From IMG/VR virus record IMGVR_UViG_3300042261_001312, positions 186,001-250,000 of that record: a DNA stretch of 64,000 bases, one strand, 5' to 3'. The first letter of the stretch is position 1. Every line of letters begins with the position of its first letter. Positions 1 to 64,000 of this stretch are shown one piece after another. The translations under genes were made by a program, and so were the position numbers. The notes below the pieces were generated by a model. The model had not been told where the DNA came from. It worked only from the letters and a program-made list of their open reading frames with translations, and did not search any database.

Positions 1-345
1 TCACGTAAAGATGGCATTATTGAAATAACACTTGCATCCAAACAATTAATTAAAGATATTCAATTTATTGTACAGTCTTTAGGTGGAATTGGAAGATTAA
101 AAGAAAAATGGGTATTATATAATGGAAGTAAACGTTTATATTGGAGACTAACAATTAAATTGCCTCCAGAATTTATACCATTTAAATTAAAAAGAAAAAT
201 TGAAACGTTTGTTGCACCAACAAAATATCTACCAAATCGTGCAATCATTGATGTTAAATATTTTGGAACGGAATTAGCGCAATGTATTTTAATCGAATCT
301 GATGACCATTTATATGTAACAGATAATTGTATATTAACACATAAT
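1..345 (+). mobile_element. C-terminal part of a LAGLIDADG-type intein inserted in the helicase P-loop
   Basis: Second endonuclease block (DGIIEITLASKQLIKDIQFIVQSLGG), Hint block F/G (AQCILIESDDHLYVTDNCILTHN) ending His-Asn at 340-345, with +1 Thr at 346. Confidence 0.88.
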
Positions 346-1641
346 ACTCTTTCGAGTATTCTTTACGTTGAAATGAATGGTTTTGAAAAAGTCGTTGTTG
401 TCACGCCAAATTCCCTTAAATTCAATTACTATAATGAGGTTGAAAAGTTTACCAAAAGCAATTCACATATAGTAAAATGGAAAAAGAATAAATGTAGTAT
501 TGAAGATGCTAAATACATAATTCTTAATTACGATTTTTTTAATCCAAGCAATAAGGATAAATTTAAGGAAAAGTGGAAAAAATTAAATATTGGTAAAATT
601 GATGCAGTTATTTGTGATGAAAGTCAAAAACTGAAAAACAACAAAGCCAATACCTATAAAAATTTCAATAAAACATTTAAAAAGGAAATATTCAGAGGAG
701 AGAAAATAAGTAAAATATTTCTTTCTGGAACACCTGCGCCAAATCGTGCATATGAATTATTTACAGTTTTAAATCAAATATCGCCATTGGACTTTGGAAC
801 AAAAAAATATTTTTACGAATATTATTGCGGTATGACCTATGATTTTGCAGGTGGATGGGGATATGTTACAGATACTGCAGAACAAAAACTTGAAGAATTG
901 TATCACAAAATTGCACCATTCACTCATAGGAAAAGGAAATTTGAAGTATTGAACGATCTTCCTGATAAAATATATCAGAAGGTTATGTTGGAAATGGAAG
1001 ATAATGAATTTTCAATTTATGATGAAATTGAAACTGGCGTTGCAAATGAATTTGTAGAGCATCCGACATCCAACCCATTAACAGTTATGATTCGTTTGAG
1101 GCAATATACATCTCATTTGAAAATTAAGCCAGTTGTTGAATTGATTGAAAATATTTTGGAGACTGGTGAAAAGGTAGTTATTGTTGATACTTTCAAAGAA
1201 CCACTTTATGAACTCAAAAGACTTTTGGGTGATGTTGCAGGACTTCATACTGGTGATCAATCAGTTGAAGAACGTGCTGAAATTGTTAAGCAATTTCAAG
1301 ACCCAAATAGCAATATGAAAGTTTTCATTGGTTCAATACAGACTTGTAACTATGGGTTGACATTAACCGCAGCGAGTAAGTTATTTATTATGACTTTACC
1401 ATATTCTGTCGGTGAATACGATCAAGTTAGTGACCGTTTACATAGAATTGGTCAGAAAAGTGTGGTGAATATATATCCGTTAATGTTTAGAGATACAATT
1501 GATGATTATATATTTTCAGCAATTGAAAGCAAGAGAAAAGAAATTGTTAAGGTGATGGATAATGAAGATTATACATCAAATGTTGCTGAATCTGTTCTTG
1601 GTGAAGTAATTAAAAAAATTAAAGATAAGCATGGCAAGTAG
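1..1641 (+). CDS. SNF2/SWI2-family (SF2) helicase/ATPase, intein-containing, 5'-truncated by window edge
   Basis: Frame 1 is open from base 1 into the ORF-track ORF at 160. Motifs: VVVVTPNSLKFN, DAVICDESQ (Walker B), FLSGTP, C-terminal GLTLTAA and QVSDRLHRIGQ (HELICc). Walker A Thr follows the intein end (HN/TLSSILY). Confidence 0.9.
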   Translation, partial: SRKDGIIEITLASKQLIKDIQFIVQSLGGIGRLKEKWVLYNGSKRLYWRLTIKLPPEFIPFKLKRKIETFVAPTKYLPNRAIIDVKYFGTELAQCILIESDDHLYVTDNCILTHNTLSSILYVEMNGFEKVVVVTPNSLKFNYYNEVEKFTKSNSHIVKWKKNKCSIEDAKYIILNYDFFNPSNKDKFKEKWKKLNIGKIDAVICDESQKLKNNKANTYKNFNKTFKKEIFRGEKISKIFLSGTPAPNRAYELFTVLNQISPLDFGTKKYFYEYYCGMTYDFAGGWGYVTDTAEQKLEELYHKIAPFTHRKRKFEVLNDLPDKIYQKVMLEMEDNEFSIYDEIETGVANEFVEHPTSNPLTVMIRLRQYTSHLKIKPVVELIENILETGEKVVIVDTFKEPLYELKRLLGDVAGLHTGDQSVEERAEIVKQFQDPNSNMKVFIGSIQTCNYGLTLTAASKLFIMTLPYSVGEYDQVSDRLHRIGQKSVVNIYPLMFRDTIDDYIFSAIESKRKEIVKVMDNEDYTSNVAESVLGEVIKKIKDKHGK

Positions 1642-1990
1642 ATATAAATTAGGATTGAATCCTATTCAGGATTTTTTGTTTACAACGATTAATTATGGTG
1701 TCGATATTTCAAGTAAAAAACACAGAAGAGATGTCGTAGAAGCAGTCAAACTTATTTTGGAAAACATTTTGGAAGATGAAAATGTTTCTCTATATTTGGA
1801 CTTTGAAATTAAGAAGAAAGACAATTATTTCAAGGTGATTGCAAATAATGCGATAACAGCATTGTGGTTCAGTGGTGTTATGGTTGAAAATGTAGAAGAT
1901 ACTTTTAAAAGTGATTATTTTATTATTGGCGATAAAAGATACCACTATGACAGAAAAACGAAAAAATTAACATATAAAACAAAATCATGA
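1631..1990 (+). CDS. hypothetical protein
   Basis: 119-aa ORF overlapping both neighbours; no recognisable motif. Confidence 0.7.
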   Translation: MASRYKLGLNPIQDFLFTTINYGVDISSKKHRRDVVEAVKLILENILEDENVSLYLDFEIKKKDNYFKVIANNAITALWFSGVMVENVEDTFKSDYFIIGDKRYHYDRKTKKLTYKTKS

Positions 1991-2853
1991 GTAAAAATGT
2001 TGCAGTATTATTTTCAGGTGGACTTGATTCGACATACTTAGTATGGAAAAATCTTTCAGAAGGTAATCATGTAATTCCGATTTATATTGAAATTGAAAAC
2101 AATGAAATGAAATCAATTTTGGAGAAAAATCGAATTGAATTATTGCGGGAAGAATTTTTGAAAGAATTTAGCAGTAGAATGTCTTACATCCGCTATGTTT
2201 TTAAAGCAAGTATCAGTGCCAATGAGAGTGGTTTGTATTTTAAACAAATACCAATATGGATACTTGGTATTATATATTCACAAAGTCTACCTGTCGATGA
2301 AATACAAATTGGATATGTCATGAATGATGATGCGATTTCATATTTGGATGATATTCAAAATATTTATAAATCATATCAACCAATTTGCGACACATTAACG
2401 CCATTAGTTTTTCCATTGACAAAAAAAAGTAAATGGCAGATGGCTGATGAATTACCCAAGCAATACTTAAATTTAATTGTTAGTTGTGAAAATCCAAGGA
2501 TAATCGGGTCTAAAGATGCTAGAATTGTCCAATATGAGCCATGTTGTGAATGTGTTCCATGTTCACATATTATTGAAAGTCAATATTATCATACATATAG
2601 ATTTCCTGATAATTACAAGGATAATTTGCTTCGGAAACACGTAAAAGCGTTAAGAAATAATGGATATGAAGTAGTTGACGAAGATGGCAATAAATATCGT
2701 CATAAATATGATTTATTATATCAAAATGAACCGTTTCAACTATACATTAATTTCGATTTTACTCTTGATAATGAATATCAGGTGGATAAAGCAAGAAATC
2801 AAATGAAAGAAGCGTCAGGGACGAAAGACTTTAAAAATAACTCAAAAGATTAG
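1987..2853 (+). CDS. queC: QueC-like 7-cyano-7-deazaguanine synthase (PP-loop ATPase)
   Basis: N-terminal AVLFSGGLDST PP-loop; C-terminal SC...CCECVPC zinc-binding cysteine cluster typical of QueC. Confidence 0.7.
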   Translation: MSKNVAVLFSGGLDSTYLVWKNLSEGNHVIPIYIEIENNEMKSILEKNRIELLREEFLKEFSSRMSYIRYVFKASISANESGLYFKQIPIWILGIIYSQSLPVDEIQIGYVMNDDAISYLDDIQNIYKSYQPICDTLTPLVFPLTKKSKWQMADELPKQYLNLIVSCENPRIIGSKDARIVQYEPCCECVPCSHIIESQYYHTYRFPDNYKDNLLRKHVKALRNNGYEVVDEDGNKYRHKYDLLYQNEPFQLYINFDFTLDNEYQVDKARNQMKEASGTKDFKNNSKD

Positions 2854-2858
2854 TATCG

Positions 2859-5800
2859 ATGGATAAATTACAAGTATTGGGAGAAATCAAAGGATTTCTT
2901 GAAGGCTATAATAATGATTTAAAATATTTGGTGAATGTCGAGACTGACCCAAGTAACTGTATCGCAGAATGTGTGATACATGAGCCAAATAAACAGTCCA
3001 GAATCGAAAAGATTTATTATGAACCGTTCATGTACATGAAGGATTTGTCTAAATTGGGCATTAAATTATATGCTGGTGAAACAGATGAATTCATTGTAAA
3101 GAAAAGGATTAAACACGGCATTAAAATTACCAAATTAAAAACTGGAAATCAAAAAAGGTTGGTCAATGGTTATTGTTATAAATTGACAAGCAATAGATCA
3201 TATAATGAAATTGTTACATATTTGAGGGATGGTGGTATAAATCCATATGAAAAGGCTGTCGATGGCGATGGCAATTTTATCAGAGATGCCAAAGGCGATA
3301 TCATTTATCCAAACCGTGATTTATTTTATGCTCCGAGAACTACGGAGCAATTTTTTATATCCACGCAGACAAGACTTTTCAAAGGTTTTGAAGAATATAA
3401 AAATGTTCATAAACTCACATTTGACATTGAAACCACTGGTTTGAGACATCAAATATCAAGGGTATTTGCAATTGGTGTCAGAGATAATCGTGGATATGAA
3501 ACAATTCTTGAAGCAGAAAAATTGGATGACGATGTTGCTGAAGCAACTCTTATTCAAGACTTTTTTAATTTAATTGATATTTTAAAACCTGCCGTAATTT
3601 CGGGGTATAACTCTGAAATGTTCGACTTTGAATTCCTTTTGGGTAGAGCAAAAATACTTAAAATGGATTTGAAGAAACTTCCACAAGGACTTAAATCAGG
3701 TATTGATTTAAGGCGAAGGGCAAATACTTCCGTTAAATATGGCAATACTGCTGATAAGTATACCGCTACTGAAATGTGGGGTTATTCTATCATTGATATT
3801 ATGCATGCGGTAAAGAAAACAATTGCGGTGAATAGTGACTTGAAAGAAAGTAAATTAAAATACATCGCAAAGTACGAAAAAATTGCCAAGCCAAATAGAA
3901 CATATATTAAGGGTGAAGATAATTCCATCGGTAGATTCTATGCCCAAAATAAAATGTTTTTGGCTAATGAAAATAATGACTATATTGAAATTCCTACAGA
4001 ATATCAAGATACTGCAAAGAAATTATATGTTCTTCAAGGAAATAAAGGAAGAATTTCTGACGAAGAATATAAAGTAATGAGAAAGAAATATCTTGATGCC
4101 GATAGTGGTTTCGTTTCATGGCTCAAAAGTGCGGCATTGCCCAAAGGAACTGTTTTATTTACCAGTGGCAGAAAACTTGTAAAACAATACCTTTTGGATG
4201 ACTTATGGGAAACTGAACAGGTTGATGAATTATACAATCAATCTTCATTCATGTTGGCAAAAATTGTTCCAACCACATATCATCGTGTTTGTACTATGGG
4301 TACTGCATCGATTTGGAACTTATTGATGACCGCATGGAGTTATGAAAACGATCTAGCAATTCCAATTCCTGATAAAATCGAAAGATTTTCAGGGGGTTTG
4401 GCAAGATGTTATAAAGTAGGATTCTCAAAGAGAATTAAAAAGATTGACTATGCATCACTTTATCCAATGATTCAATTAACGGATAATGTATTTCCAATGT
4501 TTGATGTTACGAATGTGTTGAAGAAGATGTTATTGTATTTGACAACTACTCGTAACATCTATAAAAAAATGGCAAATGGGGATAACTTGAATAATGAAGA
4601 GGTTACTTTGTTGAAGCAAATTGACCACGAAATGCACGTTAAATATATTAACAATAAATTGAGTCCTGCTGATTTGTTAATGTGTAAGGTAAAACAATTG
4701 CCTATCAAAATTTTGAACAACTCTTTGTTCGGTGCTTTGGGTTCGGCAATATCATTCAACTGGTCTGATAACGTATGTGCGGCAAGGATTACCTGTACTG
4801 GTAGGTTACATTTGCGTCATGCTATCAGTTACTTCACCAAATATGGTTGTACCGCATTACTTGCAGTAACTGACGGTATTAACTTTAGTTATCCAGAAAC
4901 AACAACAATTAAAGTAACTGATACAGAAGTTATTGAAGGTGTTCAAGAAGGCAAGATTGAAGATTTATGGCAATATGGTGGCAAAGTTGGATTGAATGCA
5001 TTGATTGAGAAATACAATAAAGAAGAAATGAAGCCACCGTTTATGTCTGTTGATGATGATGGTGATTCGTTGTCTTGTTTGAATCTTTCACGTATTAATT
5101 ATGCTTCACTTTCTTTGGCTAAAGATAAGAAGACTGGTGAAATGAAAGAAAGGGTCAAATTGACTGGTAATACAATCAAGTCTAAAATAATGCCTGAATA
5201 CATTGAAGAATTTATTGATAAGGGTTTGAATATGGTATTGCATGGTCAAGGTAGTGAATTTGTTAAGTATTATTACGATTATTGTGATGATATTCGTTAT
5301 ATGCAAATTCCGTTGAAAAAGATTGCAAGCAAAAGTAAGATAAAAACCACATTGACTGCATATAAGAAAAGAGGTACTGACAAAAATGGTAGGGAAAAGG
5401 GTGTTCAGGCACATATGGAACTCTTAATTGAAAAGAGGAATAAAATTGCCGAAGAACTTTTTGAAAAACATAGGGAATCATTGGATTTGAGTAAAGTTAA
5501 AAAGGAATTGACCATTGACGATAAATTAAAATATATTGCAAATTATATGCCACCAGAACCTGAGTTGGATAGTGTTGTATATTATGTAAATTCGGGATAT
5601 AAGAAATCGCATGGTGACTCTAGAATTATTGTTGATAAAGTTACTGGCAAGGAAAGATATTGTGCTACTCTTATTAGCAATGAAGACTTGCTTGAGAATC
5701 CAAATATGAAAGGCGAGTATAATTATGAAAAATATCTTGATGCGTTTAATAAACGTGTTGAATCATTGTTGGTTGGATTTGACCCTGAAATACAAAAGAA

Positions 5801-6509
5801 AATTTTGGTTAAAATTGGTAAAGAGGGTGATTTGAAAAAAGAAGACTTTACAAGCGATGAGTTGGTATTGAAAAATTTCGATGATGACGATTACGATGAT
5901 TCAATGTTTTTGGAAGAACTTGAAGTTGATTTTTGGAATAAAACTGGTTATGATCCACGAAAAGTGTGGAATGGATTTAAAATGTACGATGATAGCAAAG
6001 TATATTATGAAATATACGACAATGCATTAAATCATTTGAATAAATTAATGACCGAAAGTAATAAGCCAAGAATCAGATCAATCAATGATGATTACAAAGA
6101 TGGTGATTTAGTGCTAATTAAAGATGGAAGTGAATATCATGTGGCTGCATATAATGGCGAATACATGCAAATTGTCAGAGAAAATGTTCAAGTTCCAAAA
6201 AGTGAGATAGAATTGGAACTTGATAGGATTAGGGAAGAAAAGGAAAGGAAAATTGAAGAACTACGTGCAATTGATTTAACTTCAAAAACTGATACCGAAA
6301 TTCAATTGGAATCGGAAATGGCTAAACGTGAAAAATATTTTCCACTCTTTTTGAAACAATATGGTCTTTCTCCTGAACAATATACAATAGATAAATTTTT
6401 CATTGAGGTAGCGGAAGCAATTGAACCATTTAATTATTTCATTTCACAAATGGAAAACGAAAATGAACCAGAACCTGAATATGATGATGGTGGTGATGGT
6501 GCTTATTAA
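2859..6509 (+). CDS. polB: family B DNA polymerase (T4 gp43-like) with 3'-5' exonuclease
   Basis: ExoI TFDIETTG, ExoII GYNSEMFDF, ExoIII YLLDD; region II IDYASLYPMI, region III KILNNSLFG, region I variant AVTDGINF; long acidic C-terminal extension. Confidence 0.93.
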   Translation: MDKLQVLGEIKGFLEGYNNDLKYLVNVETDPSNCIAECVIHEPNKQSRIEKIYYEPFMYMKDLSKLGIKLYAGETDEFIVKKRIKHGIKITKLKTGNQKRLVNGYCYKLTSNRSYNEIVTYLRDGGINPYEKAVDGDGNFIRDAKGDIIYPNRDLFYAPRTTEQFFISTQTRLFKGFEEYKNVHKLTFDIETTGLRHQISRVFAIGVRDNRGYETILEAEKLDDDVAEATLIQDFFNLIDILKPAVISGYNSEMFDFEFLLGRAKILKMDLKKLPQGLKSGIDLRRRANTSVKYGNTADKYTATEMWGYSIIDIMHAVKKTIAVNSDLKESKLKYIAKYEKIAKPNRTYIKGEDNSIGRFYAQNKMFLANENNDYIEIPTEYQDTAKKLYVLQGNKGRISDEEYKVMRKKYLDADSGFVSWLKSAALPKGTVLFTSGRKLVKQYLLDDLWETEQVDELYNQSSFMLAKIVPTTYHRVCTMGTASIWNLLMTAWSYENDLAIPIPDKIERFSGGLARCYKVGFSKRIKKIDYASLYPMIQLTDNVFPMFDVTNVLKKMLLYLTTTRNIYKKMANGDNLNNEEVTLLKQIDHEMHVKYINNKLSPADLLMCKVKQLPIKILNNSLFGALGSAISFNWSDNVCAARITCTGRLHLRHAISYFTKYGCTALLAVTDGINFSYPETTTIKVTDTEVIEGVQEGKIEDLWQYGGKVGLNALIEKYNKEEMKPPFMSVDDDGDSLSCLNLSRINYASLSLAKDKKTGEMKERVKLTGNTIKSKIMPEYIEEFIDKGLNMVLHGQGSEFVKYYYDYCDDIRYMQIPLKKIASKSKIKTTLTAYKKRGTDKNGREKGVQAHMELLIEKRNKIAEELFEKHRESLDLSKVKKELTIDDKLKYIANYMPPEPELDSVVYYVNSGYKKSHGDSRIIVDKVTGKERYCATLISNEDLLENPNMKGEYNYEKYLDAFNKRVESLLVGFDPEIQKKILVKIGKEGDLKKEDFTSDELVLKNFDDDDYDDSMFLEELEVDFWNKTGYDPRKVWNGFKMYDDSKVYYEIYDNALNHLNKLMTESNKPRIRSINDDYKDGDLVLIKDGSEYHVAAYNGEYMQIVRENVQVPKSEIELELDRIREEKERKIEELRAIDLTSKTDTEIQLESEMAKREKYFPLFLKQYGLSPEQYTIDKFFIEVAEAIEPFNYFISQMENENEPEPEYDDGGDGAY

Positions 6510-6518
6510 CAATTAATA

Positions 6519-6527
6519 GTATTTATA
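6519..6527 (+). promoter_or_regulatory. GTATTTATA putative phage late promoter
   Basis: Recurrent motif, 24 nt before ATG 6543. Confidence 0.7.
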
Positions 6528-6542
6528 TAGAAATATGCTGTT

Positions 6543-7160
6543 ATGAGAATAAATAAGAAAGAATTGTTTGAAATAATTAATGCCAATGGGGAATTGATTG
6601 GTAATGATGGTATTCCAACAAATGGTGCAGATTTGGAATCACAAGCCAATAACACAACGGATTATAATGCAAAAATTGGTAATCAACCATTCAGATACGA
6701 TATGTTGGGTAGATTTGGATTCACACTTTTACCTTTCTTTGAAGGAGAAGAAAATCAAGATCAACTTGAACTTTTCAGTGATTTACAAGAATTGATGTTT
6801 GAGAGATATGTAGAAATTTTGAAGTTCTATTATAAAAATCCAAATAAACTTAAATCTGATTATAGGAAAATCGTTGATGGTGACAGCAATGTGAATAAAG
6901 AAGTAAATGCAGAATATGCAAAGAAAATAATCAAAATTGTTGAGAAACACTTTGAAAACGCATTTAAAGAACCTGAACAAATCGATGAATCTAAAGTTGC
7001 TGAAGATAAAGTAGTTGAAAAGAAAAATGAAGATGAAATCAGTAAAAAGGGTGAGGGAAATGAAGTCAGAGAAAAAAAACTTGAAAAGATTGCAGATTTG
7101 ATTCTTAAATTGGATAAGAAGGATGTAAATAAATTGAAAAATTTATTAGAGAGAAAGTAA
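6543..7160 (+). CDS. hypothetical protein (possible head-associated protein)
   Basis: 205-aa ORF behind the late motif; charged C-terminus with IDE/LLE linker-like motifs. Confidence 0.7.
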   Translation: MRINKKELFEIINANGELIGNDGIPTNGADLESQANNTTDYNAKIGNQPFRYDMLGRFGFTLLPFFEGEENQDQLELFSDLQELMFERYVEILKFYYKNPNKLKSDYRKIVDGDSNVNKEVNAEYAKKIIKIVEKHFENAFKEPEQIDESKVAEDKVVEKKNEDEISKKGEGNEVREKKLEKIADLILKLDKKDVNKLKNLLERK

Positions 7161-7996
7161 TGGCTAATCAAGAATTGTACAATAAGACCTATTCTGTGCC
7201 CTCTAGTGTATTAAAATATATACATGCAACCCTAGTATCCAATCCAAGTGGTACTGGCGTTAAACGAGCCAAATTCGTGCTTAAAAACGGTGTATTAACT
7301 TATCAGGCATTGAAGAGATTGAAAAATTTCTTCGATACTTTTAATCCAGAAACTGGTGATAAAGTTCAATATGCACTTGCTGGTGGAACTTTGATGAAAG
7401 ATTTTATTGAAAAAACGTTAAGTACTGACAGAGATGCAATTAGAAGGTCTAAAGAAGTAAGACGTGATATGACGACAAATCCAAATTCTGAATTAAAGCC
7501 ATATCAGAATCCAAGACTAAATGAAGAAAGCGGTGTTGATTATTTGGTGAGAACAATTGATAGGGAAATACTTCAATCGATACTTAATGAAAATAAAGAT
7601 GAATTGAAGAAAAATGCAATTGCTGTTATTGTCAATAATGAGAATAAAATATTGTTATTAAAAAGAGCAGACGAGGAAGATACTTGGATGCCTAATAAGT
7701 GGGCATTAGTTGGTGGTGGAGTTGAAAAGGGCGAAACTCCTGAAAAGGCAGTTAAAAGAGAAATTCAGGAAGAAACTGGTTTGGATGTTAAGAAATTCGT
7801 AAATTCATTCACAATACAAAGGCACAAGAGCAGTATTGAACATGTGTTTGCATGTAGATATGATGGTGAACCAACTGATGTGGTTCTTGATCATGAAAAC
7901 ACAAATTATGGTTGGTTCGATGTTCAGGAAATGAAATTTTTAGATATTGTACCACATTTGATAGAATACATTACTTTGGCTTTCAAATCCTATTAA
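7160..7996 (+). CDS. two-domain protein: uncharacterised N-terminal helical domain plus C-terminal Nudix hydrolase
   Basis: Complete Nudix box GGGVEKGETPEKAVKREIQEETGL; TAATG coupling to the upstream gene; RLNEES/ILNENK linkers between the domains. Confidence 0.85.
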   Translation: MANQELYNKTYSVPSSVLKYIHATLVSNPSGTGVKRAKFVLKNGVLTYQALKRLKNFFDTFNPETGDKVQYALAGGTLMKDFIEKTLSTDRDAIRRSKEVRRDMTTNPNSELKPYQNPRLNEESGVDYLVRTIDREILQSILNENKDELKKNAIAVIVNNENKILLLKRADEEDTWMPNKWALVGGGVEKGETPEKAVKREIQEETGLDVKKFVNSFTIQRHKSSIEHVFACRYDGEPTDVVLDHENTNYGWFDVQEMKFLDIVPHLIEYITLAFKSY

Positions 7997-7997
7997 A

Positions 7998-8921
7998 ATG
8001 AAAACAAGTAATAGAGAAGAATTTATTTATAAAGCCGTTCAATTACATAGTAATAGTTATGATTATTCTGAAGTTATTTATTTAAATAATAAGACTAGTG
8101 TAAGAATAAAATGTAATAAATGTGGTAAAATTTTTAATCAAACTCCTAATAATCATTTACGCAATCACGGATGTCCATATTGTTTTTCATTAAATATAGG
8201 TAATTTGAAAAGACATTCAAATAATATTTTTATTGAAAGAGCGAATGCCATACATGGTTATAAATATAATTATGATGATATATGTTATGTAAATGCTAAT
8301 ACAAAAATTAATATTATTTGTGAAAAACATGGAACGTTTAAGCAAACTCCTTCAATGCACTTAAAAGGTAGAGGTTGTCATATTTGTGGATTAGAGAAGA
8401 GATGTGATAGTAAGAAAAAAACATTAAACAGTTTTATTGAAGATGCTAAGATTATGCATGATGAAAAATATGATTATTCTTTGGTGCAATATGAAAAGTC
8501 AAACAAAAAAATATTAATTATTTGTAAATTACATGGTGTTTTTACACAAACCCCTAATAATCATTTGAATGGTGCTGGATGTCCCAAGTGTTGTGAATCA
8601 AAAGGTGAAATGAAAATTAGAAATTATTTTGAAAAAAATAATATAAGATATTTGAGACAAATGACATTTAATAATTGTAAAAATAAAAAGTCGTTATTTT
8701 TTGATTTTTATTTGCCTGATTATGATGTGTTGATAGAATATGATGGAGAATTACATTATAAAAGTGTTGAATATTTTGGTGGTGATGTGGGATTGCAATA
8801 TAGAAAATATAATGATAACATAAAAAATATGTATGTTATAGAAAATAATTTAAACTTAGTGAGAATTAGTTATATTGATTATGAAAATATTGATAACATA
8901 TTAAATCAATTATTACAATAA
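7998..8921 (+). CDS. free-standing putative homing endonuclease: DUF723-like Cys/His repeats plus C-terminal Vsr/DUF559-like PD-(D/E)XK domain
   Basis: Three repeats of the form FI..A...H...YdY...Y......i.C..hG.F.QTP..HL.g.GC..C, then ESKGE...FDFYLP...IEYDGELH...LVRISY. Confidence 0.8.
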   Translation: MKTSNREEFIYKAVQLHSNSYDYSEVIYLNNKTSVRIKCNKCGKIFNQTPNNHLRNHGCPYCFSLNIGNLKRHSNNIFIERANAIHGYKYNYDDICYVNANTKINIICEKHGTFKQTPSMHLKGRGCHICGLEKRCDSKKKTLNSFIEDAKIMHDEKYDYSLVQYEKSNKKILIICKLHGVFTQTPNNHLNGAGCPKCCESKGEMKIRNYFEKNNIRYLRQMTFNNCKNKKSLFFDFYLPDYDVLIEYDGELHYKSVEYFGGDVGLQYRKYNDNIKNMYVIENNLNLVRISYIDYENIDNILNQLLQ

Positions 8922-8924
8922 TTT

Positions 8925-8933
8925 GTATTTATA
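8925..8933 (+). promoter_or_regulatory. GTATTTATA putative late promoter
   Basis: 41 nt before ATG 8966. Confidence 0.65.
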
Positions 8934-8965
8934 GTAAATAACATAAAACAATTAAAATATAAAAA

Positions 8966-9205
8966 ATGAGCAGACTAGAAGGTTACAGTGAAGGGTTCAG
9001 AAAAACCAATGTCGCTAGAAATAGTTACAACAACAATAACGAGTACACTGCTGGACATCCCGATGCATTATCAACTGGTGATGAATTAGGAAAGGGTGAA
9101 GTGAATGGTGAAGTTGGTGGTGCTACTGACATCAAAGAAAGAAAAAGAGAAATTGTGAAAAATAAATTCAATAAGAATAAAGAATATAACGCAGGAACTG
9201 CATAA
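8966..9205 (+). CDS. small hypothetical protein
   Basis: 79-aa Gly/Asn-rich ORF with A-rich leader and late motif. Confidence 0.7.
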   Translation: MSRLEGYSEGFRKTNVARNSYNNNNEYTAGHPDALSTGDELGKGEVNGEVGGATDIKERKREIVKNKFNKNKEYNAGTA

Positions 9206-9206
9206 T

Positions 9207-10079
9207 ATGTTTAAAGAAGTTAAAATATTAATTGAGAACATTAAAAAATTTCGCAATCTTTTAACTGAAGGCGTTGATCAGAATGATATCGTGGATTATA
9301 TTAATAATCACGAATACATTTATATTTATTATGCTGGTGATGAAACAAACAAAAGAGGGTATCGAACAATAAGACCGTATGTTCTTGGCACGTCGAAAGT
9401 AAATGGTAATTTATTGTTAAGGGCATGGCAAGACAGAGGTAAAAGCGAAACCTTTGGAAATAGACCAACACGTCCTGACAGTGAAGAACACGATTATTGG
9501 ATGACCGAGAATGGTCAAGTACCCGGGTGGCGAATGTTCCGTGTGGATAAAATTGAAAAAGTATATCCCACAGGGAAAAGATTTGTCAAAACTGATGGTA
9601 CTGTAATGATACCACCGAAATATAAAGAAGGTTCTGATAAAAATATGGCTTCAATAATCGCTTATGTTTCAAGTAAAAAAGAACCTGTCGAACCAGAAGG
9701 AGTACCAACTACAACTGGTGTGACCAAAGTTAGTAAATGGGCGAATTTTACACATGGTAATAAAAACAATCGTACAATAACTGCAAGAGATGTTACTAAT
9801 TTGAGCAATATTGCAAGCAGGGTTTATAAAAAATCTAAAGGTAGTTTTTTGGTTGCCATTAACAATAATAATGATTTTGAGATTATTGATGTTAGAGACA
9901 AAGATAAAGTTCCAAAAGAAGCAATTGTTGGCAGTTTACCACATCTATTAGATACTTTGGTTAAAAAAGAAGCACCTGATAAGTTCTTCAATGACACAAA
10001 AAATAAATTACAAGGCGAATTAAAAGAATCAAAAATTCCTACAATTCCATTCGAAAGAAAGACTTTTTTCAAACAATAA
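9207..10079 (+). CDS. WYL-domain protein without N-terminal HTH
   Basis: IYYAG...RTIRPYVLG...LLLRAW...GWRMFRVDKIEKV matches the WYL SH3-like fold pattern (R.i.Py.l...y..a.....R.FR.dri). Confidence 0.7.
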   Translation: MFKEVKILIENIKKFRNLLTEGVDQNDIVDYINNHEYIYIYYAGDETNKRGYRTIRPYVLGTSKVNGNLLLRAWQDRGKSETFGNRPTRPDSEEHDYWMTENGQVPGWRMFRVDKIEKVYPTGKRFVKTDGTVMIPPKYKEGSDKNMASIIAYVSSKKEPVEPEGVPTTTGVTKVSKWANFTHGNKNNRTITARDVTNLSNIASRVYKKSKGSFLVAINNNNDFEIIDVRDKDKVPKEAIVGSLPHLLDTLVKKEAPDKFFNDTKNKLQGELKESKIPTIPFERKTFFKQ

Positions 10080-10080
10080 T

Positions 10081-10089
10081 GTATTTATA
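10081..10089 (+). promoter_or_regulatory. GTATTTATA putative late promoter
   Basis: 31 nt before ATG 10112. Confidence 0.7.
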
Positions 10090-10111
10090 AAAAATAATAA
10101 TATTTTATAAA

Positions 10112-10774
10112 ATGGCTAAAAATATAAATTTAAATAAACTCAGGGATGAAATTGAAACCCGCAAGGGAGAAAGAAACATGGTTTCATCCAAATTAGGTGA
10201 AACTGTTGGTGCTGGTCTTGCACCCAAAGATGTATTTTTAAATGGTTTGTTGGAATCGTTACATACTGGTAGAGAAACTGCATCAAGCAGTTTAATAAAA
10301 ACTGTTGACAATCAAGTTTCAATTAAAAAGGGTGAATCTGCTAAATTACAAATTAGCGAATCAGTACCTACTCAACAAAGAACTCCGATTCCAGTACCAA
10401 GAGAAAATTACGATATGTCTCCTGAGAGAGATGAGCAATTATATCGTGACTTGGAAGTCAGGAGAAAACAAACATTGGCTGAATCCATTGAAGGATATTC
10501 AAAAATTCCGCAAGTAGGTGCACCAATGAGCAATGGAGTACCACAACAAATTAATGAAGCATATTTAACCGAAAATGTAAAGAAAATTGTAAATAATTAC
10601 TTGATCGAAAATTTCGGTCCTGTCGTTGAGGAAGCAATAAAAAGTACAATTCTTGAAATGTACGCAGTGGAAAGAATTAAAGAAGTTCTGCATGAAAACA
10701 AAGATTTAGTGAAAACAATTGTCTATGAGACGATTCGAGAACTTCAATCAAAAAACAAGAATAAAGCGCAATAA
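10112..10774 (+). CDS. hypothetical protein (possible scaffold/head protein)
   Basis: 220 aa, helical, with several ISE/LAE/INE/LTE motifs. Confidence 0.7.
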   Translation: MAKNINLNKLRDEIETRKGERNMVSSKLGETVGAGLAPKDVFLNGLLESLHTGRETASSSLIKTVDNQVSIKKGESAKLQISESVPTQQRTPIPVPRENYDMSPERDEQLYRDLEVRRKQTLAESIEGYSKIPQVGAPMSNGVPQQINEAYLTENVKKIVNNYLIENFGPVVEEAIKSTILEMYAVERIKEVLHENKDLVKTIVYETIRELQSKNKNKAQ

Positions 10775-10792
10775 GAATTGCGCTTTTTTTTT
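10763..10792 (+). terminator. Rho-independent terminator
   Basis: Stem AAAGCGCAAT / ATTGCGCTTT, 4-nt loop, followed by a T-run. Confidence 0.85.
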
Positions 10793-10804
10793 ATAGTTAA
10801 TTCT

Positions 10805-10812
10805 GTATTTAT
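10805..10812 (+). promoter_or_regulatory. GTATTTAT putative late promoter
   Basis: 32 nt before ATG 10837, directly after the terminator. Confidence 0.65.
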
Positions 10813-10836
10813 GGATATACTATAATTATTTAAAAC

Positions 10837-13800
10837 ATGACATACAACGAATTCTTACAGAATTTCTTACCTGAATTTTCTAAAATCAAATCATATAAAG
10901 GCAGAATTGAATATGCTAATCAGTATCTAACCAAACTAGGTAGTGGTAGTGGTAGAGTTGTTTATGATATTGACGGAACAAAAGTTTTTAAAGTCGCAAA
11001 AAATACTAAAGGAGTTGCACAAAATGAGGTTGAATCAAGTATTGGTAGAGATTATTATACTCAAGATTTGGTCACTGAAGTATTTGAATCTGCAGATGAT
11101 GATAGTTGGATTATTGCAGAAAAAGCAAAAAAAGTTTCGGAAAAAAGAATCATTCAACTAACTGGTATTCCAAATTTAAGTGAATTATATTATTATCTCA
11201 GAAATAACGAACTTCGTAATAAAGGAAGTAGAGGTATACATCATCAAGATGATGATATTGTTGAGCAGTTAAATGAAAATGAATTTGCAGCAAATATTCT
11301 CGATTTTATTATAAATTATAATCAAAGTGCTGGTGATTTGGGTAGATATAGTAGTTATGGTGAAGTAGTGCGTAATGGGCAATCTCAAATAGTAATAACT
11401 GATTATGGATTAAATGATGAAGTATATCAGACACACTACACACGAAAAGATAAGCAACCATATCGCATGTATGAATTATTCAATCATGCTGACGGAAATG
11501 ATGATGATCTCTCATACGTTGATGATGGTGATATTATAAGACATGGCATGTGGGCATTAATTCCTTATGGTGTTGGGGATGGTACTGATACAATTAATGA
11601 AGATTTTATTAACTTTGTTTCGAATAGAGATAATTATCCATCAAGACCATTGACGGTAATGCCATATTTAATGGAAGTTTTCCATGAATGTGTAAATAAT
11701 CTCGAAGAAGTATTAAATAAGGTTGAGGATAAGAAGAAGTTTTATATTAATTTATTAAAACTTCAAGAATATTTGATTGAACAGAAATTTTATGATAGAG
11801 AACCATTAAAATTATATGAAGGTGAAATGATGGACGAAAAATACGATGTTAATACTGCTGAAGCAATAGCAAAAAAAATTGCTGAAAAGTACGGATTTAA
11901 GAAATTAGAATATATTGGTGGTGGTAATTTTGGAGTTGCTTATGATGTTGGTGAAAATAAAGTATTGAAAATAACCAGCGATAGAACAGAAGCAAATGAA
12001 AATCTTAAATTAAAAGGCAAACCATTGCAATATATTGCAGAGCCATATGAAGTGATAAGAATTTCTCCAAAGACAACTCAAATACCTGAAACATATGCAA
12101 TTATATTGGAGAAATTACAAACAGATGTGAATGAATTTAGAAGGCTTATCGATAGAATGGAATTTGCCTTCAAGAGAATTATGGGTGTTGACTACTATGA
12201 TGTAATTTTACATTACACCGACCAAGAAGATTTTAGTGTGGATGAGGATAAGGTGAATGCATATATGAAAAGAAATCCACAAGATGCTGAATTCTTTTAT
12301 GGAATTATAAGGATTGCAGAAGAGTTGAAGAAATATGGTATTGAAAGCGTTGATTATATCAATCCCAGCAATCTTGGATATAAACAAAATGGTGCATTGG
12401 CGTTTTTTGATGTTGGGTTTGGTAGCGAATCACCTTCAAGTGAGAAACCAAGAAATTTTGAAATTGATGAAGATGGAAGTGCTAAATTTTCACAAGTTGA
12501 TTCAATTGGTCGTGATGATTTTCCAACATATGACCAAAATGATACGTCACCATTAACTGATAATAATATTCCAACAACTACTGATGAAGATTTGGAATAT
12601 CGACATGCAGATGATGCGACACAAGACGAATACATAATTGATGAAGATATGGAATTTGTCGGTGGTAGCGAAATGACCGATGACACACATGAATTGGATG
12701 AACGTATTCTATCAGCAATGAAAGGTAGTAGTACGGTTGATGTTAAGAAGAAATGTAGATTAGGCGGTTTGGGAAGTACAAGTGTTGCTTGTAATCAAGG
12801 TGACATTAAAAATTTGAAGATCAGATCATTAAAGGAAGATACAATAAGGCATAATGAAGATGTTTGGGCATGGGTATCTCCTGATAATAGATTAATTCGT
12901 GTTCCTAAACTAAATCATAAAGGATATATAATGAATGTCTATAGGAATTTTAGTTGGGATTACGATCAAGTGTTTGATAAAGCAATTGAAGATGGATGGG
13001 TCAGAGTTATTTACGAATATTTTCCAAAACAATATAAGTCTTCGTTGTCATTAAATGGCTATGATAAAGAACGTGTTATTTCTGTTTTTAAAGAAATGTT
13101 TTATAATTTGGTTAAATATGGAAATAATAATGTATATTTGGAGTATGAAAATCCAAAGGGGTATGATTCATTTAACATGGGTACTGCTGATGGAAAAGAA
13201 AAGATGAGTTCGATAATTGGCGAAGAATATCTAAATGAAGACGTTGTTCCAAATAGACGAAAATTTTGGGCATGGGTATCTCCTAACAATGAATTTATTG
13301 AAATACCTAAAATGGGGCATGTCGAATATATTGAAGATAAATATCCAAATTCTGATGATGTATATGCAGATGCAATTAGAGATGGTTGGGTTAGTGCGAT
13401 GTATTCTCATTATAATGATGGAGAAGGTAGTGAATTGTCATTGAATGGAATTGATAAAAATAGAGTGAAAGATGTTCTTAAAAATGTTTTTGGAAATTTG
13501 GTAAAAGGTGGAAATCTTTCAATATATATGGACTATGAAGATGGTACAATGAGTGATATTATTCATACACAAAATATGGATGGAAAAATGAAATTATTTG
13601 ACTTTCTTCGTGAAAATCTTGATGAAACAATTGAAGCATCAGATGCGTATAGTGACGGAGATGCGTTGCAGTCAATGATTGATGGCAAGAAAGATGTTGG
13701 ATTTATTCATTTTAAAGGTCACAGGAATGCAGAGGTGGGTAATAATTTAAAAAAACTTGCAATTGAAAATGGTTTTAAATTTATTCCTGTGGAGCAAGCA

Positions 13801-14130
13801 CATCATAATATTGACATGAATGTTGTTTATCGAGATACTCCAAGAGGTGAAAGAAATGCTAAGAGATTATACGATATTGCAATGAGTCATAATGGATATC
13901 TTGCTGATAAATCACCAGAAGAAGCGTGGGAAATTGGTAAGTTGTTAGATTATAGCGAACAATCGATAAAAGAATATATTAAAAGGAGATATGTTGATAA
14001 AACAGATGCTTATGGTAGAAAATATCCCGAAGATATGTTTCCTTCAGATATGGTTGTTGACCCAAAATATTATATGAATGAAGCAGAAATAATTATAAAT
14101 AATATTAAAGTGGCTAGATTATTAATGTAA
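10837..14130 (+). CDS. multidomain polyprotein: two protein-kinase-like domains, a tandem pair of ~130-aa WAWVSP domains, and an uncharacterised C-terminal domain
   Basis: Kinase 1: LGSGSGRVVY, FKVAK, QNEVE, GDL, TDYG. Kinase 2: IGGGNFGVAY, VLKIT, EANE, DYINPSNLG, FFDVG. WAWVSP repeats begin at 12865 and 13267. Confidence 0.75.
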   Translation: MTYNEFLQNFLPEFSKIKSYKGRIEYANQYLTKLGSGSGRVVYDIDGTKVFKVAKNTKGVAQNEVESSIGRDYYTQDLVTEVFESADDDSWIIAEKAKKVSEKRIIQLTGIPNLSELYYYLRNNELRNKGSRGIHHQDDDIVEQLNENEFAANILDFIINYNQSAGDLGRYSSYGEVVRNGQSQIVITDYGLNDEVYQTHYTRKDKQPYRMYELFNHADGNDDDLSYVDDGDIIRHGMWALIPYGVGDGTDTINEDFINFVSNRDNYPSRPLTVMPYLMEVFHECVNNLEEVLNKVEDKKKFYINLLKLQEYLIEQKFYDREPLKLYEGEMMDEKYDVNTAEAIAKKIAEKYGFKKLEYIGGGNFGVAYDVGENKVLKITSDRTEANENLKLKGKPLQYIAEPYEVIRISPKTTQIPETYAIILEKLQTDVNEFRRLIDRMEFAFKRIMGVDYYDVILHYTDQEDFSVDEDKVNAYMKRNPQDAEFFYGIIRIAEELKKYGIESVDYINPSNLGYKQNGALAFFDVGFGSESPSSEKPRNFEIDEDGSAKFSQVDSIGRDDFPTYDQNDTSPLTDNNIPTTTDEDLEYRHADDATQDEYIIDEDMEFVGGSEMTDDTHELDERILSAMKGSSTVDVKKKCRLGGLGSTSVACNQGDIKNLKIRSLKEDTIRHNEDVWAWVSPDNRLIRVPKLNHKGYIMNVYRNFSWDYDQVFDKAIEDGWVRVIYEYFPKQYKSSLSLNGYDKERVISVFKEMFYNLVKYGNNNVYLEYENPKGYDSFNMGTADGKEKMSSIIGEEYLNEDVVPNRRKFWAWVSPNNEFIEIPKMGHVEYIEDKYPNSDDVYADAIRDGWVSAMYSHYNDGEGSELSLNGIDKNRVKDVLKNVFGNLVKGGNLSIYMDYEDGTMSDIIHTQNMDGKMKLFDFLRENLDETIEASDAYSDGDALQSMIDGKKDVGFIHFKGHRNAEVGNNLKKLAIENGFKFIPVEQAHHNIDMNVVYRDTPRGERNAKRLYDIAMSHNGYLADKSPEEAWEIGKLLDYSEQSIKEYIKRRYVDKTDAYGRKYPEDMFPSDMVVDPKYYMNEAEIIINNIKVARLLM

Positions 14131-14157
14131 GTTTCGATTCTTTTCGTAGACGTGTTA

Positions 14158-14166
14158 GTATTTATA
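14158..14166 (+). promoter_or_regulatory. GTATTTATA putative late promoter
   Basis: 23 nt before ATG 14181. Confidence 0.7.
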
Positions 14167-14180
14167 TTAAAAACAATGCC

Positions 14181-15005
14181 ATGGGAAGACCAAGAATTTA
14201 TAGTTTAAATGAAAATTATTTTAATATTATTGATAGTAATGAAAAAGCATATATATTGGGATTTATTTATGCTGATGGTAGTGTATTTAGAAATTATTTG
14301 ACAATTGGATTATCAGATAAAGATGTTGAAATATTGGAACATATTAAAAAGTGTTTGGGATATGATGGAATTATTTATAAAAGATTTGATGCGAAAAAAA
14401 ATAAATCATATGTTATATTATCAGTAAGTTCGAAAAATATTGTAAAAACATTAATTGATTTGGGTGTTATTAATAATAAAACATATCTTTCAAAGGAATT
14501 CCCAACATACGAAAAAAAATACGAATGGGCGTTTTTGAGAGGATTTTTCGATGGAGACGGGTCAATATATTGCAATTTTCGTAATAATAATATTAAAACA
14601 ATTGAGTATACTGTATGTTTTTCTGGTAATTTATCTGTATTAAATCAGTTGAAAAAAATTTTATATGAATATAATATATCAAGTTCAAACATAAGACATA
14701 GACGTGAAAATGAAGAATCATGTATGTTGGAAATAAGGGGTAATAATAATATTGAAAAAATTTATGGTCTAATGTATGAAGATGATGGATTCTATTTAAA
14801 GAGAAAAAAAAATAAATTTAATGACTTTAATAATATGTTGACGACATTAACCAAAAGAAATTTATCTAATAAAATTATTGACGACATTCTTGAATATTAT
14901 AACATGAAAATAAAACAGTCTGAAATCGCAAACATTTTAAAAATACCCAAAAGTTCTGTGAGAACAGTAATTCAAAGATTAAGAAAAAATGGAAAAATTG
15001 TATGA
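14181..15005 (+). CDS. free-standing double-motif LAGLIDADG homing endonuclease with C-terminal HTH
   Basis: AYILGFIYADGSV and AFLRGFFDGDGSI motifs; C-terminal QSEIANILKIPKSSVRTVI HTH. Confidence 0.88.
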   Translation: MGRPRIYSLNENYFNIIDSNEKAYILGFIYADGSVFRNYLTIGLSDKDVEILEHIKKCLGYDGIIYKRFDAKKNKSYVILSVSSKNIVKTLIDLGVINNKTYLSKEFPTYEKKYEWAFLRGFFDGDGSIYCNFRNNNIKTIEYTVCFSGNLSVLNQLKKILYEYNISSSNIRHRRENEESCMLEIRGNNNIEKIYGLMYEDDGFYLKRKKNKFNDFNNMLTTLTKRNLSNKIIDDILEYYNMKIKQSEIANILKIPKSSVRTVIQRLRKNGKIV

Positions 15006-16578
15006 ATTTATTGAAAATTTAAGAAATAAACCTTTTATTAAAAATTTAATAGAAAGTGAATATAGTGTTTATGCCGTTGGCGGTGTTGTTAGGGATTTAA
15101 TATTAAATAAGCCGAATAAAGATATTGATTTGGTGGTTGGTAACATTGATATTGATGATTTGATTTTTGTTTTAAAAAAATTTGGAAAAGTTGATGTTGT
15201 TGGAAAATCGTTTGGGGTAATTAAATTCGTAGATTCTGATGGTACTGATTATGATATTGCACTTCCACGAAGAGATAAAAAAAATGACAATGGCGGTCAT
15301 CGTGGCTTTGATGTTCAATACGATAAAAATATCCCGATTGAGTCAGAATTAATTCGCAGGGACGCAAAGTTCAACGCAATGGCGATTAATATTAATACTG
15401 GTAAATTTATTGACCCTTTAGGCGGTTTAAATGACATCGAAAATAAAAGTATTTCTGCAGCAAATCCTGAAGCATTTAGTGATGACCCATTAAGAATGTT
15501 GCGCATGATTAGTTTCGCAAGTCGTTTTGGTTTCAATATTGAGCCAAAAACAATGCAAAAAATCATTCAAAATGCTGACAGAATAAAAGAAATTACACCT
15601 GAAAGAATCTTAACAGAATTCGATAAAATTGTTAAAAAAGGCAATATATTCTTGGGTGCAAAACTATTGGGTGCTACTGGTTTATATGAAGCAATATTTG
15701 GAGTACAGCCACAAATTGATATGTACAAATCCAAAAATCTATTCAATAATGCCAAGACAATGGGTGATTTTATTTATCTATTGACCAAAGATTCTCTTGA
15801 TAGTCCTGCTGAATTTTATAAAGATAAATTAAAAGGTGATAACGATACATATAAGGAATTGAAGGCATTGGAAACTGCATACAGCATGGATAGTACTAAT
15901 CCAATTGCAAGTAGATCAGTTGCCCATAATATGTATTTATATTCGCCGCAATCACTTAATAGTCAAATTGTTCCCGATAATGTAAAGAATGCAGCACAAG
16001 AATTACTAACAGGTAAATATCCTAAAACAACAACTGAATTGGCTGTTAATGGTACTGATTTGATGAATCTTGGATTAAAGGGTAAAGAGATTGGCGATAT
16101 GCAGAAATCATTATTGATTAAAGTTTATTCGGATAAAGTTAGAAATAATAAAGAAGAATTATTATCTTTGGCAGGTGGTAATAATACATTAACTGAAGAT
16201 ATGAATGTTCTTTACAGTGCAGTTGTTCTTGACGAACAATCACACGATAAATTGGTAAAAGTTTTTAGGATGATGATTCCTGAAGGCTGGGAAATAATTG
16301 CGCATCATATGACAATTAATATGGGTGCGATAAAACCTGAGTTTCAAGATGATTTGGGTGATAAAATAAATTTATCAGTAATTGATTATGCTATTGATGA
16401 TAAAGTTATGGCAGTTGGTGTTGAAGGATATCCAACAATGAATGCCAAACCACATATAACAATTGCTGTTAATAGAAGTGCTGGTGGTAAACCAGTAATG
16501 TCGAATAATTTAACTGATTGGAAAGAAATTAAATTTAAATTGGAATTAACTGGAATTGTAACTGAAATTAAAAGATAA
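14989..16578 (+). CDS. cca: class II CCA-adding tRNA nucleotidyltransferase (no HD domain) fused to a C-terminal 2H cyclic phosphodiesterase (Trl1-CPD-like)
   Basis: VYAVGGVVRDLIL...KDIDLVV, RRDAKFNAMA, FSDDPLRMLR, ITPERI, tail ELAVNGTDLMNLGLKGKEIG; then, after the LTED linker, two HxT motifs (HHMTI at 16303, PHITIA at 16453). Confidence 0.85.
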   Translation: MEKLYEFIENLRNKPFIKNLIESEYSVYAVGGVVRDLILNKPNKDIDLVVGNIDIDDLIFVLKKFGKVDVVGKSFGVIKFVDSDGTDYDIALPRRDKKNDNGGHRGFDVQYDKNIPIESELIRRDAKFNAMAININTGKFIDPLGGLNDIENKSISAANPEAFSDDPLRMLRMISFASRFGFNIEPKTMQKIIQNADRIKEITPERILTEFDKIVKKGNIFLGAKLLGATGLYEAIFGVQPQIDMYKSKNLFNNAKTMGDFIYLLTKDSLDSPAEFYKDKLKGDNDTYKELKALETAYSMDSTNPIASRSVAHNMYLYSPQSLNSQIVPDNVKNAAQELLTGKYPKTTTELAVNGTDLMNLGLKGKEIGDMQKSLLIKVYSDKVRNNKEELLSLAGGNNTLTEDMNVLYSAVVLDEQSHDKLVKVFRMMIPEGWEIIAHHMTINMGAIKPEFQDDLGDKINLSVIDYAIDDKVMAVGVEGYPTMNAKPHITIAVNRSAGGKPVMSNNLTDWKEIKFKLELTGIVTEIKR

Positions 16579-16583
16579 TTGAA

Positions 16584-17138
16584 GTGAGCGAATTTAAAGA
16601 AGCAAAAATTGCTGGTGATATTGGTGAAGAAGAAATATTGAAATTAATACAAAATCCTGATCACTATCTATATGATCCAGATGCTTATATTGATAATACA
16701 GGTAAAGCAAATAGTGATTGGGATATCGTAAGACCTCGTACAGGTAAAAATGTTGAAGTTAAAAATGATTTTAAATCAAAATTTACTGGAAATATACTTT
16801 TAGAGATTTTTATGAATGGTAAATTGTCTGCATTATCTGTAACGAAAGCCGAATATTGGGTGTTTATTACGGGGTATAGATATATCTGGATTAAACCTAT
16901 TGAAATATATCGTTTTCTTGAACAACATTTCGAATATGGTAGAACACCAATAACTGGTGATGGGGATACTAAAGAAAAATTAGCATATCTTGTTAGGCAT
17001 GACGTTTTGGTTATGCACATTTATAATAATTTAACCAAAGAACAGGGTTGGGTTGATATGATTGGTGAAAATGAGGTTATGTATTATGATAATTTTACTA
17101 AAACATTAAAAGATAAAGGAATAGAAACATATGATTAA
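16584..17138 (+). CDS. PD-(D/E)XK restriction-endonuclease-like protein
   Basis: GDIGEEE helix, WDIV...VEVKND, TGNILLEI pattern; GTG start. Confidence 0.65.
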   Translation: MSEFKEAKIAGDIGEEEILKLIQNPDHYLYDPDAYIDNTGKANSDWDIVRPRTGKNVEVKNDFKSKFTGNILLEIFMNGKLSALSVTKAEYWVFITGYRYIWIKPIEIYRFLEQHFEYGRTPITGDGDTKEKLAYLVRHDVLVMHIYNNLTKEQGWVDMIGENEVMYYDNFTKTLKDKGIETYD

Positions 17139-17697
17139 AAGATTAATAGCATTCGATTTTGATGGTACACTTTCCAATTCACCTGAACCACAGGAAGGTA
17201 TGCAAATTTGGAAAGAAAAAACTGGACAGGATTATCCACATAAAGGTTGGTGGGGTAGACCAGAAAGTCTTGACACAAACATATTTGATATACAATTGTT
17301 TGATGGTGTATTGAATTTATTGAAAATGGAAGACAAAGACCCTGAAGCGTATGTTATAATATTAACATCACGAAGGGAGAAATTACGTCCACAACTGGAA
17401 AAAATATTAGCAGATAATAAAGTGCATGTTGATAAAGTTGACATGAAAACTCTTGAAATATCAAAAGGTCAAAAAATTCTTGACTATATTAAAGAATTTC
17501 CTGATCTAAGAGAGATTGATGTATTTGACGATAGAGAATCGGATATTGAATCATATAAACAAATTCAGTCACAAATTCCTGAGAAAATAAATTTCAGAAT
17601 ATTTTGTGCGAATAATGGTCAACTACATTTAGTTGAAGGAAATAATAAACTAACCAACATAATAAACGAAGAACTCCTAAATCTATTCGTAACATGA
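17131..17697 (+). CDS. HAD-superfamily phosphatase, 'Swiss Army Knife' RNA-repair-like type
   Basis: Motif I FDFDGTL, GWWGRPESL cap signature, motif II ILTSRR, motif III SKG, motif IV VFDDRE. Confidence 0.75.
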   Translation: MIKRLIAFDFDGTLSNSPEPQEGMQIWKEKTGQDYPHKGWWGRPESLDTNIFDIQLFDGVLNLLKMEDKDPEAYVIILTSRREKLRPQLEKILADNKVHVDKVDMKTLEISKGQKILDYIKEFPDLREIDVFDDRESDIESYKQIQSQIPEKINFRIFCANNGQLHLVEGNNKLTNIINEELLNLFVT

Positions 17698-18062
17698 AAA
17701 CAATATTAATTGCCGAAGATAATGCCTATAATTTTAGGATGTATCCAATAATTCTTAAAGATTTGGGTATTAATATATTACACGCTTTAAATGGAAAGGA
17801 AGCAATTGAGATTACTACATCAAATCCAGAGATATCCTTAATATTAATGGATATGAATATGCCAGAAATGAGTGGTGAAGAAGCGGCAGTTATAATTAAA
17901 GAAGCGTATTCAAATATTCCAATAATATCCATAACAGCATATACTGTTATGGGAAAAGTGAATGATGAAAATCGAAAATATTTTTGTGAATTCATTACAA
18001 AGCCTTTTAATGTAAATAATTTAAAGGAAATTGTAAGAAAATATTTATCCGATGAAAATTAA
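17694..18062 (+). CDS. stand-alone response-regulator receiver domain (CheY-like)
   Basis: ILIAEDN, LILMDMNMPEMSG (phosphoacceptor Asp), ITAY, ITKPF: all canonical receiver residues are present. Confidence 0.9.
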   Translation: MKTILIAEDNAYNFRMYPIILKDLGINILHALNGKEAIEITTSNPEISLILMDMNMPEMSGEEAAVIIKEAYSNIPIISITAYTVMGKVNDENRKYFCEFITKPFNVNNLKEIVRKYLSDEN

Positions 18063-18069
18063 ATTATCC

Positions 18070-18078
18070 GTATTTATA
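18070..18078 (+). promoter_or_regulatory. GTATTTATA putative late promoter
   Basis: 23 nt before ATG 18093. Confidence 0.7.
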
Positions 18079-18092
18079 TTAAAATATTTACA

Positions 18093-18908
18093 ATGATTGA
18101 TATGAGATATAAACCATATTTTCTTCCGCAAGTCAGTGCACCATATACGATTGTGTTACAAAGACTTGATGATGAAGATGTGGATTACGATGTGATTGAG
18201 ACAAATCCCGAAGAGTTGAATCCGTCTCAGGGGATTACGCTGTCAGATGAAGTAGGAAATGTGGAACTTGATGATTTAAACCCTATTTGGGTTGATAATG
18301 AAATGAATGTTCTTGATGGTCATCATAGATGGGTTAAAGCAATGGTTGATAATGTTCCGTTGAAAGCAGTTAAAATCAATTTAAATAATAAAGATGCTTG
18401 TAGAATTTTAAATAAGATTCAAGACATTTATGAATATGAACATCAACAGGGGTTAGAAGAAGTTGAAATGCAAAGTGCTATTAATTATTATGGTGATGAT
18501 GAAAATCAATTTCTAACAGAATTGGAAGGGTATAATACCGAAATTCAGAAAGAATTTCCCCATGCTAATGAACAAACAATCACAGCGTATAGAAAAAATC
18601 CAATTAAAGAAAATTCTGCAGTTGGTAATTTTTTCACATTAAGTCCAATTGAGGGATATAGTAAATATCAGATTGATTTTGATAATCTCTTAGATACTAA
18701 TGCATTGGGTGTCACTTATAAAGATGGTCAAGAACCAGTTGATATTATTGCAAGAATATGGTTTCCACATATAAATTTTGAAAAATTGGGTGAACAATAT
18801 AACATGCCAGCCATTAACCTAAAAAATAAGGCAGTTGCAGAAAAAGCAATGAAACTTGGGTATGATGGAATAAAATACGGCGATAAATTAATTCAAGGAC
18901 TAAAATAA
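18093..18908 (+). CDS. ParB/sulfiredoxin-like N-terminal domain plus C-terminal domain ending GYDGIKY
   Basis: LNPSQ...IWVDNEMNVLDGHHRW is a ParB-like motif; the C-terminal assignment is uncertain. Confidence 0.6.
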   Translation: MIDMRYKPYFLPQVSAPYTIVLQRLDDEDVDYDVIETNPEELNPSQGITLSDEVGNVELDDLNPIWVDNEMNVLDGHHRWVKAMVDNVPLKAVKINLNNKDACRILNKIQDIYEYEHQQGLEEVEMQSAINYYGDDENQFLTELEGYNTEIQKEFPHANEQTITAYRKNPIKENSAVGNFFTLSPIEGYSKYQIDFDNLLDTNALGVTYKDGQEPVDIIARIWFPHINFEKLGEQYNMPAINLKNKAVAEKAMKLGYDGIKYGDKLIQGLK

Positions 18909-18916
18909 TTAAAATC

Positions 18917-19258
18917 ATGAGCACATACAAAATTACAAACATTACACATCTTCTTGGCAAACGTGAACATAAATATAATTCGAATTTAGATATCGAATAT
19001 GTAGATAGTATGAATAAAAAAACAATAGTGTTGAAGCCGAATGAAAGTGTGTTTTTATCCATTGTATCATTGCCATTATCAGTACACAGGTTAAGAGTAA
19101 AAAATTTAATTATTGTTACAGAAACGGGGCAAAGTACACCAAATGATGCAGTTAAAAAAGTGGAAAAACCTGTAGTTAATAAAACAGAAACAAAAAAAGA
19201 AGAAGTTGAGAAAAAGTTTGAAAAGAAAAAACTCGATAAAAAAGAACACACTGAATAA
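18917..19258 (+). CDS. hypothetical protein
   Basis: 113-aa ORF with Lys/Glu-rich tail, followed by a terminator. Confidence 0.7.
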   Translation: MSTYKITNITHLLGKREHKYNSNLDIEYVDSMNKKTIVLKPNESVFLSIVSLPLSVHRLRVKNLIIVTETGQSTPNDAVKKVEKPVVNKTETKKEEVEKKFEKKKLDKKEHTE

Positions 19259-19283
19259 GTATTAATTAATTAATTTACAACAG

Positions 19284-19310
19284 AAGTCAACAGAAATGTT
19301 GACTTTTTTT
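19284..19310 (+). terminator. Rho-independent terminator
   Basis: Stem AAGTCAACA / TGTTGACTT, GAAA loop, T-run. Confidence 0.85.
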
Positions 19311-19399
19311 GCAATTATTTTTAAAAAATTCAAGATTTCCGTTTAAATTACGTATTTAATAATAAATTACATTATTTTATAATATTTTATAAGTAAGAC

Positions 19400-20782
19400 A
19401 TGGACGGAAAAATTAGAATACTTTTTCATAATCTCGACGGTGCGGGTGTAAATTATTTTAGAACATTAACTCCTGCGATGGAACTAGAAAGAAATCATTC
19501 GGATGATTTTCATGTTGAAATCAATCCACAAATAGATTTCAATGACCCAAACATTATTGATTATTTAAAAACATTTCATATTATACATTATCATCGTCAA
19601 TTTTTAAATGACACAAGGCAGATGTATAATTTAGCAATGGAATTAAGAAAGTCTGGTACTATCTTAATGGTTGATATTGACGACTATTGGTATTTGCATC
19701 AAGATCATCCATATTATATGGTTGGAAAAGAAAGAAAATTACACATTCCAATTCTTGAGAATTTGAAAATTGCTGATTATGTTACAACAACTACTGATTT
19801 GTTTGCACAAGAGATTCGTGCAGTAACGGGAAGAGATAATGTTGGTGTTTTCTATAACTCAATTGACTCCGTCTGGATGAAGCAATTCCAAAATAATTGG
19901 AAACCTGATCCTGATGGTCGTGTTAGAATCACATACATGGCAGGTTCTTCTCACAGGGGTGATATTAGACAACTTGAAACAGTAATGAATGTTATTTCAA
20001 GTGATGTTGATTTAAAAGATAAATTTAAGATAATTATTGCTGGTTGGGATACTGAAGGAAGTACTACGGATGTTACATTCAATCAAGAATTTGGTGAAGA
20101 ACTCAAGAAAAGAGGTTTATGGACGACTGAAGTAGTTAAATCAATTAATAATTCAAGGGGTAATGTGGATTTAATTCATAAAATACCTGATGCGTTAAGG
20201 GAAAAATATAGAAATAATGTTTTTAGTGAAAAACAAAGAGATATTAATTCTGAAGAAAGTGTATATTATTACTATGAACAAATCCTAACAAATAATCATA
20301 GAATGATTAACAATCCAGATTATCTTCAATGGCTTATGAATTTTGAGAGAAATGTTACATATGATAATGAAGGTAATTTTGCAAGACGTTGGACACAAAA
20401 AGCAAATTTATATGCACAAGTATTGGATGAAACCGATATTGTTATCGCACCGCTTGCAGACAATCCGTTCAACAGAATGAAATCAAATCTAAAACAAGTT
20501 GAATGTTGGACAAGGAAACTTCCTATTGTATGTTCAGATATTCCACCATATAATGTTCATGGCAGGCATATGGAAAATTGTATATTGATTCCTGCAGAAA
20601 AAAATGCACATAAATATTGGAAGAAATATCTAAAAAGGCTTATCTTAAATGCCGATTTAAGAAAACAACTTGGTGAGCAGTTATATGAAGACTTTAAAGA
20701 AGAATATAATCTTGCCAACGTAACTAAGAAACGTGCTGAATTTTATAAAGCAGCAGTTGTAAAAACATTAGAATCAGTTTAA
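19400..20782 (+). CDS. GT-B fold glycosyltransferase (GT4-like)
   Basis: GAGVNYFR, VDIDDYW, ADYVTTTT, and C-terminal DIVIAPLADNPFNRMKSNLKQVE...IVCSDIPPY nucleotide-sugar-binding region. Confidence 0.75.
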   Translation: MDGKIRILFHNLDGAGVNYFRTLTPAMELERNHSDDFHVEINPQIDFNDPNIIDYLKTFHIIHYHRQFLNDTRQMYNLAMELRKSGTILMVDIDDYWYLHQDHPYYMVGKERKLHIPILENLKIADYVTTTTDLFAQEIRAVTGRDNVGVFYNSIDSVWMKQFQNNWKPDPDGRVRITYMAGSSHRGDIRQLETVMNVISSDVDLKDKFKIIIAGWDTEGSTTDVTFNQEFGEELKKRGLWTTEVVKSINNSRGNVDLIHKIPDALREKYRNNVFSEKQRDINSEESVYYYYEQILTNNHRMINNPDYLQWLMNFERNVTYDNEGNFARRWTQKANLYAQVLDETDIVIAPLADNPFNRMKSNLKQVECWTRKLPIVCSDIPPYNVHGRHMENCILIPAEKNAHKYWKKYLKRLILNADLRKQLGEQLYEDFKEEYNLANVTKKRAEFYKAAVVKTLESV

Positions 20783-20792
20783 TTTTAATATT

Positions 20793-21293
20793 ATGTGGAA
20801 AATATTTAAGATTTTTAAAAAGAAAAAAGTTCTTTCAATGAAAGAATATGACGAATTGGTTGATAAAAAGGCAAATGATATTCGTGCTTTTATTTTATCT
20901 AATTTAACCATTAGGGATGATGATAATCCTGAAAAATTGGGAAATTTCATGAAAGAATTTGACAAAGCATTTACAAAATATCAAGCACATATTTTAATTA
21001 AACTTCTCAGAGAAAGCGAACGTAAGGGCAAACAAAATGTTAAAAGTCCATACTTCAAGTTTGAAGAGTTCTATAAAAAATATGGGAAGAAAAGGAAAAG
21101 TAAGTGGAGTTTTTTGCTTAACTTCATTTACAAAGCAAAAGTTAGGGTGCGATTGTTCTTTTATCAGGTTTGGATGTATTTTCAAATTAGGAAAATAAAA
21201 AAATTGTTTCCTGATATGAAAATATCTAGCAAAACAGCACTTAATTTAATTAATTCTGCAAAAATAAATAAGAGATTAATGGCAGTTAAATGA
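20793..21293 (+). CDS. hypothetical protein
   Basis: 166-aa basic ORF in an operonic arrangement. Confidence 0.6.
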   Translation: MWKIFKIFKKKKVLSMKEYDELVDKKANDIRAFILSNLTIRDDDNPEKLGNFMKEFDKAFTKYQAHILIKLLRESERKGKQNVKSPYFKFEEFYKKYGKKRKSKWSFLLNFIYKAKVRVRLFFYQVWMYFQIRKIKKLFPDMKISSKTALNLINSAKINKRLMAVK

Positions 21294-22219
21294 AGAGATT
21301 TTTTCAAAAATTTATACTCAGAATATACTTATCAATTCATAGTTTTCTAATTAAAGTTGGTATTGCAATGGTCAATACTGATTATGAAATATTGAAAGCA
21401 AATCCTGATGATCTGGCTGAAAAAGATAAAAGAACAACAAGAAAACTGCATAGAAGCAATTTACTTGAAAAGTTTTATGCGGGTCAGCGTGATGAAAAAT
21501 ATGTTCAGGACTATTATGAAATTCTAAAGAAAGCAGATAAATTTATCAGGACTGCAACCCCACACAAGGTTGCAGTCACTGCTGATAAACATCGTTTGAA
21601 TTATGGCATGAAAGATCAGTATGGCAGAAGATATGAACATTATGGTTTTTTTGACGATAAACACAAGCATGCTGGTAAAACAATTGGCGAAGTAATTGAA
21701 CTCGAATTCGAAGAAAGACGAACCAAAGATGATTCATATGAATTGTTGTACATATTTGACAACACTCCAATAGAAGTCGGTTTTTCAAAAGCATTTGATG
21801 TGTTGAAAAAAATCGATGAAAAAAAAGATGAGAAAACTGATGATGTTCATGAAGTTTTTGAAGTATTGGATATTGCAACAAAGTCAAAAACATTTGAATT
21901 TCCAATTAAAGTGAGTAGAAATGAAGAAGTTGCAAATAAAATCGAACAACTTGCAGAATATGTTCACGTTAAGAAAATTGGTTTTGAATATAGGCAATTG
22001 GAATTTTTCATTCCATTAAAATTTAAAACCGATGAAATCGAAGAAAATTCTCAAATTTTTCTTGAACTTACGAATTTTAATAGTATCTTTGCAAAGAATG
22101 AATATGGAGAATTAATGGGATTTGGAATCATTGGATTCAAAAAAAGAATAAAACATAACAATACATTTGAAGTTTGGAAATTCGAAGGAATTGAAATGGA
22201 GAATGTAAGAATAATTTAA
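21290..22219 (+). CDS. hypothetical protein
   Basis: 309-aa ORF with ATGA coupling to the upstream gene. Confidence 0.7.
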   Translation: MKRFFQKFILRIYLSIHSFLIKVGIAMVNTDYEILKANPDDLAEKDKRTTRKLHRSNLLEKFYAGQRDEKYVQDYYEILKKADKFIRTATPHKVAVTADKHRLNYGMKDQYGRRYEHYGFFDDKHKHAGKTIGEVIELEFEERRTKDDSYELLYIFDNTPIEVGFSKAFDVLKKIDEKKDEKTDDVHEVFEVLDIATKSKTFEFPIKVSRNEEVANKIEQLAEYVHVKKIGFEYRQLEFFIPLKFKTDEIEENSQIFLELTNFNSIFAKNEYGELMGFGIIGFKKRIKHNNTFEVWKFEGIEMENVRII

Positions 22220-22229
22220 AAAAGTAATT

Positions 22230-22685
22230 ATGGCATCAGATTTTTTAAATAAATTGAAAAATGCAGTTGAGAATGGGGAATTTAATTCAGAGGCTGCGAA
22301 AAAAATCGTCGAAATTGATAAATTAGCAGATAATGTAAAAATACCATCAAGTAATAGAGAAATTGCTGAAAGATTAGATGAATTGAAGAATGAACTTGGT
22401 GGCGAAGCGAAACAAGTTACCGAAGAAGAAGCAGCAGCAATAAATGCTGAATATGAAAAGCAAATGGAAATAATCAAAAAACAAGACGCAATAAACACTC
22501 AATTGGCAACATTAATTGAGATTGAAGATATGGTAACTCTTTCAATTCAAGATATGTTGACATTTGTAAACGAACTTGAAGAAAAATTCAAAGTTGAATT
22601 AAGTGAGGGTAATCCCGCATTTAATGATTTGACAACAAAACTTGTAGAGGTTAAAAGGAAATATAATACATTTATTAACAATTAA
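22230..22685 (+). CDS. hypothetical coiled-coil protein
   Basis: 151-aa acidic helical ORF. Confidence 0.7.
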   Translation: MASDFLNKLKNAVENGEFNSEAAKKIVEIDKLADNVKIPSSNREIAERLDELKNELGGEAKQVTEEEAAAINAEYEKQMEIIKKQDAINTQLATLIEIEDMVTLSIQDMLTFVNELEEKFKVELSEGNPAFNDLTTKLVEVKRKYNTFINN

Positions 22686-22698
22686 AATTAATTATTTT

Positions 22699-23163
22699 AT
22701 GGCAAAGTTGATTGAAGCATCTGATGAAGTAGTAGAACTATTTGACAAGGTTAGGGACAATACCACCATCAGAAGTTGGGTTGAATTTAAGGTTTTTTGC
22801 AACAACAAACAAAAAAAAGATGTTTGTAAAGCAATCAAATCAAATGAGTTGGTTGAAAAACTCAGTGATGGCGTTAATTTCGCAATCGTTATTAACGAAT
22901 CAATTTTCAATGAATTACCTGCTGATTTGCAGTGGATCGCAATTGAAGATTGTCTTGCAGGTGTCGCTGTTTCAGAATCTGATACAGTATCTTATGAACA
23001 GCCAGATTTGGCAATACATTCTGGAATATACCACAAGTATAAAGACAAAGCAATTGTATTGAAAGAATCCATCAAAAGTCTCTACGATAAGCAGAAACAG
23101 CAAGAGGATGAAGCAAAGGCAATGGCTGGTGGAAAGCGAGGTCGAAGACCCAAAGGACAATAA
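22699..23163 (+). CDS. hypothetical protein, weakly similar to the putative phage metallopeptidase family
   Basis: Layout EASDEV...CKAIKSN...FAIVINE..F..L resembles that family, but the HExxH/HELxH motif is absent (EDCLAG). Confidence 0.45.
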   Translation: MAKLIEASDEVVELFDKVRDNTTIRSWVEFKVFCNNKQKKDVCKAIKSNELVEKLSDGVNFAIVINESIFNELPADLQWIAIEDCLAGVAVSESDTVSYEQPDLAIHSGIYHKYKDKAIVLKESIKSLYDKQKQQEDEAKAMAGGKRGRRPKGQ

Positions 23164-23178
23164 AAAACAATTCAAAGT

Positions 23179-23208
23179 AAAATCCCGATTAATAGTCGGG
23201 ATTTTTTT
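23179..23208 (+). terminator. Rho-independent terminator
   Basis: AAAATCCCGATT / AGTCGGGATTTT stem (one G-U pair), T-run. Confidence 0.85.
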
Positions 23209-23216
23209 GTTTATAA

Positions 23217-23225
23217 GTATTTATA
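23217..23225 (+). promoter_or_regulatory. GTATTTATA putative late promoter (baseplate operon)
   Basis: 24 nt before ATG 23241. Confidence 0.75.
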
Positions 23226-23240
23226 TGAAAATCTTTTATA

Positions 23241-23639
23241 ATGGTATCATATAATATTAATTTTCCACTTAGGGATGATGTTTCGACAAATACCTATTTT
23301 TTAATGACAAAAGTAACCAAAACTGCATTCAGTTCTGATTTACTTTTATTATTGCTAACACAAAGGGGCGAAAGATATTATGAACCAGATTATGGTACGA
23401 ATCTATTGAAATTTATTTTCGAGCCAAATGACTCCCTCACTGCGAATGATATTGAACAGGAAATAAAAAGAACTGTTTCTATGTACATTCCAGCACTCAC
23501 CATCAATAGTATCAATTTTAATTGGAATTATGATGATAATGGTCAACAAATTCCTGATACTCAATTAAACGTTAACATTAAATTTACATATGCAGAAGAT
23601 GCATTTAGTGAACAAGGAAGTCTTGATTTACAATTTTAA
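23241..23639 (+). CDS. baseplate wedge/sheath-initiator protein, T4 gp25-like (GPW/gp25 fold)
   Basis: LLLTQRGERYYEPDYGTNLLKFIFEPN is the typical gp25 signature. Confidence 0.88.
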   Translation: MVSYNINFPLRDDVSTNTYFLMTKVTKTAFSSDLLLLLLTQRGERYYEPDYGTNLLKFIFEPNDSLTANDIEQEIKRTVSMYIPALTINSINFNWNYDDNGQQIPDTQLNVNIKFTYAEDAFSEQGSLDLQF

Positions 23640-23649
23640 TACAAATACA

Positions 23650-24552
23650 ATGCGAAAAAAAATAACAACAGAAGAATTTATAAAAAAAGCACAATTGGTA
23701 CACGGTGATAAATATAAATATCATCATGTTGAATATACTGGATGTAAGAATAAAATAAATATTATTTGTGATAAGCATGGAGTTTTTAAACAAACGCCAG
23801 ATAAACATTTGTCGGGTCATGGCTGTGATAAATGTGTTGGATATGGTAAAACAACCAAAGATTTTATTATATCATCGAAATTAATTCATGGTGATAAGTA
23901 TGATTATTCTAATGTAAAATATTGTGGCATGAAAACCAATGTTAATATAATTTGTAATATACATGGAGTATTTACACAAACACCTGATGACCATTTACAT
24001 GGTCGTGGCTGTTATAAATGCGGATATGACAAAAATAGTAAATATTTTTCAAGCACAACAAACGAATTTATTGAAAAATCTAAATTAATTCATGGTGATA
24101 AATATGATTACTCTAAGACAAACTACGTTAATGCAAAAAATAAAATAACTATTGTTTGTAGAATACATGGTGAATTTACTCAAACACCAACAAATCATTT
24201 AAGTGGTAAAGGCTGTAAATTATGTTCAGAATCCAAGGGTGAATTAATAATTAAAAAATATTTGGATGTGAATAATGTTAAATACATTAGAGAAAAAACA
24301 TTTGACGAATGTAAAAATAAATTTAAATTATTTTTTGATTTTTACTTACCAGAAAAAAACATACTTGTTGAATATGATGGTGAACAACATTATAAATCAA
24401 TTGATTTTTTTGGAGGTAGAAGTGCATTTGAAAAATTAAAAACGAATGATAATATTAAAAATAATTTTGCACGTGCAAATGGCATTCAACTATTGCGAAT
24501 TAAATTTAATGAAATTAATAATATTGATAAAATTTTAAAAAATATCATATAA
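23650..24552 (+). CDS. free-standing putative homing endonuclease (DUF723-like repeats plus Vsr/DUF559-like domain)
   Basis: Three HGdKYdYS...C..HG.F.QTP..HL.G.GC repeats plus ESKGE...FDFYLP...VEYDGEQH. Start set to ATG 23650 (MRKKITTEEF) rather than 23590. Confidence 0.8.
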   Translation: MRKKITTEEFIKKAQLVHGDKYKYHHVEYTGCKNKINIICDKHGVFKQTPDKHLSGHGCDKCVGYGKTTKDFIISSKLIHGDKYDYSNVKYCGMKTNVNIICNIHGVFTQTPDDHLHGRGCYKCGYDKNSKYFSSTTNEFIEKSKLIHGDKYDYSKTNYVNAKNKITIVCRIHGEFTQTPTNHLSGKGCKLCSESKGELIIKKYLDVNNVKYIREKTFDECKNKFKLFFDFYLPEKNILVEYDGEQHYKSIDFFGGRSAFEKLKTNDNIKNNFARANGIQLLRIKFNEINNIDKILKNII

Positions 24553-26402
24553 TGACAACAGATACAACAACAAATGTAATACGCTATGGTTCAAGAACAT
24601 TTGGCGAAATAAGAACCGACTTAATTTCATTAATTAAGCAAACATATCCTGAAGTACTTAGTGATTTTACGGATAGTTCTGTGGGTGCAATGCTTATTGA
24701 CCTTAATGCAGGTGTCGCTAATAATTTGAGCATAAATACCGATAGGGTATTTCAAGAAACTCAACTTGAATATGCTCAACAAAGAACATCGATATTGAAT
24801 ATTGCAAAAAATATGGGATTCAATATTCCTGCAAAAAGACCGTCAGTTACTGTGGTGGATTTTACAGTATTCATTCCAGTACTTGGTGATAAACCAGATG
24901 CATCATATTATCCAACTTTGGCTGCTGGTGCGCAAGTAGTTGGCGGTGGAAAAATATTTGAAACACAAAATGTCATTGATTGGAATTCCCCCGTTAGCAA
25001 TTTAGGTGATCCTAATCGTTCAATTATTCCTAATTTAGATTCAAATGGTGTTGTTGTAAGTTATAGTGTTACTAAAAGAGAAGTAGTTATTAACGGTTCT
25101 TCAAATATTTTCAAAAGAGTAATTACTGTTAATGATGTTGTACCATTTTTTAGTATTGTATTACCTGATCCAGACGTAATTGAAGTGGAGAGCATAATTT
25201 TATTAGAAGGCACGAATTATATAACAAATCCAACCGCAGCAGAATTTAATGATTCTGCAAATAGATATTATGAGGTGGATTATCTAGCACAACAAAGAAT
25301 TTTTGTGGAAAATTATTTAAGTTCATCAGCAAATACAAATACCAATGGATTAAAGGCGGCACATTGGATTGATGTTACCAAAAAATTCATTAAAGAATTC
25401 ACAACCAATGGCTATTGCAAAATAACATTTGGTTCTGGTGATCCAGATGCTGACGCATTTAAAAATGGTTTTCTTAAAGAAGGCGTTAGTAATAAATATT
25501 TTCTTGAAAATTTCTTAAATAATACCGCATTAGGTGAAAAATTGAAAGCAAATTATACATTATTTGTTAAATATCGTACTGGTGGCGGTGTAAATTCAAA
25601 TGTCGGTGCAAGAGTATTGACACAAATCGGTAATTATACATTAACATCAAATGGTTCTCGTCTAGACTTTAAACAATCAGTTGAGAGAAGTTTAAAAGTA
25701 AGTAATCCAATTCCTGCAATTGGTGGTAATGACGGATTAAGTACTGAGCAAATCAGGCAGTTAATTAAATATAATTTCTCATCACAAATGAGAGATGTGA
25801 CATTAACAGATTATTTGTTACAGATTTATAAGATGCCCGGGCAGTTCGGCTCACCATTTCGTGCAAACGCATTCAAAATCAACAATAAGGTTGTGATTTC
25901 AATGCTTGATATTGGTTCGGATGGTAAATTATCGAATACCAGTAATACGTTATTGAAAACGAATATTACTGAATATCTCAGCCAATATAGAATGGTAAAT
26001 GACTATGTTGAAGTAAAAGACGGTAAGATATTCAATTTGGCATTTGATATTGACGTATATGTTGAAAATATTGCGGATAATCAAATTGCTAATAGTATTA
26101 TAACAATTGTTAGAAATTATTTTGATATTAATAATTATGAAATGAATCAAGACGTTTTCTTAGGTAGACTTCAAAGACAAATTCTTGATGCAAATGGTGT
26201 TATAAATATTGTTAGTATTAAAGTATATAATAAAGTGGGTGGTCAATATTCAAATAATACAATTTCACAGGCAATTACAGATACGTCCACTGGAGAAATA
26301 ACAATTATTAATAATACGATATACTCAACAGAAGATTCTATGTTTGAAATACGTTTTCCCGAAAAAGATATACGAGTATTTTTACGTAAAAAGACAATAT
26401 AA
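24552..26402 (+). CDS. baseplate wedge protein, T4 gp6/baseplate J-like
   Basis: YGSRTFGEIR...DFTDSSVGAMLIDL...ETQLEYAQQRTSILNIAKNMGF N-terminus and GGND...QMRDVTLTDY C-terminal gp6 pattern. Confidence 0.88.
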   Translation: MTTDTTTNVIRYGSRTFGEIRTDLISLIKQTYPEVLSDFTDSSVGAMLIDLNAGVANNLSINTDRVFQETQLEYAQQRTSILNIAKNMGFNIPAKRPSVTVVDFTVFIPVLGDKPDASYYPTLAAGAQVVGGGKIFETQNVIDWNSPVSNLGDPNRSIIPNLDSNGVVVSYSVTKREVVINGSSNIFKRVITVNDVVPFFSIVLPDPDVIEVESIILLEGTNYITNPTAAEFNDSANRYYEVDYLAQQRIFVENYLSSSANTNTNGLKAAHWIDVTKKFIKEFTTNGYCKITFGSGDPDADAFKNGFLKEGVSNKYFLENFLNNTALGEKLKANYTLFVKYRTGGGVNSNVGARVLTQIGNYTLTSNGSRLDFKQSVERSLKVSNPIPAIGGNDGLSTEQIRQLIKYNFSSQMRDVTLTDYLLQIYKMPGQFGSPFRANAFKINNKVVISMLDIGSDGKLSNTSNTLLKTNITEYLSQYRMVNDYVEVKDGKIFNLAFDIDVYVENIADNQIANSIITIVRNYFDINNYEMNQDVFLGRLQRQILDANGVINIVSIKVYNKVGGQYSNNTISQAITDTSTGEITIINNTIYSTEDSMFEIRFPEKDIRVFLRKKTI

Positions 26403-27112
26403 TGAGAGATAGTTTAACAAATATCAAATTTATTGAACGTGCAAAATTAGTGCATGGTAATAAATACATATATAGTGCCTCGACATATACGGATGCTAGG
26501 CATAGTGTTGTGATATTGTGTCCCAAACATGGTCTTTTTACACAAAGACCTTTTGACCATTTAAATGGTTGTGGATGTAAAAAATGTGTTGGATTAAATC
26601 GCAAGACAAATGATGAATTTATTATTGAATCAAAAAAAATATTTGGTGATTTATTTTCTTATGATGATACAAATTATATAAATTCACAAACAAAGGTAAT
26701 TGTTAAATGTGTGCAACACGGAAATTTTCAAGTAACACCAAATAATCATTTATCTAAAAAACAGGGATGTCCCATATGTAAAGAATCAAAAGGTGAAAAG
26801 AAAATTGCTCAATTATTATATGACATGAAAGTTCAATTTATTAGAGAAAAAACTTTTGAGAATTGTGTTAGGAAAAAAAGAAAATTACCATTTGATTTTT
26901 ATTTACCCAATCATAATTTAGTTATTGAATATGATGGTAGACATCATTTCGAAATAATTGATGCTTTTGGTGGAAAAAATGGTTTTTCTGAAACACAAGA
27001 GAATGATAAGTTTAAAAATAATTTTTTACATGATAATAATATTAAATTATTGAGAATTCCATATAATCAATATGATAATATTGAAAAATTATTACAAAAT
27101 AATATATTTTAA
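26402..27112 (+). CDS. free-standing putative homing endonuclease (DUF723-like repeats plus Vsr/DUF559-like domain)
   Basis: Two Cys/His repeats plus ESKGE...FDFYLP...IEYDGRHH; TAATG overlaps at both ends. Confidence 0.8.
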   Translation: MRDSLTNIKFIERAKLVHGNKYIYSASTYTDARHSVVILCPKHGLFTQRPFDHLNGCGCKKCVGLNRKTNDEFIIESKKIFGDLFSYDDTNYINSQTKVIVKCVQHGNFQVTPNNHLSKKQGCPICKESKGEKKIAQLLYDMKVQFIREKTFENCVRKKRKLPFDFYLPNHNLVIEYDGRHHFEIIDAFGGKNGFSETQENDKFKNNFLHDNNIKLLRIPYNQYDNIEKLLQNNIF

Positions 27113-29694
27113 TGGAAGTAATCAAAAAAACTATATTACAAATAGTAACGACTGGAACTACAGGTGGCGATACTATTATTATTCCAGATTTGACCAAAGT
27201 CTATCATATGAAGATTGGGTTAATTGCTGAAGTAACTGATATTGGTTTTTTTGATGCATTTGGTGAATTTGTTCCAGTACCAACATCTACTACAACCACT
27301 ACAACAAGCACATCTACAACAACGACGTCTACAAGTACTTCCACTACAAGCACAACTAGTACGTCTACTAGTACATCCAGTACATCTACTACTTCAACAA
27401 GTACGTCTACAAGTACAACCAGTACTTCAACAACTAGTACAACAACTACGTTACCATATACTGGCTCATCAACAACGACAACAACTAGTACTTCAACCAC
27501 ATCAACATCAACAACTAGTACTTCAACCACATCAACATCAACAACAAGTACAAGTACGTCAACAACAAGTACCAGCACTTCAACGACTAGTACAACAACA
27601 TCATCACCCGATTGTTTATTTGGAAGTGGAACTGCTGAAGAATTAACAGCAGTGGTAATAAATGACCAAAGTTTTGATGTTTATGAAAATTCTCCAAATA
27701 GTACATTCATTGGTGATGTTATTTCGCCAGATGATCCTAATGTTACATATTCAATAATTGGTGGAAATACTGGCAATACGATGTCAATTGCTTCAAATAA
27801 TGGTGATTTAACTGTTGGCGATAATACGTTACTTGTATATGACACACACCCATTATTCTCATTGGATGTGAAAGTAACAAGCATTGCAGAACCATTATTA
27901 ACAGATACTGCAATAATAAGTGTTAACGTATTAAAAGTATGTACGGCAGCAACAACTTATGATTTAAGGTTTGTATCATCTTCAGGTGGTATTGGTGCAT
28001 TCAGTGTAGGAAAACTCACTGGAAATACATTAACAATTACTGATTATGTAATTGAATGGAGAAATGGTTCAAGAACAGGCGATGTAGTCTTTATTTCTGG
28101 TATGGGAACTGATGTCGCAATACAAGCACAACATCCATTTGTAAATGAACCAGTTGAGGGTGGTACATTATATCCAGTAATTAAATATGTAATAATTGGT
28201 GGTGTAACATATACTTCGATTAAAAATGTGCCAAATACATGCTATTCACCTGATCTTATAACATATATTAGTCCAATAGTGGTTCAAGCATATAATTGTA
28301 GCAACGGAACAACTGGCACATATTCACATATACTTACATATATTAATACATCAATGCCTGCAGACCAAGCCACACGTTCATTTAGATTTATTATTGGTAA
28401 TGATACGACAGAATTTGCGTTTATGTTTTATGGTTATAGTGTCGCTGACCGTATCACAATTAAACTTGTATCGAATGATGTAGAAACAACAATGGAAGAT
28501 TGGGTTGTTGGTGACGATAATATTGCCGATAATTTAACATCAATGCCTAGAATATATAAAAATCAATGGTATAGAGGTGTTATCGATTTAAAACAGCGCA
28601 CGTATGTTAGTGGTGATTATTTAAAAATTACGGTAGCACCAAGTTATAATGTACCATCACAAACAGATACTAACTGGCAATTGCAAATGAAATGTTTCAC
28701 AACTGCACTTCCTTTCAACTACGCACCCGCAAGTAATAGCGTTAATTATATTGATCCAAATTCATTTGTTGTAACTTGGAATAATGCAAATTGTGCATAC
28801 GATTTTGACTTTGTAACTGGTGCAGGACCTGCAAGCATATCAAGTACAAATGTTGGTACATATATGAGAGCATATTTTTATTGGTCAGTTAATTGGCAAT
28901 CAGCACAAAGAATATCAATACCGAGAAGCACATATGGCGGTTGGGGGTGGATTAAAGGCGGTTATACGTACACTACATTAAATGGGGTAATGACGATCAA
29001 GAAAGTCGGTTCAACATTAACATATAGTTTTACTAATGCAACTGACTACAATAATTATAAATCGGGATACAATACCACGATAGCAAATGCAAATTGGACG
29101 AATTATAGTACTGATACACAATCAGCCAATCATTATAAATTGTTTGAATTTGATCATAGGATTTCGATGACTGGTGGTGATACATATACTACAAAATACA
29201 TGTATTTTGGTCATGATTCAATATTTACTTTTGATGATATTAATTATAAAATAACGATTAATATGGCACAAATGCCTAATGAATATATTGACCAGACTTG
29301 TAGTAATGTATATGAAATAATAACGTCAGGACAAGGCACGGGAAGTCAATATGTATCAAATTTTATTGCAAGTGCTGATTTTGAAGTATCCACTATATTA
29401 GGAGAAGTTTCAAAATTTGATGCGAGATATTTATATACTGGTGTTTTGAATGCAACAACATACGATGTTGATTTACATCTAGAACTCCCATTCCCAGCAT
29501 TCTATGGAAACAATGCACCAAATTTATTACCGAATTGGTATCTTTATGGTAATGCATGGAAATTCCATAAATACTATTTAAGAATTGAAATAACAAATAA
29601 TTCAGACCCGATAAATAATTACAAAATTTACTCAAGACTAAATGCAAGTGGATATGACACTGGTGTATGGACGTTAATTAAATCAGTACCGTAA
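27112..29694 (+). CDS. virion-associated protein with mucin-like Thr/Ser stalk, cadherin-like domain and large distal domain
   Basis: ~108-aa T/S tract, then FDVYENSPNSTFIG...VTYSIIGGN...SIASNNGDLTV...FSLDVKVT...DTAIISVNV (cadherin pattern); located in the baseplate operon. Confidence 0.7.
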   Translation: MEVIKKTILQIVTTGTTGGDTIIIPDLTKVYHMKIGLIAEVTDIGFFDAFGEFVPVPTSTTTTTTSTSTTTTSTSTSTTSTTSTSTSTSSTSTTSTSTSTSTTSTSTTSTTTTLPYTGSSTTTTTSTSTTSTSTTSTSTTSTSTTSTSTSTTSTSTSTTSTTTSSPDCLFGSGTAEELTAVVINDQSFDVYENSPNSTFIGDVISPDDPNVTYSIIGGNTGNTMSIASNNGDLTVGDNTLLVYDTHPLFSLDVKVTSIAEPLLTDTAIISVNVLKVCTAATTYDLRFVSSSGGIGAFSVGKLTGNTLTITDYVIEWRNGSRTGDVVFISGMGTDVAIQAQHPFVNEPVEGGTLYPVIKYVIIGGVTYTSIKNVPNTCYSPDLITYISPIVVQAYNCSNGTTGTYSHILTYINTSMPADQATRSFRFIIGNDTTEFAFMFYGYSVADRITIKLVSNDVETTMEDWVVGDDNIADNLTSMPRIYKNQWYRGVIDLKQRTYVSGDYLKITVAPSYNVPSQTDTNWQLQMKCFTTALPFNYAPASNSVNYIDPNSFVVTWNNANCAYDFDFVTGAGPASISSTNVGTYMRAYFYWSVNWQSAQRISIPRSTYGGWGWIKGGYTYTTLNGVMTIKKVGSTLTYSFTNATDYNNYKSGYNTTIANANWTNYSTDTQSANHYKLFEFDHRISMTGGDTYTTKYMYFGHDSIFTFDDINYKITINMAQMPNEYIDQTCSNVYEIITSGQGTGSQYVSNFIASADFEVSTILGEVSKFDARYLYTGVLNATTYDVDLHLELPFPAFYGNNAPNLLPNWYLYGNAWKFHKYYLRIEITNNSDPINNYKIYSRLNASGYDTGVWTLIKSVP
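27283..27606 (+). repeat. Thr/Ser low-complexity coding tract 1
   Basis: About 108 codons, almost all ACN/TCN/AGY, interrupted once by LPYTG. Confidence 0.95.
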
Positions 29695-31163
29695 TGTTAA
29701 TAAAATTAAAATATAGTGGTCTAGGTGGCGATACAGGTCCTAATTTTTCGGTAACTCCCGATGTGGGTGTATCTGTTCCCGCAACTGTAACTAAAACAGA
29801 GTTACTTAATGGGGTTCTTGTGACTGTGGATGACTTAACTAATTCTATTACAATCACTTCCGAGGGTACATGTACTAATTCAAATGTTTTGAGTGTTATT
29901 CGTATAACAACCACAACCACGACAACAACTAGTACATCAACTACTTCAACGTCAACAACCAGTACATCTACGACAAGTACGTCAACCAGTACGTCTACAT
30001 CGACTAGTACCAGTACTTCAACAACTAGCACAAGTACATCTACATCGACTAGTACTTCAACAACTAGCACAAGTACTTCAACAACTAGCACAAGTACATC
30101 TACATCAACAAGTACCAGTACATCAACAACAAGTACTTCAACAACTAGCACAAGTACTTCTACAAGTACCAGTACGTCAACAAGTACTACTTCTACAACA
30201 AGTACTACAACAGCAGCACCACAAGATTATTATAGGTTGTATATGTGTCCGTCAAGTTCATATTATCAATCAGGACCGTACTCTCAAGGGACATATTCAA
30301 TAAATGATAGTTTTTATCTTGCGATAGGTGTTGATTTGTTTGCAACTTTTGTTATTGATGGTATTTCAAACTCAAGTTATGGATATACTAATATTCCAAG
30401 TTTAGGTACTCCAACTGGAACAGGATGCCCGGGTACAAGCACATCTACAACTACGTCAACCAGCACAAGTACTTCAACATCATCAACGAGCACAAGTACA
30501 TCTACATCGACTAGTACTTCAACAACTAGCACAAGTACTTCAACAAGTACAAGTACTTCAACAACTAGCACAAGTACTTCAACAAGTACAAGTACTTCAA
30601 CAACTAGCACAAGTACTTCAACAAGTACAAGTACTTCAACAACTAGCACAAGTACTTCAACTACTACTGCAAGTCCATCGCAAGTATATTTTTCATCAAA
30701 TGCATTAGCAATTAATAACAGTCAAGGTCAAACTTTCTCAATAACATTTGGTTATGATATTACTGCTTATTGTGATAATAATGGAACTAGTGGAGAAGAC
30801 CCAGTTCAAGCCACTACAACAATATCAGTTTCAACTAATGGTGGTGGTAGTTGGACTCAGATTGATAGTGTAACTGCTTCAGTATCTGGTGGTAATTATC
30901 CAGTCGAACAAAATGATACACAAAACGTAACTAATACTTATACAATTTATGGTATTACTGATGTTACACAAATACTCGTGACAGGTAGTTTCGATTGTTC
31001 TATTGGACTTAATACTCAGAATGGCTATATGACGGTTACAATAGATTCGGTAATGCCAGACTTTGGTATGACATCGATAATTTGTAATAATCAATATCTT
31101 GATGGATGTGGTGGTAGTAGTAATAATTGTACAATAGTTTCAACAACCACATCTTTTATGTAA
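29694..31163 (+). CDS. virion-associated protein with two mucin-like Thr/Ser tracts separating small beta-rich domains
   Basis: TAATG coupling; tracts at 29907-30212 and 30435-30668; Cys-containing beta-rich segments lie between them. Confidence 0.7.
   Translation: MLIKLKYSGLGGDTGPNFSVTPDVGVSVPATVTKTELLNGVLVTVDDLTNSITITSEGTCTNSNVLSVIRITTTTTTTTSTSTTSTSTTSTSTTSTSTSTSTSTSTSTSTTSTSTSTSTSTSTTSTSTSTTSTSTSTSTSTSTSTTSTSTTSTSTSTSTSTSTSTTSTTSTTTAAPQDYYRLYMCPSSSYYQSGPYSQGTYSINDSFYLAIGVDLFATFVIDGISNSSYGYTNIPSLGTPTGTGCPGTSTSTTTSTSTSTSTSSTSTSTSTSTSTSTTSTSTSTSTSTSTTSTSTSTSTSTSTTSTSTSTSTSTSTTSTSTSTTTASPSQVYFSSNALAINNSQGQTFSITFGYDITAYCDNNGTSGEDPVQATTTISVSTNGGGSWTQIDSVTASVSGGNYPVEQNDTQNVTNTYTIYGITDVTQILVTGSFDCSIGLNTQNGYMTVTIDSVMPDFGMTSIICNNQYLDGCGGSSNNCTIVSTTTSFM
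29907..30212 (+). repeat. Thr/Ser low-complexity coding tract 2
   Basis: 102 consecutive Thr/Ser codons. Confidence 0.95.
30435..30668 (+). repeat. Thr/Ser coding tract 3, containing three exact 39-bp tandem copies
   Basis: ACAAGTACTTCAACAAGTACAAGTACTTCAACAACTAGC at 30531, 30570 and 30609, plus a partial copy. Confidence 0.95.
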
Positions 31164-31184
31164 TATTTAATTTAAATTTGAAAA

Positions 31185-31631
31185 ATGGTAATAACGGGGA
31201 CATCAAGTAGCAGATTAAGTGAATTGCGTAAATACACTGTAACAAATGTATTTACGAAACAATATATCACTGGTGGCACTGTCAATATTGACGGTGTAGA
31301 CCTTTCTGTTTCTAATCCAGCAGATAAAATAGTTTATTATCTTGGTGGTATTAAATATATTGATATTATGTCGGGGGAAACTTCTGGGACAACATTGAAT
31401 ATTTATACACCACAAGGAACTGCTAGTGCAAATTTTATTAATGTACCATATTATAAAAATCCAAACAAAGAAAACATTATCAGCAACCCAAAAATTAATG
31501 ATGATGTATTTATATCAAGACAGGAATTATCCGCATTTGATAAAAATTACAGATTAGAATATATAAAAAATTTAAGTGATTTGGAAACATATGCAGGTGG
31601 TAATTATTTTAAAATAGTAAATAACTCATAA
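31185..31631 (+). CDS. putative structural protein
   Basis: 148-aa ORF (SSSRLSELRKY) in the baseplate operon. Confidence 0.65.
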   Translation: MVITGTSSSRLSELRKYTVTNVFTKQYITGGTVNIDGVDLSVSNPADKIVYYLGGIKYIDIMSGETSGTTLNIYTPQGTASANFINVPYYKNPNKENIISNPKINDDVFISRQELSAFDKNYRLEYIKNLSDLETYAGGNYFKIVNNS

Positions 31632-31632
31632 C

Positions 31633-32532
31633 ATGGCAATTGGAACAATAGGAATAACCAGACCTTCAGATGTTAATATCAGTGATATTGACATGTATTA
31701 CGATTATACCCCAAATAGACAAACACCTGCTGGTACAATTACCAAGGTCGATAATACCGCAGATTTTTTAGCACCCGTGCAATATGATGAAGGAATTGTA
31801 GGTTATACTGAAAATCTTTTGGAAGGTTTATATGATTTGAAATTACCTGCATCAATATTTAGTCAATTGGGAATATATACAATTTACTTAAAGCCTAAAT
31901 TAGTTCCCACAGTAATTGCTGATTGCAGTGTATTATCAGCATTGCCAACAATTAAAGGAATTGTTATCGACATGAATTCAATTCCAGAAGATTTAAGAGC
32001 CAATAACGCATTGCAGGGATATAGAATTGAATATGTTAATTCTGACGGGACTAAATTAAGAAATGTTGTTAGATACGTTGTTACATCAAATAAAGTATCT
32101 GCGATTAATGAAAATATTGGAAATACAACGCAAAAAGCAATTAGATATCGTTTTGATGATGCAGGTACATTAATTTTCTTACAAGTAACACCAAGTAGTT
32201 CTTCTGATGTAAAGGCAAATGCATTGCCATTTATTGGTAATATTGGACAAACAATATTAATGTCAAACACGTATTTTTCACCCGTAGTTGTTGAGGTTGA
32301 AATGGTTGAAAATACCATTGATACATTAACCAATTATGTTGCAGGTGAACAGATTAAGGATGTTCAAAATGGTATTTTAACATATTATGATGAAAATAGA
32401 GTAATTACAAGACAATTTAATTTATTTGAAATTAAAGATGATATAAGTAATGTTCCATTGTATGAAGTTAAGGAAAGAAGAACAAATATTGACGTTACAG
32501 AAAACTTTGATGATGTTACTGCTGGAATTTAA
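31633..32532 (+). CDS. putative baseplate/tail structural protein
   Basis: 299-aa beta-rich ORF; last gene before a strong terminator. Confidence 0.65.
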   Translation: MAIGTIGITRPSDVNISDIDMYYDYTPNRQTPAGTITKVDNTADFLAPVQYDEGIVGYTENLLEGLYDLKLPASIFSQLGIYTIYLKPKLVPTVIADCSVLSALPTIKGIVIDMNSIPEDLRANNALQGYRIEYVNSDGTKLRNVVRYVVTSNKVSAINENIGNTTQKAIRYRFDDAGTLIFLQVTPSSSSDVKANALPFIGNIGQTILMSNTYFSPVVVEVEMVENTIDTLTNYVAGEQIKDVQNGILTYYDENRVITRQFNLFEIKDDISNVPLYEVKERRTNIDVTENFDDVTAGI

Positions 32533-32553
32533 TTATTAATAACTCAAAATTAG

Positions 32554-32590
32554 GAAAAATCCCAATGCAACCCATTGGGATTTTTCTTTT
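32554..32590 (+). terminator. Rho-independent terminator
   Basis: 14-bp stem GAAAAATCCCAATG / CATTGGGATTTTTC, T-rich tail. Confidence 0.9.
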
Positions 32591-32594
32591 TATC

Positions 32595-32603
32595 GTATTT
32601 ATA
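32595..32603 (+). promoter_or_regulatory. GTATTTATA putative late promoter
   Basis: 25 nt before GTG 32620. Confidence 0.75.
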
Positions 32604-32619
32604 GTAAAATGTAAAGTTT

Positions 32620-35600
32620 GTGGCAAAAGTAAAAGTAGTAAATAATAATCTTGACCAGAATTTAAATGGTAATTATTTTAACAATACTGCATCCGAAACA
32701 ATATTTTCGTTTGGCAGTTTCAGAGTAACATCAAATTTTGATGGTAGAAAGTATATTGATTATACTAATACTTTGAGTTCATTTGTGCGTCCAGTAACAT
32801 TAGAAACAATAGGCATTTCAGATACTCAATCAAGCATTATTTATCAGTATGCAACAAATGCTGTTTTAAATTTAGATAAAACTGATTTAAACACATTTAT
32901 TAGATTTGGTTCGGCGTATGAATTTTTGAGAGTATCTGTTCAAAATATTATTACTTCGTACCCGGGTAGTTTGTTCGTAAACTCCCAAATATCCAGAGGT
33001 GGGAATATCACATACACTAATTATTCATATGATTGGTCAACCAATACTTCAACATTTAGAGTACCTGTAAACTGTATTGTAAATACATTTAGTTTGGTTT
33101 ATAATTATGGCAATACCAGTTTGCCAAATGACGAAGAATTAAAAAATCTTAATCTATCATACAGCAAATATGTTGTTTGGTCTTCATTATATCCCGACAA
33201 CAATACATTTAATATTGTAGGATTTACTGGAAATACAACAGGACGTAATTATTTAATGCTTAAAGTAAATGGAAATCCATTTGCCAAGGTTGCCGAAGTT
33301 AGTGGAAGTACCGCTTCTGTTCTTGATTTTCATATTAAACCAAATAGTTTTGTTTTTGAAGAATTTAGGTCATTATTGAATGAATATGAGAAATACATAA
33401 TTTCTAATAGAGAAAGTACCAATGGATTTAAATTCACACTTAAAGACCCGACATTATTAGATGACGGTAGTATAATTTATGTAGATACCACATTATTATG
33501 GACAACTAGCGATTATTATAACATTGATATTAATACACCAAGTTATCAAAGATTTTTAGAGTCTTTATTAACCATTGGTGCTAAATATGATAAAATAAAA
33601 ACCGATTTAATTGCAAGATTTTTAACACCTGCTTCAATGAAGGCATATGACCTCACAGAAGAAGGAAAAATGACTAAATTGTTGAGAATTTACGGTAGAG
33701 AATTCGATCAAATACGAGAATTTATTGATTCTCTGGTGTATATTAATACAGTAACGTATAACAAGATCAATAATATTCCAGACCAGTTAATTAAAAATAT
33801 GTCAAACACGTTTGGGTGGGACTATTTCTCATTAGTTAACGAAATGGAATTGGTTAATAGTTTCTTAACTGTTGACGAAAACGAGAGAAATCTAACAACA
33901 GATTTACTTCCTGCGGAAATTAATATTGAACTTTGGCGAAGAATATTAATGAATACTGGTTACTTTTGGAAATCAAAAGGAACTAGGGACGCAATTAAAT
34001 CAATGTTTCTTTTAATTGGCATACCCGAACCATTTATTAATATCACAGAATACGTATATACCGTTGATGGTAAAATTAATCCAAATACTGTTGAATTATC
34101 AATCAATGACTTCCCAACAAATTCATTTTCATACGACGGTGACGGATATCCCAAAGCACCATTAGAAACAAGTGAATTCTTTTTTCAAATATCTGGCGAC
34201 ACTGATAGTGGTCAAGCATATTTGGATGTATTCCGCATGGCAGGATTTAATTTAACAAGAACTGTTGATAACAAAAAATCATGGAATCTTAGCGGTGCAA
34301 CGTATAGAATTGACGATACAACCCCAATTTATTATCAAGATGATAGTAGATTGGTAATCAATACAAAAGAAGTTGATGTTTCACTCGATACTTCAAGAGG
34401 AATTGAATATGATGTATATGATTACATTAAGAAAGATTTTGCAATTAATTCAAGTGGATATACATTACCATATTCATATGTGAATATATCTTTAGGTGTA
34501 ACTGGTTCACAAAACACATTCCCACTTCCAGCAACATACACGTCAAATAAAGTTTTGGGTGATTTGGAAGTTCGTTTTAACGGAATATTATTAAATGCAC
34601 CAAAAACTGGAACAACTACTGGTATTACATATCAGGCAGACTATAGTATTAACGAAGTTACAAAAACATTTACAATATTAAATGGAAATTTCGCAGAAAA
34701 TTCAACCAGAAGAAGAGACGTAATTCAAGCAACATTCATTTATAGTGGTGGAACACATTCAATTAGTGGGGTTACGGTTGATTATGTTGTGACAAGAGTA
34801 AAAGCAAACCCAACTGGAACTGCAATTCCATTACCATCATATCCACGTGGGGATGTTCAGGTGACAATTAACGGTATTGCACTTACTAAAGGCACGCCTC
34901 AATTCATTGGTGATTATATTATCGACCCAAATAATACATCAAGTTCTAGTCAAATTATTATTCAAAATCCTGAAGTCATATCGTATTTGCAGGCAAATCC
35001 TGATATACAAGTAGCATATGTTGAAGTAGATGGTAGTGATGATATTTCTGCCAGAAGCGAAATTCATAGAATTGATAGTTTTAATAGCAGTAAATTATAT
35101 TACAATAGTCTAGCAAGTAAATATGTTTATAAACTTAATTATAAGGCAAATAACACCACTGATATTAAAATTTTAGTTGACGGTATTGCATTAGAACCTA
35201 ATAAGGATTATACAATAAATGCATTGAATCCATATGAAATATTTTTGCCAAATGGTCTTAGATATGGTATGGTTATAAGCGTATACTATCTTGTTGGTGG
35301 AAATGCGCTTTTTAATCCAGTAATTTCTGATGTGTTTGGTGTGGGTGATATCAGTCAACTATCTTTCCTTGAATTCATTGATTTGATTCAAAAACGAATG
35401 GTAAATGCTAGAAATAGAAAGACTATCAGTGATTTTAAAGGTGGCTGGTATCCTGCATTGTTAAAGATTTATGTTGAATATTTAAAAAGAGCGAATCTTC
35501 CAGATGATAATCCATTAAAATCTAATGGTTATACGTTTCATAACTTATATTCGTTTTTAAGTAAATATAATGCATTTTTCCAAAGATTTGTGGATCAATT

Positions 35601-36996
35601 ATTACCAGCAACAATTATTTTAAGAAGAGGTGGATTATTGGTTAGAAATAGTGTGTTTACTAAACAAAAATTCATGTATAGAAGAGGGGTTAACATATAT
35701 TCTGGTTCATCAACAACCACAGATATGAGAGGTAACCCAATTCTTCAATATTATGGTAGTGATGGTGCAAAATTTATGATTGCCCAAACAATACCTGCTC
35801 CACCACCACCTCCGCCAATATTATTTGTAGAAACAATGTCAGGTGTAACAATAAGTGGTTTGCCAGTTACTGGATTCTATAGTGGTGGCAAAAATATTCA
35901 GGGATATGATGTTCTTACTGAATATGGTATACTATATAGAGAATTAAATGGTGTTTGGAAAAAAGTGTCACAATATGGTTCATTGGCTGTCGATAATTAT
36001 TCTTTAGTTATTACAGGCTTAACAGTTGGTACTCAATATGAATATAGAGCATATATTAAATCAGGTATTTATGAATATTTTGGTAATAGTATGACTATAA
36101 CAATACCAGTACCATTGGCAACGCCATACATTGAAACAAAAATAGGGACAACAGGTGTGAATACGATTAATAATACTGGTGGTATGAATATAATTCGTTA
36201 TGGAGATGCAGAATATTATGGTATGCAATATAGAGAATTGGGCGCAAGTACGGCAGATATTTGCATTAGTCCAACACTATTGAATTTAAGTAATTCAAGT
36301 AGTGTTAACAATATCAGTGTCACTGGTGATACATGGAATACATATACAACATGCATAAATCCATTATATAGTTGGATAACTGCTGCTTCACCAATACCAC
36401 CGTCACCAACTGGAACAATTAATCAACTTACCGTTGCAGCAAATTCTGGTGATGCAAGAATTGGTGTTGTATGTTATGTGCCGCTTTATGGTACAACTAA
36501 ACAAGTTGTTATTAATCAAGCAACTGGATTATCACCACAAAACATTGTAGAAATGAAATGTTGTACTGGAGGATTCGCATATCAATTAAGTGGATTGAGT
36601 TGTGGTAGGGTAGATTCATTTACACCTGTGGCTTATAATGAATGTTATTCAACGACACTTTATTGGTATGCAAGTCACCCTGCAGCGGGAATCGCATTAA
36701 TGAGTTGTTTGGATGTTTATTGCAATGGCAATTCAATATACTCATGTATGTTTAGTTCTAAATTGGCTAAGACCTGCAGTGGCACATGGGGTCCAATCCT
36801 TGTTAAATACGGTGATGATATAGGTGTTAGGGTATATACTGATGCACAATCTATTACAGGAGCACCAAGTATTGCAGCGATAACAATTCAAAGCGTTACA
36901 AACGGTGTGGGTAATTTTGTTAAAGGTACTACACCAACATATATGTTGACACTAAAAGCACAAACTGATAGTACAGTAGTGCCACCAGAATTATAA
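32620..36996 (+). CDS. large baseplate wedge protein (T4 gp7/P2 gpI-like module) with C-terminal FN3-like and Cys-rich domains
   Basis: LRIYGREFD...IPDQLIKNMSNTFGW...WRRILMNTGYFWKSKGTRDAIK (gpI/gp7-type); FN3-like ITGLTVGTQYEYRAYI; polyproline hinge PAPPPPPP. Confidence 0.7.
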   Translation: MAKVKVVNNNLDQNLNGNYFNNTASETIFSFGSFRVTSNFDGRKYIDYTNTLSSFVRPVTLETIGISDTQSSIIYQYATNAVLNLDKTDLNTFIRFGSAYEFLRVSVQNIITSYPGSLFVNSQISRGGNITYTNYSYDWSTNTSTFRVPVNCIVNTFSLVYNYGNTSLPNDEELKNLNLSYSKYVVWSSLYPDNNTFNIVGFTGNTTGRNYLMLKVNGNPFAKVAEVSGSTASVLDFHIKPNSFVFEEFRSLLNEYEKYIISNRESTNGFKFTLKDPTLLDDGSIIYVDTTLLWTTSDYYNIDINTPSYQRFLESLLTIGAKYDKIKTDLIARFLTPASMKAYDLTEEGKMTKLLRIYGREFDQIREFIDSLVYINTVTYNKINNIPDQLIKNMSNTFGWDYFSLVNEMELVNSFLTVDENERNLTTDLLPAEINIELWRRILMNTGYFWKSKGTRDAIKSMFLLIGIPEPFINITEYVYTVDGKINPNTVELSINDFPTNSFSYDGDGYPKAPLETSEFFFQISGDTDSGQAYLDVFRMAGFNLTRTVDNKKSWNLSGATYRIDDTTPIYYQDDSRLVINTKEVDVSLDTSRGIEYDVYDYIKKDFAINSSGYTLPYSYVNISLGVTGSQNTFPLPATYTSNKVLGDLEVRFNGILLNAPKTGTTTGITYQADYSINEVTKTFTILNGNFAENSTRRRDVIQATFIYSGGTHSISGVTVDYVVTRVKANPTGTAIPLPSYPRGDVQVTINGIALTKGTPQFIGDYIIDPNNTSSSSQIIIQNPEVISYLQANPDIQVAYVEVDGSDDISARSEIHRIDSFNSSKLYYNSLASKYVYKLNYKANNTTDIKILVDGIALEPNKDYTINALNPYEIFLPNGLRYGMVISVYYLVGGNALFNPVISDVFGVGDISQLSFLEFIDLIQKRMVNARNRKTISDFKGGWYPALLKIYVEYLKRANLPDDNPLKSNGYTFHNLYSFLSKYNAFFQRFVDQLLPATIILRRGGLLVRNSVFTKQKFMYRRGVNIYSGSSTTTDMRGNPILQYYGSDGAKFMIAQTIPAPPPPPPILFVETMSGVTISGLPVTGFYSGGKNIQGYDVLTEYGILYRELNGVWKKVSQYGSLAVDNYSLVITGLTVGTQYEYRAYIKSGIYEYFGNSMTITIPVPLATPYIETKIGTTGVNTINNTGGMNIIRYGDAEYYGMQYRELGASTADICISPTLLNLSNSSSVNNISVTGDTWNTYTTCINPLYSWITAASPIPPSPTGTINQLTVAANSGDARIGVVCYVPLYGTTKQVVINQATGLSPQNIVEMKCCTGGFAYQLSGLSCGRVDSFTPVAYNECYSTTLYWYASHPAAGIALMSCLDVYCNGNSIYSCMFSSKLAKTCSGTWGPILVKYGDDIGVRVYTDAQSITGAPSIAAITIQSVTNGVGNFVKGTTPTYMLTLKAQTDSTVVPPEL

Positions 36997-37021
36997 TAAT
37001 AAAATTTTAAAATGATTTAAT

Positions 37022-37552
37022 ATGCCAACTTGGACAGAAGCAAAACCTATAAACGTTGGAGCAATTCCTGCCGATAATTATAATTATACAATTACTGGAA
37101 TGTCTGCTTCCACCATATATGAATATCGTGCATATATGGTGGTCGATGGTGTGCCTTATTATGGCAATACACGATCAACAATAACATTACCAATTCCAAC
37201 AGCACCACCAGCATTAGTAACTGGAGTTGCATATGATATAAACTATAATTCTATGGGTATTTGTAATAATTATTTAACGGATAAAGGTAATTTATGTGTT
37301 TGTGAATATGGTGTACTGTACACACAGTCAAATAGTTATGTCACAGAAGCCAACATGATTTATGAAAACGCAAATATTTGTAAACAATCTATCTGCTCTG
37401 ATATTGCAATTAGCGTTAATTATTTTACTGGTGCTGGAAATTTATTAACTGGTTTGTCACCCAATACTCAAACATTTTACAGGGCATTTGCAAAGAATAG
37501 TGCTGGTACTGGATATGGGACAATTCTTTCTCAATTAACACCTTTACCATAA
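37022..37552 (+). CDS. FN3-like repeat virion accessory protein
   Basis: TGMSASTIYEYRAYM and TGLSPNTQTFYRAFAKNSAGTGYG are FN3 terminal-strand patterns. Confidence 0.7.
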   Translation: MPTWTEAKPINVGAIPADNYNYTITGMSASTIYEYRAYMVVDGVPYYGNTRSTITLPIPTAPPALVTGVAYDINYNSMGICNNYLTDKGNLCVCEYGVLYTQSNSYVTEANMIYENANICKQSICSDIAISVNYFTGAGNLLTGLSPNTQTFYRAFAKNSAGTGYGTILSQLTPLP

Positions 37553-37568
37553 AAAAAGAATAAGTTGA

Positions 37569-37576
37569 GTATTTAT
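37569..37576 (+). promoter_or_regulatory. GTATTTAT putative late promoter
   Basis: 25 nt before GTG 37594. Confidence 0.7.
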
Positions 37577-37593
37577 GTTTAAATTGTTGAAAA

Positions 37594-40167
37594 GTGGCAT
37601 TTATCGATAAAAGAGACCCAGTTGTTTTAAATGTGATGTTAACATCAAAGGGTAGAGAATTACTATCCACTGGTGATTTAACATTTAAGTATTTTGCTAT
37701 TGGTGATAGCGAAATTGATTATGGATTAACAAATGAAATCAATGCTGTTGAAAGTCATTTAAATTATAAACCATATCCATTTGATTTTAGTATAGCAAGA
37801 CCTGTTGATAAAAATCCCAAAATAATTTCATTCATACCCAGAAGTGTGTCTGCTACTACAACTGGTACATTATCTGGTGATCCATATAATTTAATAACTG
37901 CTGTACCAACAGTTCCATTTGAAATCGTTAATAAATCATCATCAATTGGTTTTTTCACGAATACTGGCACAACATTTATTACTGACACCAATCATGTTAA
38001 ACAACCTGATGTGATGATCGATGCATCTACAATAGTGGGTGGTAGAGACTTAGCATTAAGAAAATCACCAACATATGGAACAAATTTTAATGAACCATCA
38101 GTGGGTGATTTATTGTTGATAAAATGGAATATCTATACAAACACAACTGGAAATACAATAAATAAATATTCTCCATCACCATACTTATTTTATCAGATTG
38201 TGGCTAAAACAGGTATGTTAAGTAGCGATAATTTAACTATTACGGTTGATAGAAATTTACCGAATTTCTACGGATTTAATCCAACTGCAAATATAGGTGC
38301 AATTGTTTATTATAATTACATTAATTATAGCGGCGCAACAGTATTTTTAGACACACCTGCAGATTATATATCTAAAAGTGAATTATCTTTTATAAACAAT
38401 TCCGAATGTCCAACTATCATTTTCCCGTATTGGAATATGACAATCATTTATACTGAGGAAATTAGTGGTGTTCAGACTGGAGATAGAAAATACACGCAAT
38501 TTAACAACAAGTCTTTCGGTGGTTTTGTTTCGTACATTCAAAATCAAGCACCAATCAATAAAAAATTGGGTATAATTCATTATACGAATAATTCACCAGC
38601 AAATGTTTATGGCGAAGAATTCTATTTGAAAACTCCCAAGTTGGAAATTCCAACAATAATGTGGCACAAATCTACTGGTGCAACAATGGGTTTAACTTTA
38701 GTTCCGACAGGTGATAGTAAATTATTAACTGGTGAGACCAAATCGTTAAATACCACATATTATGATCTTGCAGATTTGAGTGGAAATATTGTTGGAAAAG
38801 TATTAACTGATTTAAAGATGTTTTTGATTGAAGATCAAGAATTATTGTTTGCTATGTCCTATAAATCAAATAGGTCATGGACTCTTCCTGATTTTCTTGT
38901 TGATAATGTTGGTGCTCCAGTAATTGCACCGCCAACTCCTGAACCACCAATACCAAATACGTCAACAACAACAAGTACGACAAGTACTACATCGACTAGT
39001 ACGACTACAACAAGTACGACAAGTACGTCTACATCAACAACCACAGTGCAACCAAATGCGAAAATATTCATTAATAATGATACCACTTCTGGTGTAATTG
39101 TAACTGGAGTAACGGTTAATAATATTGCAACAACTAACGTATATCCTGTATATCCTGCACATACTGCATTGGCTATATCATATAAATTGGGTACTTGTAT
39201 TATTAAAGTAGGAATTGTTGTTGTAGTAAGCGGTGGAACTATTGATTTCACTGACTCAAACAACATATTGACATCTAAATTAATTACGACTAGTGGTGTT
39301 TACCAGTTTACGGGAATGACATTAACTAATGGTACTACTTTGAATATGTCGTTATACACTGGTGTTGTACCTACTACCACATCAACAACTACGACTACAA
39401 GTACATCTACTACAACTACTAGTACATCTACAACTACGTCAACAAGTACTTCGACTACGTCAACAAGTACAACTAGTACAACTACTTTACCGCCTGCTCC
39501 TACGGTAGATACTCTCACATCAACAGGTTCAACATATACAACTGCAAATGTTAGAGGTGATGTTTTAAGTGCAGGAAGTTTAACTGTTATTGCAAGAGGT
39601 GTTGTTTACATTACTGCTACAGAATATGATAATGGCAACGGTATACCACCAGAAGCAGGAACAAGAGTATATGATGTTACAGGTGGAACTGGTACATTTA
39701 GTTTCTACGTATCAGGCTTAATGAGTGGTACTGAATATGTGTATAAGTCATTTGCAATCAATGAATTAAATAATATTGGATATTCAGATAATACTGAAAC
39801 ATTTACCACATTAGCAGCAACAACAACGACTACATTGCCAGTTGGAACTACAAATTTTAATGCGGGTGTTAGTAACGAAGTGACAGCACCATATACGATT
39901 ACGAGTGTTAAAGCAAATTCAGTAGAATTACTTACACATCCAGTGACGGCAGGTAATGGTGACGTTCATCCAATAATGCCTCAGACAAATGCAACAGTAG
40001 TTGTGAGTTTTACTGGCACATTAACTAGTCCATATACCCAGATAGTTTTGTGGAGAGATAGTGGCACTATAATAAGAAGTATAAATCCAACTGTATTGGC
40101 TGCTGGCTCATATACTTTCTATAATATAACGTATAATAATTTCTTGTGGATTACCTTAGTTCCTTAA
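37594..40167 (+). CDS. tail/baseplate protein, paralogue A: conserved N-terminal ~430 aa, two T/S tracts, FN3/Ig-like distal domains
   Basis: N-terminus nearly collinear with 40198 (LNVMLTSKGRELLSTG...GDSEIDY ... AMSYKSNRSWTLPD); FN3-like SGLMSGTEYVYKSFAIN. Confidence 0.7.
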   Translation: MAFIDKRDPVVLNVMLTSKGRELLSTGDLTFKYFAIGDSEIDYGLTNEINAVESHLNYKPYPFDFSIARPVDKNPKIISFIPRSVSATTTGTLSGDPYNLITAVPTVPFEIVNKSSSIGFFTNTGTTFITDTNHVKQPDVMIDASTIVGGRDLALRKSPTYGTNFNEPSVGDLLLIKWNIYTNTTGNTINKYSPSPYLFYQIVAKTGMLSSDNLTITVDRNLPNFYGFNPTANIGAIVYYNYINYSGATVFLDTPADYISKSELSFINNSECPTIIFPYWNMTIIYTEEISGVQTGDRKYTQFNNKSFGGFVSYIQNQAPINKKLGIIHYTNNSPANVYGEEFYLKTPKLEIPTIMWHKSTGATMGLTLVPTGDSKLLTGETKSLNTTYYDLADLSGNIVGKVLTDLKMFLIEDQELLFAMSYKSNRSWTLPDFLVDNVGAPVIAPPTPEPPIPNTSTTTSTTSTTSTSTTTTSTTSTSTSTTTVQPNAKIFINNDTTSGVIVTGVTVNNIATTNVYPVYPAHTALAISYKLGTCIIKVGIVVVVSGGTIDFTDSNNILTSKLITTSGVYQFTGMTLTNGTTLNMSLYTGVVPTTTSTTTTTSTSTTTTSTSTTTSTSTSTTSTSTTSTTTLPPAPTVDTLTSTGSTYTTANVRGDVLSAGSLTVIARGVVYITATEYDNGNGIPPEAGTRVYDVTGGTGTFSFYVSGLMSGTEYVYKSFAINELNNIGYSDNTETFTTLAATTTTTLPVGTTNFNAGVSNEVTAPYTITSVKANSVELLTHPVTAGNGDVHPIMPQTNATVVVSFTGTLTSPYTQIVLWRDSGTIIRSINPTVLAAGSYTFYNITYNNFLWITLVP
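38959..39045 (+). repeat. Thr/Ser coding tract 4
   Basis: 29 consecutive Thr/Ser codons preceded by a Pro-rich segment. Confidence 0.9.
39373..39486 (+). repeat. Thr/Ser coding tract 5
   Basis: 38 consecutive Thr/Ser codons. Confidence 0.9.
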
Positions 40168-40171
40168 ATTA

Positions 40172-40179
40172 GTATTTAT
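40172..40179 (+). promoter_or_regulatory. GTATTTAT putative late promoter
   Basis: 26 nt before ATG 40198. Confidence 0.7.
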
Positions 40180-40197
40180 TTATAAATTTTCAAAAAA

Positions 40198-42027
40198 ATG
40201 GCATTTATTGATATAAAAGACCCGCTAGTTTTAAATGTAATGTTAACATCGAAAGGTAGAGAATTATTATCTACTGGAAATTTAACATTCAAATATTTCG
40301 CTGTGGGTGATAGTGAAATTGATTATGGTTTTATTAAGGAAGTAAATATCGATGATGCCGAATATTCTGCATATGATTCAACAATTTTACAACCAACGGA
40401 TAAAAATCCAAGGATAATTTCTTTTATACCAAGTTTGCCGTCTGGTGATACATATAACACAATATCAGGACTTACAGCCACATCATATAATGTTACACAT
40501 CAAGTAGAACCAATTGGATTTTTTTCAAGCGGAGCAACTCAATTTATTGTGGATGCAGACCATGTTAAACAACCTGATGCAATGGTTTATGTAAATGGTG
40601 TAACTGGCGGTACTACATTGAGATTGAGAAAAGCACCAACATATGGAACAAGCGGTCAAGAACCAGCAATTGGTGATTTAGTTTTGGTTAAATGGGTGCA
40701 TTATGGACATACAACAGGGTATACTGTAAATAAAAATGTGCCAAGTCCATATTTAACCTATCAAATTATAGGCAAAAGCGGTATGTTGGCAAATGATGAC
40801 CTTACAGTCATTGTGGATAGAAGTCTACCAAATTTTAAAGGATTTAATTATTATAATGGTATTGCTGGTGCAATGATTTATTACAACTTCTCTAACTATA
40901 CTGGAAGCACAATATATAATGATTTAGAAACTGATTATATTAGTGAAAGCGTGTTGTCATTCACTCAAAATAATCAATGCCCAATTCCAGCATTTCCTTT
41001 TTGGAATATGTCAATTGTATATACCAGTGAAATTGCTGGTGTTATGTCTTTTCATAGAAAATATACTCAGTTTGATAGTAGAACGTATGGTGGTTTTGTT
41101 ACATATATACAAAATCAAATGCCAGTGTATGATAAATTAGGTATTATACACTATAGTAATGAATCACCAGCAAACACATATGGTGATGCGTTTAATTTAA
41201 AAACAGCCAGATTGGAAATTCCAACAATAATGTGGCATAAATCTATCACAAGAACATTGGGTGTTACATTAGTACCAACTGGTAGTACTAAGACCTTGGC
41301 AGGACTTGAAACTCAATATTATGATCTTGCAGATTTAAATGGAAATATTGTTGGAAAAGTGTTTATTGATTTGAAAATGTTTTTGATTGAAGATCAGGAA
41401 TTATTGTCAGCAATGTCATATAAATCAAATAGATCATGGACACTTCCAGATTATTATGTTGATGAAAAAATACCTACAACAACCACAACTAGTACAAGTA
41501 CTTCTACAACAACCACAACTAGTACAAGTACTACAAGTACAACCACAACTAGTACAAGTACAACTAGTACGAGCACAACTAGTACGAGCACAACAAGTAC
41601 CTCAACATCAACAACTAGTACAAGTACAACTAGTACAAGTACAACTAGTACGAGCACAACAAGTACTTCAACTACTAGTACGAGCACAACAAGTACTTCA
41701 ACTACTACAACTACATGTGCATTAACATTTAATGCTCCTTCATCTGAAGATGGTAACTTGATAGTTACAAATTCTTCTTCAAGTTTATATCATAACATAT
41801 TTGATTACATCAATATTATATTCACACCAGAGAATGCAATGCAATCATCAGGATATGATGTTTGGTATCAAGTATTCAGAATTAGAAGTGGAATAGGTTC
41901 AATCGTTTTGCAAGATAAGATTACAAATTGTGAAAATGGTGTACAAGCAAATGTATCTCCACAAATTCCTAATACGATTTGCGATGATGAATATTTTGTT
42001 TATTTATACTTAATTGAGCCAGTTTAA
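40198..42027 (+). CDS. tail/baseplate protein, paralogue B: conserved N-terminal domain, 80-aa T/S tract, short distal domain
   Basis: Shares the N-terminal domain with 37594; the two diverge completely after SWTLPD. Confidence 0.7.
   Translation: MAFIDIKDPLVLNVMLTSKGRELLSTGNLTFKYFAVGDSEIDYGFIKEVNIDDAEYSAYDSTILQPTDKNPRIISFIPSLPSGDTYNTISGLTATSYNVTHQVEPIGFFSSGATQFIVDADHVKQPDAMVYVNGVTGGTTLRLRKAPTYGTSGQEPAIGDLVLVKWVHYGHTTGYTVNKNVPSPYLTYQIIGKSGMLANDDLTVIVDRSLPNFKGFNYYNGIAGAMIYYNFSNYTGSTIYNDLETDYISESVLSFTQNNQCPIPAFPFWNMSIVYTSEIAGVMSFHRKYTQFDSRTYGGFVTYIQNQMPVYDKLGIIHYSNESPANTYGDAFNLKTARLEIPTIMWHKSITRTLGVTLVPTGSTKTLAGLETQYYDLADLNGNIVGKVFIDLKMFLIEDQELLSAMSYKSNRSWTLPDYYVDEKIPTTTTTSTSTSTTTTTSTSTTSTTTTSTSTTSTSTTSTSTTSTSTSTTSTSTTSTSTTSTSTTSTSTTSTSTTSTSTTTTTCALTFNAPSSEDGNLIVTNSSSSLYHNIFDYINIIFTPENAMQSSGYDVWYQVFRIRSGIGSIVLQDKITNCENGVQANVSPQIPNTICDDEYFVYLYLIEPV
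41476..41715 (+). repeat. Thr/Ser coding tract 6
   Basis: 80 consecutive Thr/Ser codons, built largely of TTSTS units. Confidence 0.95.
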
Positions 42028-42111
42028 AATGGGGATATTTGTAGATATATCTTGAATACACAAAATTTTTACAAAAAATCAATAAAACATGAATCAATTT
42101 TGAAATTATAA

Positions 42112-42120
42112 GTATTTATA
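42112..42120 (+). promoter_or_regulatory. GTATTTATA putative late promoter of the glycosylation operon
   Basis: 37 nt before ATG 42149. Confidence 0.7.
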
Positions 42121-42148
42121 ATAAATAATAAAAAATTATAAATAACTT

Positions 42149-43171
42149 ATGAAGCAATTAAGATTTGTTAGCGCACAACCTGCAACGAAATATTATGCAT
42201 GGCAGGTAGAAGTGATGATAAATAATTTTATCGAGATGGGTATTAATGCAAATCACATTGATGTAATTGCATGGAAAGAAAATGGCATAATACCTGAAGA
42301 ATGGAGTAAACTTGCCAATAGATACGCAGCAAGATTCTTTTTTTATGATGACACGAGAGATACCAAATATTATGTGTCATCAATCCGACCAAACATATTA
42401 AAACAACATTTTAAAGCACATTCATATTTAAAATATGATGTGATATTTTATCATGATTGCGACATTATATTCACAAAAAATCCAAGAGAATGGATTACCG
42501 ATGAAATGCTAAGTGACGACATTTGGTATGGTTCTGACACTCGCTGGTACATTTCACACTCATACATTAAAAGCAAAGGCGATGATGTGATGAAAAAAAT
42601 GTGTGACATCATGCAGATTGATGAACAAATTGTTGAAGAAAATGAATTAAACTGTATTGGTGCTCAATATCTTATGAAAAATATCGATTATTCGTTTTGG
42701 GATATGGTTGAGAAAGACAGCGAGAAACTGTTTAAGGATGTCACGAATTTAAACACACAAAAGATCATGCTGGATAAAATGAGATTCGAAGAAGAAAAAA
42801 AAGAATGGGAAAAAAATAATCCAGAAGCACTTGCCAAAGGTGAAAAATATTCAAGACCTCTTTATCACGAACTCCAAATTTGGTGTGCAGATATGTGGGC
42901 AGTTCTTTGGGGTGCATGGAGATTAGGATATAAAACAAATTGCCATCCAAATTACGAATTTAGTTGGGCGACATCAAATGAAGAAGAATATCAAAGAATG
43001 AATATCATGCATAATGCTGGGGTTGCATCAGCAAATGAGGGATTGTTTTATAAGGCATCGTATATGAATGAATATCCCTACAATAAAAATTTAACAATAA
43101 GAGAAGGCACTTCCAGTAAAAAATACTACGAGTGGGTTCAAAAAACAGAAAAAATAACAGCATTACAATAA
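42149..43171 (+). CDS. GT-A glycosyltransferase resembling plant peptidyl-serine alpha-galactosyltransferase / hydroxyproline O-arabinosyltransferase (GT96/GT95)
   Basis: Ordered motifs YYAWQ, YVSSIRP, FYHDCDII (DxD), IGAQYLMK, IWCADMWAVLWGAWRLG parallel the remembered SERGT1/HPAT pattern YxxWQ, YxxxNKP, ILDADMI, GG..xM, WxxEMYxYxFGAA.xG. Confidence 0.65.
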   Translation: MKQLRFVSAQPATKYYAWQVEVMINNFIEMGINANHIDVIAWKENGIIPEEWSKLANRYAARFFFYDDTRDTKYYVSSIRPNILKQHFKAHSYLKYDVIFYHDCDIIFTKNPREWITDEMLSDDIWYGSDTRWYISHSYIKSKGDDVMKKMCDIMQIDEQIVEENELNCIGAQYLMKNIDYSFWDMVEKDSEKLFKDVTNLNTQKIMLDKMRFEEEKKEWEKNNPEALAKGEKYSRPLYHELQIWCADMWAVLWGAWRLGYKTNCHPNYEFSWATSNEEEYQRMNIMHNAGVASANEGLFYKASYMNEYPYNKNLTIREGTSSKKYYEWVQKTEKITALQ

Positions 43172-43824
43172 TGGAAAAAATAATACATCAAATATGGGTC
43201 GGTCCTTATGAAATTCCAGAAAGGGAACAATATTTTATCGAAACAGTAAAAAAATATAATCCGACATTTCAACATATGCTATGGAAAGATGATAATTTGC
43301 CAGAATTACCTGAAAAAATTCAAATATTATGTGATGCATTTAAAAAACAAAAAGATTATGCACATATTGCAGATGTCTTGAGAATTTTTTTGGTTAAACA
43401 ATATGGTGGTTTGTATATTGATGTTGATTTTAAGCCGATCAAACCTTTTGATTTGTTTGACAATAATAATAATTCATTATTTGTCTGTTATCATGGTGGT
43501 AATGACTATACAATGCCAAACGGAGTTTTTGGTGGTAAAAAAGATTCGGAACAAGTTAATTTCATTTATGACTTGGTTGATATTAAACTTGGTGGATGGT
43601 ACGGACCGAGTTGGCTCGGTGGCGCAGTCAAAAAATATTTAAATTTAGACTACGAAACTGATCATGAAGTGGTGAAAGAAAAATGTGTTGAGAATAATAT
43701 CGAATATTGCTTATTTCCATTATTTGAACAATATTTTCAACATTTAGCATTATATTCATGGTCGCCAGAAAATAAGAGAAATTTTGAAACAGGTAATATT
43801 AATTATTTAGAATGGACGAAATAG
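43171..43824 (+). CDS. GT32-family (OCH1/A4GALT-like, DxD) glycosyltransferase
   Basis: KIIHQIWVG, AHIADVLRI, YGGLYIDVDF, GP.WL. Start set to ATG 43171 (TAATG overlap). Confidence 0.88.
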   Translation: MEKIIHQIWVGPYEIPEREQYFIETVKKYNPTFQHMLWKDDNLPELPEKIQILCDAFKKQKDYAHIADVLRIFLVKQYGGLYIDVDFKPIKPFDLFDNNNNSLFVCYHGGNDYTMPNGVFGGKKDSEQVNFIYDLVDIKLGGWYGPSWLGGAVKKYLNLDYETDHEVVKEKCVENNIEYCLFPLFEQYFQHLALYSWSPENKRNFETGNINYLEWTK

Positions 43825-44438
43825 AAAAAATATTTTCAGGAGATAATCATCTATATGGTAGAACAGATATAGATACTTTTAGTGTAAGTGGCTGTGGGTC
43901 ACAAATGGATAACTCAACATTAAATGTCAGGGAAAATTTATATAATTTCTTAATTAAATATAATATTAAAAGCATTTTCGATGCACCATGTGGCGATTAT
44001 TGGTGGATGAGACATGTTGATTTAAAGGAAATTGAATATATTGGCGGTGATATAATTACCGAACAAATGAAGAAATTGAATAAGAATTTCCCTGATAAAA
44101 AATTCATAAGATTTGATGTTATTAAAGACAAATTCCCAGATGTTGATTTATTGTTTTGTCGTGATTGTCTATTTCATTTTAGCAAAAAGGATAAAATAAT
44201 GACATTTGAAAATTTTATTAATTCAAACATAAAATATTTGTTAATGAGTAATCATCCATTGAGTACAAATAATTTAGACATTTCCACTGGTGATTTTACA
44301 CACATTAACTGGCAATTATCTCCGTGGAATTTCGGTGAACCAGTTGACATCTTATATGATAGTAATAGTGGATATGATACCAAAGAATTACAATTATATA
44401 CTAAAGAACAAATTTTAAAATATTTAAAAAATGGGTAA
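43812..44438 (+). CDS. class I SAM-dependent methyltransferase (possible glycan O-methyltransferase)
   Basis: SGCGS N-terminal motif, motif I SIFDAPCGD, YIGGDII, FDVI, DLLFCRDCLFHF. Confidence 0.8.
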   Translation: MDEIEKIFSGDNHLYGRTDIDTFSVSGCGSQMDNSTLNVRENLYNFLIKYNIKSIFDAPCGDYWWMRHVDLKEIEYIGGDIITEQMKKLNKNFPDKKFIRFDVIKDKFPDVDLLFCRDCLFHFSKKDKIMTFENFINSNIKYLLMSNHPLSTNNLDISTGDFTHINWQLSPWNFGEPVDILYDSNSGYDTKELQLYTKEQILKYLKNG

Positions 44439-45225
44439 GAAAGTAAGTTTTGTCTGTACGACATATGGAAGATTTTATTGTGTTAGGCGCATTGTTGCAC
44501 AATATCATGCACAAACATATCAAAATAAAGAATTAATTATTTTCAATCAAGATATGGAACATCCTTTTGAATTAGGTTTTGAAGATGATTCAATCATTGT
44601 CATCAATAATGATACAAATTACATAACAGGAATGTTATATACAAATAGAGGTGATATTTGTAGAGATGCTGTAACACATGCAACTGGTGATTATTTCATG
44701 TTGGCTGATGATGATGATATTTATTTACCTTGGCATTTACAACAGGCTGTTGAAGGTATTGAGGAAATGGGTACAGATGCATGGAAACCTGAAAAAAGTT
44801 TATTCGCTGTTGCTGATAGAGTTGAACTTTGCCAAAATACTATGGAAGCAAGTGTCATTATTAAAATGGATAGAATCAGAGAAATTGGATTTAGAAATGA
44901 TTTAACTGGTTACGAGGGATTGAGTTGGTATACCAAATTAAGAGACGAAAAACAGTTATTGGAAAATAATAAAAATTATATTCCGTCATATTGTTTTAAT
45001 TGGAGTGATCCTTCTGAAATTGCTGGGCATAAACAAAGTGGTGACATTGACAACCCAAATAATTTTGAAAATCATAGAAGAGCCAGTTGTGATTATGCAA
45101 CAGAACCATTAACGCCAATTACCGCAGATGAATTGGTAAGCGTATATGAAAAGTATTTTAATTGGTTGAGAAATAACCAAGATAAAATTAATAAAGATTA
45201 CTATGTGAGGTATTTTGATAATTAA
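44431..45225 (+). CDS. GT2-family glycosyltransferase
   Basis: VSFVCTTYGR...QTYQNKELIIFN...ATGDYFMLADDDDIYLPWHL. Confidence 0.88.
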   Translation: MGKKVSFVCTTYGRFYCVRRIVAQYHAQTYQNKELIIFNQDMEHPFELGFEDDSIIVINNDTNYITGMLYTNRGDICRDAVTHATGDYFMLADDDDIYLPWHLQQAVEGIEEMGTDAWKPEKSLFAVADRVELCQNTMEASVIIKMDRIREIGFRNDLTGYEGLSWYTKLRDEKQLLENNKNYIPSYCFNWSDPSEIAGHKQSGDIDNPNNFENHRRASCDYATEPLTPITADELVSVYEKYFNWLRNNQDKINKDYYVRYFDN

Positions 45226-45238
45226 ATTTAGATTATCA

Positions 45239-45247
45239 GTATTTATA
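45239..45247 (+). promoter_or_regulatory. GTATTTATA putative late promoter
   Basis: 22 nt before ATG 45261. Confidence 0.75.
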
Positions 45248-45260
45248 GAAAAAAATAAAT

Positions 45261-46013
45261 ATGGCAGACGGATATTCAATATTTACGACATACATTTTAG
45301 TACCAACAGGAACGACATCAGGTTTAGGTTATAATTATAGTGAAGCAATTCATTGCAACTATATTAAAAAAACGCAATCAACAATTGCCAATCAAAGTAT
45401 GGGTCAAATTACTATTAATTTCCCCAATATCAGTGATTTTAAATTTCTGAGTGATGACCCTGTTAATAATACTGGATATACGGCAAATAAAATATATGCA
45501 TTGGTACAAATTATAAGTAATAGTGGCTATACAAGCATTGATGAAGTAAAAGCAATTTCTACTGAATGGAGAATGGTTGATATTACAAATCAAATTCCCA
45601 CACATACCGATGGAAATGCATTAACCGCAGCAGAATTGACAAGTGTGGTATTTAAAGTTCCATTCAATAATTATTATAGTTATCCAATATATAATTTAAA
45701 TTATCTCAATTATCCAACAAAAGAAGTTGGAGATGATGATAAATTGTCTTTTGGTGACGAAATTTATTTTTTTGGTAATGTTTCCACTGAAATAAAAGCA
45801 ATTGCATATACAACAGACCTTTCAATTAATTTACCTTTAAATCAATTCAATTCATCTACGAATAGCACTTGGACACAAGATGATAGCGTAGCAATTAGTG
45901 AAATTGGAATTTATGATGCCAATAAGAATTTGGTTGCTATTGGTAAATTAAATAACCCAATTTTAAAAGACGAAACAATCGCCAGAACTATAGTTTTCAA
46001 CATTGATTTCTAA
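45261..46013 (+). CDS. tail/baseplate structural protein
   Basis: C-terminal ISEIGIYDANKNLVAIGKLNNPILK resembles the EIGL(F/Y)D..G.L(I/V)A module of tail-fibre attachment/collar proteins. Confidence 0.6.
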   Translation: MADGYSIFTTYILVPTGTTSGLGYNYSEAIHCNYIKKTQSTIANQSMGQITINFPNISDFKFLSDDPVNNTGYTANKIYALVQIISNSGYTSIDEVKAISTEWRMVDITNQIPTHTDGNALTAAELTSVVFKVPFNNYYSYPIYNLNYLNYPTKEVGDDDKLSFGDEIYFFGNVSTEIKAIAYTTDLSINLPLNQFNSSTNSTWTQDDSVAISEIGIYDANKNLVAIGKLNNPILKDETIARTIVFNIDF

Positions 46014-46060
46014 TTATAGAAAAAAAATCATAAAATTTTACTATTTTTTATAAATTCTTA

Positions 46061-46068
46061 GTATTTAT
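46061..46068 (+). promoter_or_regulatory. GTATTTAT putative late promoter
   Basis: 41 nt before ATG 46102. Confidence 0.6.
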
Positions 46069-46101
46069 TATAAATTATTAGAATATTAGTTTATAATAAA
46101 C

Positions 46102-46299
46102 ATGAAAGAATTATTAACACTTGACGAAACAAAGCCAAAGTCTATTATTATAGATGGAAATCTACATAATAGATTTAAAATGCTATGTAAGGGAAAAAGC
46201 ATGAAGATTGGCGGGGTTATTGAAGATTTAATTAAATTATACTTAAATAATTCAAAAGTAGTACAAAAAATGATAGATGAGCACAAAGAAAGTCTATAA
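46102..46299 (+). CDS. small ribbon-helix-helix-like DNA-binding protein
   Basis: KSIIIDGNLHNRFKMLC...IGGVIEDLIKLYL fits the strand-helix-helix (CopG/Arc/ParG) pattern. Confidence 0.6.
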   Translation: MKELLTLDETKPKSIIIDGNLHNRFKMLCKGKSMKIGGVIEDLIKLYLNNSKVVQKMIDEHKESL

Positions 46300-46300
46300 T

Positions 46301-46912
46301 ATGGAAAAATACATATGGTCTTTGGATATAAGCACCACAAATATTGGTAGTGCATTGTGGGATTCTAAAGGAAAATTGATTGAATTAAAACACCTTGAAT
46401 TGAAAACTGATAAGAATGTGCCAGTTGAGGATAGAGATATTCATAAGGCAGAAATCTTCAGAAAATATGTTCATGAATATAAGGAACGAATCTTGAATGA
46501 ACTAAATGGTGAAATTATTCATATTGTTGTTGAAGAACCTCTTGGTGGAAGCAACAATGCGAATACTGTTTCACTATTGTATGGATTTAATGGCATTTGT
46601 AGATATATTTTGTATATGGCATTCGACAAATACCCAATGAAAATTTCCGTACATGATTCACGAAAGTTATTCTGTCATGAATTGGTAAAAGTGAGTTTTA
46701 ATAAGAAAGGTGAAAAATCTGAAGTATTATCGTTCCCAAAAGAATATATTAAGGATAAAAAGTTGTATATCTGGAAAAAAGTTTGTAAATTAGAACCCCA
46801 AATTGAGTGGTTTTACAAGAAAGACGGTCAACCAAAAGATATGAATTACGATATGAGCGATTCATATTGTGTCGGCTATGCTGGACTGAAGACACTGGGG
46901 ATAATAAAATGA
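46301..46912 (+). CDS. ruvC: RuvC-like Holliday-junction resolvase
   Basis: IWSLDISTTNIG (D1), IVVEEP (E), DMSDSYC (DxxD). Start set to ATG 46301. Confidence 0.75.
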   Translation: MEKYIWSLDISTTNIGSALWDSKGKLIELKHLELKTDKNVPVEDRDIHKAEIFRKYVHEYKERILNELNGEIIHIVVEEPLGGSNNANTVSLLYGFNGICRYILYMAFDKYPMKISVHDSRKLFCHELVKVSFNKKGEKSEVLSFPKEYIKDKKLYIWKKVCKLEPQIEWFYKKDGQPKDMNYDMSDSYCVGYAGLKTLGIIK

Positions 46913-47217
46913 AATACATATACTTAATTAAGTCAGTAGAGGACAGTTATTACAAAATTGGAATATCTAAACATCCAAACAAACGTTTATCACAATTACA
47001 AACGGGAAATTCAGCACATTTAAAATTAATTGGTACGTATCAATCTGAATATGCCAATCAGATTGAAGGAACATTGCAAAGACGATATTCACATTTACAT
47101 AAAGAGGGTGAATGGTTTGACATGCCTATTGACATCGAACTTTCATTTCTGAATGAATGTAAGAAAATAGAAGAAACATTAAGTTCATTAAAAAGAAGCG
47201 GTAATATTTTCATTTGA
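46909..47217 (+). CDS. T5orf172/MUG113-type GIY-YIG nuclease domain protein
   Basis: YIYLIK...YKIGISKHPNKRLSQLQTGN...E..L...GEWF; ATGA overlap at 46909. Confidence 0.85.
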   Translation: MKYIYLIKSVEDSYYKIGISKHPNKRLSQLQTGNSAHLKLIGTYQSEYANQIEGTLQRRYSHLHKEGEWFDMPIDIELSFLNECKKIEETLSSLKRSGNIFI

Positions 47218-47240
47218 ACTTGGTTTAATTGTTTTTTTTT

Positions 47241-47248
47241 GTATTTAT
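47241..47248 (+). promoter_or_regulatory. GTATTTAT putative late promoter
   Basis: 43 nt before ATG 47284. Confidence 0.6.
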
Positions 47249-47283
47249 TTTAAAAATAATATACAAATTAAAACATTAAAACT

Positions 47284-49041
47284 ATGTTTGAATATAAGGG
47301 AATTTATAATAGTAGTAATACTGAATCACGTAATTATGCACGTACTGGCATGAAAATTCCAGATTCACCGACCGTGAACGAAAAATTTACCGAAATCGCA
47401 ACATCAATCAATCAATTATCCTCCTTGACTGGCTCTAGTGGTGGTGCAATTAATGTAACCTATGCTGAATTGGTAAGTTTAATCAATATTTCTGGACTAA
47501 CCATTAATCAAACTTATAAACTAACAGATTATCGAACAGTTCATTATATGTTTGATTATAATGTAAGGTTAAATGAAATTAATACTGGCGAATTAGAACC
47601 ATTGTTGTTAACAGCAATATCTACAAATAGTTTATCCCAAATTGCTAAATCTACTTTATATCCACAAGATATAATTAATTATGATTGGAAATCGGATTAT
47701 TGGATTCAAGATATAGCATTTGCTACTGCTGAAAATATCAGTGGAACTACTATGAGTCCAGATTTAACTAATGTTACGTTAATACCTAATTATAAGGGTG
47801 TTATATATCGCAGAGAAGATACTAAAAATAATGTAATATTGGGTTATGATTTCAGACATGTTAAGTTTAGAAGATGGAAATTTAACTATCCAATATGGGA
47901 TTCTGGAACTACATATAATTTAGACGAAAGGGTTCAAGTGCCATCTGATGGAGTGTATTTTTCTTCAGTAAGTGGAAATACTGATAATTTGGTTACTGAT
48001 ACCACAAAATGGTCGAAAATTATTGATTATAATTTAACAGAATATTGGTGTTGTAATTCGTCAGATGCTTTAGATGTTAATGATTTTATTGATGCATATA
48101 CTTTTCACGGATTTGATCAGTGGAATACCTATGATATTAGTGTAAAAGATGTTATAATTAATTCACTTAATGATACATATACGCAATTTTGGGGATATAT
48201 TGGATCAAGTTTAAGTAATTCAGTTTTTTATTTGGGAACTAATAATGATACATATCAAAGTTATACAACATTTGATATAAATATTGCCCCTTTTTTTGAA
48301 TTAAATACTATTGGAGATGATTTTAATAGCAATAACATTGGAATTTTATCCAATACCAACATCATAGGAAATGCTTTCATTCTAAACAAAATAGGAAATT
48401 ATTTTCAAAGCAATATCATAGGAAATACTTTTGGAATGAACATCGCAGGAAATGATTTTCAAGGCAATATCATAGAATATCAATCTGTTTACAATATTAT
48501 TGGAAATTCTTTTCAATCCAACACAATAGGAATTGGTTTTCAAAAAAACAACATAGGAGATGATTTTAAAAACAATAATTTGGAATATAATTTTTTTCAA
48601 AATACCATAGGAAATAGTTTTACTCAAAATAAAATAAAAAATAATTTCTATAACAACACCATAGAAACTTATTTCTTTAGTAATACCATAGGATATAGAT
48701 TTAATAAAAATAGCATAGGAAATAGTTTCAATCAAAACACAGTTGGAAATGATTTTAAAAATAATACTATAGGGCATGGCTTACAATTCAATACTATTGG
48801 AAATGATTTTAAAATCAATACAGTTTTTAGTAAAATATACAACTTAACAATACCAACTGGCGTAACATTTCAATACAATACAATAAGAGATGGTATAGAT
48901 TTCACTGGTATTGATTTCAGTTCCTCAACACATGTTTACTCTACATATAACTGTGATTTATTTACAACGCCAAATGGAACAATAAAATTAAGTTATTGTG
49001 ATAATTCTGGAGTAATTCAGGTAGTAAATGCTAATGCTTAA
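47284..49041 (+). CDS. putative tail fibre/spike protein with (N-x-I-G-N-x-F) beta-solenoid repeats
   Basis: Many imperfect ~11-aa repeats N[TI]IG[NY]xFxxN in the C-terminal third; N-terminal YKLTDYRTVH module. Confidence 0.65.
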   Translation: MFEYKGIYNSSNTESRNYARTGMKIPDSPTVNEKFTEIATSINQLSSLTGSSGGAINVTYAELVSLINISGLTINQTYKLTDYRTVHYMFDYNVRLNEINTGELEPLLLTAISTNSLSQIAKSTLYPQDIINYDWKSDYWIQDIAFATAENISGTTMSPDLTNVTLIPNYKGVIYRREDTKNNVILGYDFRHVKFRRWKFNYPIWDSGTTYNLDERVQVPSDGVYFSSVSGNTDNLVTDTTKWSKIIDYNLTEYWCCNSSDALDVNDFIDAYTFHGFDQWNTYDISVKDVIINSLNDTYTQFWGYIGSSLSNSVFYLGTNNDTYQSYTTFDINIAPFFELNTIGDDFNSNNIGILSNTNIIGNAFILNKIGNYFQSNIIGNTFGMNIAGNDFQGNIIEYQSVYNIIGNSFQSNTIGIGFQKNNIGDDFKNNNLEYNFFQNTIGNSFTQNKIKNNFYNNTIETYFFSNTIGYRFNKNSIGNSFNQNTVGNDFKNNTIGHGLQFNTIGNDFKINTVFSKIYNLTIPTGVTFQYNTIRDGIDFTGIDFSSSTHVYSTYNCDLFTTPNGTIKLSYCDNSGVIQVVNANA

Positions 49042-49055
49042 TAATAAAAGCATTA

Positions 49056-49099
49056 AATAATGCCCATCCTATATTATTAATGGATGGGCATTATTATTT
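49056..49099 (+). terminator. Rho-independent terminator/hairpin
   Basis: 14-bp stem AATAATGCCCATCC / GGATGGGCATTATT, 12-nt loop. Confidence 0.75.
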
Positions 49100-49126
49100 A
49101 ATAAATCATGTATTTATTTAAAATCC

Positions 49127-49157
49127 TTGCATTTTCAACTAATTTGTTGTATGTTTG
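49127..49157 (+). promoter_or_regulatory. Bacteroidota housekeeping-sigma-type promoter (-33 TTG / -7 TAnnTTTG)
   Basis: TTG at 49127-49129, 20-nt spacer, TATGTTTG at 49150-49157. Confidence 0.6.
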
Positions 49158-49196
49158 GAAAAATTTTTGTAAATAACTTTATCTAAATTATTCAAA

Positions 49197-50645
49197 ATGA
49201 ATAAAGAACGAATTTTAAAAGCCATTGAAATTATTAACTATGCCATAGTAAATCAAATTTCTGTCAAAGAAGCATCGGTTAAATGTGGATACGCCGATAC
49301 CTATGTAAAGAATATCAAAGCACTGGTTTATGAAAAATATGAAAATGGAACACTTGATGATGAACTTTTTGCTCTGTTTGATAATGCGTACAAACAATAC
49401 ACCGATTATAGAGGTTTTGGATTGAAAGGGAGCAATGAATCCGATACCGAAAAACCTCAAACCCCTGAAAATCTAACACTGAAAGTAGAAGGTGACAATG
49501 CTACAATTGAGTGGAAAAGTGCTTCAAATTATCCCCTAAACCACATAAAAACACTTGATGAGTTGTTGAAAGCAAGCGATGTTGATTTGACACTTTGGAA
49601 TGTAAAAGACTATGTGGTTAATAAATGGGATGTTACTAGTTGGAAAAATGAAAATGCTGAGACAATTCAAAATTTCCAAGTAAAAGCACGTCTGGAGAAA
49701 AATCTCACAAATACTAAAGAAAGAATGATGGGTGAGATGTTCAAAGAAATGATTAAAAATTATGAACCACCCATTTTTACTCCTCAAAAAGGCATTTATC
49801 TTCCAAATTTAAATGGTGAAAACAATTTATTTGAAATCACGATGTTTGACTTGCATATGGGCAAACTTGCATGGGGTGGTGAAACTGGCGAAAATTATGA
49901 CACCAAAATTGCACGTGACAGATTTCTCAAAACATTGGAAACACTCGTTGACAGAGCGTCTGGTTTCAACTTTAATAGAATTTTATTCCCTATCGGTAGT
50001 GATTTTTTCAACAGTGACACGATTTACAATACAACCACCAAAGGCACACCACAAGACGAAGATTTGCGTTGGCAAAAAACATTCCAAGTTGGTGTGAAAC
50101 TTTATGTTGATGCAATTAACTTTTTGAAACAAACAGGTGTTCCTGTTGATGTGATGGTCATACCGGGTAATCATGATTTCGAGCGCAGTTATTATATGGG
50201 TGCATATCTTGAAGCATGGTTTAATGACGATAATCTAGTAAATATCAACAATGGTGCATCACCAAGAAAATATTATCGATTCGGTAAGGTATTGCTTGGT
50301 CTTACACATGGTAGCGAAGAAAAAGAATCTTCATTACCATTATTAATGGCTAGTGACATAGAATCAAAACCATTGTGGAGTGAAACAACATTTCATGAGT
50401 GGCATTTGGGTCATATCCACCGCAAAAGGGATATGAAATATATAACATTGGATAAATCAAGAATGACCAACGAAGATTTAGGTGTTACTGTTAGATATCT
50501 CTCAAGTCTTACTGGTACAGAAGAATGGCATCATAAAAAAGGATTTGTTGGTGCAACTAAAGCAGGGGAAGCATTCATTTGGAATGATGAAACTGGAATG
50601 GTTGCTCACTTAAATGCCAATTTAATAATTGAACAATATGAGTAA
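49197..50645 (+). CDS. calcineurin-like metallophosphoesterase with N-terminal HTH-like domain
   Basis: DLHMG, GSDFF, PGNHD, THG, HLGHIH metal-binding motifs. Confidence 0.8.
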   Translation: MNKERILKAIEIINYAIVNQISVKEASVKCGYADTYVKNIKALVYEKYENGTLDDELFALFDNAYKQYTDYRGFGLKGSNESDTEKPQTPENLTLKVEGDNATIEWKSASNYPLNHIKTLDELLKASDVDLTLWNVKDYVVNKWDVTSWKNENAETIQNFQVKARLEKNLTNTKERMMGEMFKEMIKNYEPPIFTPQKGIYLPNLNGENNLFEITMFDLHMGKLAWGGETGENYDTKIARDRFLKTLETLVDRASGFNFNRILFPIGSDFFNSDTIYNTTTKGTPQDEDLRWQKTFQVGVKLYVDAINFLKQTGVPVDVMVIPGNHDFERSYYMGAYLEAWFNDDNLVNINNGASPRKYYRFGKVLLGLTHGSEEKESSLPLLMASDIESKPLWSETTFHEWHLGHIHRKRDMKYITLDKSRMTNEDLGVTVRYLSSLTGTEEWHHKKGFVGATKAGEAFIWNDETGMVAHLNANLIIEQYE

Positions 50646-51156
50646 TAAAACAAGTAATTTAGTAAAACTAGCGAAAGGCAGTAGCAAAAAACCTGCACCT
50701 GTTGCTAAAAAACCAGTGGTTAAAGAGGTTGAAAAACCAAAAACCCCTGAAGAAGAAAGAGACTTGAAAGCAAAGCAGAAAGTCGAAGAACTATTACAAG
50801 ACGTTGATCTATCCCTAAAAAAGGAAGATGAACTTCTTGAAATTGAAGAACCAAAGGCAGATGGAAGCATTCAATGGCTTGAAGAACAAGTTTCTTCGTT
50901 GTCTGCCGAAAATGAACTCCTTAGAAATGAATTGGCAGCAGCAAGAGGAGATTTAAATAAAGTTATGAGTGGTAATGTTCATGATGATGGTACAAGAGAT
51001 AAAGTTCGTCAATTGTTCCATGAATTGCAAAGTGCTCATCTTTCAATGGGATTTAATCCTGCAACAAATGCACCTAATCTAATAATTGCACCAATTGCAT
51101 TTATGAATAGGTTAATCTTGTTTTTTCCATTTCTTGAAAAAGAGAAAAGATACTGA
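50638..51156 (+). CDS. hypothetical coiled-coil protein
   Basis: ATG 50638 overlaps the upstream gene; followed by a terminator. Confidence 0.7.
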   Translation: MSNKTSNLVKLAKGSSKKPAPVAKKPVVKEVEKPKTPEEERDLKAKQKVEELLQDVDLSLKKEDELLEIEEPKADGSIQWLEEQVSSLSAENELLRNELAAARGDLNKVMSGNVHDDGTRDKVRQLFHELQSAHLSMGFNPATNAPNLIIAPIAFMNRLILFFPFLEKEKRY

Positions 51157-51174
51157 ACTCATAAGAATTAGTAT

Positions 51175-51213
51175 AAATTGCTTCAAAACTATTTGTTTTG
51201 AAGCAATTTTTTT
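51175..51213 (+). terminator. Rho-independent terminator
   Basis: 15-bp stem AAATTGCTTCAAAAC / GTTTTGAAGCAATTT plus T-run. Confidence 0.9.
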
Positions 51214-51222
51214 ATATATTTG
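51192..51222 (+). promoter_or_regulatory. Bacteroidota-type promoter (TTTG-N19-TATATTTG)
   Basis: TTTG at 51192-51195 and TATATTTG at 51215-51222, upstream of the primase operon. Confidence 0.55.
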
Positions 51223-51283
51223 TTGCATGGTTAAATAGTTGAAATAAAAATAGTATTTATACTACTTTTATTCGGTCATTTAA

Positions 51284-51292
51284 GTATTTATA
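51284..51292 (+). promoter_or_regulatory. GTATTTATA putative late promoter (second copy at 51253)
   Basis: 25 nt before ATG 51309. Confidence 0.7.
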
Positions 51293-51308
51293 TTAAAAAT
51301 ATGTTGTA

Positions 51309-51458
51309 ATGGGTAGGAAAAAAATTGATAATGGTAAAATGAAATGTAAAATATCGATAACAATTTTACCTGAAGTAAATAATAAACTTGAAACATTGAA
51401 AATTAATAAATCAAAATTAATTAATTCACTGCTTCAAGAATATTTAAAAAATTTTTAA
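51309..51458 (+). CDS. 49-aa ribbon-helix-helix-like protein (not in ORF track)
   Basis: MGRKKIDNGKMKCKISITILPEVNNKLETLKINKSKLINSLLQEYLKNF; strand ISITI followed by helices, with NKSKLINSLL resembling CopG/MetJ-Arc; ends 1 nt before the next ATG. Confidence 0.65.
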   Translation: MGRKKIDNGKMKCKISITILPEVNNKLETLKINKSKLINSLLQEYLKNF

Positions 51459-51459
51459 T

Positions 51460-52239
51460 ATGAAAATTAAATGGACTAAAGAGAAATGCGAAGAAGAAGC
51501 ATTAAAATATTCAGGTAGAAATGAATTTAATCTTGGTTCACGTTCTGCATATAATTCAGCACGTAAAAATGGATGGCTTGATGATATTTGTTCTCATATG
51601 AAAAAGGGTGGAAATAAATTATATCGATGTATATATGTTTATGAATTTTCTGATAATTGTGCATATATTGGTTTGTCATATAATTTAAATAAAAGAAGTG
51701 AAATACGTAAAACCCAACAAAACGATGCGGTGACTAGACATATTAATAAAACCAATTTAGTTCCTAAAATTAAACAATTGAGCGAATATGTCTATGTTGA
51801 CATTGCCGCTGAATTAGAAAATGATTGCATTGAAACATATAAAATACTTGGGTGGAATGTTTTGAATAAACATCGTGGTGGAAATATCGGTGCAAGTGAA
51901 ATTATTTGGACTAAAGAATTATGTCATGTTGAAGCATTAAAATTTAAATCAAGAAGTGAGTTTTATTATCGAAGTAATAAAATATATACTGCAGCACAAA
52001 GACAAGGTTGGTTAAATGATATTTGTAAACACATGAATAATAAAATTCATCATTGGACTATTGATGAAGTTAAAGCAGAAGCATTTAAATATAAATCTAG
52101 ATATGAATTTCAACTAAATAATAAAGCAGCGTATACGTGGGCAATTAGAAATAATTGCTTGAATGAAATTTGTACACATATGCAATCAATGATAGGGAGT
52201 AATCAATATGGGAAATATTCAAGGACTGGAATTTCATAG
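51460..52239 (+). CDS. GIY-YIG-type putative homing endonuclease with flanking ~45-aa helical repeats
   Basis: CIYVYEF...AYIG...KR...ELE...VLN core; three repeats W(T).e.c..EA.K...R.EF...AY..A...wL..IC.HM. Confidence 0.75.
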   Translation: MKIKWTKEKCEEEALKYSGRNEFNLGSRSAYNSARKNGWLDDICSHMKKGGNKLYRCIYVYEFSDNCAYIGLSYNLNKRSEIRKTQQNDAVTRHINKTNLVPKIKQLSEYVYVDIAAELENDCIETYKILGWNVLNKHRGGNIGASEIIWTKELCHVEALKFKSRSEFYYRSNKIYTAAQRQGWLNDICKHMNNKIHHWTIDEVKAEAFKYKSRYEFQLNNKAAYTWAIRNNCLNEICTHMQSMIGSNQYGKYSRTGIS

Positions 52240-53281
52240 TATTATTCAAAATATTTTTGGCGATGTTAATGGTCTTAATGTATCTGAGCAATTGCAAGTA
52301 AATTGCCCACGTTGTCAGGAAAGAGATGGATTGCGACATCCTGATGGTAAATATAACCTTGAGATTAACACACGTAGAAGACTTTATCGTTGTTGGCGTT
52401 GTGATGAACCAAAGTTTAGTGGTTCATTGGGTAGATTAATCAGAATGTTAGGTTCGAATGCTGATTATGAGATTTATAAATCATATGCAGGAATTCTTAC
52501 TGATTATGAATATAGTGAAGATGAAAAAGAATATGTTCAAGTAAAATTACCAGAAGAAATGATTTTATTTTCACAAATGGAAGCAGGAAATTTACAACAT
52601 TTCGAAGCATATAATTATTTAGTGAATGAAAGAAAAATATCAAGGGATATTATTTTAAAATATCGGCTTGGTTTTTGTACTACTGGAAGATATGCAAATA
52701 GAATAATTATACCATCCTACGATATGAATGGGGAAGTTAATTATTTTGTTGCCAGAACTTATGACCCCAAGGAAAAAAAGAGAAAATATGATAATCCTAA
52801 ATCAGATAAAGATGTAATCATATTTAACGAAGGATTTATTAATTGGGATTCTACTGTATATTTAGTTGAAGGTGTGACTGATATGTTTTCACTTCCAAAT
52901 GCTATTCCAATGCTTGGAAAAACCATATCTTCCACGTTGTATATGAAATTGAAGAAAATGATGCCAGATGTCGTCATTTTGTTAGACCCTGACGCTTATA
53001 AAAATAGTATTGAATTGTTTTACAAATTGCAAACTATTTATGTTGGCTGTGAGGAAAAAGTTAAAATTGTCAAACTACCAACAACTGAAGATATTGATGA
53101 ACTTCGTAGAAATCAAGGTATTGAGGAAGTTATTAAGTCATTATATACTGCAAGAGGTTTGACAATAGATGATTACTTTATTAATAAGTTACGAAAACCC
53201 TATGAATATAAACGAGGAGGATTTGATTCTAGTTCCAAAGATTATGAATGGAAATCGGGAAGCACAAGAAGTTTTTTATAA
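52208..53281 (+). CDS. dnaG: DNA primase (zinc finger plus TOPRIM)
   Basis: CPRC...CWRC zinc finger, RIIIP, YFVAR, VYLVEGVTD, LDPDA, DIDE. Confidence 0.88.
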   Translation: MGNIQGLEFHSIIQNIFGDVNGLNVSEQLQVNCPRCQERDGLRHPDGKYNLEINTRRRLYRCWRCDEPKFSGSLGRLIRMLGSNADYEIYKSYAGILTDYEYSEDEKEYVQVKLPEEMILFSQMEAGNLQHFEAYNYLVNERKISRDIILKYRLGFCTTGRYANRIIIPSYDMNGEVNYFVARTYDPKEKKRKYDNPKSDKDVIIFNEGFINWDSTVYLVEGVTDMFSLPNAIPMLGKTISSTLYMKLKKMMPDVVILLDPDAYKNSIELFYKLQTIYVGCEEKVKIVKLPTTEDIDELRRNQGIEEVIKSLYTARGLTIDDYFINKLRKPYEYKRGGFDSSSKDYEWKSGSTRSFL

Positions 53282-53831
53282 AAAATACCAAAAAACAGTA
53301 AAAGATTATTTAAAACATAGTTTTCCAAAATATAGTGTCGATGATATTGATGATTGTGTGTCATCAATTTTAATTAAAGTGTTTGATAGTTTGCATTTAT
53401 ATGATTCAGAAAAATCAAGTGTTAAAACTTGGATTCTATCTATAGCAAAACATTATATGATTGATTTGAATAGAAAAAATTCAACTAAATTAACATCATT
53501 CGCAAACACTATAACTACGACAGATACCGCATTCACTGATTATCAAACCACTACAAGTGTATGTAATACTGCTTTTTTATCAAATGCTATAAGTAGTTAT
53601 CAAACGTTTACCACTTGCAGCACAGATTTTGAAAACTGTAGTTCAATTAAATATATTACCTCACAATTAACCCCACAAGAATATACTTTATTGGATATGA
53701 AGTATGTTCAAGGCTATAACTATAATGAAATTGGAAAAGAATTTCAATTAACAAGTAGCACTGTGAGTAATAAGATTAACTATATAAAAACAAAATTGAA
53801 GAAGAATATACAAGAAGAAATATATGATTAA
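53202..53831 (+). CDS. ECF-type sigma-70 factor
   Basis: Region 2: GNREAQEVFYKKYQ...DDCV...VKTWILSIAKHYMID; region 4: LTPQEYTLLDMKYVQGYNYNEIG...TVSNKI. Start set to ATG 53202. Confidence 0.85.
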   Translation: MNINEEDLILVPKIMNGNREAQEVFYKKYQKTVKDYLKHSFPKYSVDDIDDCVSSILIKVFDSLHLYDSEKSSVKTWILSIAKHYMIDLNRKNSTKLTSFANTITTTDTAFTDYQTTTSVCNTAFLSNAISSYQTFTTCSTDFENCSSIKYITSQLTPQEYTLLDMKYVQGYNYNEIGKEFQLTSSTVSNKINYIKTKLKKNIQEEIYD

Positions 53832-53843
53832 CAAGTTATTATC

Positions 53844-53883
53844 AAAAAAATGCACTATTATCTTTGGATTGATAATAGTGCAT
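53844..53883 (-). terminator. terminator between convergent sigma and hsp20 genes
   Basis: 13-bp stem ATGCACTATTATC / GATAATAGTGCAT; the + strand A-run at 53844-53850 gives the U-tail on the - strand. Confidence 0.8.
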
Positions 53884-53902
53884 GATAGGACTTTAACTTT
53901 TA

Positions 53903-54322
53903 TTACTTAATCTCAATCATCTTCTTTTCTAATTTTAATGGTTCTTTTTTTGGTATTGTTACGGTTAGTACTCCATCAGTGAATGATGCTATAATATTTT
54001 CTTTATCTACAGTTTCTGGAAGTTTGAATGATCTTTTGTATATGCCCGTAAAAGATTCTTTGCGATTATATTTCAAATCTTTTACTTCTTTTCGTTCTGC
54101 AGTTATTGTTAGTAAATCATCGTCTACTTCAATGGCTGTATCTTCTTTCTTAACGCCAGCCAACATCATATCAACAACGAATTCATTATCGTTTTCAATG
54201 ATATCATGTATTGGCACAAAAGTGTCTTTTGTTGATGGAATAATTGAATTAATTTCGAATAAATCATCAAAAAGGTCGGTAAATAATTTTACTTGCGGGT
54301 TTGTACGTCTAATTGCTAACAT
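53903..54322 (-). CDS. hsp20: small heat-shock protein (Hsp20/alpha-crystallin)
   Basis: PIHDIIENDNEFVVDMMLAGVKKEDTAIEVDDDLLTITAER...YKRSFKLPETVD...ASFTDGVLTVTIPK. Confidence 0.95.
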   Translation of the reverse strand: MLAIRRTNPQVKLFTDLFDDLFEINSIIPSTKDTFVPIHDIIENDNEFVVDMMLAGVKKEDTAIEVDDDLLTITAERKEVKDLKYNRKESFTGIYKRSFKLPETVDKENIIASFTDGVLTVTIPKKEPLKLEKKMIEIK

Positions 54323-54367
54323 ATCTTTTAAGTTTTAAATATAATTGTTATTTTTACACCATATATT

Positions 54368-54462
54368 ACGAAAATTATACCAATATGTTGATGATGACAA
54401 AACTACGGTTTAAATTATTAAAACAATGAAAATATTTTAAATATTTATGACTTTTTGTCATA
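54368..54462 (-). promoter_or_regulatory. possible sigma54-type promoter plus upstream palindrome for hsp20
   Basis: - strand TTGGTATAATTTTCGT (GG-N10-G) at 54383-54368; perfect inverted repeat TATGAC-N5-GTCATA at 54446-54462. Confidence 0.4.
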
Positions 54463-54490
54463 GTTTACATTTTTTTATGTAATTTTGAAT

Positions 54491-54499
54491 GTATTTATA
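54491..54499 (+). promoter_or_regulatory. GTATTTATA putative late promoter
   Basis: 31 nt before ATG 54522. Confidence 0.65.
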
Positions 54500-54521
54500 A
54501 TTGTAAGTGATTTATGTTAGT

Positions 54522-56213
54522 ATGGAAAATTTAAAATCTTATTTTCTTGATGATAAAAATGGTGCACATAAAAGAGAATCATTTTTAATCAAATATCATT
54601 CAGACCTATTGAATGATATTTTAAATTATAAAATTAACCTAAATAAAAATTATCCGTTAATTCAAAAAATATATAATTATATTTTCGCTTTGAATGAAGT
54701 TCCAAAATGTTATTGCGGTAATGAAGTCAAATTTAATGAAACTATAAATAAAGGATATAGAAAATATTGTTCAACTAAATGCGGTAGAAATGATCCTTTA
54801 GTTAAAGATAAAATAAGAAAAACGAATTTTGAAAAATATGGTGTAGATGCTCCATTACAATCAAAATTAATACAAGATAAACAAAAAGAGACGAACATAA
54901 AAAAATATGGTGTTGAAAATCCACAAAAAAATAGTATAATTAAAAATAAAACCAAACAGACAAACATAAAAAAATATGGTGTCGAGAATCCATTCCAATC
55001 AGAAATAATTAAAGATAAAATAAAACAAACAAATTTAAAAAAATATAATGTTGAAAACGTATCTAAACTGACGGCAATTAAAGAAAAAAAGAAAGAAACA
55101 TCAAGAATTAATTATGGTCAGGATTATTATACACAAACTAATGAATATAAAAAAAGACAAGCAAATACTTTTCTAAAAAAAATAAATAATTTAGATATTT
55201 CTGTTTTTGATTTAGATAATTTAATTTTTTTAGTGAAAAATCATTGTGAAAAGCATGAAGAATTTTTAATTAAAAAAGATACACTATATAATAGGTATTT
55301 TGTTTCTAAGCAAAATAATATTTGTACTGAATGTTTACCACCAGAAAGAACGCATGATTCAAATATTTTCAATGAAATAAAAAAATTTTTATTGAAATAT
55401 AATATAAATTTCATTGAAAATGATAGAAATGTTGTTAAGCCATATGAAATTGATTTATATTTGCCTGACCATAATTTTGGAATTGAAATAAATGGTTCTT
55501 ATTATCATTCCGATTTTTATAAAACCCCCAATTATCATCAAAATAAAACATTATTGGCTAGAAAACATAATATTTTTATATTTCATCTTTGGGATTTTGA
55601 TTATTATAATAACAAAAACTTGATTTTATCAATGCTGTTAAGTAAATTATCTTTAATTGAAAATAAAATATATGCAAGAAATACGAAAATTCGTGAAATT
55701 GAAGATAACGTCTGTAAAGAATTTTTAAATAAAAACCACATTCAAAAATGGTGCGTTTCACGATATCGTTATGGGTTGTATTGCGATAATAAACTAATTA
55801 GTGTCATGACATTTGGAAAATTGCGAAATAATTTAAATAGTGCTGGGAAAGAAGGTCAATTTGAATTATTACGTTTTTGTTCAGAACAAAATATGACCAT
55901 TGTTGGTGGTGCACAAAAATTATTAAACTTTTTTGAAAAAAACCATAATGTTACGAAAATTATATCATATTCAAATAATGACATCAGTAATGGTAATTTA
56001 TATAAAATTTTGGGATTTGATTTAATTAAAGAAACTAAACCAACATATTGGTGGATTAAACATATGGTAAAATACAATAGATATAACTTCAGGAAGGATA
56101 GATTAATTCAAGACGGTTTTGATGCCAATAAAACTGAAGATGAAATTATGAAAGAACGTGGATATTTAAAAGTATATAATTCAGGGAATCAACTTTACGA
56201 AAAACTCTTGTAA
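54522..56213 (+). CDS. Hef-like putative homing endonuclease (zinc finger, KYGVENP repeats, PD-(D/E)XK core, conserved C-terminal domain)
   Basis: CYCG...KGYRKYCSTKC; about five T(N).KKYG(V)EN repeats; EIDLYLP...IEINGSYYHS; C-terminal IYARNT...ELLRFC...GGAQKLL...RGYLKVYNSG. ORF track starts at GTG 54507. Confidence 0.75.
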   Translation: MENLKSYFLDDKNGAHKRESFLIKYHSDLLNDILNYKINLNKNYPLIQKIYNYIFALNEVPKCYCGNEVKFNETINKGYRKYCSTKCGRNDPLVKDKIRKTNFEKYGVDAPLQSKLIQDKQKETNIKKYGVENPQKNSIIKNKTKQTNIKKYGVENPFQSEIIKDKIKQTNLKKYNVENVSKLTAIKEKKKETSRINYGQDYYTQTNEYKKRQANTFLKKINNLDISVFDLDNLIFLVKNHCEKHEEFLIKKDTLYNRYFVSKQNNICTECLPPERTHDSNIFNEIKKFLLKYNINFIENDRNVVKPYEIDLYLPDHNFGIEINGSYYHSDFYKTPNYHQNKTLLARKHNIFIFHLWDFDYYNNKNLILSMLLSKLSLIENKIYARNTKIREIEDNVCKEFLNKNHIQKWCVSRYRYGLYCDNKLISVMTFGKLRNNLNSAGKEGQFELLRFCSEQNMTIVGGAQKLLNFFEKNHNVTKIISYSNNDISNGNLYKILGFDLIKETKPTYWWIKHMVKYNRYNFRKDRLIQDGFDANKTEDEIMKERGYLKVYNSGNQLYEKLL

Positions 56214-56238
56214 TTTTAATTGGTTTTTCATATATTTG
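56208..56238 (+). promoter_or_regulatory. Bacteroidota-type promoter (TTG-N20-TATATTTG)
   Basis: TTG at 56208-56210 and TATATTTG at 56231-56238, upstream of the Mre11-Rad50 gene. Confidence 0.6.
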
Positions 56239-56257
56239 CATACCAAATAACATTAAA

Positions 56258-59200
56258 ATGAATATTAATAAGATATGCCATTTGGCAGACATCCACATCC
56301 GAAAAACACCTACTCGTAATGAAGAATACCAATTGGTATTCAATAATTTGTTAAAATCATTGAGTAAAAATAAACCAGATAGAATTGTAATTGTTGGCGA
56401 TTTGGTTCATGACTACCTTGATTTACAGGGGGAACAATTAATATTGGCTTCAGATTTTTTAAATGAATTGGCTGAGATTGCACCTGTTCGAATCACAAGA
56501 GGAAATCACGATTGTAGAAAAAAAACCCTGAATAGAGTTGATAGTGTTAAAGCAATTGTCGAAACACTACACAATCCAAAAGTTATTTATTATGATACAT
56601 CAGATGTTTATTATGATGATAATGTTGCTTGGATGGTTTGGCATCATGGAGACTCAAAAGGGAATCCTTGGAAGACGAAAGAAGGTAAAATTTATGAAAA
56701 ATTAAGAACAACTTCTCAACAGTATATTTCAATTGATTTATTTCATGATCCAATTAGTGGCTATTTGACTACTGGTGGTCTTGAAATGAAAAGCAAGTCA
56801 TATTACCAAGCATCTGATTTTAAGGGTGATTTGTCATTCTTTGGGGATATTCATAGAATGCAATACATGAATAAGGCAAAAACCAAAGCATATTGTGGGT
56901 CACTTATTGCACAAGACGTTAGTGAAGGTGATGATAACTTTCATGGATATTTATTGTGGGACATAACAACAAAAACGGCAGAAGAAATACCAATTGATAA
57001 TGATTGGTCTTATAAAAACGTGAGAATTACACCATACACTGACTTCGATGACTTGGATTTTGAAATTGGAAATCCGACAAAGCATATGAAGGTTAGGTTT
57101 CTCTGGGGTACATTACCTCAAACAAGAACAAAAGATAATGAAAGAAAATTAGCGATTTATCTCAAATCAAAATATGATAATGTAACAATTTCACATAAGA
57201 ATCAATTCATTGAAAGTGAGAAAATCGATGTTAATGAGAACATCACAATTCAAAACATTGAAGACAAAGCGGTTCAACATGAAATTTTCAAAGAATACCT
57301 AACCAAAATAGGTTCAAGTGAAGAAGTAATTAATGATGTTATTGCACTTGACGAAGAAATTTTAAATGAAATTGAATTTGATGATATTGCTAGTATTGAA
57401 TGGAATGTAGTTAAATTTGGAGGTAAGAATTTCATGTCATATGAAACACTTGATATTGATTGGCGTGATAATGACGGATTGTATCAAATAACTGGAATGA
57501 ATACTGCAGGAAAGACCACAATAATGAAGTTATTATCATATATTTTGTTCAGCAAGACATTGGAAACCGAAACAAGAGTTAAATATGGTGATATGCGTTT
57601 TGTTAACAACCGAAATGGTGCAGACTATTGTGAAGGTTATCTTGTATTAGAAGCAGGTGGTGAATATTACGGTATTAAGAAAAGAACTGAAATTGAAAAA
57701 AATAGGTCTGGTGAAATAAAAGGTGCGCCTACTACATTGAATTATTATCTACTTTCCAATCCAGACGAAGCAATGGATGAAAAAACATCGTTGGATGTAT
57801 TGGTTGAAGACCGTAAGTATAAAACGCAGAAGAAAATTGAATCTATTATTGGGTCATATGATAATTTCATGCGTATTGTAATGACGACATCTGATACGCT
57901 AAACAGAATATTATCAAACGATATGGCTGTTTTCATCGATTCAATTCTCTTTGATAGCGGATGTGATATATTCGATAAAAAACTCGAAGGATTGAAAGCA
58001 TATCAAAAACGAGTTAATGAGAAATCAAGGGTGAGTTGTAATGTTGAATTCACCACGACTGAAAATGCTACATTAAAACAAGAAATCCGTGTTCTCAAAG
58101 GTGAAATTACTGAAATTGAAACAACAAAGTTACCAGACATTCAAATAAGAATTTCCAAAGGCAGAAAATATGTTGAAGATTTAACGAAGAAACTCTTTAA
58201 AATTGATGCCGAAATTTATAATTTGGATATTGATGCCACAAAAGGATTGATTGAACGACATAATGGTATTATTGATGATTTTAAGGCACGTAAGAGCGTT
58301 TTAGAGACAAGCATTCTTGCTTTGAGGGAAACGTATGACGAAGAGAAATTAAATGCTCTAATCGCAAAAAAAGACACTCACAAGACAAATGAGTACTCAA
58401 TGAAGATGAAGATTAAAGAGCATGAACAAACCAAAAGAAATCATGAACATTCAATCGAAATATTAAATGGTGACATTTTTAGATTAAAAAAACAAGGCAC
58501 TGAATATAAGGAAGAAATTATCAAATTAAAAAACAGCAAGACTTGTCCTACTTGTGGTCAGTTATTAACTGCAGATCATAGAAAACATATTGACGATAAA
58601 ATAAAAGAAATCGAAGGTCAAATGTTTCCAATTGCAGACCAAATAAAGGACATTCAAAATGTAAAAATAAAAGAACAACAAGATATTATTGATAGTACTG
58701 TTAAGGAAATCGATAAAATTAAAAAGGATATTGATGATAAGTCATTGGAAATGGAAGGCGTTCTTACCGAAATAGGCGTTCTTACAAACGACAAGAATGA
58801 TGTGGATAGACGAAAGGAATTGATGATTGAGTATGACCAAATCCCAACAAAAATCCAAAACGAAGAATTGAAAATCAGTATACATCAACAAAAAATTGAT
58901 AATCACGACAATAGTCTGAAGCAAATCGAAGAGAATCAAAGGATTGAAAAAGGTATTACTGCCGCTAAATTAAAATTGAAAGAACTTGAAGATGAAGAGA
59001 GCGATGAAAAAGAAAATGTCTACATCAAGAAAACAGGTGTTGCTGAAAAAGAATTGAAAATTAAGAATAATGAAATTCTTATTGCCGAATTCAAAATACA
59101 GGAGCATCGTGATATGGTTATTAGTCTTTATAAGCAATGTGTACATAGGGATGGGATTCCAAGACAAATGTTGAGCAATTATATTTTACCGAATATCAAC

Positions 59201-59590
59201 ATAACTTTGGAAAATATCTTATCGGTTTCACCATTCAAGGTTTGGTTAGACCCTGTTGATTTAAGACCAAAATTGGTGTATAACGACAGACCTCAAGCAA
59301 TTGTTGATTGTATAAGTGCATCGGGAAAAGAAAGAACTTTTTCAAGTGTTGTGTTAAAATTCGCATTGAATCAGATTAACGTAAAGGCAAAACCTTCAAT
59401 CTTCCTGTTGGACGAAGTTATGGGTAAATTAAGTGAAGAAAGCATTGAAGAGTTCATTGAAATTCTTCAAATGATTAAAGCAAATATGAAAAAAGTACTG
59501 GTCATTGAGCATAATCACGAAATCAATCCAGACTATTTATTAAACGTACAATTGAATGATGATGGAATATCATCAGTAACAATGGAATAA
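56258..59590 (+). CDS. Mre11/SbcD nuclease - Rad50/SbcC ATPase fusion (T4 gp47-gp46-like)
   Basis: DIHIR, GDLVH, GNHD, GDIH phosphoesterase motifs; Walker A GMNTAGKTT, zinc hook CPTCGQ, signature SASGKE, Walker B LLDEVMG, H-loop VIEH. Confidence 0.92.
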   Translation: MNINKICHLADIHIRKTPTRNEEYQLVFNNLLKSLSKNKPDRIVIVGDLVHDYLDLQGEQLILASDFLNELAEIAPVRITRGNHDCRKKTLNRVDSVKAIVETLHNPKVIYYDTSDVYYDDNVAWMVWHHGDSKGNPWKTKEGKIYEKLRTTSQQYISIDLFHDPISGYLTTGGLEMKSKSYYQASDFKGDLSFFGDIHRMQYMNKAKTKAYCGSLIAQDVSEGDDNFHGYLLWDITTKTAEEIPIDNDWSYKNVRITPYTDFDDLDFEIGNPTKHMKVRFLWGTLPQTRTKDNERKLAIYLKSKYDNVTISHKNQFIESEKIDVNENITIQNIEDKAVQHEIFKEYLTKIGSSEEVINDVIALDEEILNEIEFDDIASIEWNVVKFGGKNFMSYETLDIDWRDNDGLYQITGMNTAGKTTIMKLLSYILFSKTLETETRVKYGDMRFVNNRNGADYCEGYLVLEAGGEYYGIKKRTEIEKNRSGEIKGAPTTLNYYLLSNPDEAMDEKTSLDVLVEDRKYKTQKKIESIIGSYDNFMRIVMTTSDTLNRILSNDMAVFIDSILFDSGCDIFDKKLEGLKAYQKRVNEKSRVSCNVEFTTTENATLKQEIRVLKGEITEIETTKLPDIQIRISKGRKYVEDLTKKLFKIDAEIYNLDIDATKGLIERHNGIIDDFKARKSVLETSILALRETYDEEKLNALIAKKDTHKTNEYSMKMKIKEHEQTKRNHEHSIEILNGDIFRLKKQGTEYKEEIIKLKNSKTCPTCGQLLTADHRKHIDDKIKEIEGQMFPIADQIKDIQNVKIKEQQDIIDSTVKEIDKIKKDIDDKSLEMEGVLTEIGVLTNDKNDVDRRKELMIEYDQIPTKIQNEELKISIHQQKIDNHDNSLKQIEENQRIEKGITAAKLKLKELEDEESDEKENVYIKKTGVAEKELKIKNNEILIAEFKIQEHRDMVISLYKQCVHRDGIPRQMLSNYILPNINITLENILSVSPFKVWLDPVDLRPKLVYNDRPQAIVDCISASGKERTFSSVVLKFALNQINVKAKPSIFLLDEVMGKLSEESIEEFIEILQMIKANMKKVLVIEHNHEINPDYLLNVQLNDDGISSVTME

Positions 59591-59603
59591 TAATTTAAAA
59601 CAT

Positions 59604-59783
59604 ATGATAATGGAAGAAAATGTTGAAAAATCTAAATTAATCAAGGAAGCCTTGATAATAGTGGATGAATTAGGAAAATGCACATTTAATGATGAAGATG
59701 ATTTAATAAAAGTGCAAGATAGGTTGAAAACATTGGCAAGAAAAGCCAAACAACTTAAAAATAATAGATATTGGAAACTATAA
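59604..59783 (+). CDS. 59-aa hypothetical protein (not in ORF track)
   Basis: MIMEENVEKSKLIKEALIIVDELGKC...KNNRYWKL fills the gap after the Rad50 fusion. Confidence 0.55.
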   Translation: MIMEENVEKSKLIKEALIIVDELGKCTFNDEDDLIKVQDRLKTLARKAKQLKNNRYWKL

Positions 59784-59832
59784 TTTATTTTACACATTTT
59801 TGAACAAATCTACACATTTTTATTTTTTTACA

Positions 59833-59840
59833 GTATTTAT
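59833..59840 (+). promoter_or_regulatory. GTATTTAT putative late promoter
   Basis: 22 nt before ATG 59855. Confidence 0.7.
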
Positions 59841-59854
59841 GGTAAAAGTTAATT

Positions 59855-60028
59855 ATGAAATTGATATCAATAAGTAAGGCTAGTGTTATTTTGGGTGTTA
59901 CTCCAAAGACTTTAAGAATTTGGGAAAAAGAAGGTAAAATAACTCCAACATATACTCCAAATGGACATAGAAGATATGATATTGACCAAATAAATAAATT
60001 TTATTCGTCAAATAATTTAAAAAAATGA
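59855..60028 (+). CDS. 57-aa MerR-family/excisionase-like HTH protein (not in ORF track)
   Basis: ISISKASVILGVTPKTLRIWEKEGKITPTYTPNGHRRYD is the MerR/IS607-TnpA N-terminal HTH pattern; ATGA overlap with the next gene. Confidence 0.8.
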   Translation: MKLISISKASVILGVTPKTLRIWEKEGKITPTYTPNGHRRYDIDQINKFYSSNNLKK

Positions 60029-60801
60029 AAATATGGACTTTTGAAAAGTGCAGAGAAGAAGCATTAAAATACACAACCAAAATAGAATTCAAAAAAAATT
60101 CAATGTCTGCATATACGATTTCAAATAGAAATGGATGGATGCCCGAAATATCAACCCATATGGTTAAAATTGGCAGTAAATATAAAAGATGTATATATAC
60201 TTACGAATTTCCTGATAATCATGTTTATGTTGGCTTAACTTTTAATTTAAATGAAAGACAAGTTAATAGAGATTGTCATGACAATGATAAAGTCACAAAA
60301 TACATAAAAGAGACCAATTTAACCCCAATTAGAAAGCAATTAACAGATTATGTTGATGTAGAAACAGCAATTAAATTAGAGGGCGAATTTCTTAATGTAT
60401 ATAGTGATAATGGCTGGCAAATATTAAATGTTGCTAAAACTGGGGGTATTGGAGGAGATACTTTATTTTGGACGAAGGAAAAATGTATAGATGTTGCTAA
60501 AAAATCTAAGAATAGAACAGAATTCGGTATAAAATATAGGGGAGCATATTCATCATCAATGAAAAATGGATGGATTAGTGAAATATATGAAATTTTAGGA
60601 AAAACACAAAAAGGTGGTAAACGAATACATTCTTTCGAATCATGTAAAGAAAAAGCAACTTTGTGCAGAACAAGAGCAGAATTTAAAATAAAATTTCCTC
60701 ACGAATTTAATGCTGCATATAACAATAAATGGCTTAATGAAATATGCTCACATATGATAAATGGTAAATTGAAACAAAATAAAAAATTATATTATGAATA
60801 A
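60025..60801 (+). CDS. GIY-YIG-type putative homing endonuclease with helical repeats (paralogue of 51460)
   Basis: CIYTYEFPDNHVYVGLTFNLNER...KLEGE...ILN; same repeat architecture as 51460-52239. Confidence 0.75.
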   Translation: MKIWTFEKCREEALKYTTKIEFKKNSMSAYTISNRNGWMPEISTHMVKIGSKYKRCIYTYEFPDNHVYVGLTFNLNERQVNRDCHDNDKVTKYIKETNLTPIRKQLTDYVDVETAIKLEGEFLNVYSDNGWQILNVAKTGGIGGDTLFWTKEKCIDVAKKSKNRTEFGIKYRGAYSSSMKNGWISEIYEILGKTQKGGKRIHSFESCKEKATLCRTRAEFKIKFPHEFNAAYNNKWLNEICSHMINGKLKQNKKLYYE

Positions 60802-61252
60802 ATGGGATGTAAAATTTAATGAATTGGCTAAACATGTTTCGAGTTGGTCAAAAGATAAATCAGTTAAAGTAGGTGCGGTCATCGTTAATCCAGATGATAA
60901 AAATCCAATTTCAATGGGTTTTAATGGATTTCCGTCAAAAGTAAATGAAGATATTGCTGAAAGACATGAAAGACCGTTGAAGTATTTTTATACTGTTCAT
61001 GGAGAAATTAATGCAATTGCAAATGCTGCAAAAAATGGACAAAGAACTAAAGGATGTGATATGTATGTAACTTATTTCCCTTGTTGCAATTGTGCGGGGG
61101 CAATAGTGAATGCAGGAATTAAACGTGTTTTTTGTGATGAAGCACCTGATTTCAATCATGAAAGATGGGGCGAAAATTGGAAAATTTCATCAACAATATT
61201 AGAAGAAGGTGGTGTAGAAGTAATTTATATGAATTATGATGCAAATAGATGA
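60794..61252 (+). CDS. dCMP deaminase
   Basis: SKDKSVKVGAVIV, GFNG, HGEINAI (HxE), PCCNC (PCxxC). Confidence 0.92.
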   Translation: MNKWDVKFNELAKHVSSWSKDKSVKVGAVIVNPDDKNPISMGFNGFPSKVNEDIAERHERPLKYFYTVHGEINAIANAAKNGQRTKGCDMYVTYFPCCNCAGAIVNAGIKRVFCDEAPDFNHERWGENWKISSTILEEGGVEVIYMNYDANR

Positions 61253-61850
61253 ATTAACATATAAGACAAAAGAAATTAATAGATATAAGACACAATCTCC
61301 AAAAACTCAGATTGTATTGGCTACAAGTCTTAGGAAAAATAGTTATCATATTACCAGACTATTACATAAAGAATTTGGAAAAACCAAGAAATGGAATACA
61401 TATACCATTTCCAGAAGTGGCTTGATTTACAAGCATTTTGATCCAAAGCATCATAGTGATTTTTTGGGTATTAAGGAGGCAGATAAGCAATCAATTTCAA
61501 TTGTTTTGGAAAATATGGGCAGTTTATTTGAAACTGCGGATGGAAAACATATTAACTGGATTAATGAAATATGTGAAGAAGATAGAATGGTCAAAAGAAA
61601 TTGGATGGGTTATAATTATTGGGAGAATTTCACAGAGGAACAAATTAAAAGCACTGTTGAGTTATGTAAACAACTGTGTGATGAATTCGGCATACCAAAA
61701 GTTTTGATTGATTTTCATCATTATCATAAAGATACATTAAAATTTAAAGGAATTGTGTTCAGAAGTAATTATATCGAAGACAGTTCCGATATGAATCCGT
61801 TGTTTGACATCAATAAATTCAATGAAATGATCAATAGTGAAATCATTTAA
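61236..61850 (+). CDS. N-acetylmuramoyl-L-alanine amidase-fold (Amidase_2) protein with degenerate zinc ligands
   Basis: Fold pattern YTISRSGLIY...HSDFLG...SISIVLEN...FTEEQIKSTVEL...GIVFRSN...SDMNP; the usual HHT and GH motifs appear as ATS and FRS. Confidence 0.65.
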   Translation: MMQIDELTYKTKEINRYKTQSPKTQIVLATSLRKNSYHITRLLHKEFGKTKKWNTYTISRSGLIYKHFDPKHHSDFLGIKEADKQSISIVLENMGSLFETADGKHINWINEICEEDRMVKRNWMGYNYWENFTEEQIKSTVELCKQLCDEFGIPKVLIDFHHYHKDTLKFKGIVFRSNYIEDSSDMNPLFDINKFNEMINSEII

Positions 61851-61857
61851 ATTAATA

Positions 61858-61866
61858 GTATTTATA
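61858..61866 (+). promoter_or_regulatory. GTATTTATA putative late promoter
   Basis: 23 nt before ATG 61881. Confidence 0.75.
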
Positions 61867-61880
61867 TAGAAACTACAAAT

Positions 61881-62399
61881 ATGAGTAATATCAATAAAAA
61901 AAGTACGCCAGACCAAATGAGAGTATTTCTACGTAGAATGCGTGGAAAAGATGTCATTGTCAATGAAGAAGTAATAACCAAAAAATATATGGAAGTGCGT
62001 GATATGCTTAAAATTACACGCAAATTAAATGAAGATGTCAGTGCGGAGGATGCTGAAGATAATGAATTAAAAAAATCACCAAATAAAGTAACTATTTTTG
62101 ATCAAAAAATTGAAGAAGATAAATTCTTGAATATTTTCAAAGATATGGAGAGTGATGTAAATGTTAAATTCCTTGAATTAGAAGTAACTGATAATCTCGT
62201 ATTTTGGGGAGGAACAATTGATGGTATTATTCAATTTACATATGCAGTAACACCGTATGAAGATAAGAATAATGTATTATTTAATTATTTAGAGGACTTT
62301 ACACCAGATAATCCACAAAATACGGAAATTGTGAAAAGAGTTGAAGATTATTATAATACATTCGCAAAATATTGGCAAAATAATATAATTCAAAAATAA
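61881..62399 (+). CDS. hypothetical protein
   Basis: 172 aa, with VNEE/LNED motifs. Confidence 0.7.
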   Translation: MSNINKKSTPDQMRVFLRRMRGKDVIVNEEVITKKYMEVRDMLKITRKLNEDVSAEDAEDNELKKSPNKVTIFDQKIEEDKFLNIFKDMESDVNVKFLELEVTDNLVFWGGTIDGIIQFTYAVTPYEDKNNVLFNYLEDFTPDNPQNTEIVKRVEDYYNTFAKYWQNNIIQK

Positions 62400-62400
62400 T

Positions 62401-63195
62401 ATGGCAAACTTTAATGTGAATCTAAATTTAAGTACTATAATTCTTATAGGTGTTATAGCATTTTTATTATTTGGTGGTAGCATCAAATTATATCAAAATA
62501 AGGTTGATAACCTTAAAGATAAACTTGAGACCGAAATTAAACTAAAAGATGCACTGATGGATAGCATCAGGTATCATAAAAATAAGTATAATGAATTGGT
62601 AGCGGAAAAACTTACCATTCAGGAAACTATTAAAAATCTAGAAAAAATCAACGGTCAACTCACTGCTTCACAGAAAGAATTAATGAGAAGGGTTATTGAA
62701 CTAAATGATAAAAATGCAGTAATTGCTGCAGCGTTAGTTCAGAATCAAATAATTATAGATTCATTGATACATCAAGGTCAGACGACAATAGATACGACAA
62801 AAAAGACAATTAATTTCAATGATAACTATAAGGAAGGTAAAAAGGAATTTTCGTATAGTTTTACAATTGGTAAAGTATTGCCTGCATATATGAACGAAAA
62901 ACCAACATTGCGTATTGATTCACTATATTTTCCAAATAAACAATTTATTTCATTCCAGTGGAAAAAGGTGAAAGGAAAAAACTATCCAATATCTTTCAGT
63001 GTTTCAAATTCAAACGATTTTTTCAAAACTGTTAATCTTGATAGTTATGCAATTCCCGCATTGAAAAAAGACGAAATTGATCCAAATAAATGGCAAAAAA
63101 TTGGAAATTTTTTCAGAAAAAATGGTCAGACTTTAATGTATATTGGTATTGGTGGTGCAGTTGGTGTAGGTACTTATATAATAATGACGAAATAA
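62401..63195 (+). CDS. membrane-anchored coiled-coil protein (spanin-like candidate)
   Basis: N-terminal TM segment STIILIGVIAFLLFGG, long heptad coil, C-terminal hydrophobic LMYIGIGGAVGVGTYIIM. Confidence 0.5.
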   Translation: MANFNVNLNLSTIILIGVIAFLLFGGSIKLYQNKVDNLKDKLETEIKLKDALMDSIRYHKNKYNELVAEKLTIQETIKNLEKINGQLTASQKELMRRVIELNDKNAVIAAALVQNQIIIDSLIHQGQTTIDTTKKTINFNDNYKEGKKEFSYSFTIGKVLPAYMNEKPTLRIDSLYFPNKQFISFQWKKVKGKNYPISFSVSNSNDFFKTVNLDSYAIPALKKDEIDPNKWQKIGNFFRKNGQTLMYIGIGGAVGVGTYIIMTK

Positions 63196-63229
63196 TATAC
63201 TCACTTAGATGGGGACACTTATATTCAAC

Positions 63230-63270
63230 AAAGAACGCATGTTATATTTAATATGCGTTCTTTTCTTTTT
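63230..63270 (+). terminator. Rho-independent terminator
   Basis: Stem AAAGAACGCAT / ATGCGTTCTTT followed by a T-rich tail. Confidence 0.8.
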
Positions 63271-63296
63271 ATGATCAATTTTTTATGCTATGTGAA

Positions 63297-63305
63297 GTAT
63301 TTATA
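63297..63305 (+). promoter_or_regulatory. GTATTTATA putative late promoter
   Basis: 28 nt before ATG 63325. Confidence 0.7.
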
Positions 63306-63324
63306 AGCAACAGATATACATGGC

Positions 63325-63531
63325 ATGGATTCAAATGAAGTAAAAAAGATTGTAAATGACGAGATTAAGAAATTTGTCAATGATGAATTAGACAAAGAAA
63401 TGAAAAGAATTTTACATACTTCTAATAGTAAAACTAGAGGAGAAATGGTAACGTCATTGAAGGATGCATTGGAAGCAGTTGTTAAAGTATTATGGCAGAA
63501 AAAAGATTTCTGGAAAGTTGACATTAAATAA
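63325..63531 (+). CDS. small hypothetical protein
   Basis: 68-aa helical ORF behind the late motif. Confidence 0.7.
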   Translation: MDSNEVKKIVNDEIKKFVNDELDKEMKRILHTSNSKTRGEMVTSLKDALEAVVKVLWQKKDFWKVDIK

Positions 63532-63539
63532 TATGTGAC

Positions 63540-64000
63540 ATGGGAAGAAGTGTTGAATATAAAGGAGTTACAATTGAAATTAATTTCGACGATAAACGAA
63601 ATTCATATTCTTATATGATTTATAGAAATGGTAAACCTTTAAGGGGTAATATGGGAATTAAAAATGATGTAGAAGCACTAATGAGAGCAAAAGACTATGT
63701 TGATACTCGTCTTACAAATGAAGAAGTTAAACCAACACTTAAAAATCCAGTAAGTACACAATCAAAGAACTTTGAAAAAATTTTTAAAAACACTATGAAC
63801 AAAAATGATATCAAATTGAATGAGGTTGATGAATTATTGACCGAAAAAGAACAGTCGCTAAAAAAGAAAATTTTTAGTTTGGCTAAAATGGAATCATTGG
63901 TATTTTCTGATCCAAAATTATCGGCAGTATATGATGAAATGGCTGAAAATGGTGAAGAAAAATATGGTTATCACTACAATGAAACCATTCAGAATATGAT
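63540..64000 (+). CDS. hypothetical protein, 3'-truncated by window edge
   Basis: Open frame MGRSVEYKGVTIEINF...KLNEVDELLTEKE...YGYHYNETIQNM running off the end of the window. Confidence 0.7.
   Translation, partial: MGRSVEYKGVTIEINFDDKRNSYSYMIYRNGKPLRGNMGIKNDVEALMRAKDYVDTRLTNEEVKPTLKNPVSTQSKNFEKIFKNTMNKNDIKLNEVDELLTEKEQSLKKKIFSLAKMESLVFSDPKLSAVYDEMAENGEEKYGYHYNETIQNM

Follow-up and report, generated by a model that had tools for sequence, protein, structure and literature searches.

A predicted jumbo-phage glycosyltransferase, distantly related to plant extensin-glycosylating enzymes, encoded next to threonine/serine-tract proteins

Why would a jumbo phage carry a gene that resembles the plant enzymes starting sugar chains on extensins, and what could such an enzyme modify? 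The question arises from a 64,000-nucleotide stretch of the IMG/VR virus record IMGVR_UViG_3300042261_001312 (positions 186,001 to 250,000, hereafter the window). The original prediction, made by eye from sequence motifs, held that the ORF at 42149..43171 (+) is a phage member of the peptidyl-serine/hydroxyproline O-glycosyltransferases (GT95/GT96), a family usually regarded as eukaryotic, and that it initiates glycosylation of neighbouring threonine/serine (T/S) tracts. To test this, we first verified the ORF and its motifs. A single ATG ORF of 340 aa without internal stop was found at these coordinates, and it contains all five motifs in the predicted order: YYAWQ (aa 15-19), YVSSIRP (75-81), HDCDII (102-107), GAQYLMK (171-177) and WCADMWAVLWGAWRLG (245-260). 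The observation itself was therefore confirmed. To check the plant-type motifs with which these had been paired, we retrieved metagenomic ORFs matching the Pfam HPAT model PF23452, which covers GT95/GT96. An SGT1-like ORF (L144, 140 bits) holds YFDWQ, YPAINKP, ILDADMI and WISEMYGYSFGAAEVG, while two HPAT-like ORFs (L117 and L135, more than 430 bits) hold YSKWQ, YIVLNRP, MAEPDHV, IGNSPVI, WVLEMYAYAVASALHG and IIHYTYG. These ORFs were found by scanning metagenome contigs with an HPAT motif pattern; the same scan of viral contigs gave a single, apparently chance match.

We next asked which fold the protein is likely to adopt. An AF2 model built from a shallow family alignment (A2) reached a pLDDT of 92.7 and showed a GT-A fold with a helical insert of about 27 aa at roughly aa 203-229. 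The DxD (D103/D105), the C-terminal H288, a putative metal ligand, and Q173, Q243, W245 and M249 are invariant among distant phage homologues, the DxD and His down to 28% identity. A Foldseek search returned 109 PDB matches at E<=1e-3, and nearly all of the top 50 were GT-A enzymes. The best solved matches were WbbM (C-domain), UGGT (GT24), LgtC, glycogenin and XXYLT1 (GT8), and GTA/GTB (GT6), at E-values of 2e-6 to 1e-4 but with TM-scores of only 0.40-0.49 and 8-14% identity. These belong to retaining families, and several act on proteins or protein-linked glycans. The protein starts directly with the first beta-strand of the fold (residues 4-11), and its maximum Kyte-Doolittle(19) value is 0.77, indicating neither signal peptide nor transmembrane segment. 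It therefore lacks the type-II membrane anchor of the plant Golgi enzymes (PMC6322572).

Direct searches did not place the protein in a named glycosyltransferase family. Pfam, NCBIfam and PDB sequence searches with the window protein and with the A2 profile found no glycosyltransferase family, and PHROGs returned only phrog_4417 (2e-56), annotated as 'unknown function'. PF23452, whose gathering score is 23.9 bits, matched none of 154 family members scanned: not the window protein (E<=1), nor nine further members of a first family alignment (E<=10), nor 143 representatives examined as possible stepping stones (71 at E<=0.01 and 72 at E<=10). The model itself works, as 10 of 10 metagenomic HPAT/SGT ORFs scored 26-438 bits. 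PF01501 (Glyco_transf_8) gave no hit in any scan, and no Pfam GT6 match fell on this domain, the three Glyco_transf_6 hits lying in multi-domain fusion proteins.

We turned to profile-profile comparison with verified PF23452 proteins. hhalign gave a probability of 93.7% (local, P = 1.9e-7, 253 columns) and 92.5% (P = 5e-7, 238 columns), and 79.9% with the shallow alignment A2. Reversed-alignment controls gave 0.5-0.9% (P 0.06-0.12), and two other DxD GT-A families, GT32-like and GT2, gave 0.3%. The match is colinear, spans the catalytic domain and reproduces the pairing made by eye, aligning six motifs that include the DxD and the C-terminal His: YYAWQ with Y(S/F)(K/D)WQ, SSIRP with LNRP or INKP, HDCDII with LDADMI or AEPDHV, IGAQY with IGNSP or VGG, WCADMWA with W(V/I)(L/S)EMY(A/G)Y, and IMHNAG with IIHYTYG. 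In the ESM Atlas, the nearest named clusters were HPAT (0.96-0.97), and the TM-score to HPAT models was 0.73-0.75 against 0.62 for GT8; HPAT clusters ranked above GT6 and GT8 by both features and TM-score. Alternatively, the resemblance could be the generic one among GT-A/DxD enzymes, the protein being a divergent GT8-like enzyme with no special relation to GT95/96. The absence of any PF23452 hit, the weaker subgroup comparisons (64% for HPAT-like, 80% for SGT-like) and the GT8, GT24 and GT6 structural neighbours would fit this view, but the controls, the colinear match and the Atlas ranking make it improbable. A best structural match to GT8/GT24 without GT95/96 similarity had been named beforehand as a result that would speak against the prediction. 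It was only half observed, since no GT95/96 structure appeared among the PDB matches and the ranking cannot speak to this point. The protein is thus a true though remote homologue of the HPAT/SGT1 catalytic domain but not a member of the family by its own model, so function cannot be transferred by membership. Its distance from HPAT/SGT (P about 1e-5 to 1e-7) is far greater than that between HPAT and SGT (P 5e-26). Nor is it a lone viral outlier of a eukaryotic family, as its lineage has 945 representatives at 50% identity, including a large Bacteroidota chromosomal clade.

To look for possible acceptors, we examined the genes around this family. Among 61 distinct IMG/VR loci, the immediately upstream same-strand ORF carries a tract of at least 16 S/T in 20 residues in 42, compared with 8 of 361 background ORFs. 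This association is partly inflated by shared ancestry among the aquatic viral contigs, and 19 of the 61 loci lack a strict tract in the adjacent ORF, although 6 of these are near the threshold. Once tracts were masked, the upstream proteins fell into at least 8 unrelated families. The same arrangement was seen in 8 of 9 cultured phages: the gene follows a poly-T-tailed major tail or structural protein in phiFL1A, phiCTP1, Semele, MA9V-3, TPWB06, 1706, R3.3 and SAC12B, while in phage Planchet it follows a capsid protein without a tract. It lies directly after the major tail or structural protein in phiFL1A, phiCTP1, TPWB06, 1706 and R3.3, and can sit inside structural modules between the major tail protein and the tail chaperones. 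In phiFL1A the gene is gp51, and in phage 1706 it is orf14.

In the window, four proteins carry T/S tracts of 29-102 residues. The gene immediately upstream (40198..42027, +) encodes a putative acceptor of 609 aa with a conserved 425-aa N-domain, an 80-residue tract (nt 41476-41715) and a C-terminal domain. The preceding gene (37594..40167, +) encodes a second putative acceptor of 857 aa with two tracts (nt 38959-39045 and 39373-39486); the N-domains of the two paralogues are 62% identical. We could not identify this N-domain as that of a virion protein: Pfam and PHROG searches gave no hit, at least 120 of its 496 homologues, which occur with or without C-terminal extensions, lack an informative name, an AF2 model reached a pLDDT of only 52.8, and the Atlas returned only unnamed viral clusters. 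The two other T/S proteins lie nearer the baseplate genes. One (29694..31163, +, 489 aa) has tracts of 102 and 78 residues, and its first ~70 residues match the N-terminus of the T/S proteins upstream of the glycosyltransferase in other viral loci. The other (27112..29694, +, 860 aa), downstream of the baseplate wedge gene, has tracts of 56 and 47 residues. The glycosyltransferase gene follows the baseplate-distal T/S proteins.

Downstream, three genes follow with overlapping stops and starts. The first (43171..43824, +) encodes a GT32-like glycosyltransferase (Gly_transf_sug DXD domain, PF04488, 1.6e-15) whose ATG overlaps the TAA stop of the HPAT-like gene (TAATG). It is followed by a SAM-dependent methyltransferase (43812..44438, +, phrog_3382), possibly a sugar O-methyltransferase, whose start overlaps the preceding gene by 13 nt, and by a GT2 glycosyltransferase (44431..45225, +, PF00535, 2.8e-6) overlapping it by 8 nt. 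Both additional glycosyltransferases are probable elongating enzymes. GT32-like homologues follow the HPAT-like gene in two other viral loci (L010 and L046), and the GT2 gene is found downstream at about 70% identity in 8 others. One metagenomic protein (P0122) fuses the HPAT-like, GT32-like and GT2 domains in this order, and other fusions add GT6, GT7C, GT29, GT25 or GT61 domains.

These partners raise the possibility that another enzyme (the GT2, the GT32-like protein or a host transferase) places the first sugar on Thr/Ser and that the HPAT-like enzyme adds a later one. Within this phage, which has three glycosyltransferases, nothing distinguishes an initiating from an elongating step, and the closest solved folds include UGGT and XXYLT1, which extend existing protein-linked glycans. 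We nevertheless consider this unlikely. The HPAT-like domain is the constant partner of the T/S tract, while the accompanying glycosyltransferases vary or are absent, and in phiFL1A no other gene is annotated as a glycosyltransferase. In fusion proteins it is usually the N-terminal domain, followed by varied second glycosyltransferase domains. Its only detectable annotated relatives, HPAT and SGT1, are initiating enzymes according to reviews (PMC4908140, PMC8012813).

We also considered whether the enzyme modifies phage DNA (hydroxymethyl-base glycosylation) or a host cell-wall polysaccharide, teichoic acid or lipid, its position beside T/S-tract genes being a coincidence of synteny. Many phage glycosyltransferases act on DNA or host surface glycans (PMC12619734), the top Foldseek hits include polysaccharide and LPS enzymes (WbbM, LgtC), and some loci lack a strict adjacent tract. 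However, the association holds across unrelated acceptor families and across sipho-, myo- and jumbo phages of Bacillota, Actinomycetota and Bacteroidota, the gene sits inside structural modules, and there is no membrane segment for a lipid-linked acceptor. In addition, a sister clade in Bacteroidota chromosomes lies in lanthipeptide clusters: a LanC-like gene was found within 5 kb in 57 loci, alongside LanB and C39-ABC exporter genes, which points to peptide (Ser/Thr/Cys) acceptors. These bacterial proteins have two domains (about 580 aa) and no T/S-tract neighbours. We therefore regard a non-protein acceptor as unlikely.

Taken together, the interpretation offered by the original prediction was partly supported, with remote homology supported and the link to T/S tracts strongly supported by comparative context, but family membership not. 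Our preferred reading, to which we give a probability of roughly two in three, is that the ORF encodes a soluble, cytoplasmic, metal-dependent GT-A glycosyltransferase of a large phage and bacterial family (phrog_4417), a distant sister of the plant and algal HPAT/SGT1 enzymes. During infection it would transfer the first sugar from a nucleotide sugar onto Thr/Ser hydroxyls in the tracts of newly made virion proteins, in this phage the two encoded just upstream and the two near the baseplate genes, and in small siphophages the poly-T C-terminal tail of the major tail or capsid protein. The GT32-like enzyme, methyltransferase and GT2 enzyme would then extend and methylate the glycan, producing mucin-like, stiff, protease- and antibody-shielded linkers on the particle surface. 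Our analysis establishes the modelled fold, the conserved DxD and His, the remote homology, the gene-neighbourhood association and the domain fusion, whereas the protein acceptor and transfer to it, the initiating step, a retaining mechanism (suggested by the closest solved folds), the donor sugar and the biological role are inferred. We cannot exclude that the T/S tracts are plain flexible linkers. Literature searches for phage or bacterial HPAT homologues and for glycosylated poly-threonine tails found nothing relevant, and, among the papers searched, none reported glycosylation by this family or mass-spectrometry or staining data for any phage carrying it.

We then compared the system with known ones. 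The hydroxyproline O-arabinosyltransferases (HPAT, GT95) and the peptidyl-serine alpha-galactosyltransferase (SGT1/SERGT1, GT96) start glycans directly on hydroxy-amino acids of repetitive, extended structural proteins (PMC4908140, PMC8012813), which is the role inferred here, but the phage protein is soluble, and its inferred acceptors are poly-Thr/Ser tracts rather than Hyp or Ser-Hyp4. The plant enzymes transfer L-arabinofuranose to Hyp, or alpha-galactose to Ser, of extensin-type repeats, whereas bacteria are not expected to supply Hyp-rich acceptors. In mycobacteriophages, phage-encoded glycosyltransferases, with a methyltransferase in some phages, are reportedly linked to glycans on the C-termini of capsid and tail-tube subunits (Freeman et al. 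2023, as cited in PMC12619734 and PMC13313380), the same concept of a phage decorating its own virion. The system described here is defined by an HPAT-like GT-A enzyme plus a poly-T/S tract, and occurs in phages of Bacillota, Actinomycetota (Arcanobacterium) and Bacteroidota and in aquatic jumbo phages. Serine-rich-repeat adhesins of Gram-positive bacteria are likewise O-glycosylated in the cytoplasm on long Ser/Thr-rich repeats by a dedicated initiating enzyme and several further glycosyltransferases. GtfA/GtfB, however, are GT4 enzymes with a GT-B fold, so the two are analogous, not homologous. Among RiPP tailoring enzymes, the known glycocin glycosyltransferases belong to GT2.

A broader reading is possible, although we hold it at somewhat less than even odds. 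In this view, tailed phages possess a widespread, so far unrecognized mucin-type glycosylation system, in which an HPAT-like initiating transferase is paired with a portable poly-Thr/Ser 'acceptor tag' grafted onto unrelated capsid, tail-tube and fibre proteins, from 36-kb Enterococcus siphophages to 330-kb aquatic jumbo phages. The same lineage would serve lanthipeptide glycosylation in Bacteroidota and would be the prokaryotic sister, possibly the source, of the plant and algal GT95/GT96 enzymes.

If the preferred inference holds, a family annotated everywhere as 'hypothetical protein' and present in 75 cultured-phage records, including Enterococcus, Lactococcus, Lactobacillus, Staphylococcus and Clostridium phages, would gain a function, and poly-threonine tails on major tail and capsid proteins would become predicted glycosylation sites. 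This bears on phage immunogenicity and clearance in therapy, on adsorption and stability of dairy and gut phages, and on the interpretation of unexplained density or mass shifts in virion structures and proteomes. The family also provides a soluble, easily expressed prokaryotic relative of the membrane-bound plant enzymes, and flags a large set of Bacteroidota lanthipeptide clusters that probably make glycosylated peptides.

A promoter and terminator scan of 41900-46200 performed no better than on shuffled sequence. Small antisense ORFs inside the T/S tracts (for example 38859-39266 and 41454-41687 on the minus strand) are V/L-rich mirror images of the repeats, not genes.

The window lies on a 327,676-bp IMG/VR contig, IMGVR_UViG_3300042261_001312, is about 30% G+C and carries nearly all of its genes on the + strand. 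The ORF at 42149-43171 (+) is intact, starts with ATG and encodes 340 aa. To test the original prediction, we first asked whether its five motifs were present in the order in which it listed them. All five were found in this order: YYAWQ at residues 15-19, YVSSIRP at 75-81, HDCDII at 102-107, GAQYLMK at 171-177 and WCADMWAVLWGAWRLG at 245-260. The neighbouring threonine/serine (T/S) tracts are likewise real, and what had been observed in the sequence is therefore confirmed. Four proteins in the window, encoded at 27112-29694, 29694-31163, 37594-40167 and 40198-42027, carry uninterrupted T/S runs of 29-102 residues, and all four genes lie downstream of a baseplate-wedge gene at 24552-26402. Val/Leu-rich antisense ORFs at 38859-39266 (-), 39300-39518 (-) and 41454-41687 (-) lie exactly over the T/S tracts; these are by-products of the ACN/TCN repeat and not genes. 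The two proteins at 37594-40167 and 40198-42027 begin with paralogous N-terminal domains of 425 aa (37594-38883 and 40198-41472 (+), 62% identical), which belong to a large unnamed phage family (496 hits) whose members occur alone or with varied C-terminal extensions (fn3, Fib_succ_major). AlphaFold2 could not fold this domain (pLDDT 52.8), and our searches assigned no virion role to the T/S proteins of the window.

We next examined what the protein encoded at 42149-43171 is. Searches of Pfam, NCBIfam and PDB sequences returned no named family, and the only match was phrog_4417, annotated as 'unknown function' (2e-56). The family is nevertheless large, with 2,699 hits in a 90%-clustered database, all unnamed, and 945 representatives at 50% identity. 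It occurs in 75 cultured-phage records, from Enterococcus, Lactobacillus, Staphylococcus, Lactococcus, Clostridium, Chryseobacterium and Arcanobacterium phages, and every one of the 40 records listed is annotated as hypothetical or carries no annotation. An AlphaFold2 model built on 25 sequences is confident (pLDDT 92.7, pTM 0.89). Foldseek searches of the PDB with this model returned GT-A glycosyltransferases, the best of which belong to retaining families: WbbM, UGGT (GT24), LgtC, glycogenin and XXYLT1 (GT8), and GTA/GTB (GT6). E-values ran from 2e-6 to 1e-4, although TM-scores were only 0.40-0.49. In an alignment reaching 28% identity, D103 and D105 (the DxD), Q173, Q243, W245, M249 and H288 are invariant. 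The protein has no hydrophobic segment, so the predicted enzyme is soluble and cytoplasmic. We further noticed that the window protein and its closest relatives carry a charged helical insert of about 27 residues (window 42755-42835, aa ~203-229) that most family members lack, and which is modelled as part of a long helix (H181-223).

To test whether the protein belongs with the plant-type GT95/GT96 enzymes, as had been proposed, we scanned 154 family members with the Pfam model for these enzymes (PF23452, HPAT), which matched none of them. A profile-profile test required genuine HPAT/SGT sequences. We therefore scanned metagenome contigs for DNA encoding W-[VI]-x-E-M-Y-[AG]-Y, using this motif only as a lead. 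The scan returned 120 loci, many of which carry long ORFs with extended conservation around the motif. All ten long ORFs tested hit PF23452 above its gathering score; two scored above 430 bits (HPAT-like), and one SGT1-like ORF scored 140 bits. The SGT1-like ORF contains, almost verbatim, the plant motifs cited in the original prediction. This SGT1-like ORF, of 862 aa at L144:509-3094 (locus L144, metagenome contig Ga0127504_1060634), carries the whole HPAT-family motif set twice, as either a tandem domain duplication or two fused genes.

Comparison by hhalign of 167 phage-family domains with 53 PF23452 domains gave a probability of 93.7% (P 1.9e-7) over 253 columns. A second comparison (alignment A4 against A7) gave 92.5%, P 5e-7, while the shallow A2 profile of the phage family gave 79.9%. 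The alignments pair the motifs as had been proposed by eye, and add a sixth pair, IMHNAG with IIHYTYG. In control comparisons, reversed alignments scored 0.5-0.9%, and the GT32-like and GT2 families scored 0.3%. For scale, HPAT-like against SGT-like sequences gave 99.7%, P 5e-26. The ESM Atlas agrees independently: its nearest named clusters carry PF23452 (feature scores 0.96-0.97) and DUF7164, while GT6 and GT8 clusters score 0.88. The structure of a close relative has a TM-score of 0.73-0.75 to HPAT-bearing clusters, compared with 0.62 for a GT8 cluster. We conclude that the protein is a true but remote homologue of the GT95/GT96 enzymes, from a sister family rather than a member of theirs.

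We then tested whether the gene is linked to T/S tracts beyond the window. In 61 distinct IMG/VR loci with enough upstream sequence, the immediately upstream same-strand ORF has at least 16 S/T in some 20-residue window in 42 cases, while the background elsewhere in the same loci is 8 of 361 ORFs. Many of these viral loci are related, and the 42 of 61 are thus not independent events; independent support comes from the unrelated acceptor families and the distant host groups. When the tracts were masked, the upstream proteins fell into at least 8 families with no detectable similarity, and the globular parts of the window's own T/S proteins were found in only 3 other loci. The constant partner is therefore the tract and not a particular protein.

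Cultured phages show the same pattern. The phiFL1A major tail protein ends in ...TTTTSTTTTTTSSTTTTTTT, and the phiCTP1 tail tube protein ends in ...ETTTTTNAPITTTTTTV. The small Semele protein annotated as 'major tail protein' is half poly-T, while Chryseobacterium phage MA9V-3 has an internal tract. The pattern recurs in the TPWB06 major tail protein, in phage 1706 orf13 ('major structural protein'), in R3.3 and in SAC12B. In Arcanobacterium phage TPWB06 (locus L288, 3164-3926), the major tail protein ends in a run of nine Thr, and an overlapping 69-aa ORF in another frame is almost pure poly-Thr, which may be a programmed-frameshift extension of the tail tube protein. Only Planchet lacks a tract in the adjacent gene, which encodes the capsid protein, but its major tail protein, 2 kb away, ends T-rich.

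To see in which other contexts the family occurs, we searched one-per-species bacterial genomes, where it was found mostly in Bacteroidota (Chitinophaga, Pedobacter, Sphingobacterium and Mucilaginibacter, among others). Single-domain copies on MAG contigs again follow T/S proteins, while the chromosomal copies are two-domain proteins of about 580 aa with no T/S ORF nearby. These chromosomal copies (loci L215-L285, for example L222:1869-10038 and L215:1577-9107) are embedded in lanthipeptide-type clusters with LanB, LanC-like, radical-SAM, C39-ABC exporter and thioredoxin-like genes, which suggests glycosylated lanthipeptides. Of the 96 immediate neighbours, 37 are LANC_like, and a LanC-like ORF lies within 5 kb in 57 loci. 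A FastTree tree separates a LanC-linked clade (65 rows, support 99) from the viral T/S-linked clade that holds the window gene (74 rows, support 97), and only one change of label between the two contexts is needed on the tree. Both contexts point to peptide or protein Ser/Thr acceptors, and not to polysaccharide or lipid.

Taken together, we propose that a cytoplasmic, divalent-metal-dependent GT-A enzyme, probably retaining, puts the first sugar on Thr/Ser of the poly-T/S tracts of virion proteins before assembly, and that the enzymes encoded downstream extend and methylate the glycan. The product would be a mucin-like sheath on linkers or C-terminal tails. The fold (from the predicted model), the conserved residues, the homology, the gene-context statistics and the domain fusions described below come directly from our analysis, while glycosyl transfer itself, the acceptor, the initiating step, the stereochemistry, the sugar donor and the benefit to the phage are inferred from sequence and gene context alone. 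Literature searches found no paper on this family. The original interpretation, that of an initiating enzyme for the neighbouring tracts and a viral member of GT95/GT96, is thus partly supported: the homology and the association with tracts hold, membership of the family does not, and the activity remains a prediction. HPAT-like GT-A enzymes are already known and virion glycosylation has been reported in mycobacteriophages; what is new here is a sister family of the former that is linked to T/S tracts in phages, a proposed system of broad reach that lends itself to easy testing.

The genes that follow are consistent with such a pathway. The TAA stop of the gene overlaps the ATG of a GT32-like gene (TAATG at 43169-43173), and the next two genes, encoding a methyltransferase and a GT2 enzyme, also overlap their predecessors. 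One metagenomic protein of 1161 aa (P0122, from the set of family representatives) fuses the HPAT-like domain with a Gly_transf_sug (GT32-like) domain and a GT2 domain in a single polypeptide, mirroring the gene order 42149 / 43171 / 44431 of the window. Other fusions add GT6, GT7C, GT29, GT25 or GT61 domains. In the 38.7-kb phage phiFL1A no other gene is annotated as a glycosyltransferase, which favours an initiating role for this family. The glycosylation genes of the window are followed by a DNA-metabolism block (46277-46912, 46807-47217, 49197-50645 and 56258-59590 (+)) that includes a RuvC-like resolvase, a small ORF with a GIY-YIG/T5orf172-like motif (identified by eye only), and SbcD-like and SbcC-like nucleases. 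Finally, the gene at 47284-49041 (+) encodes a 585-aa protein without a PHROG match, whose C-terminal half is built of short 'IGN.F..N'-type repeats (beta-helix-like).
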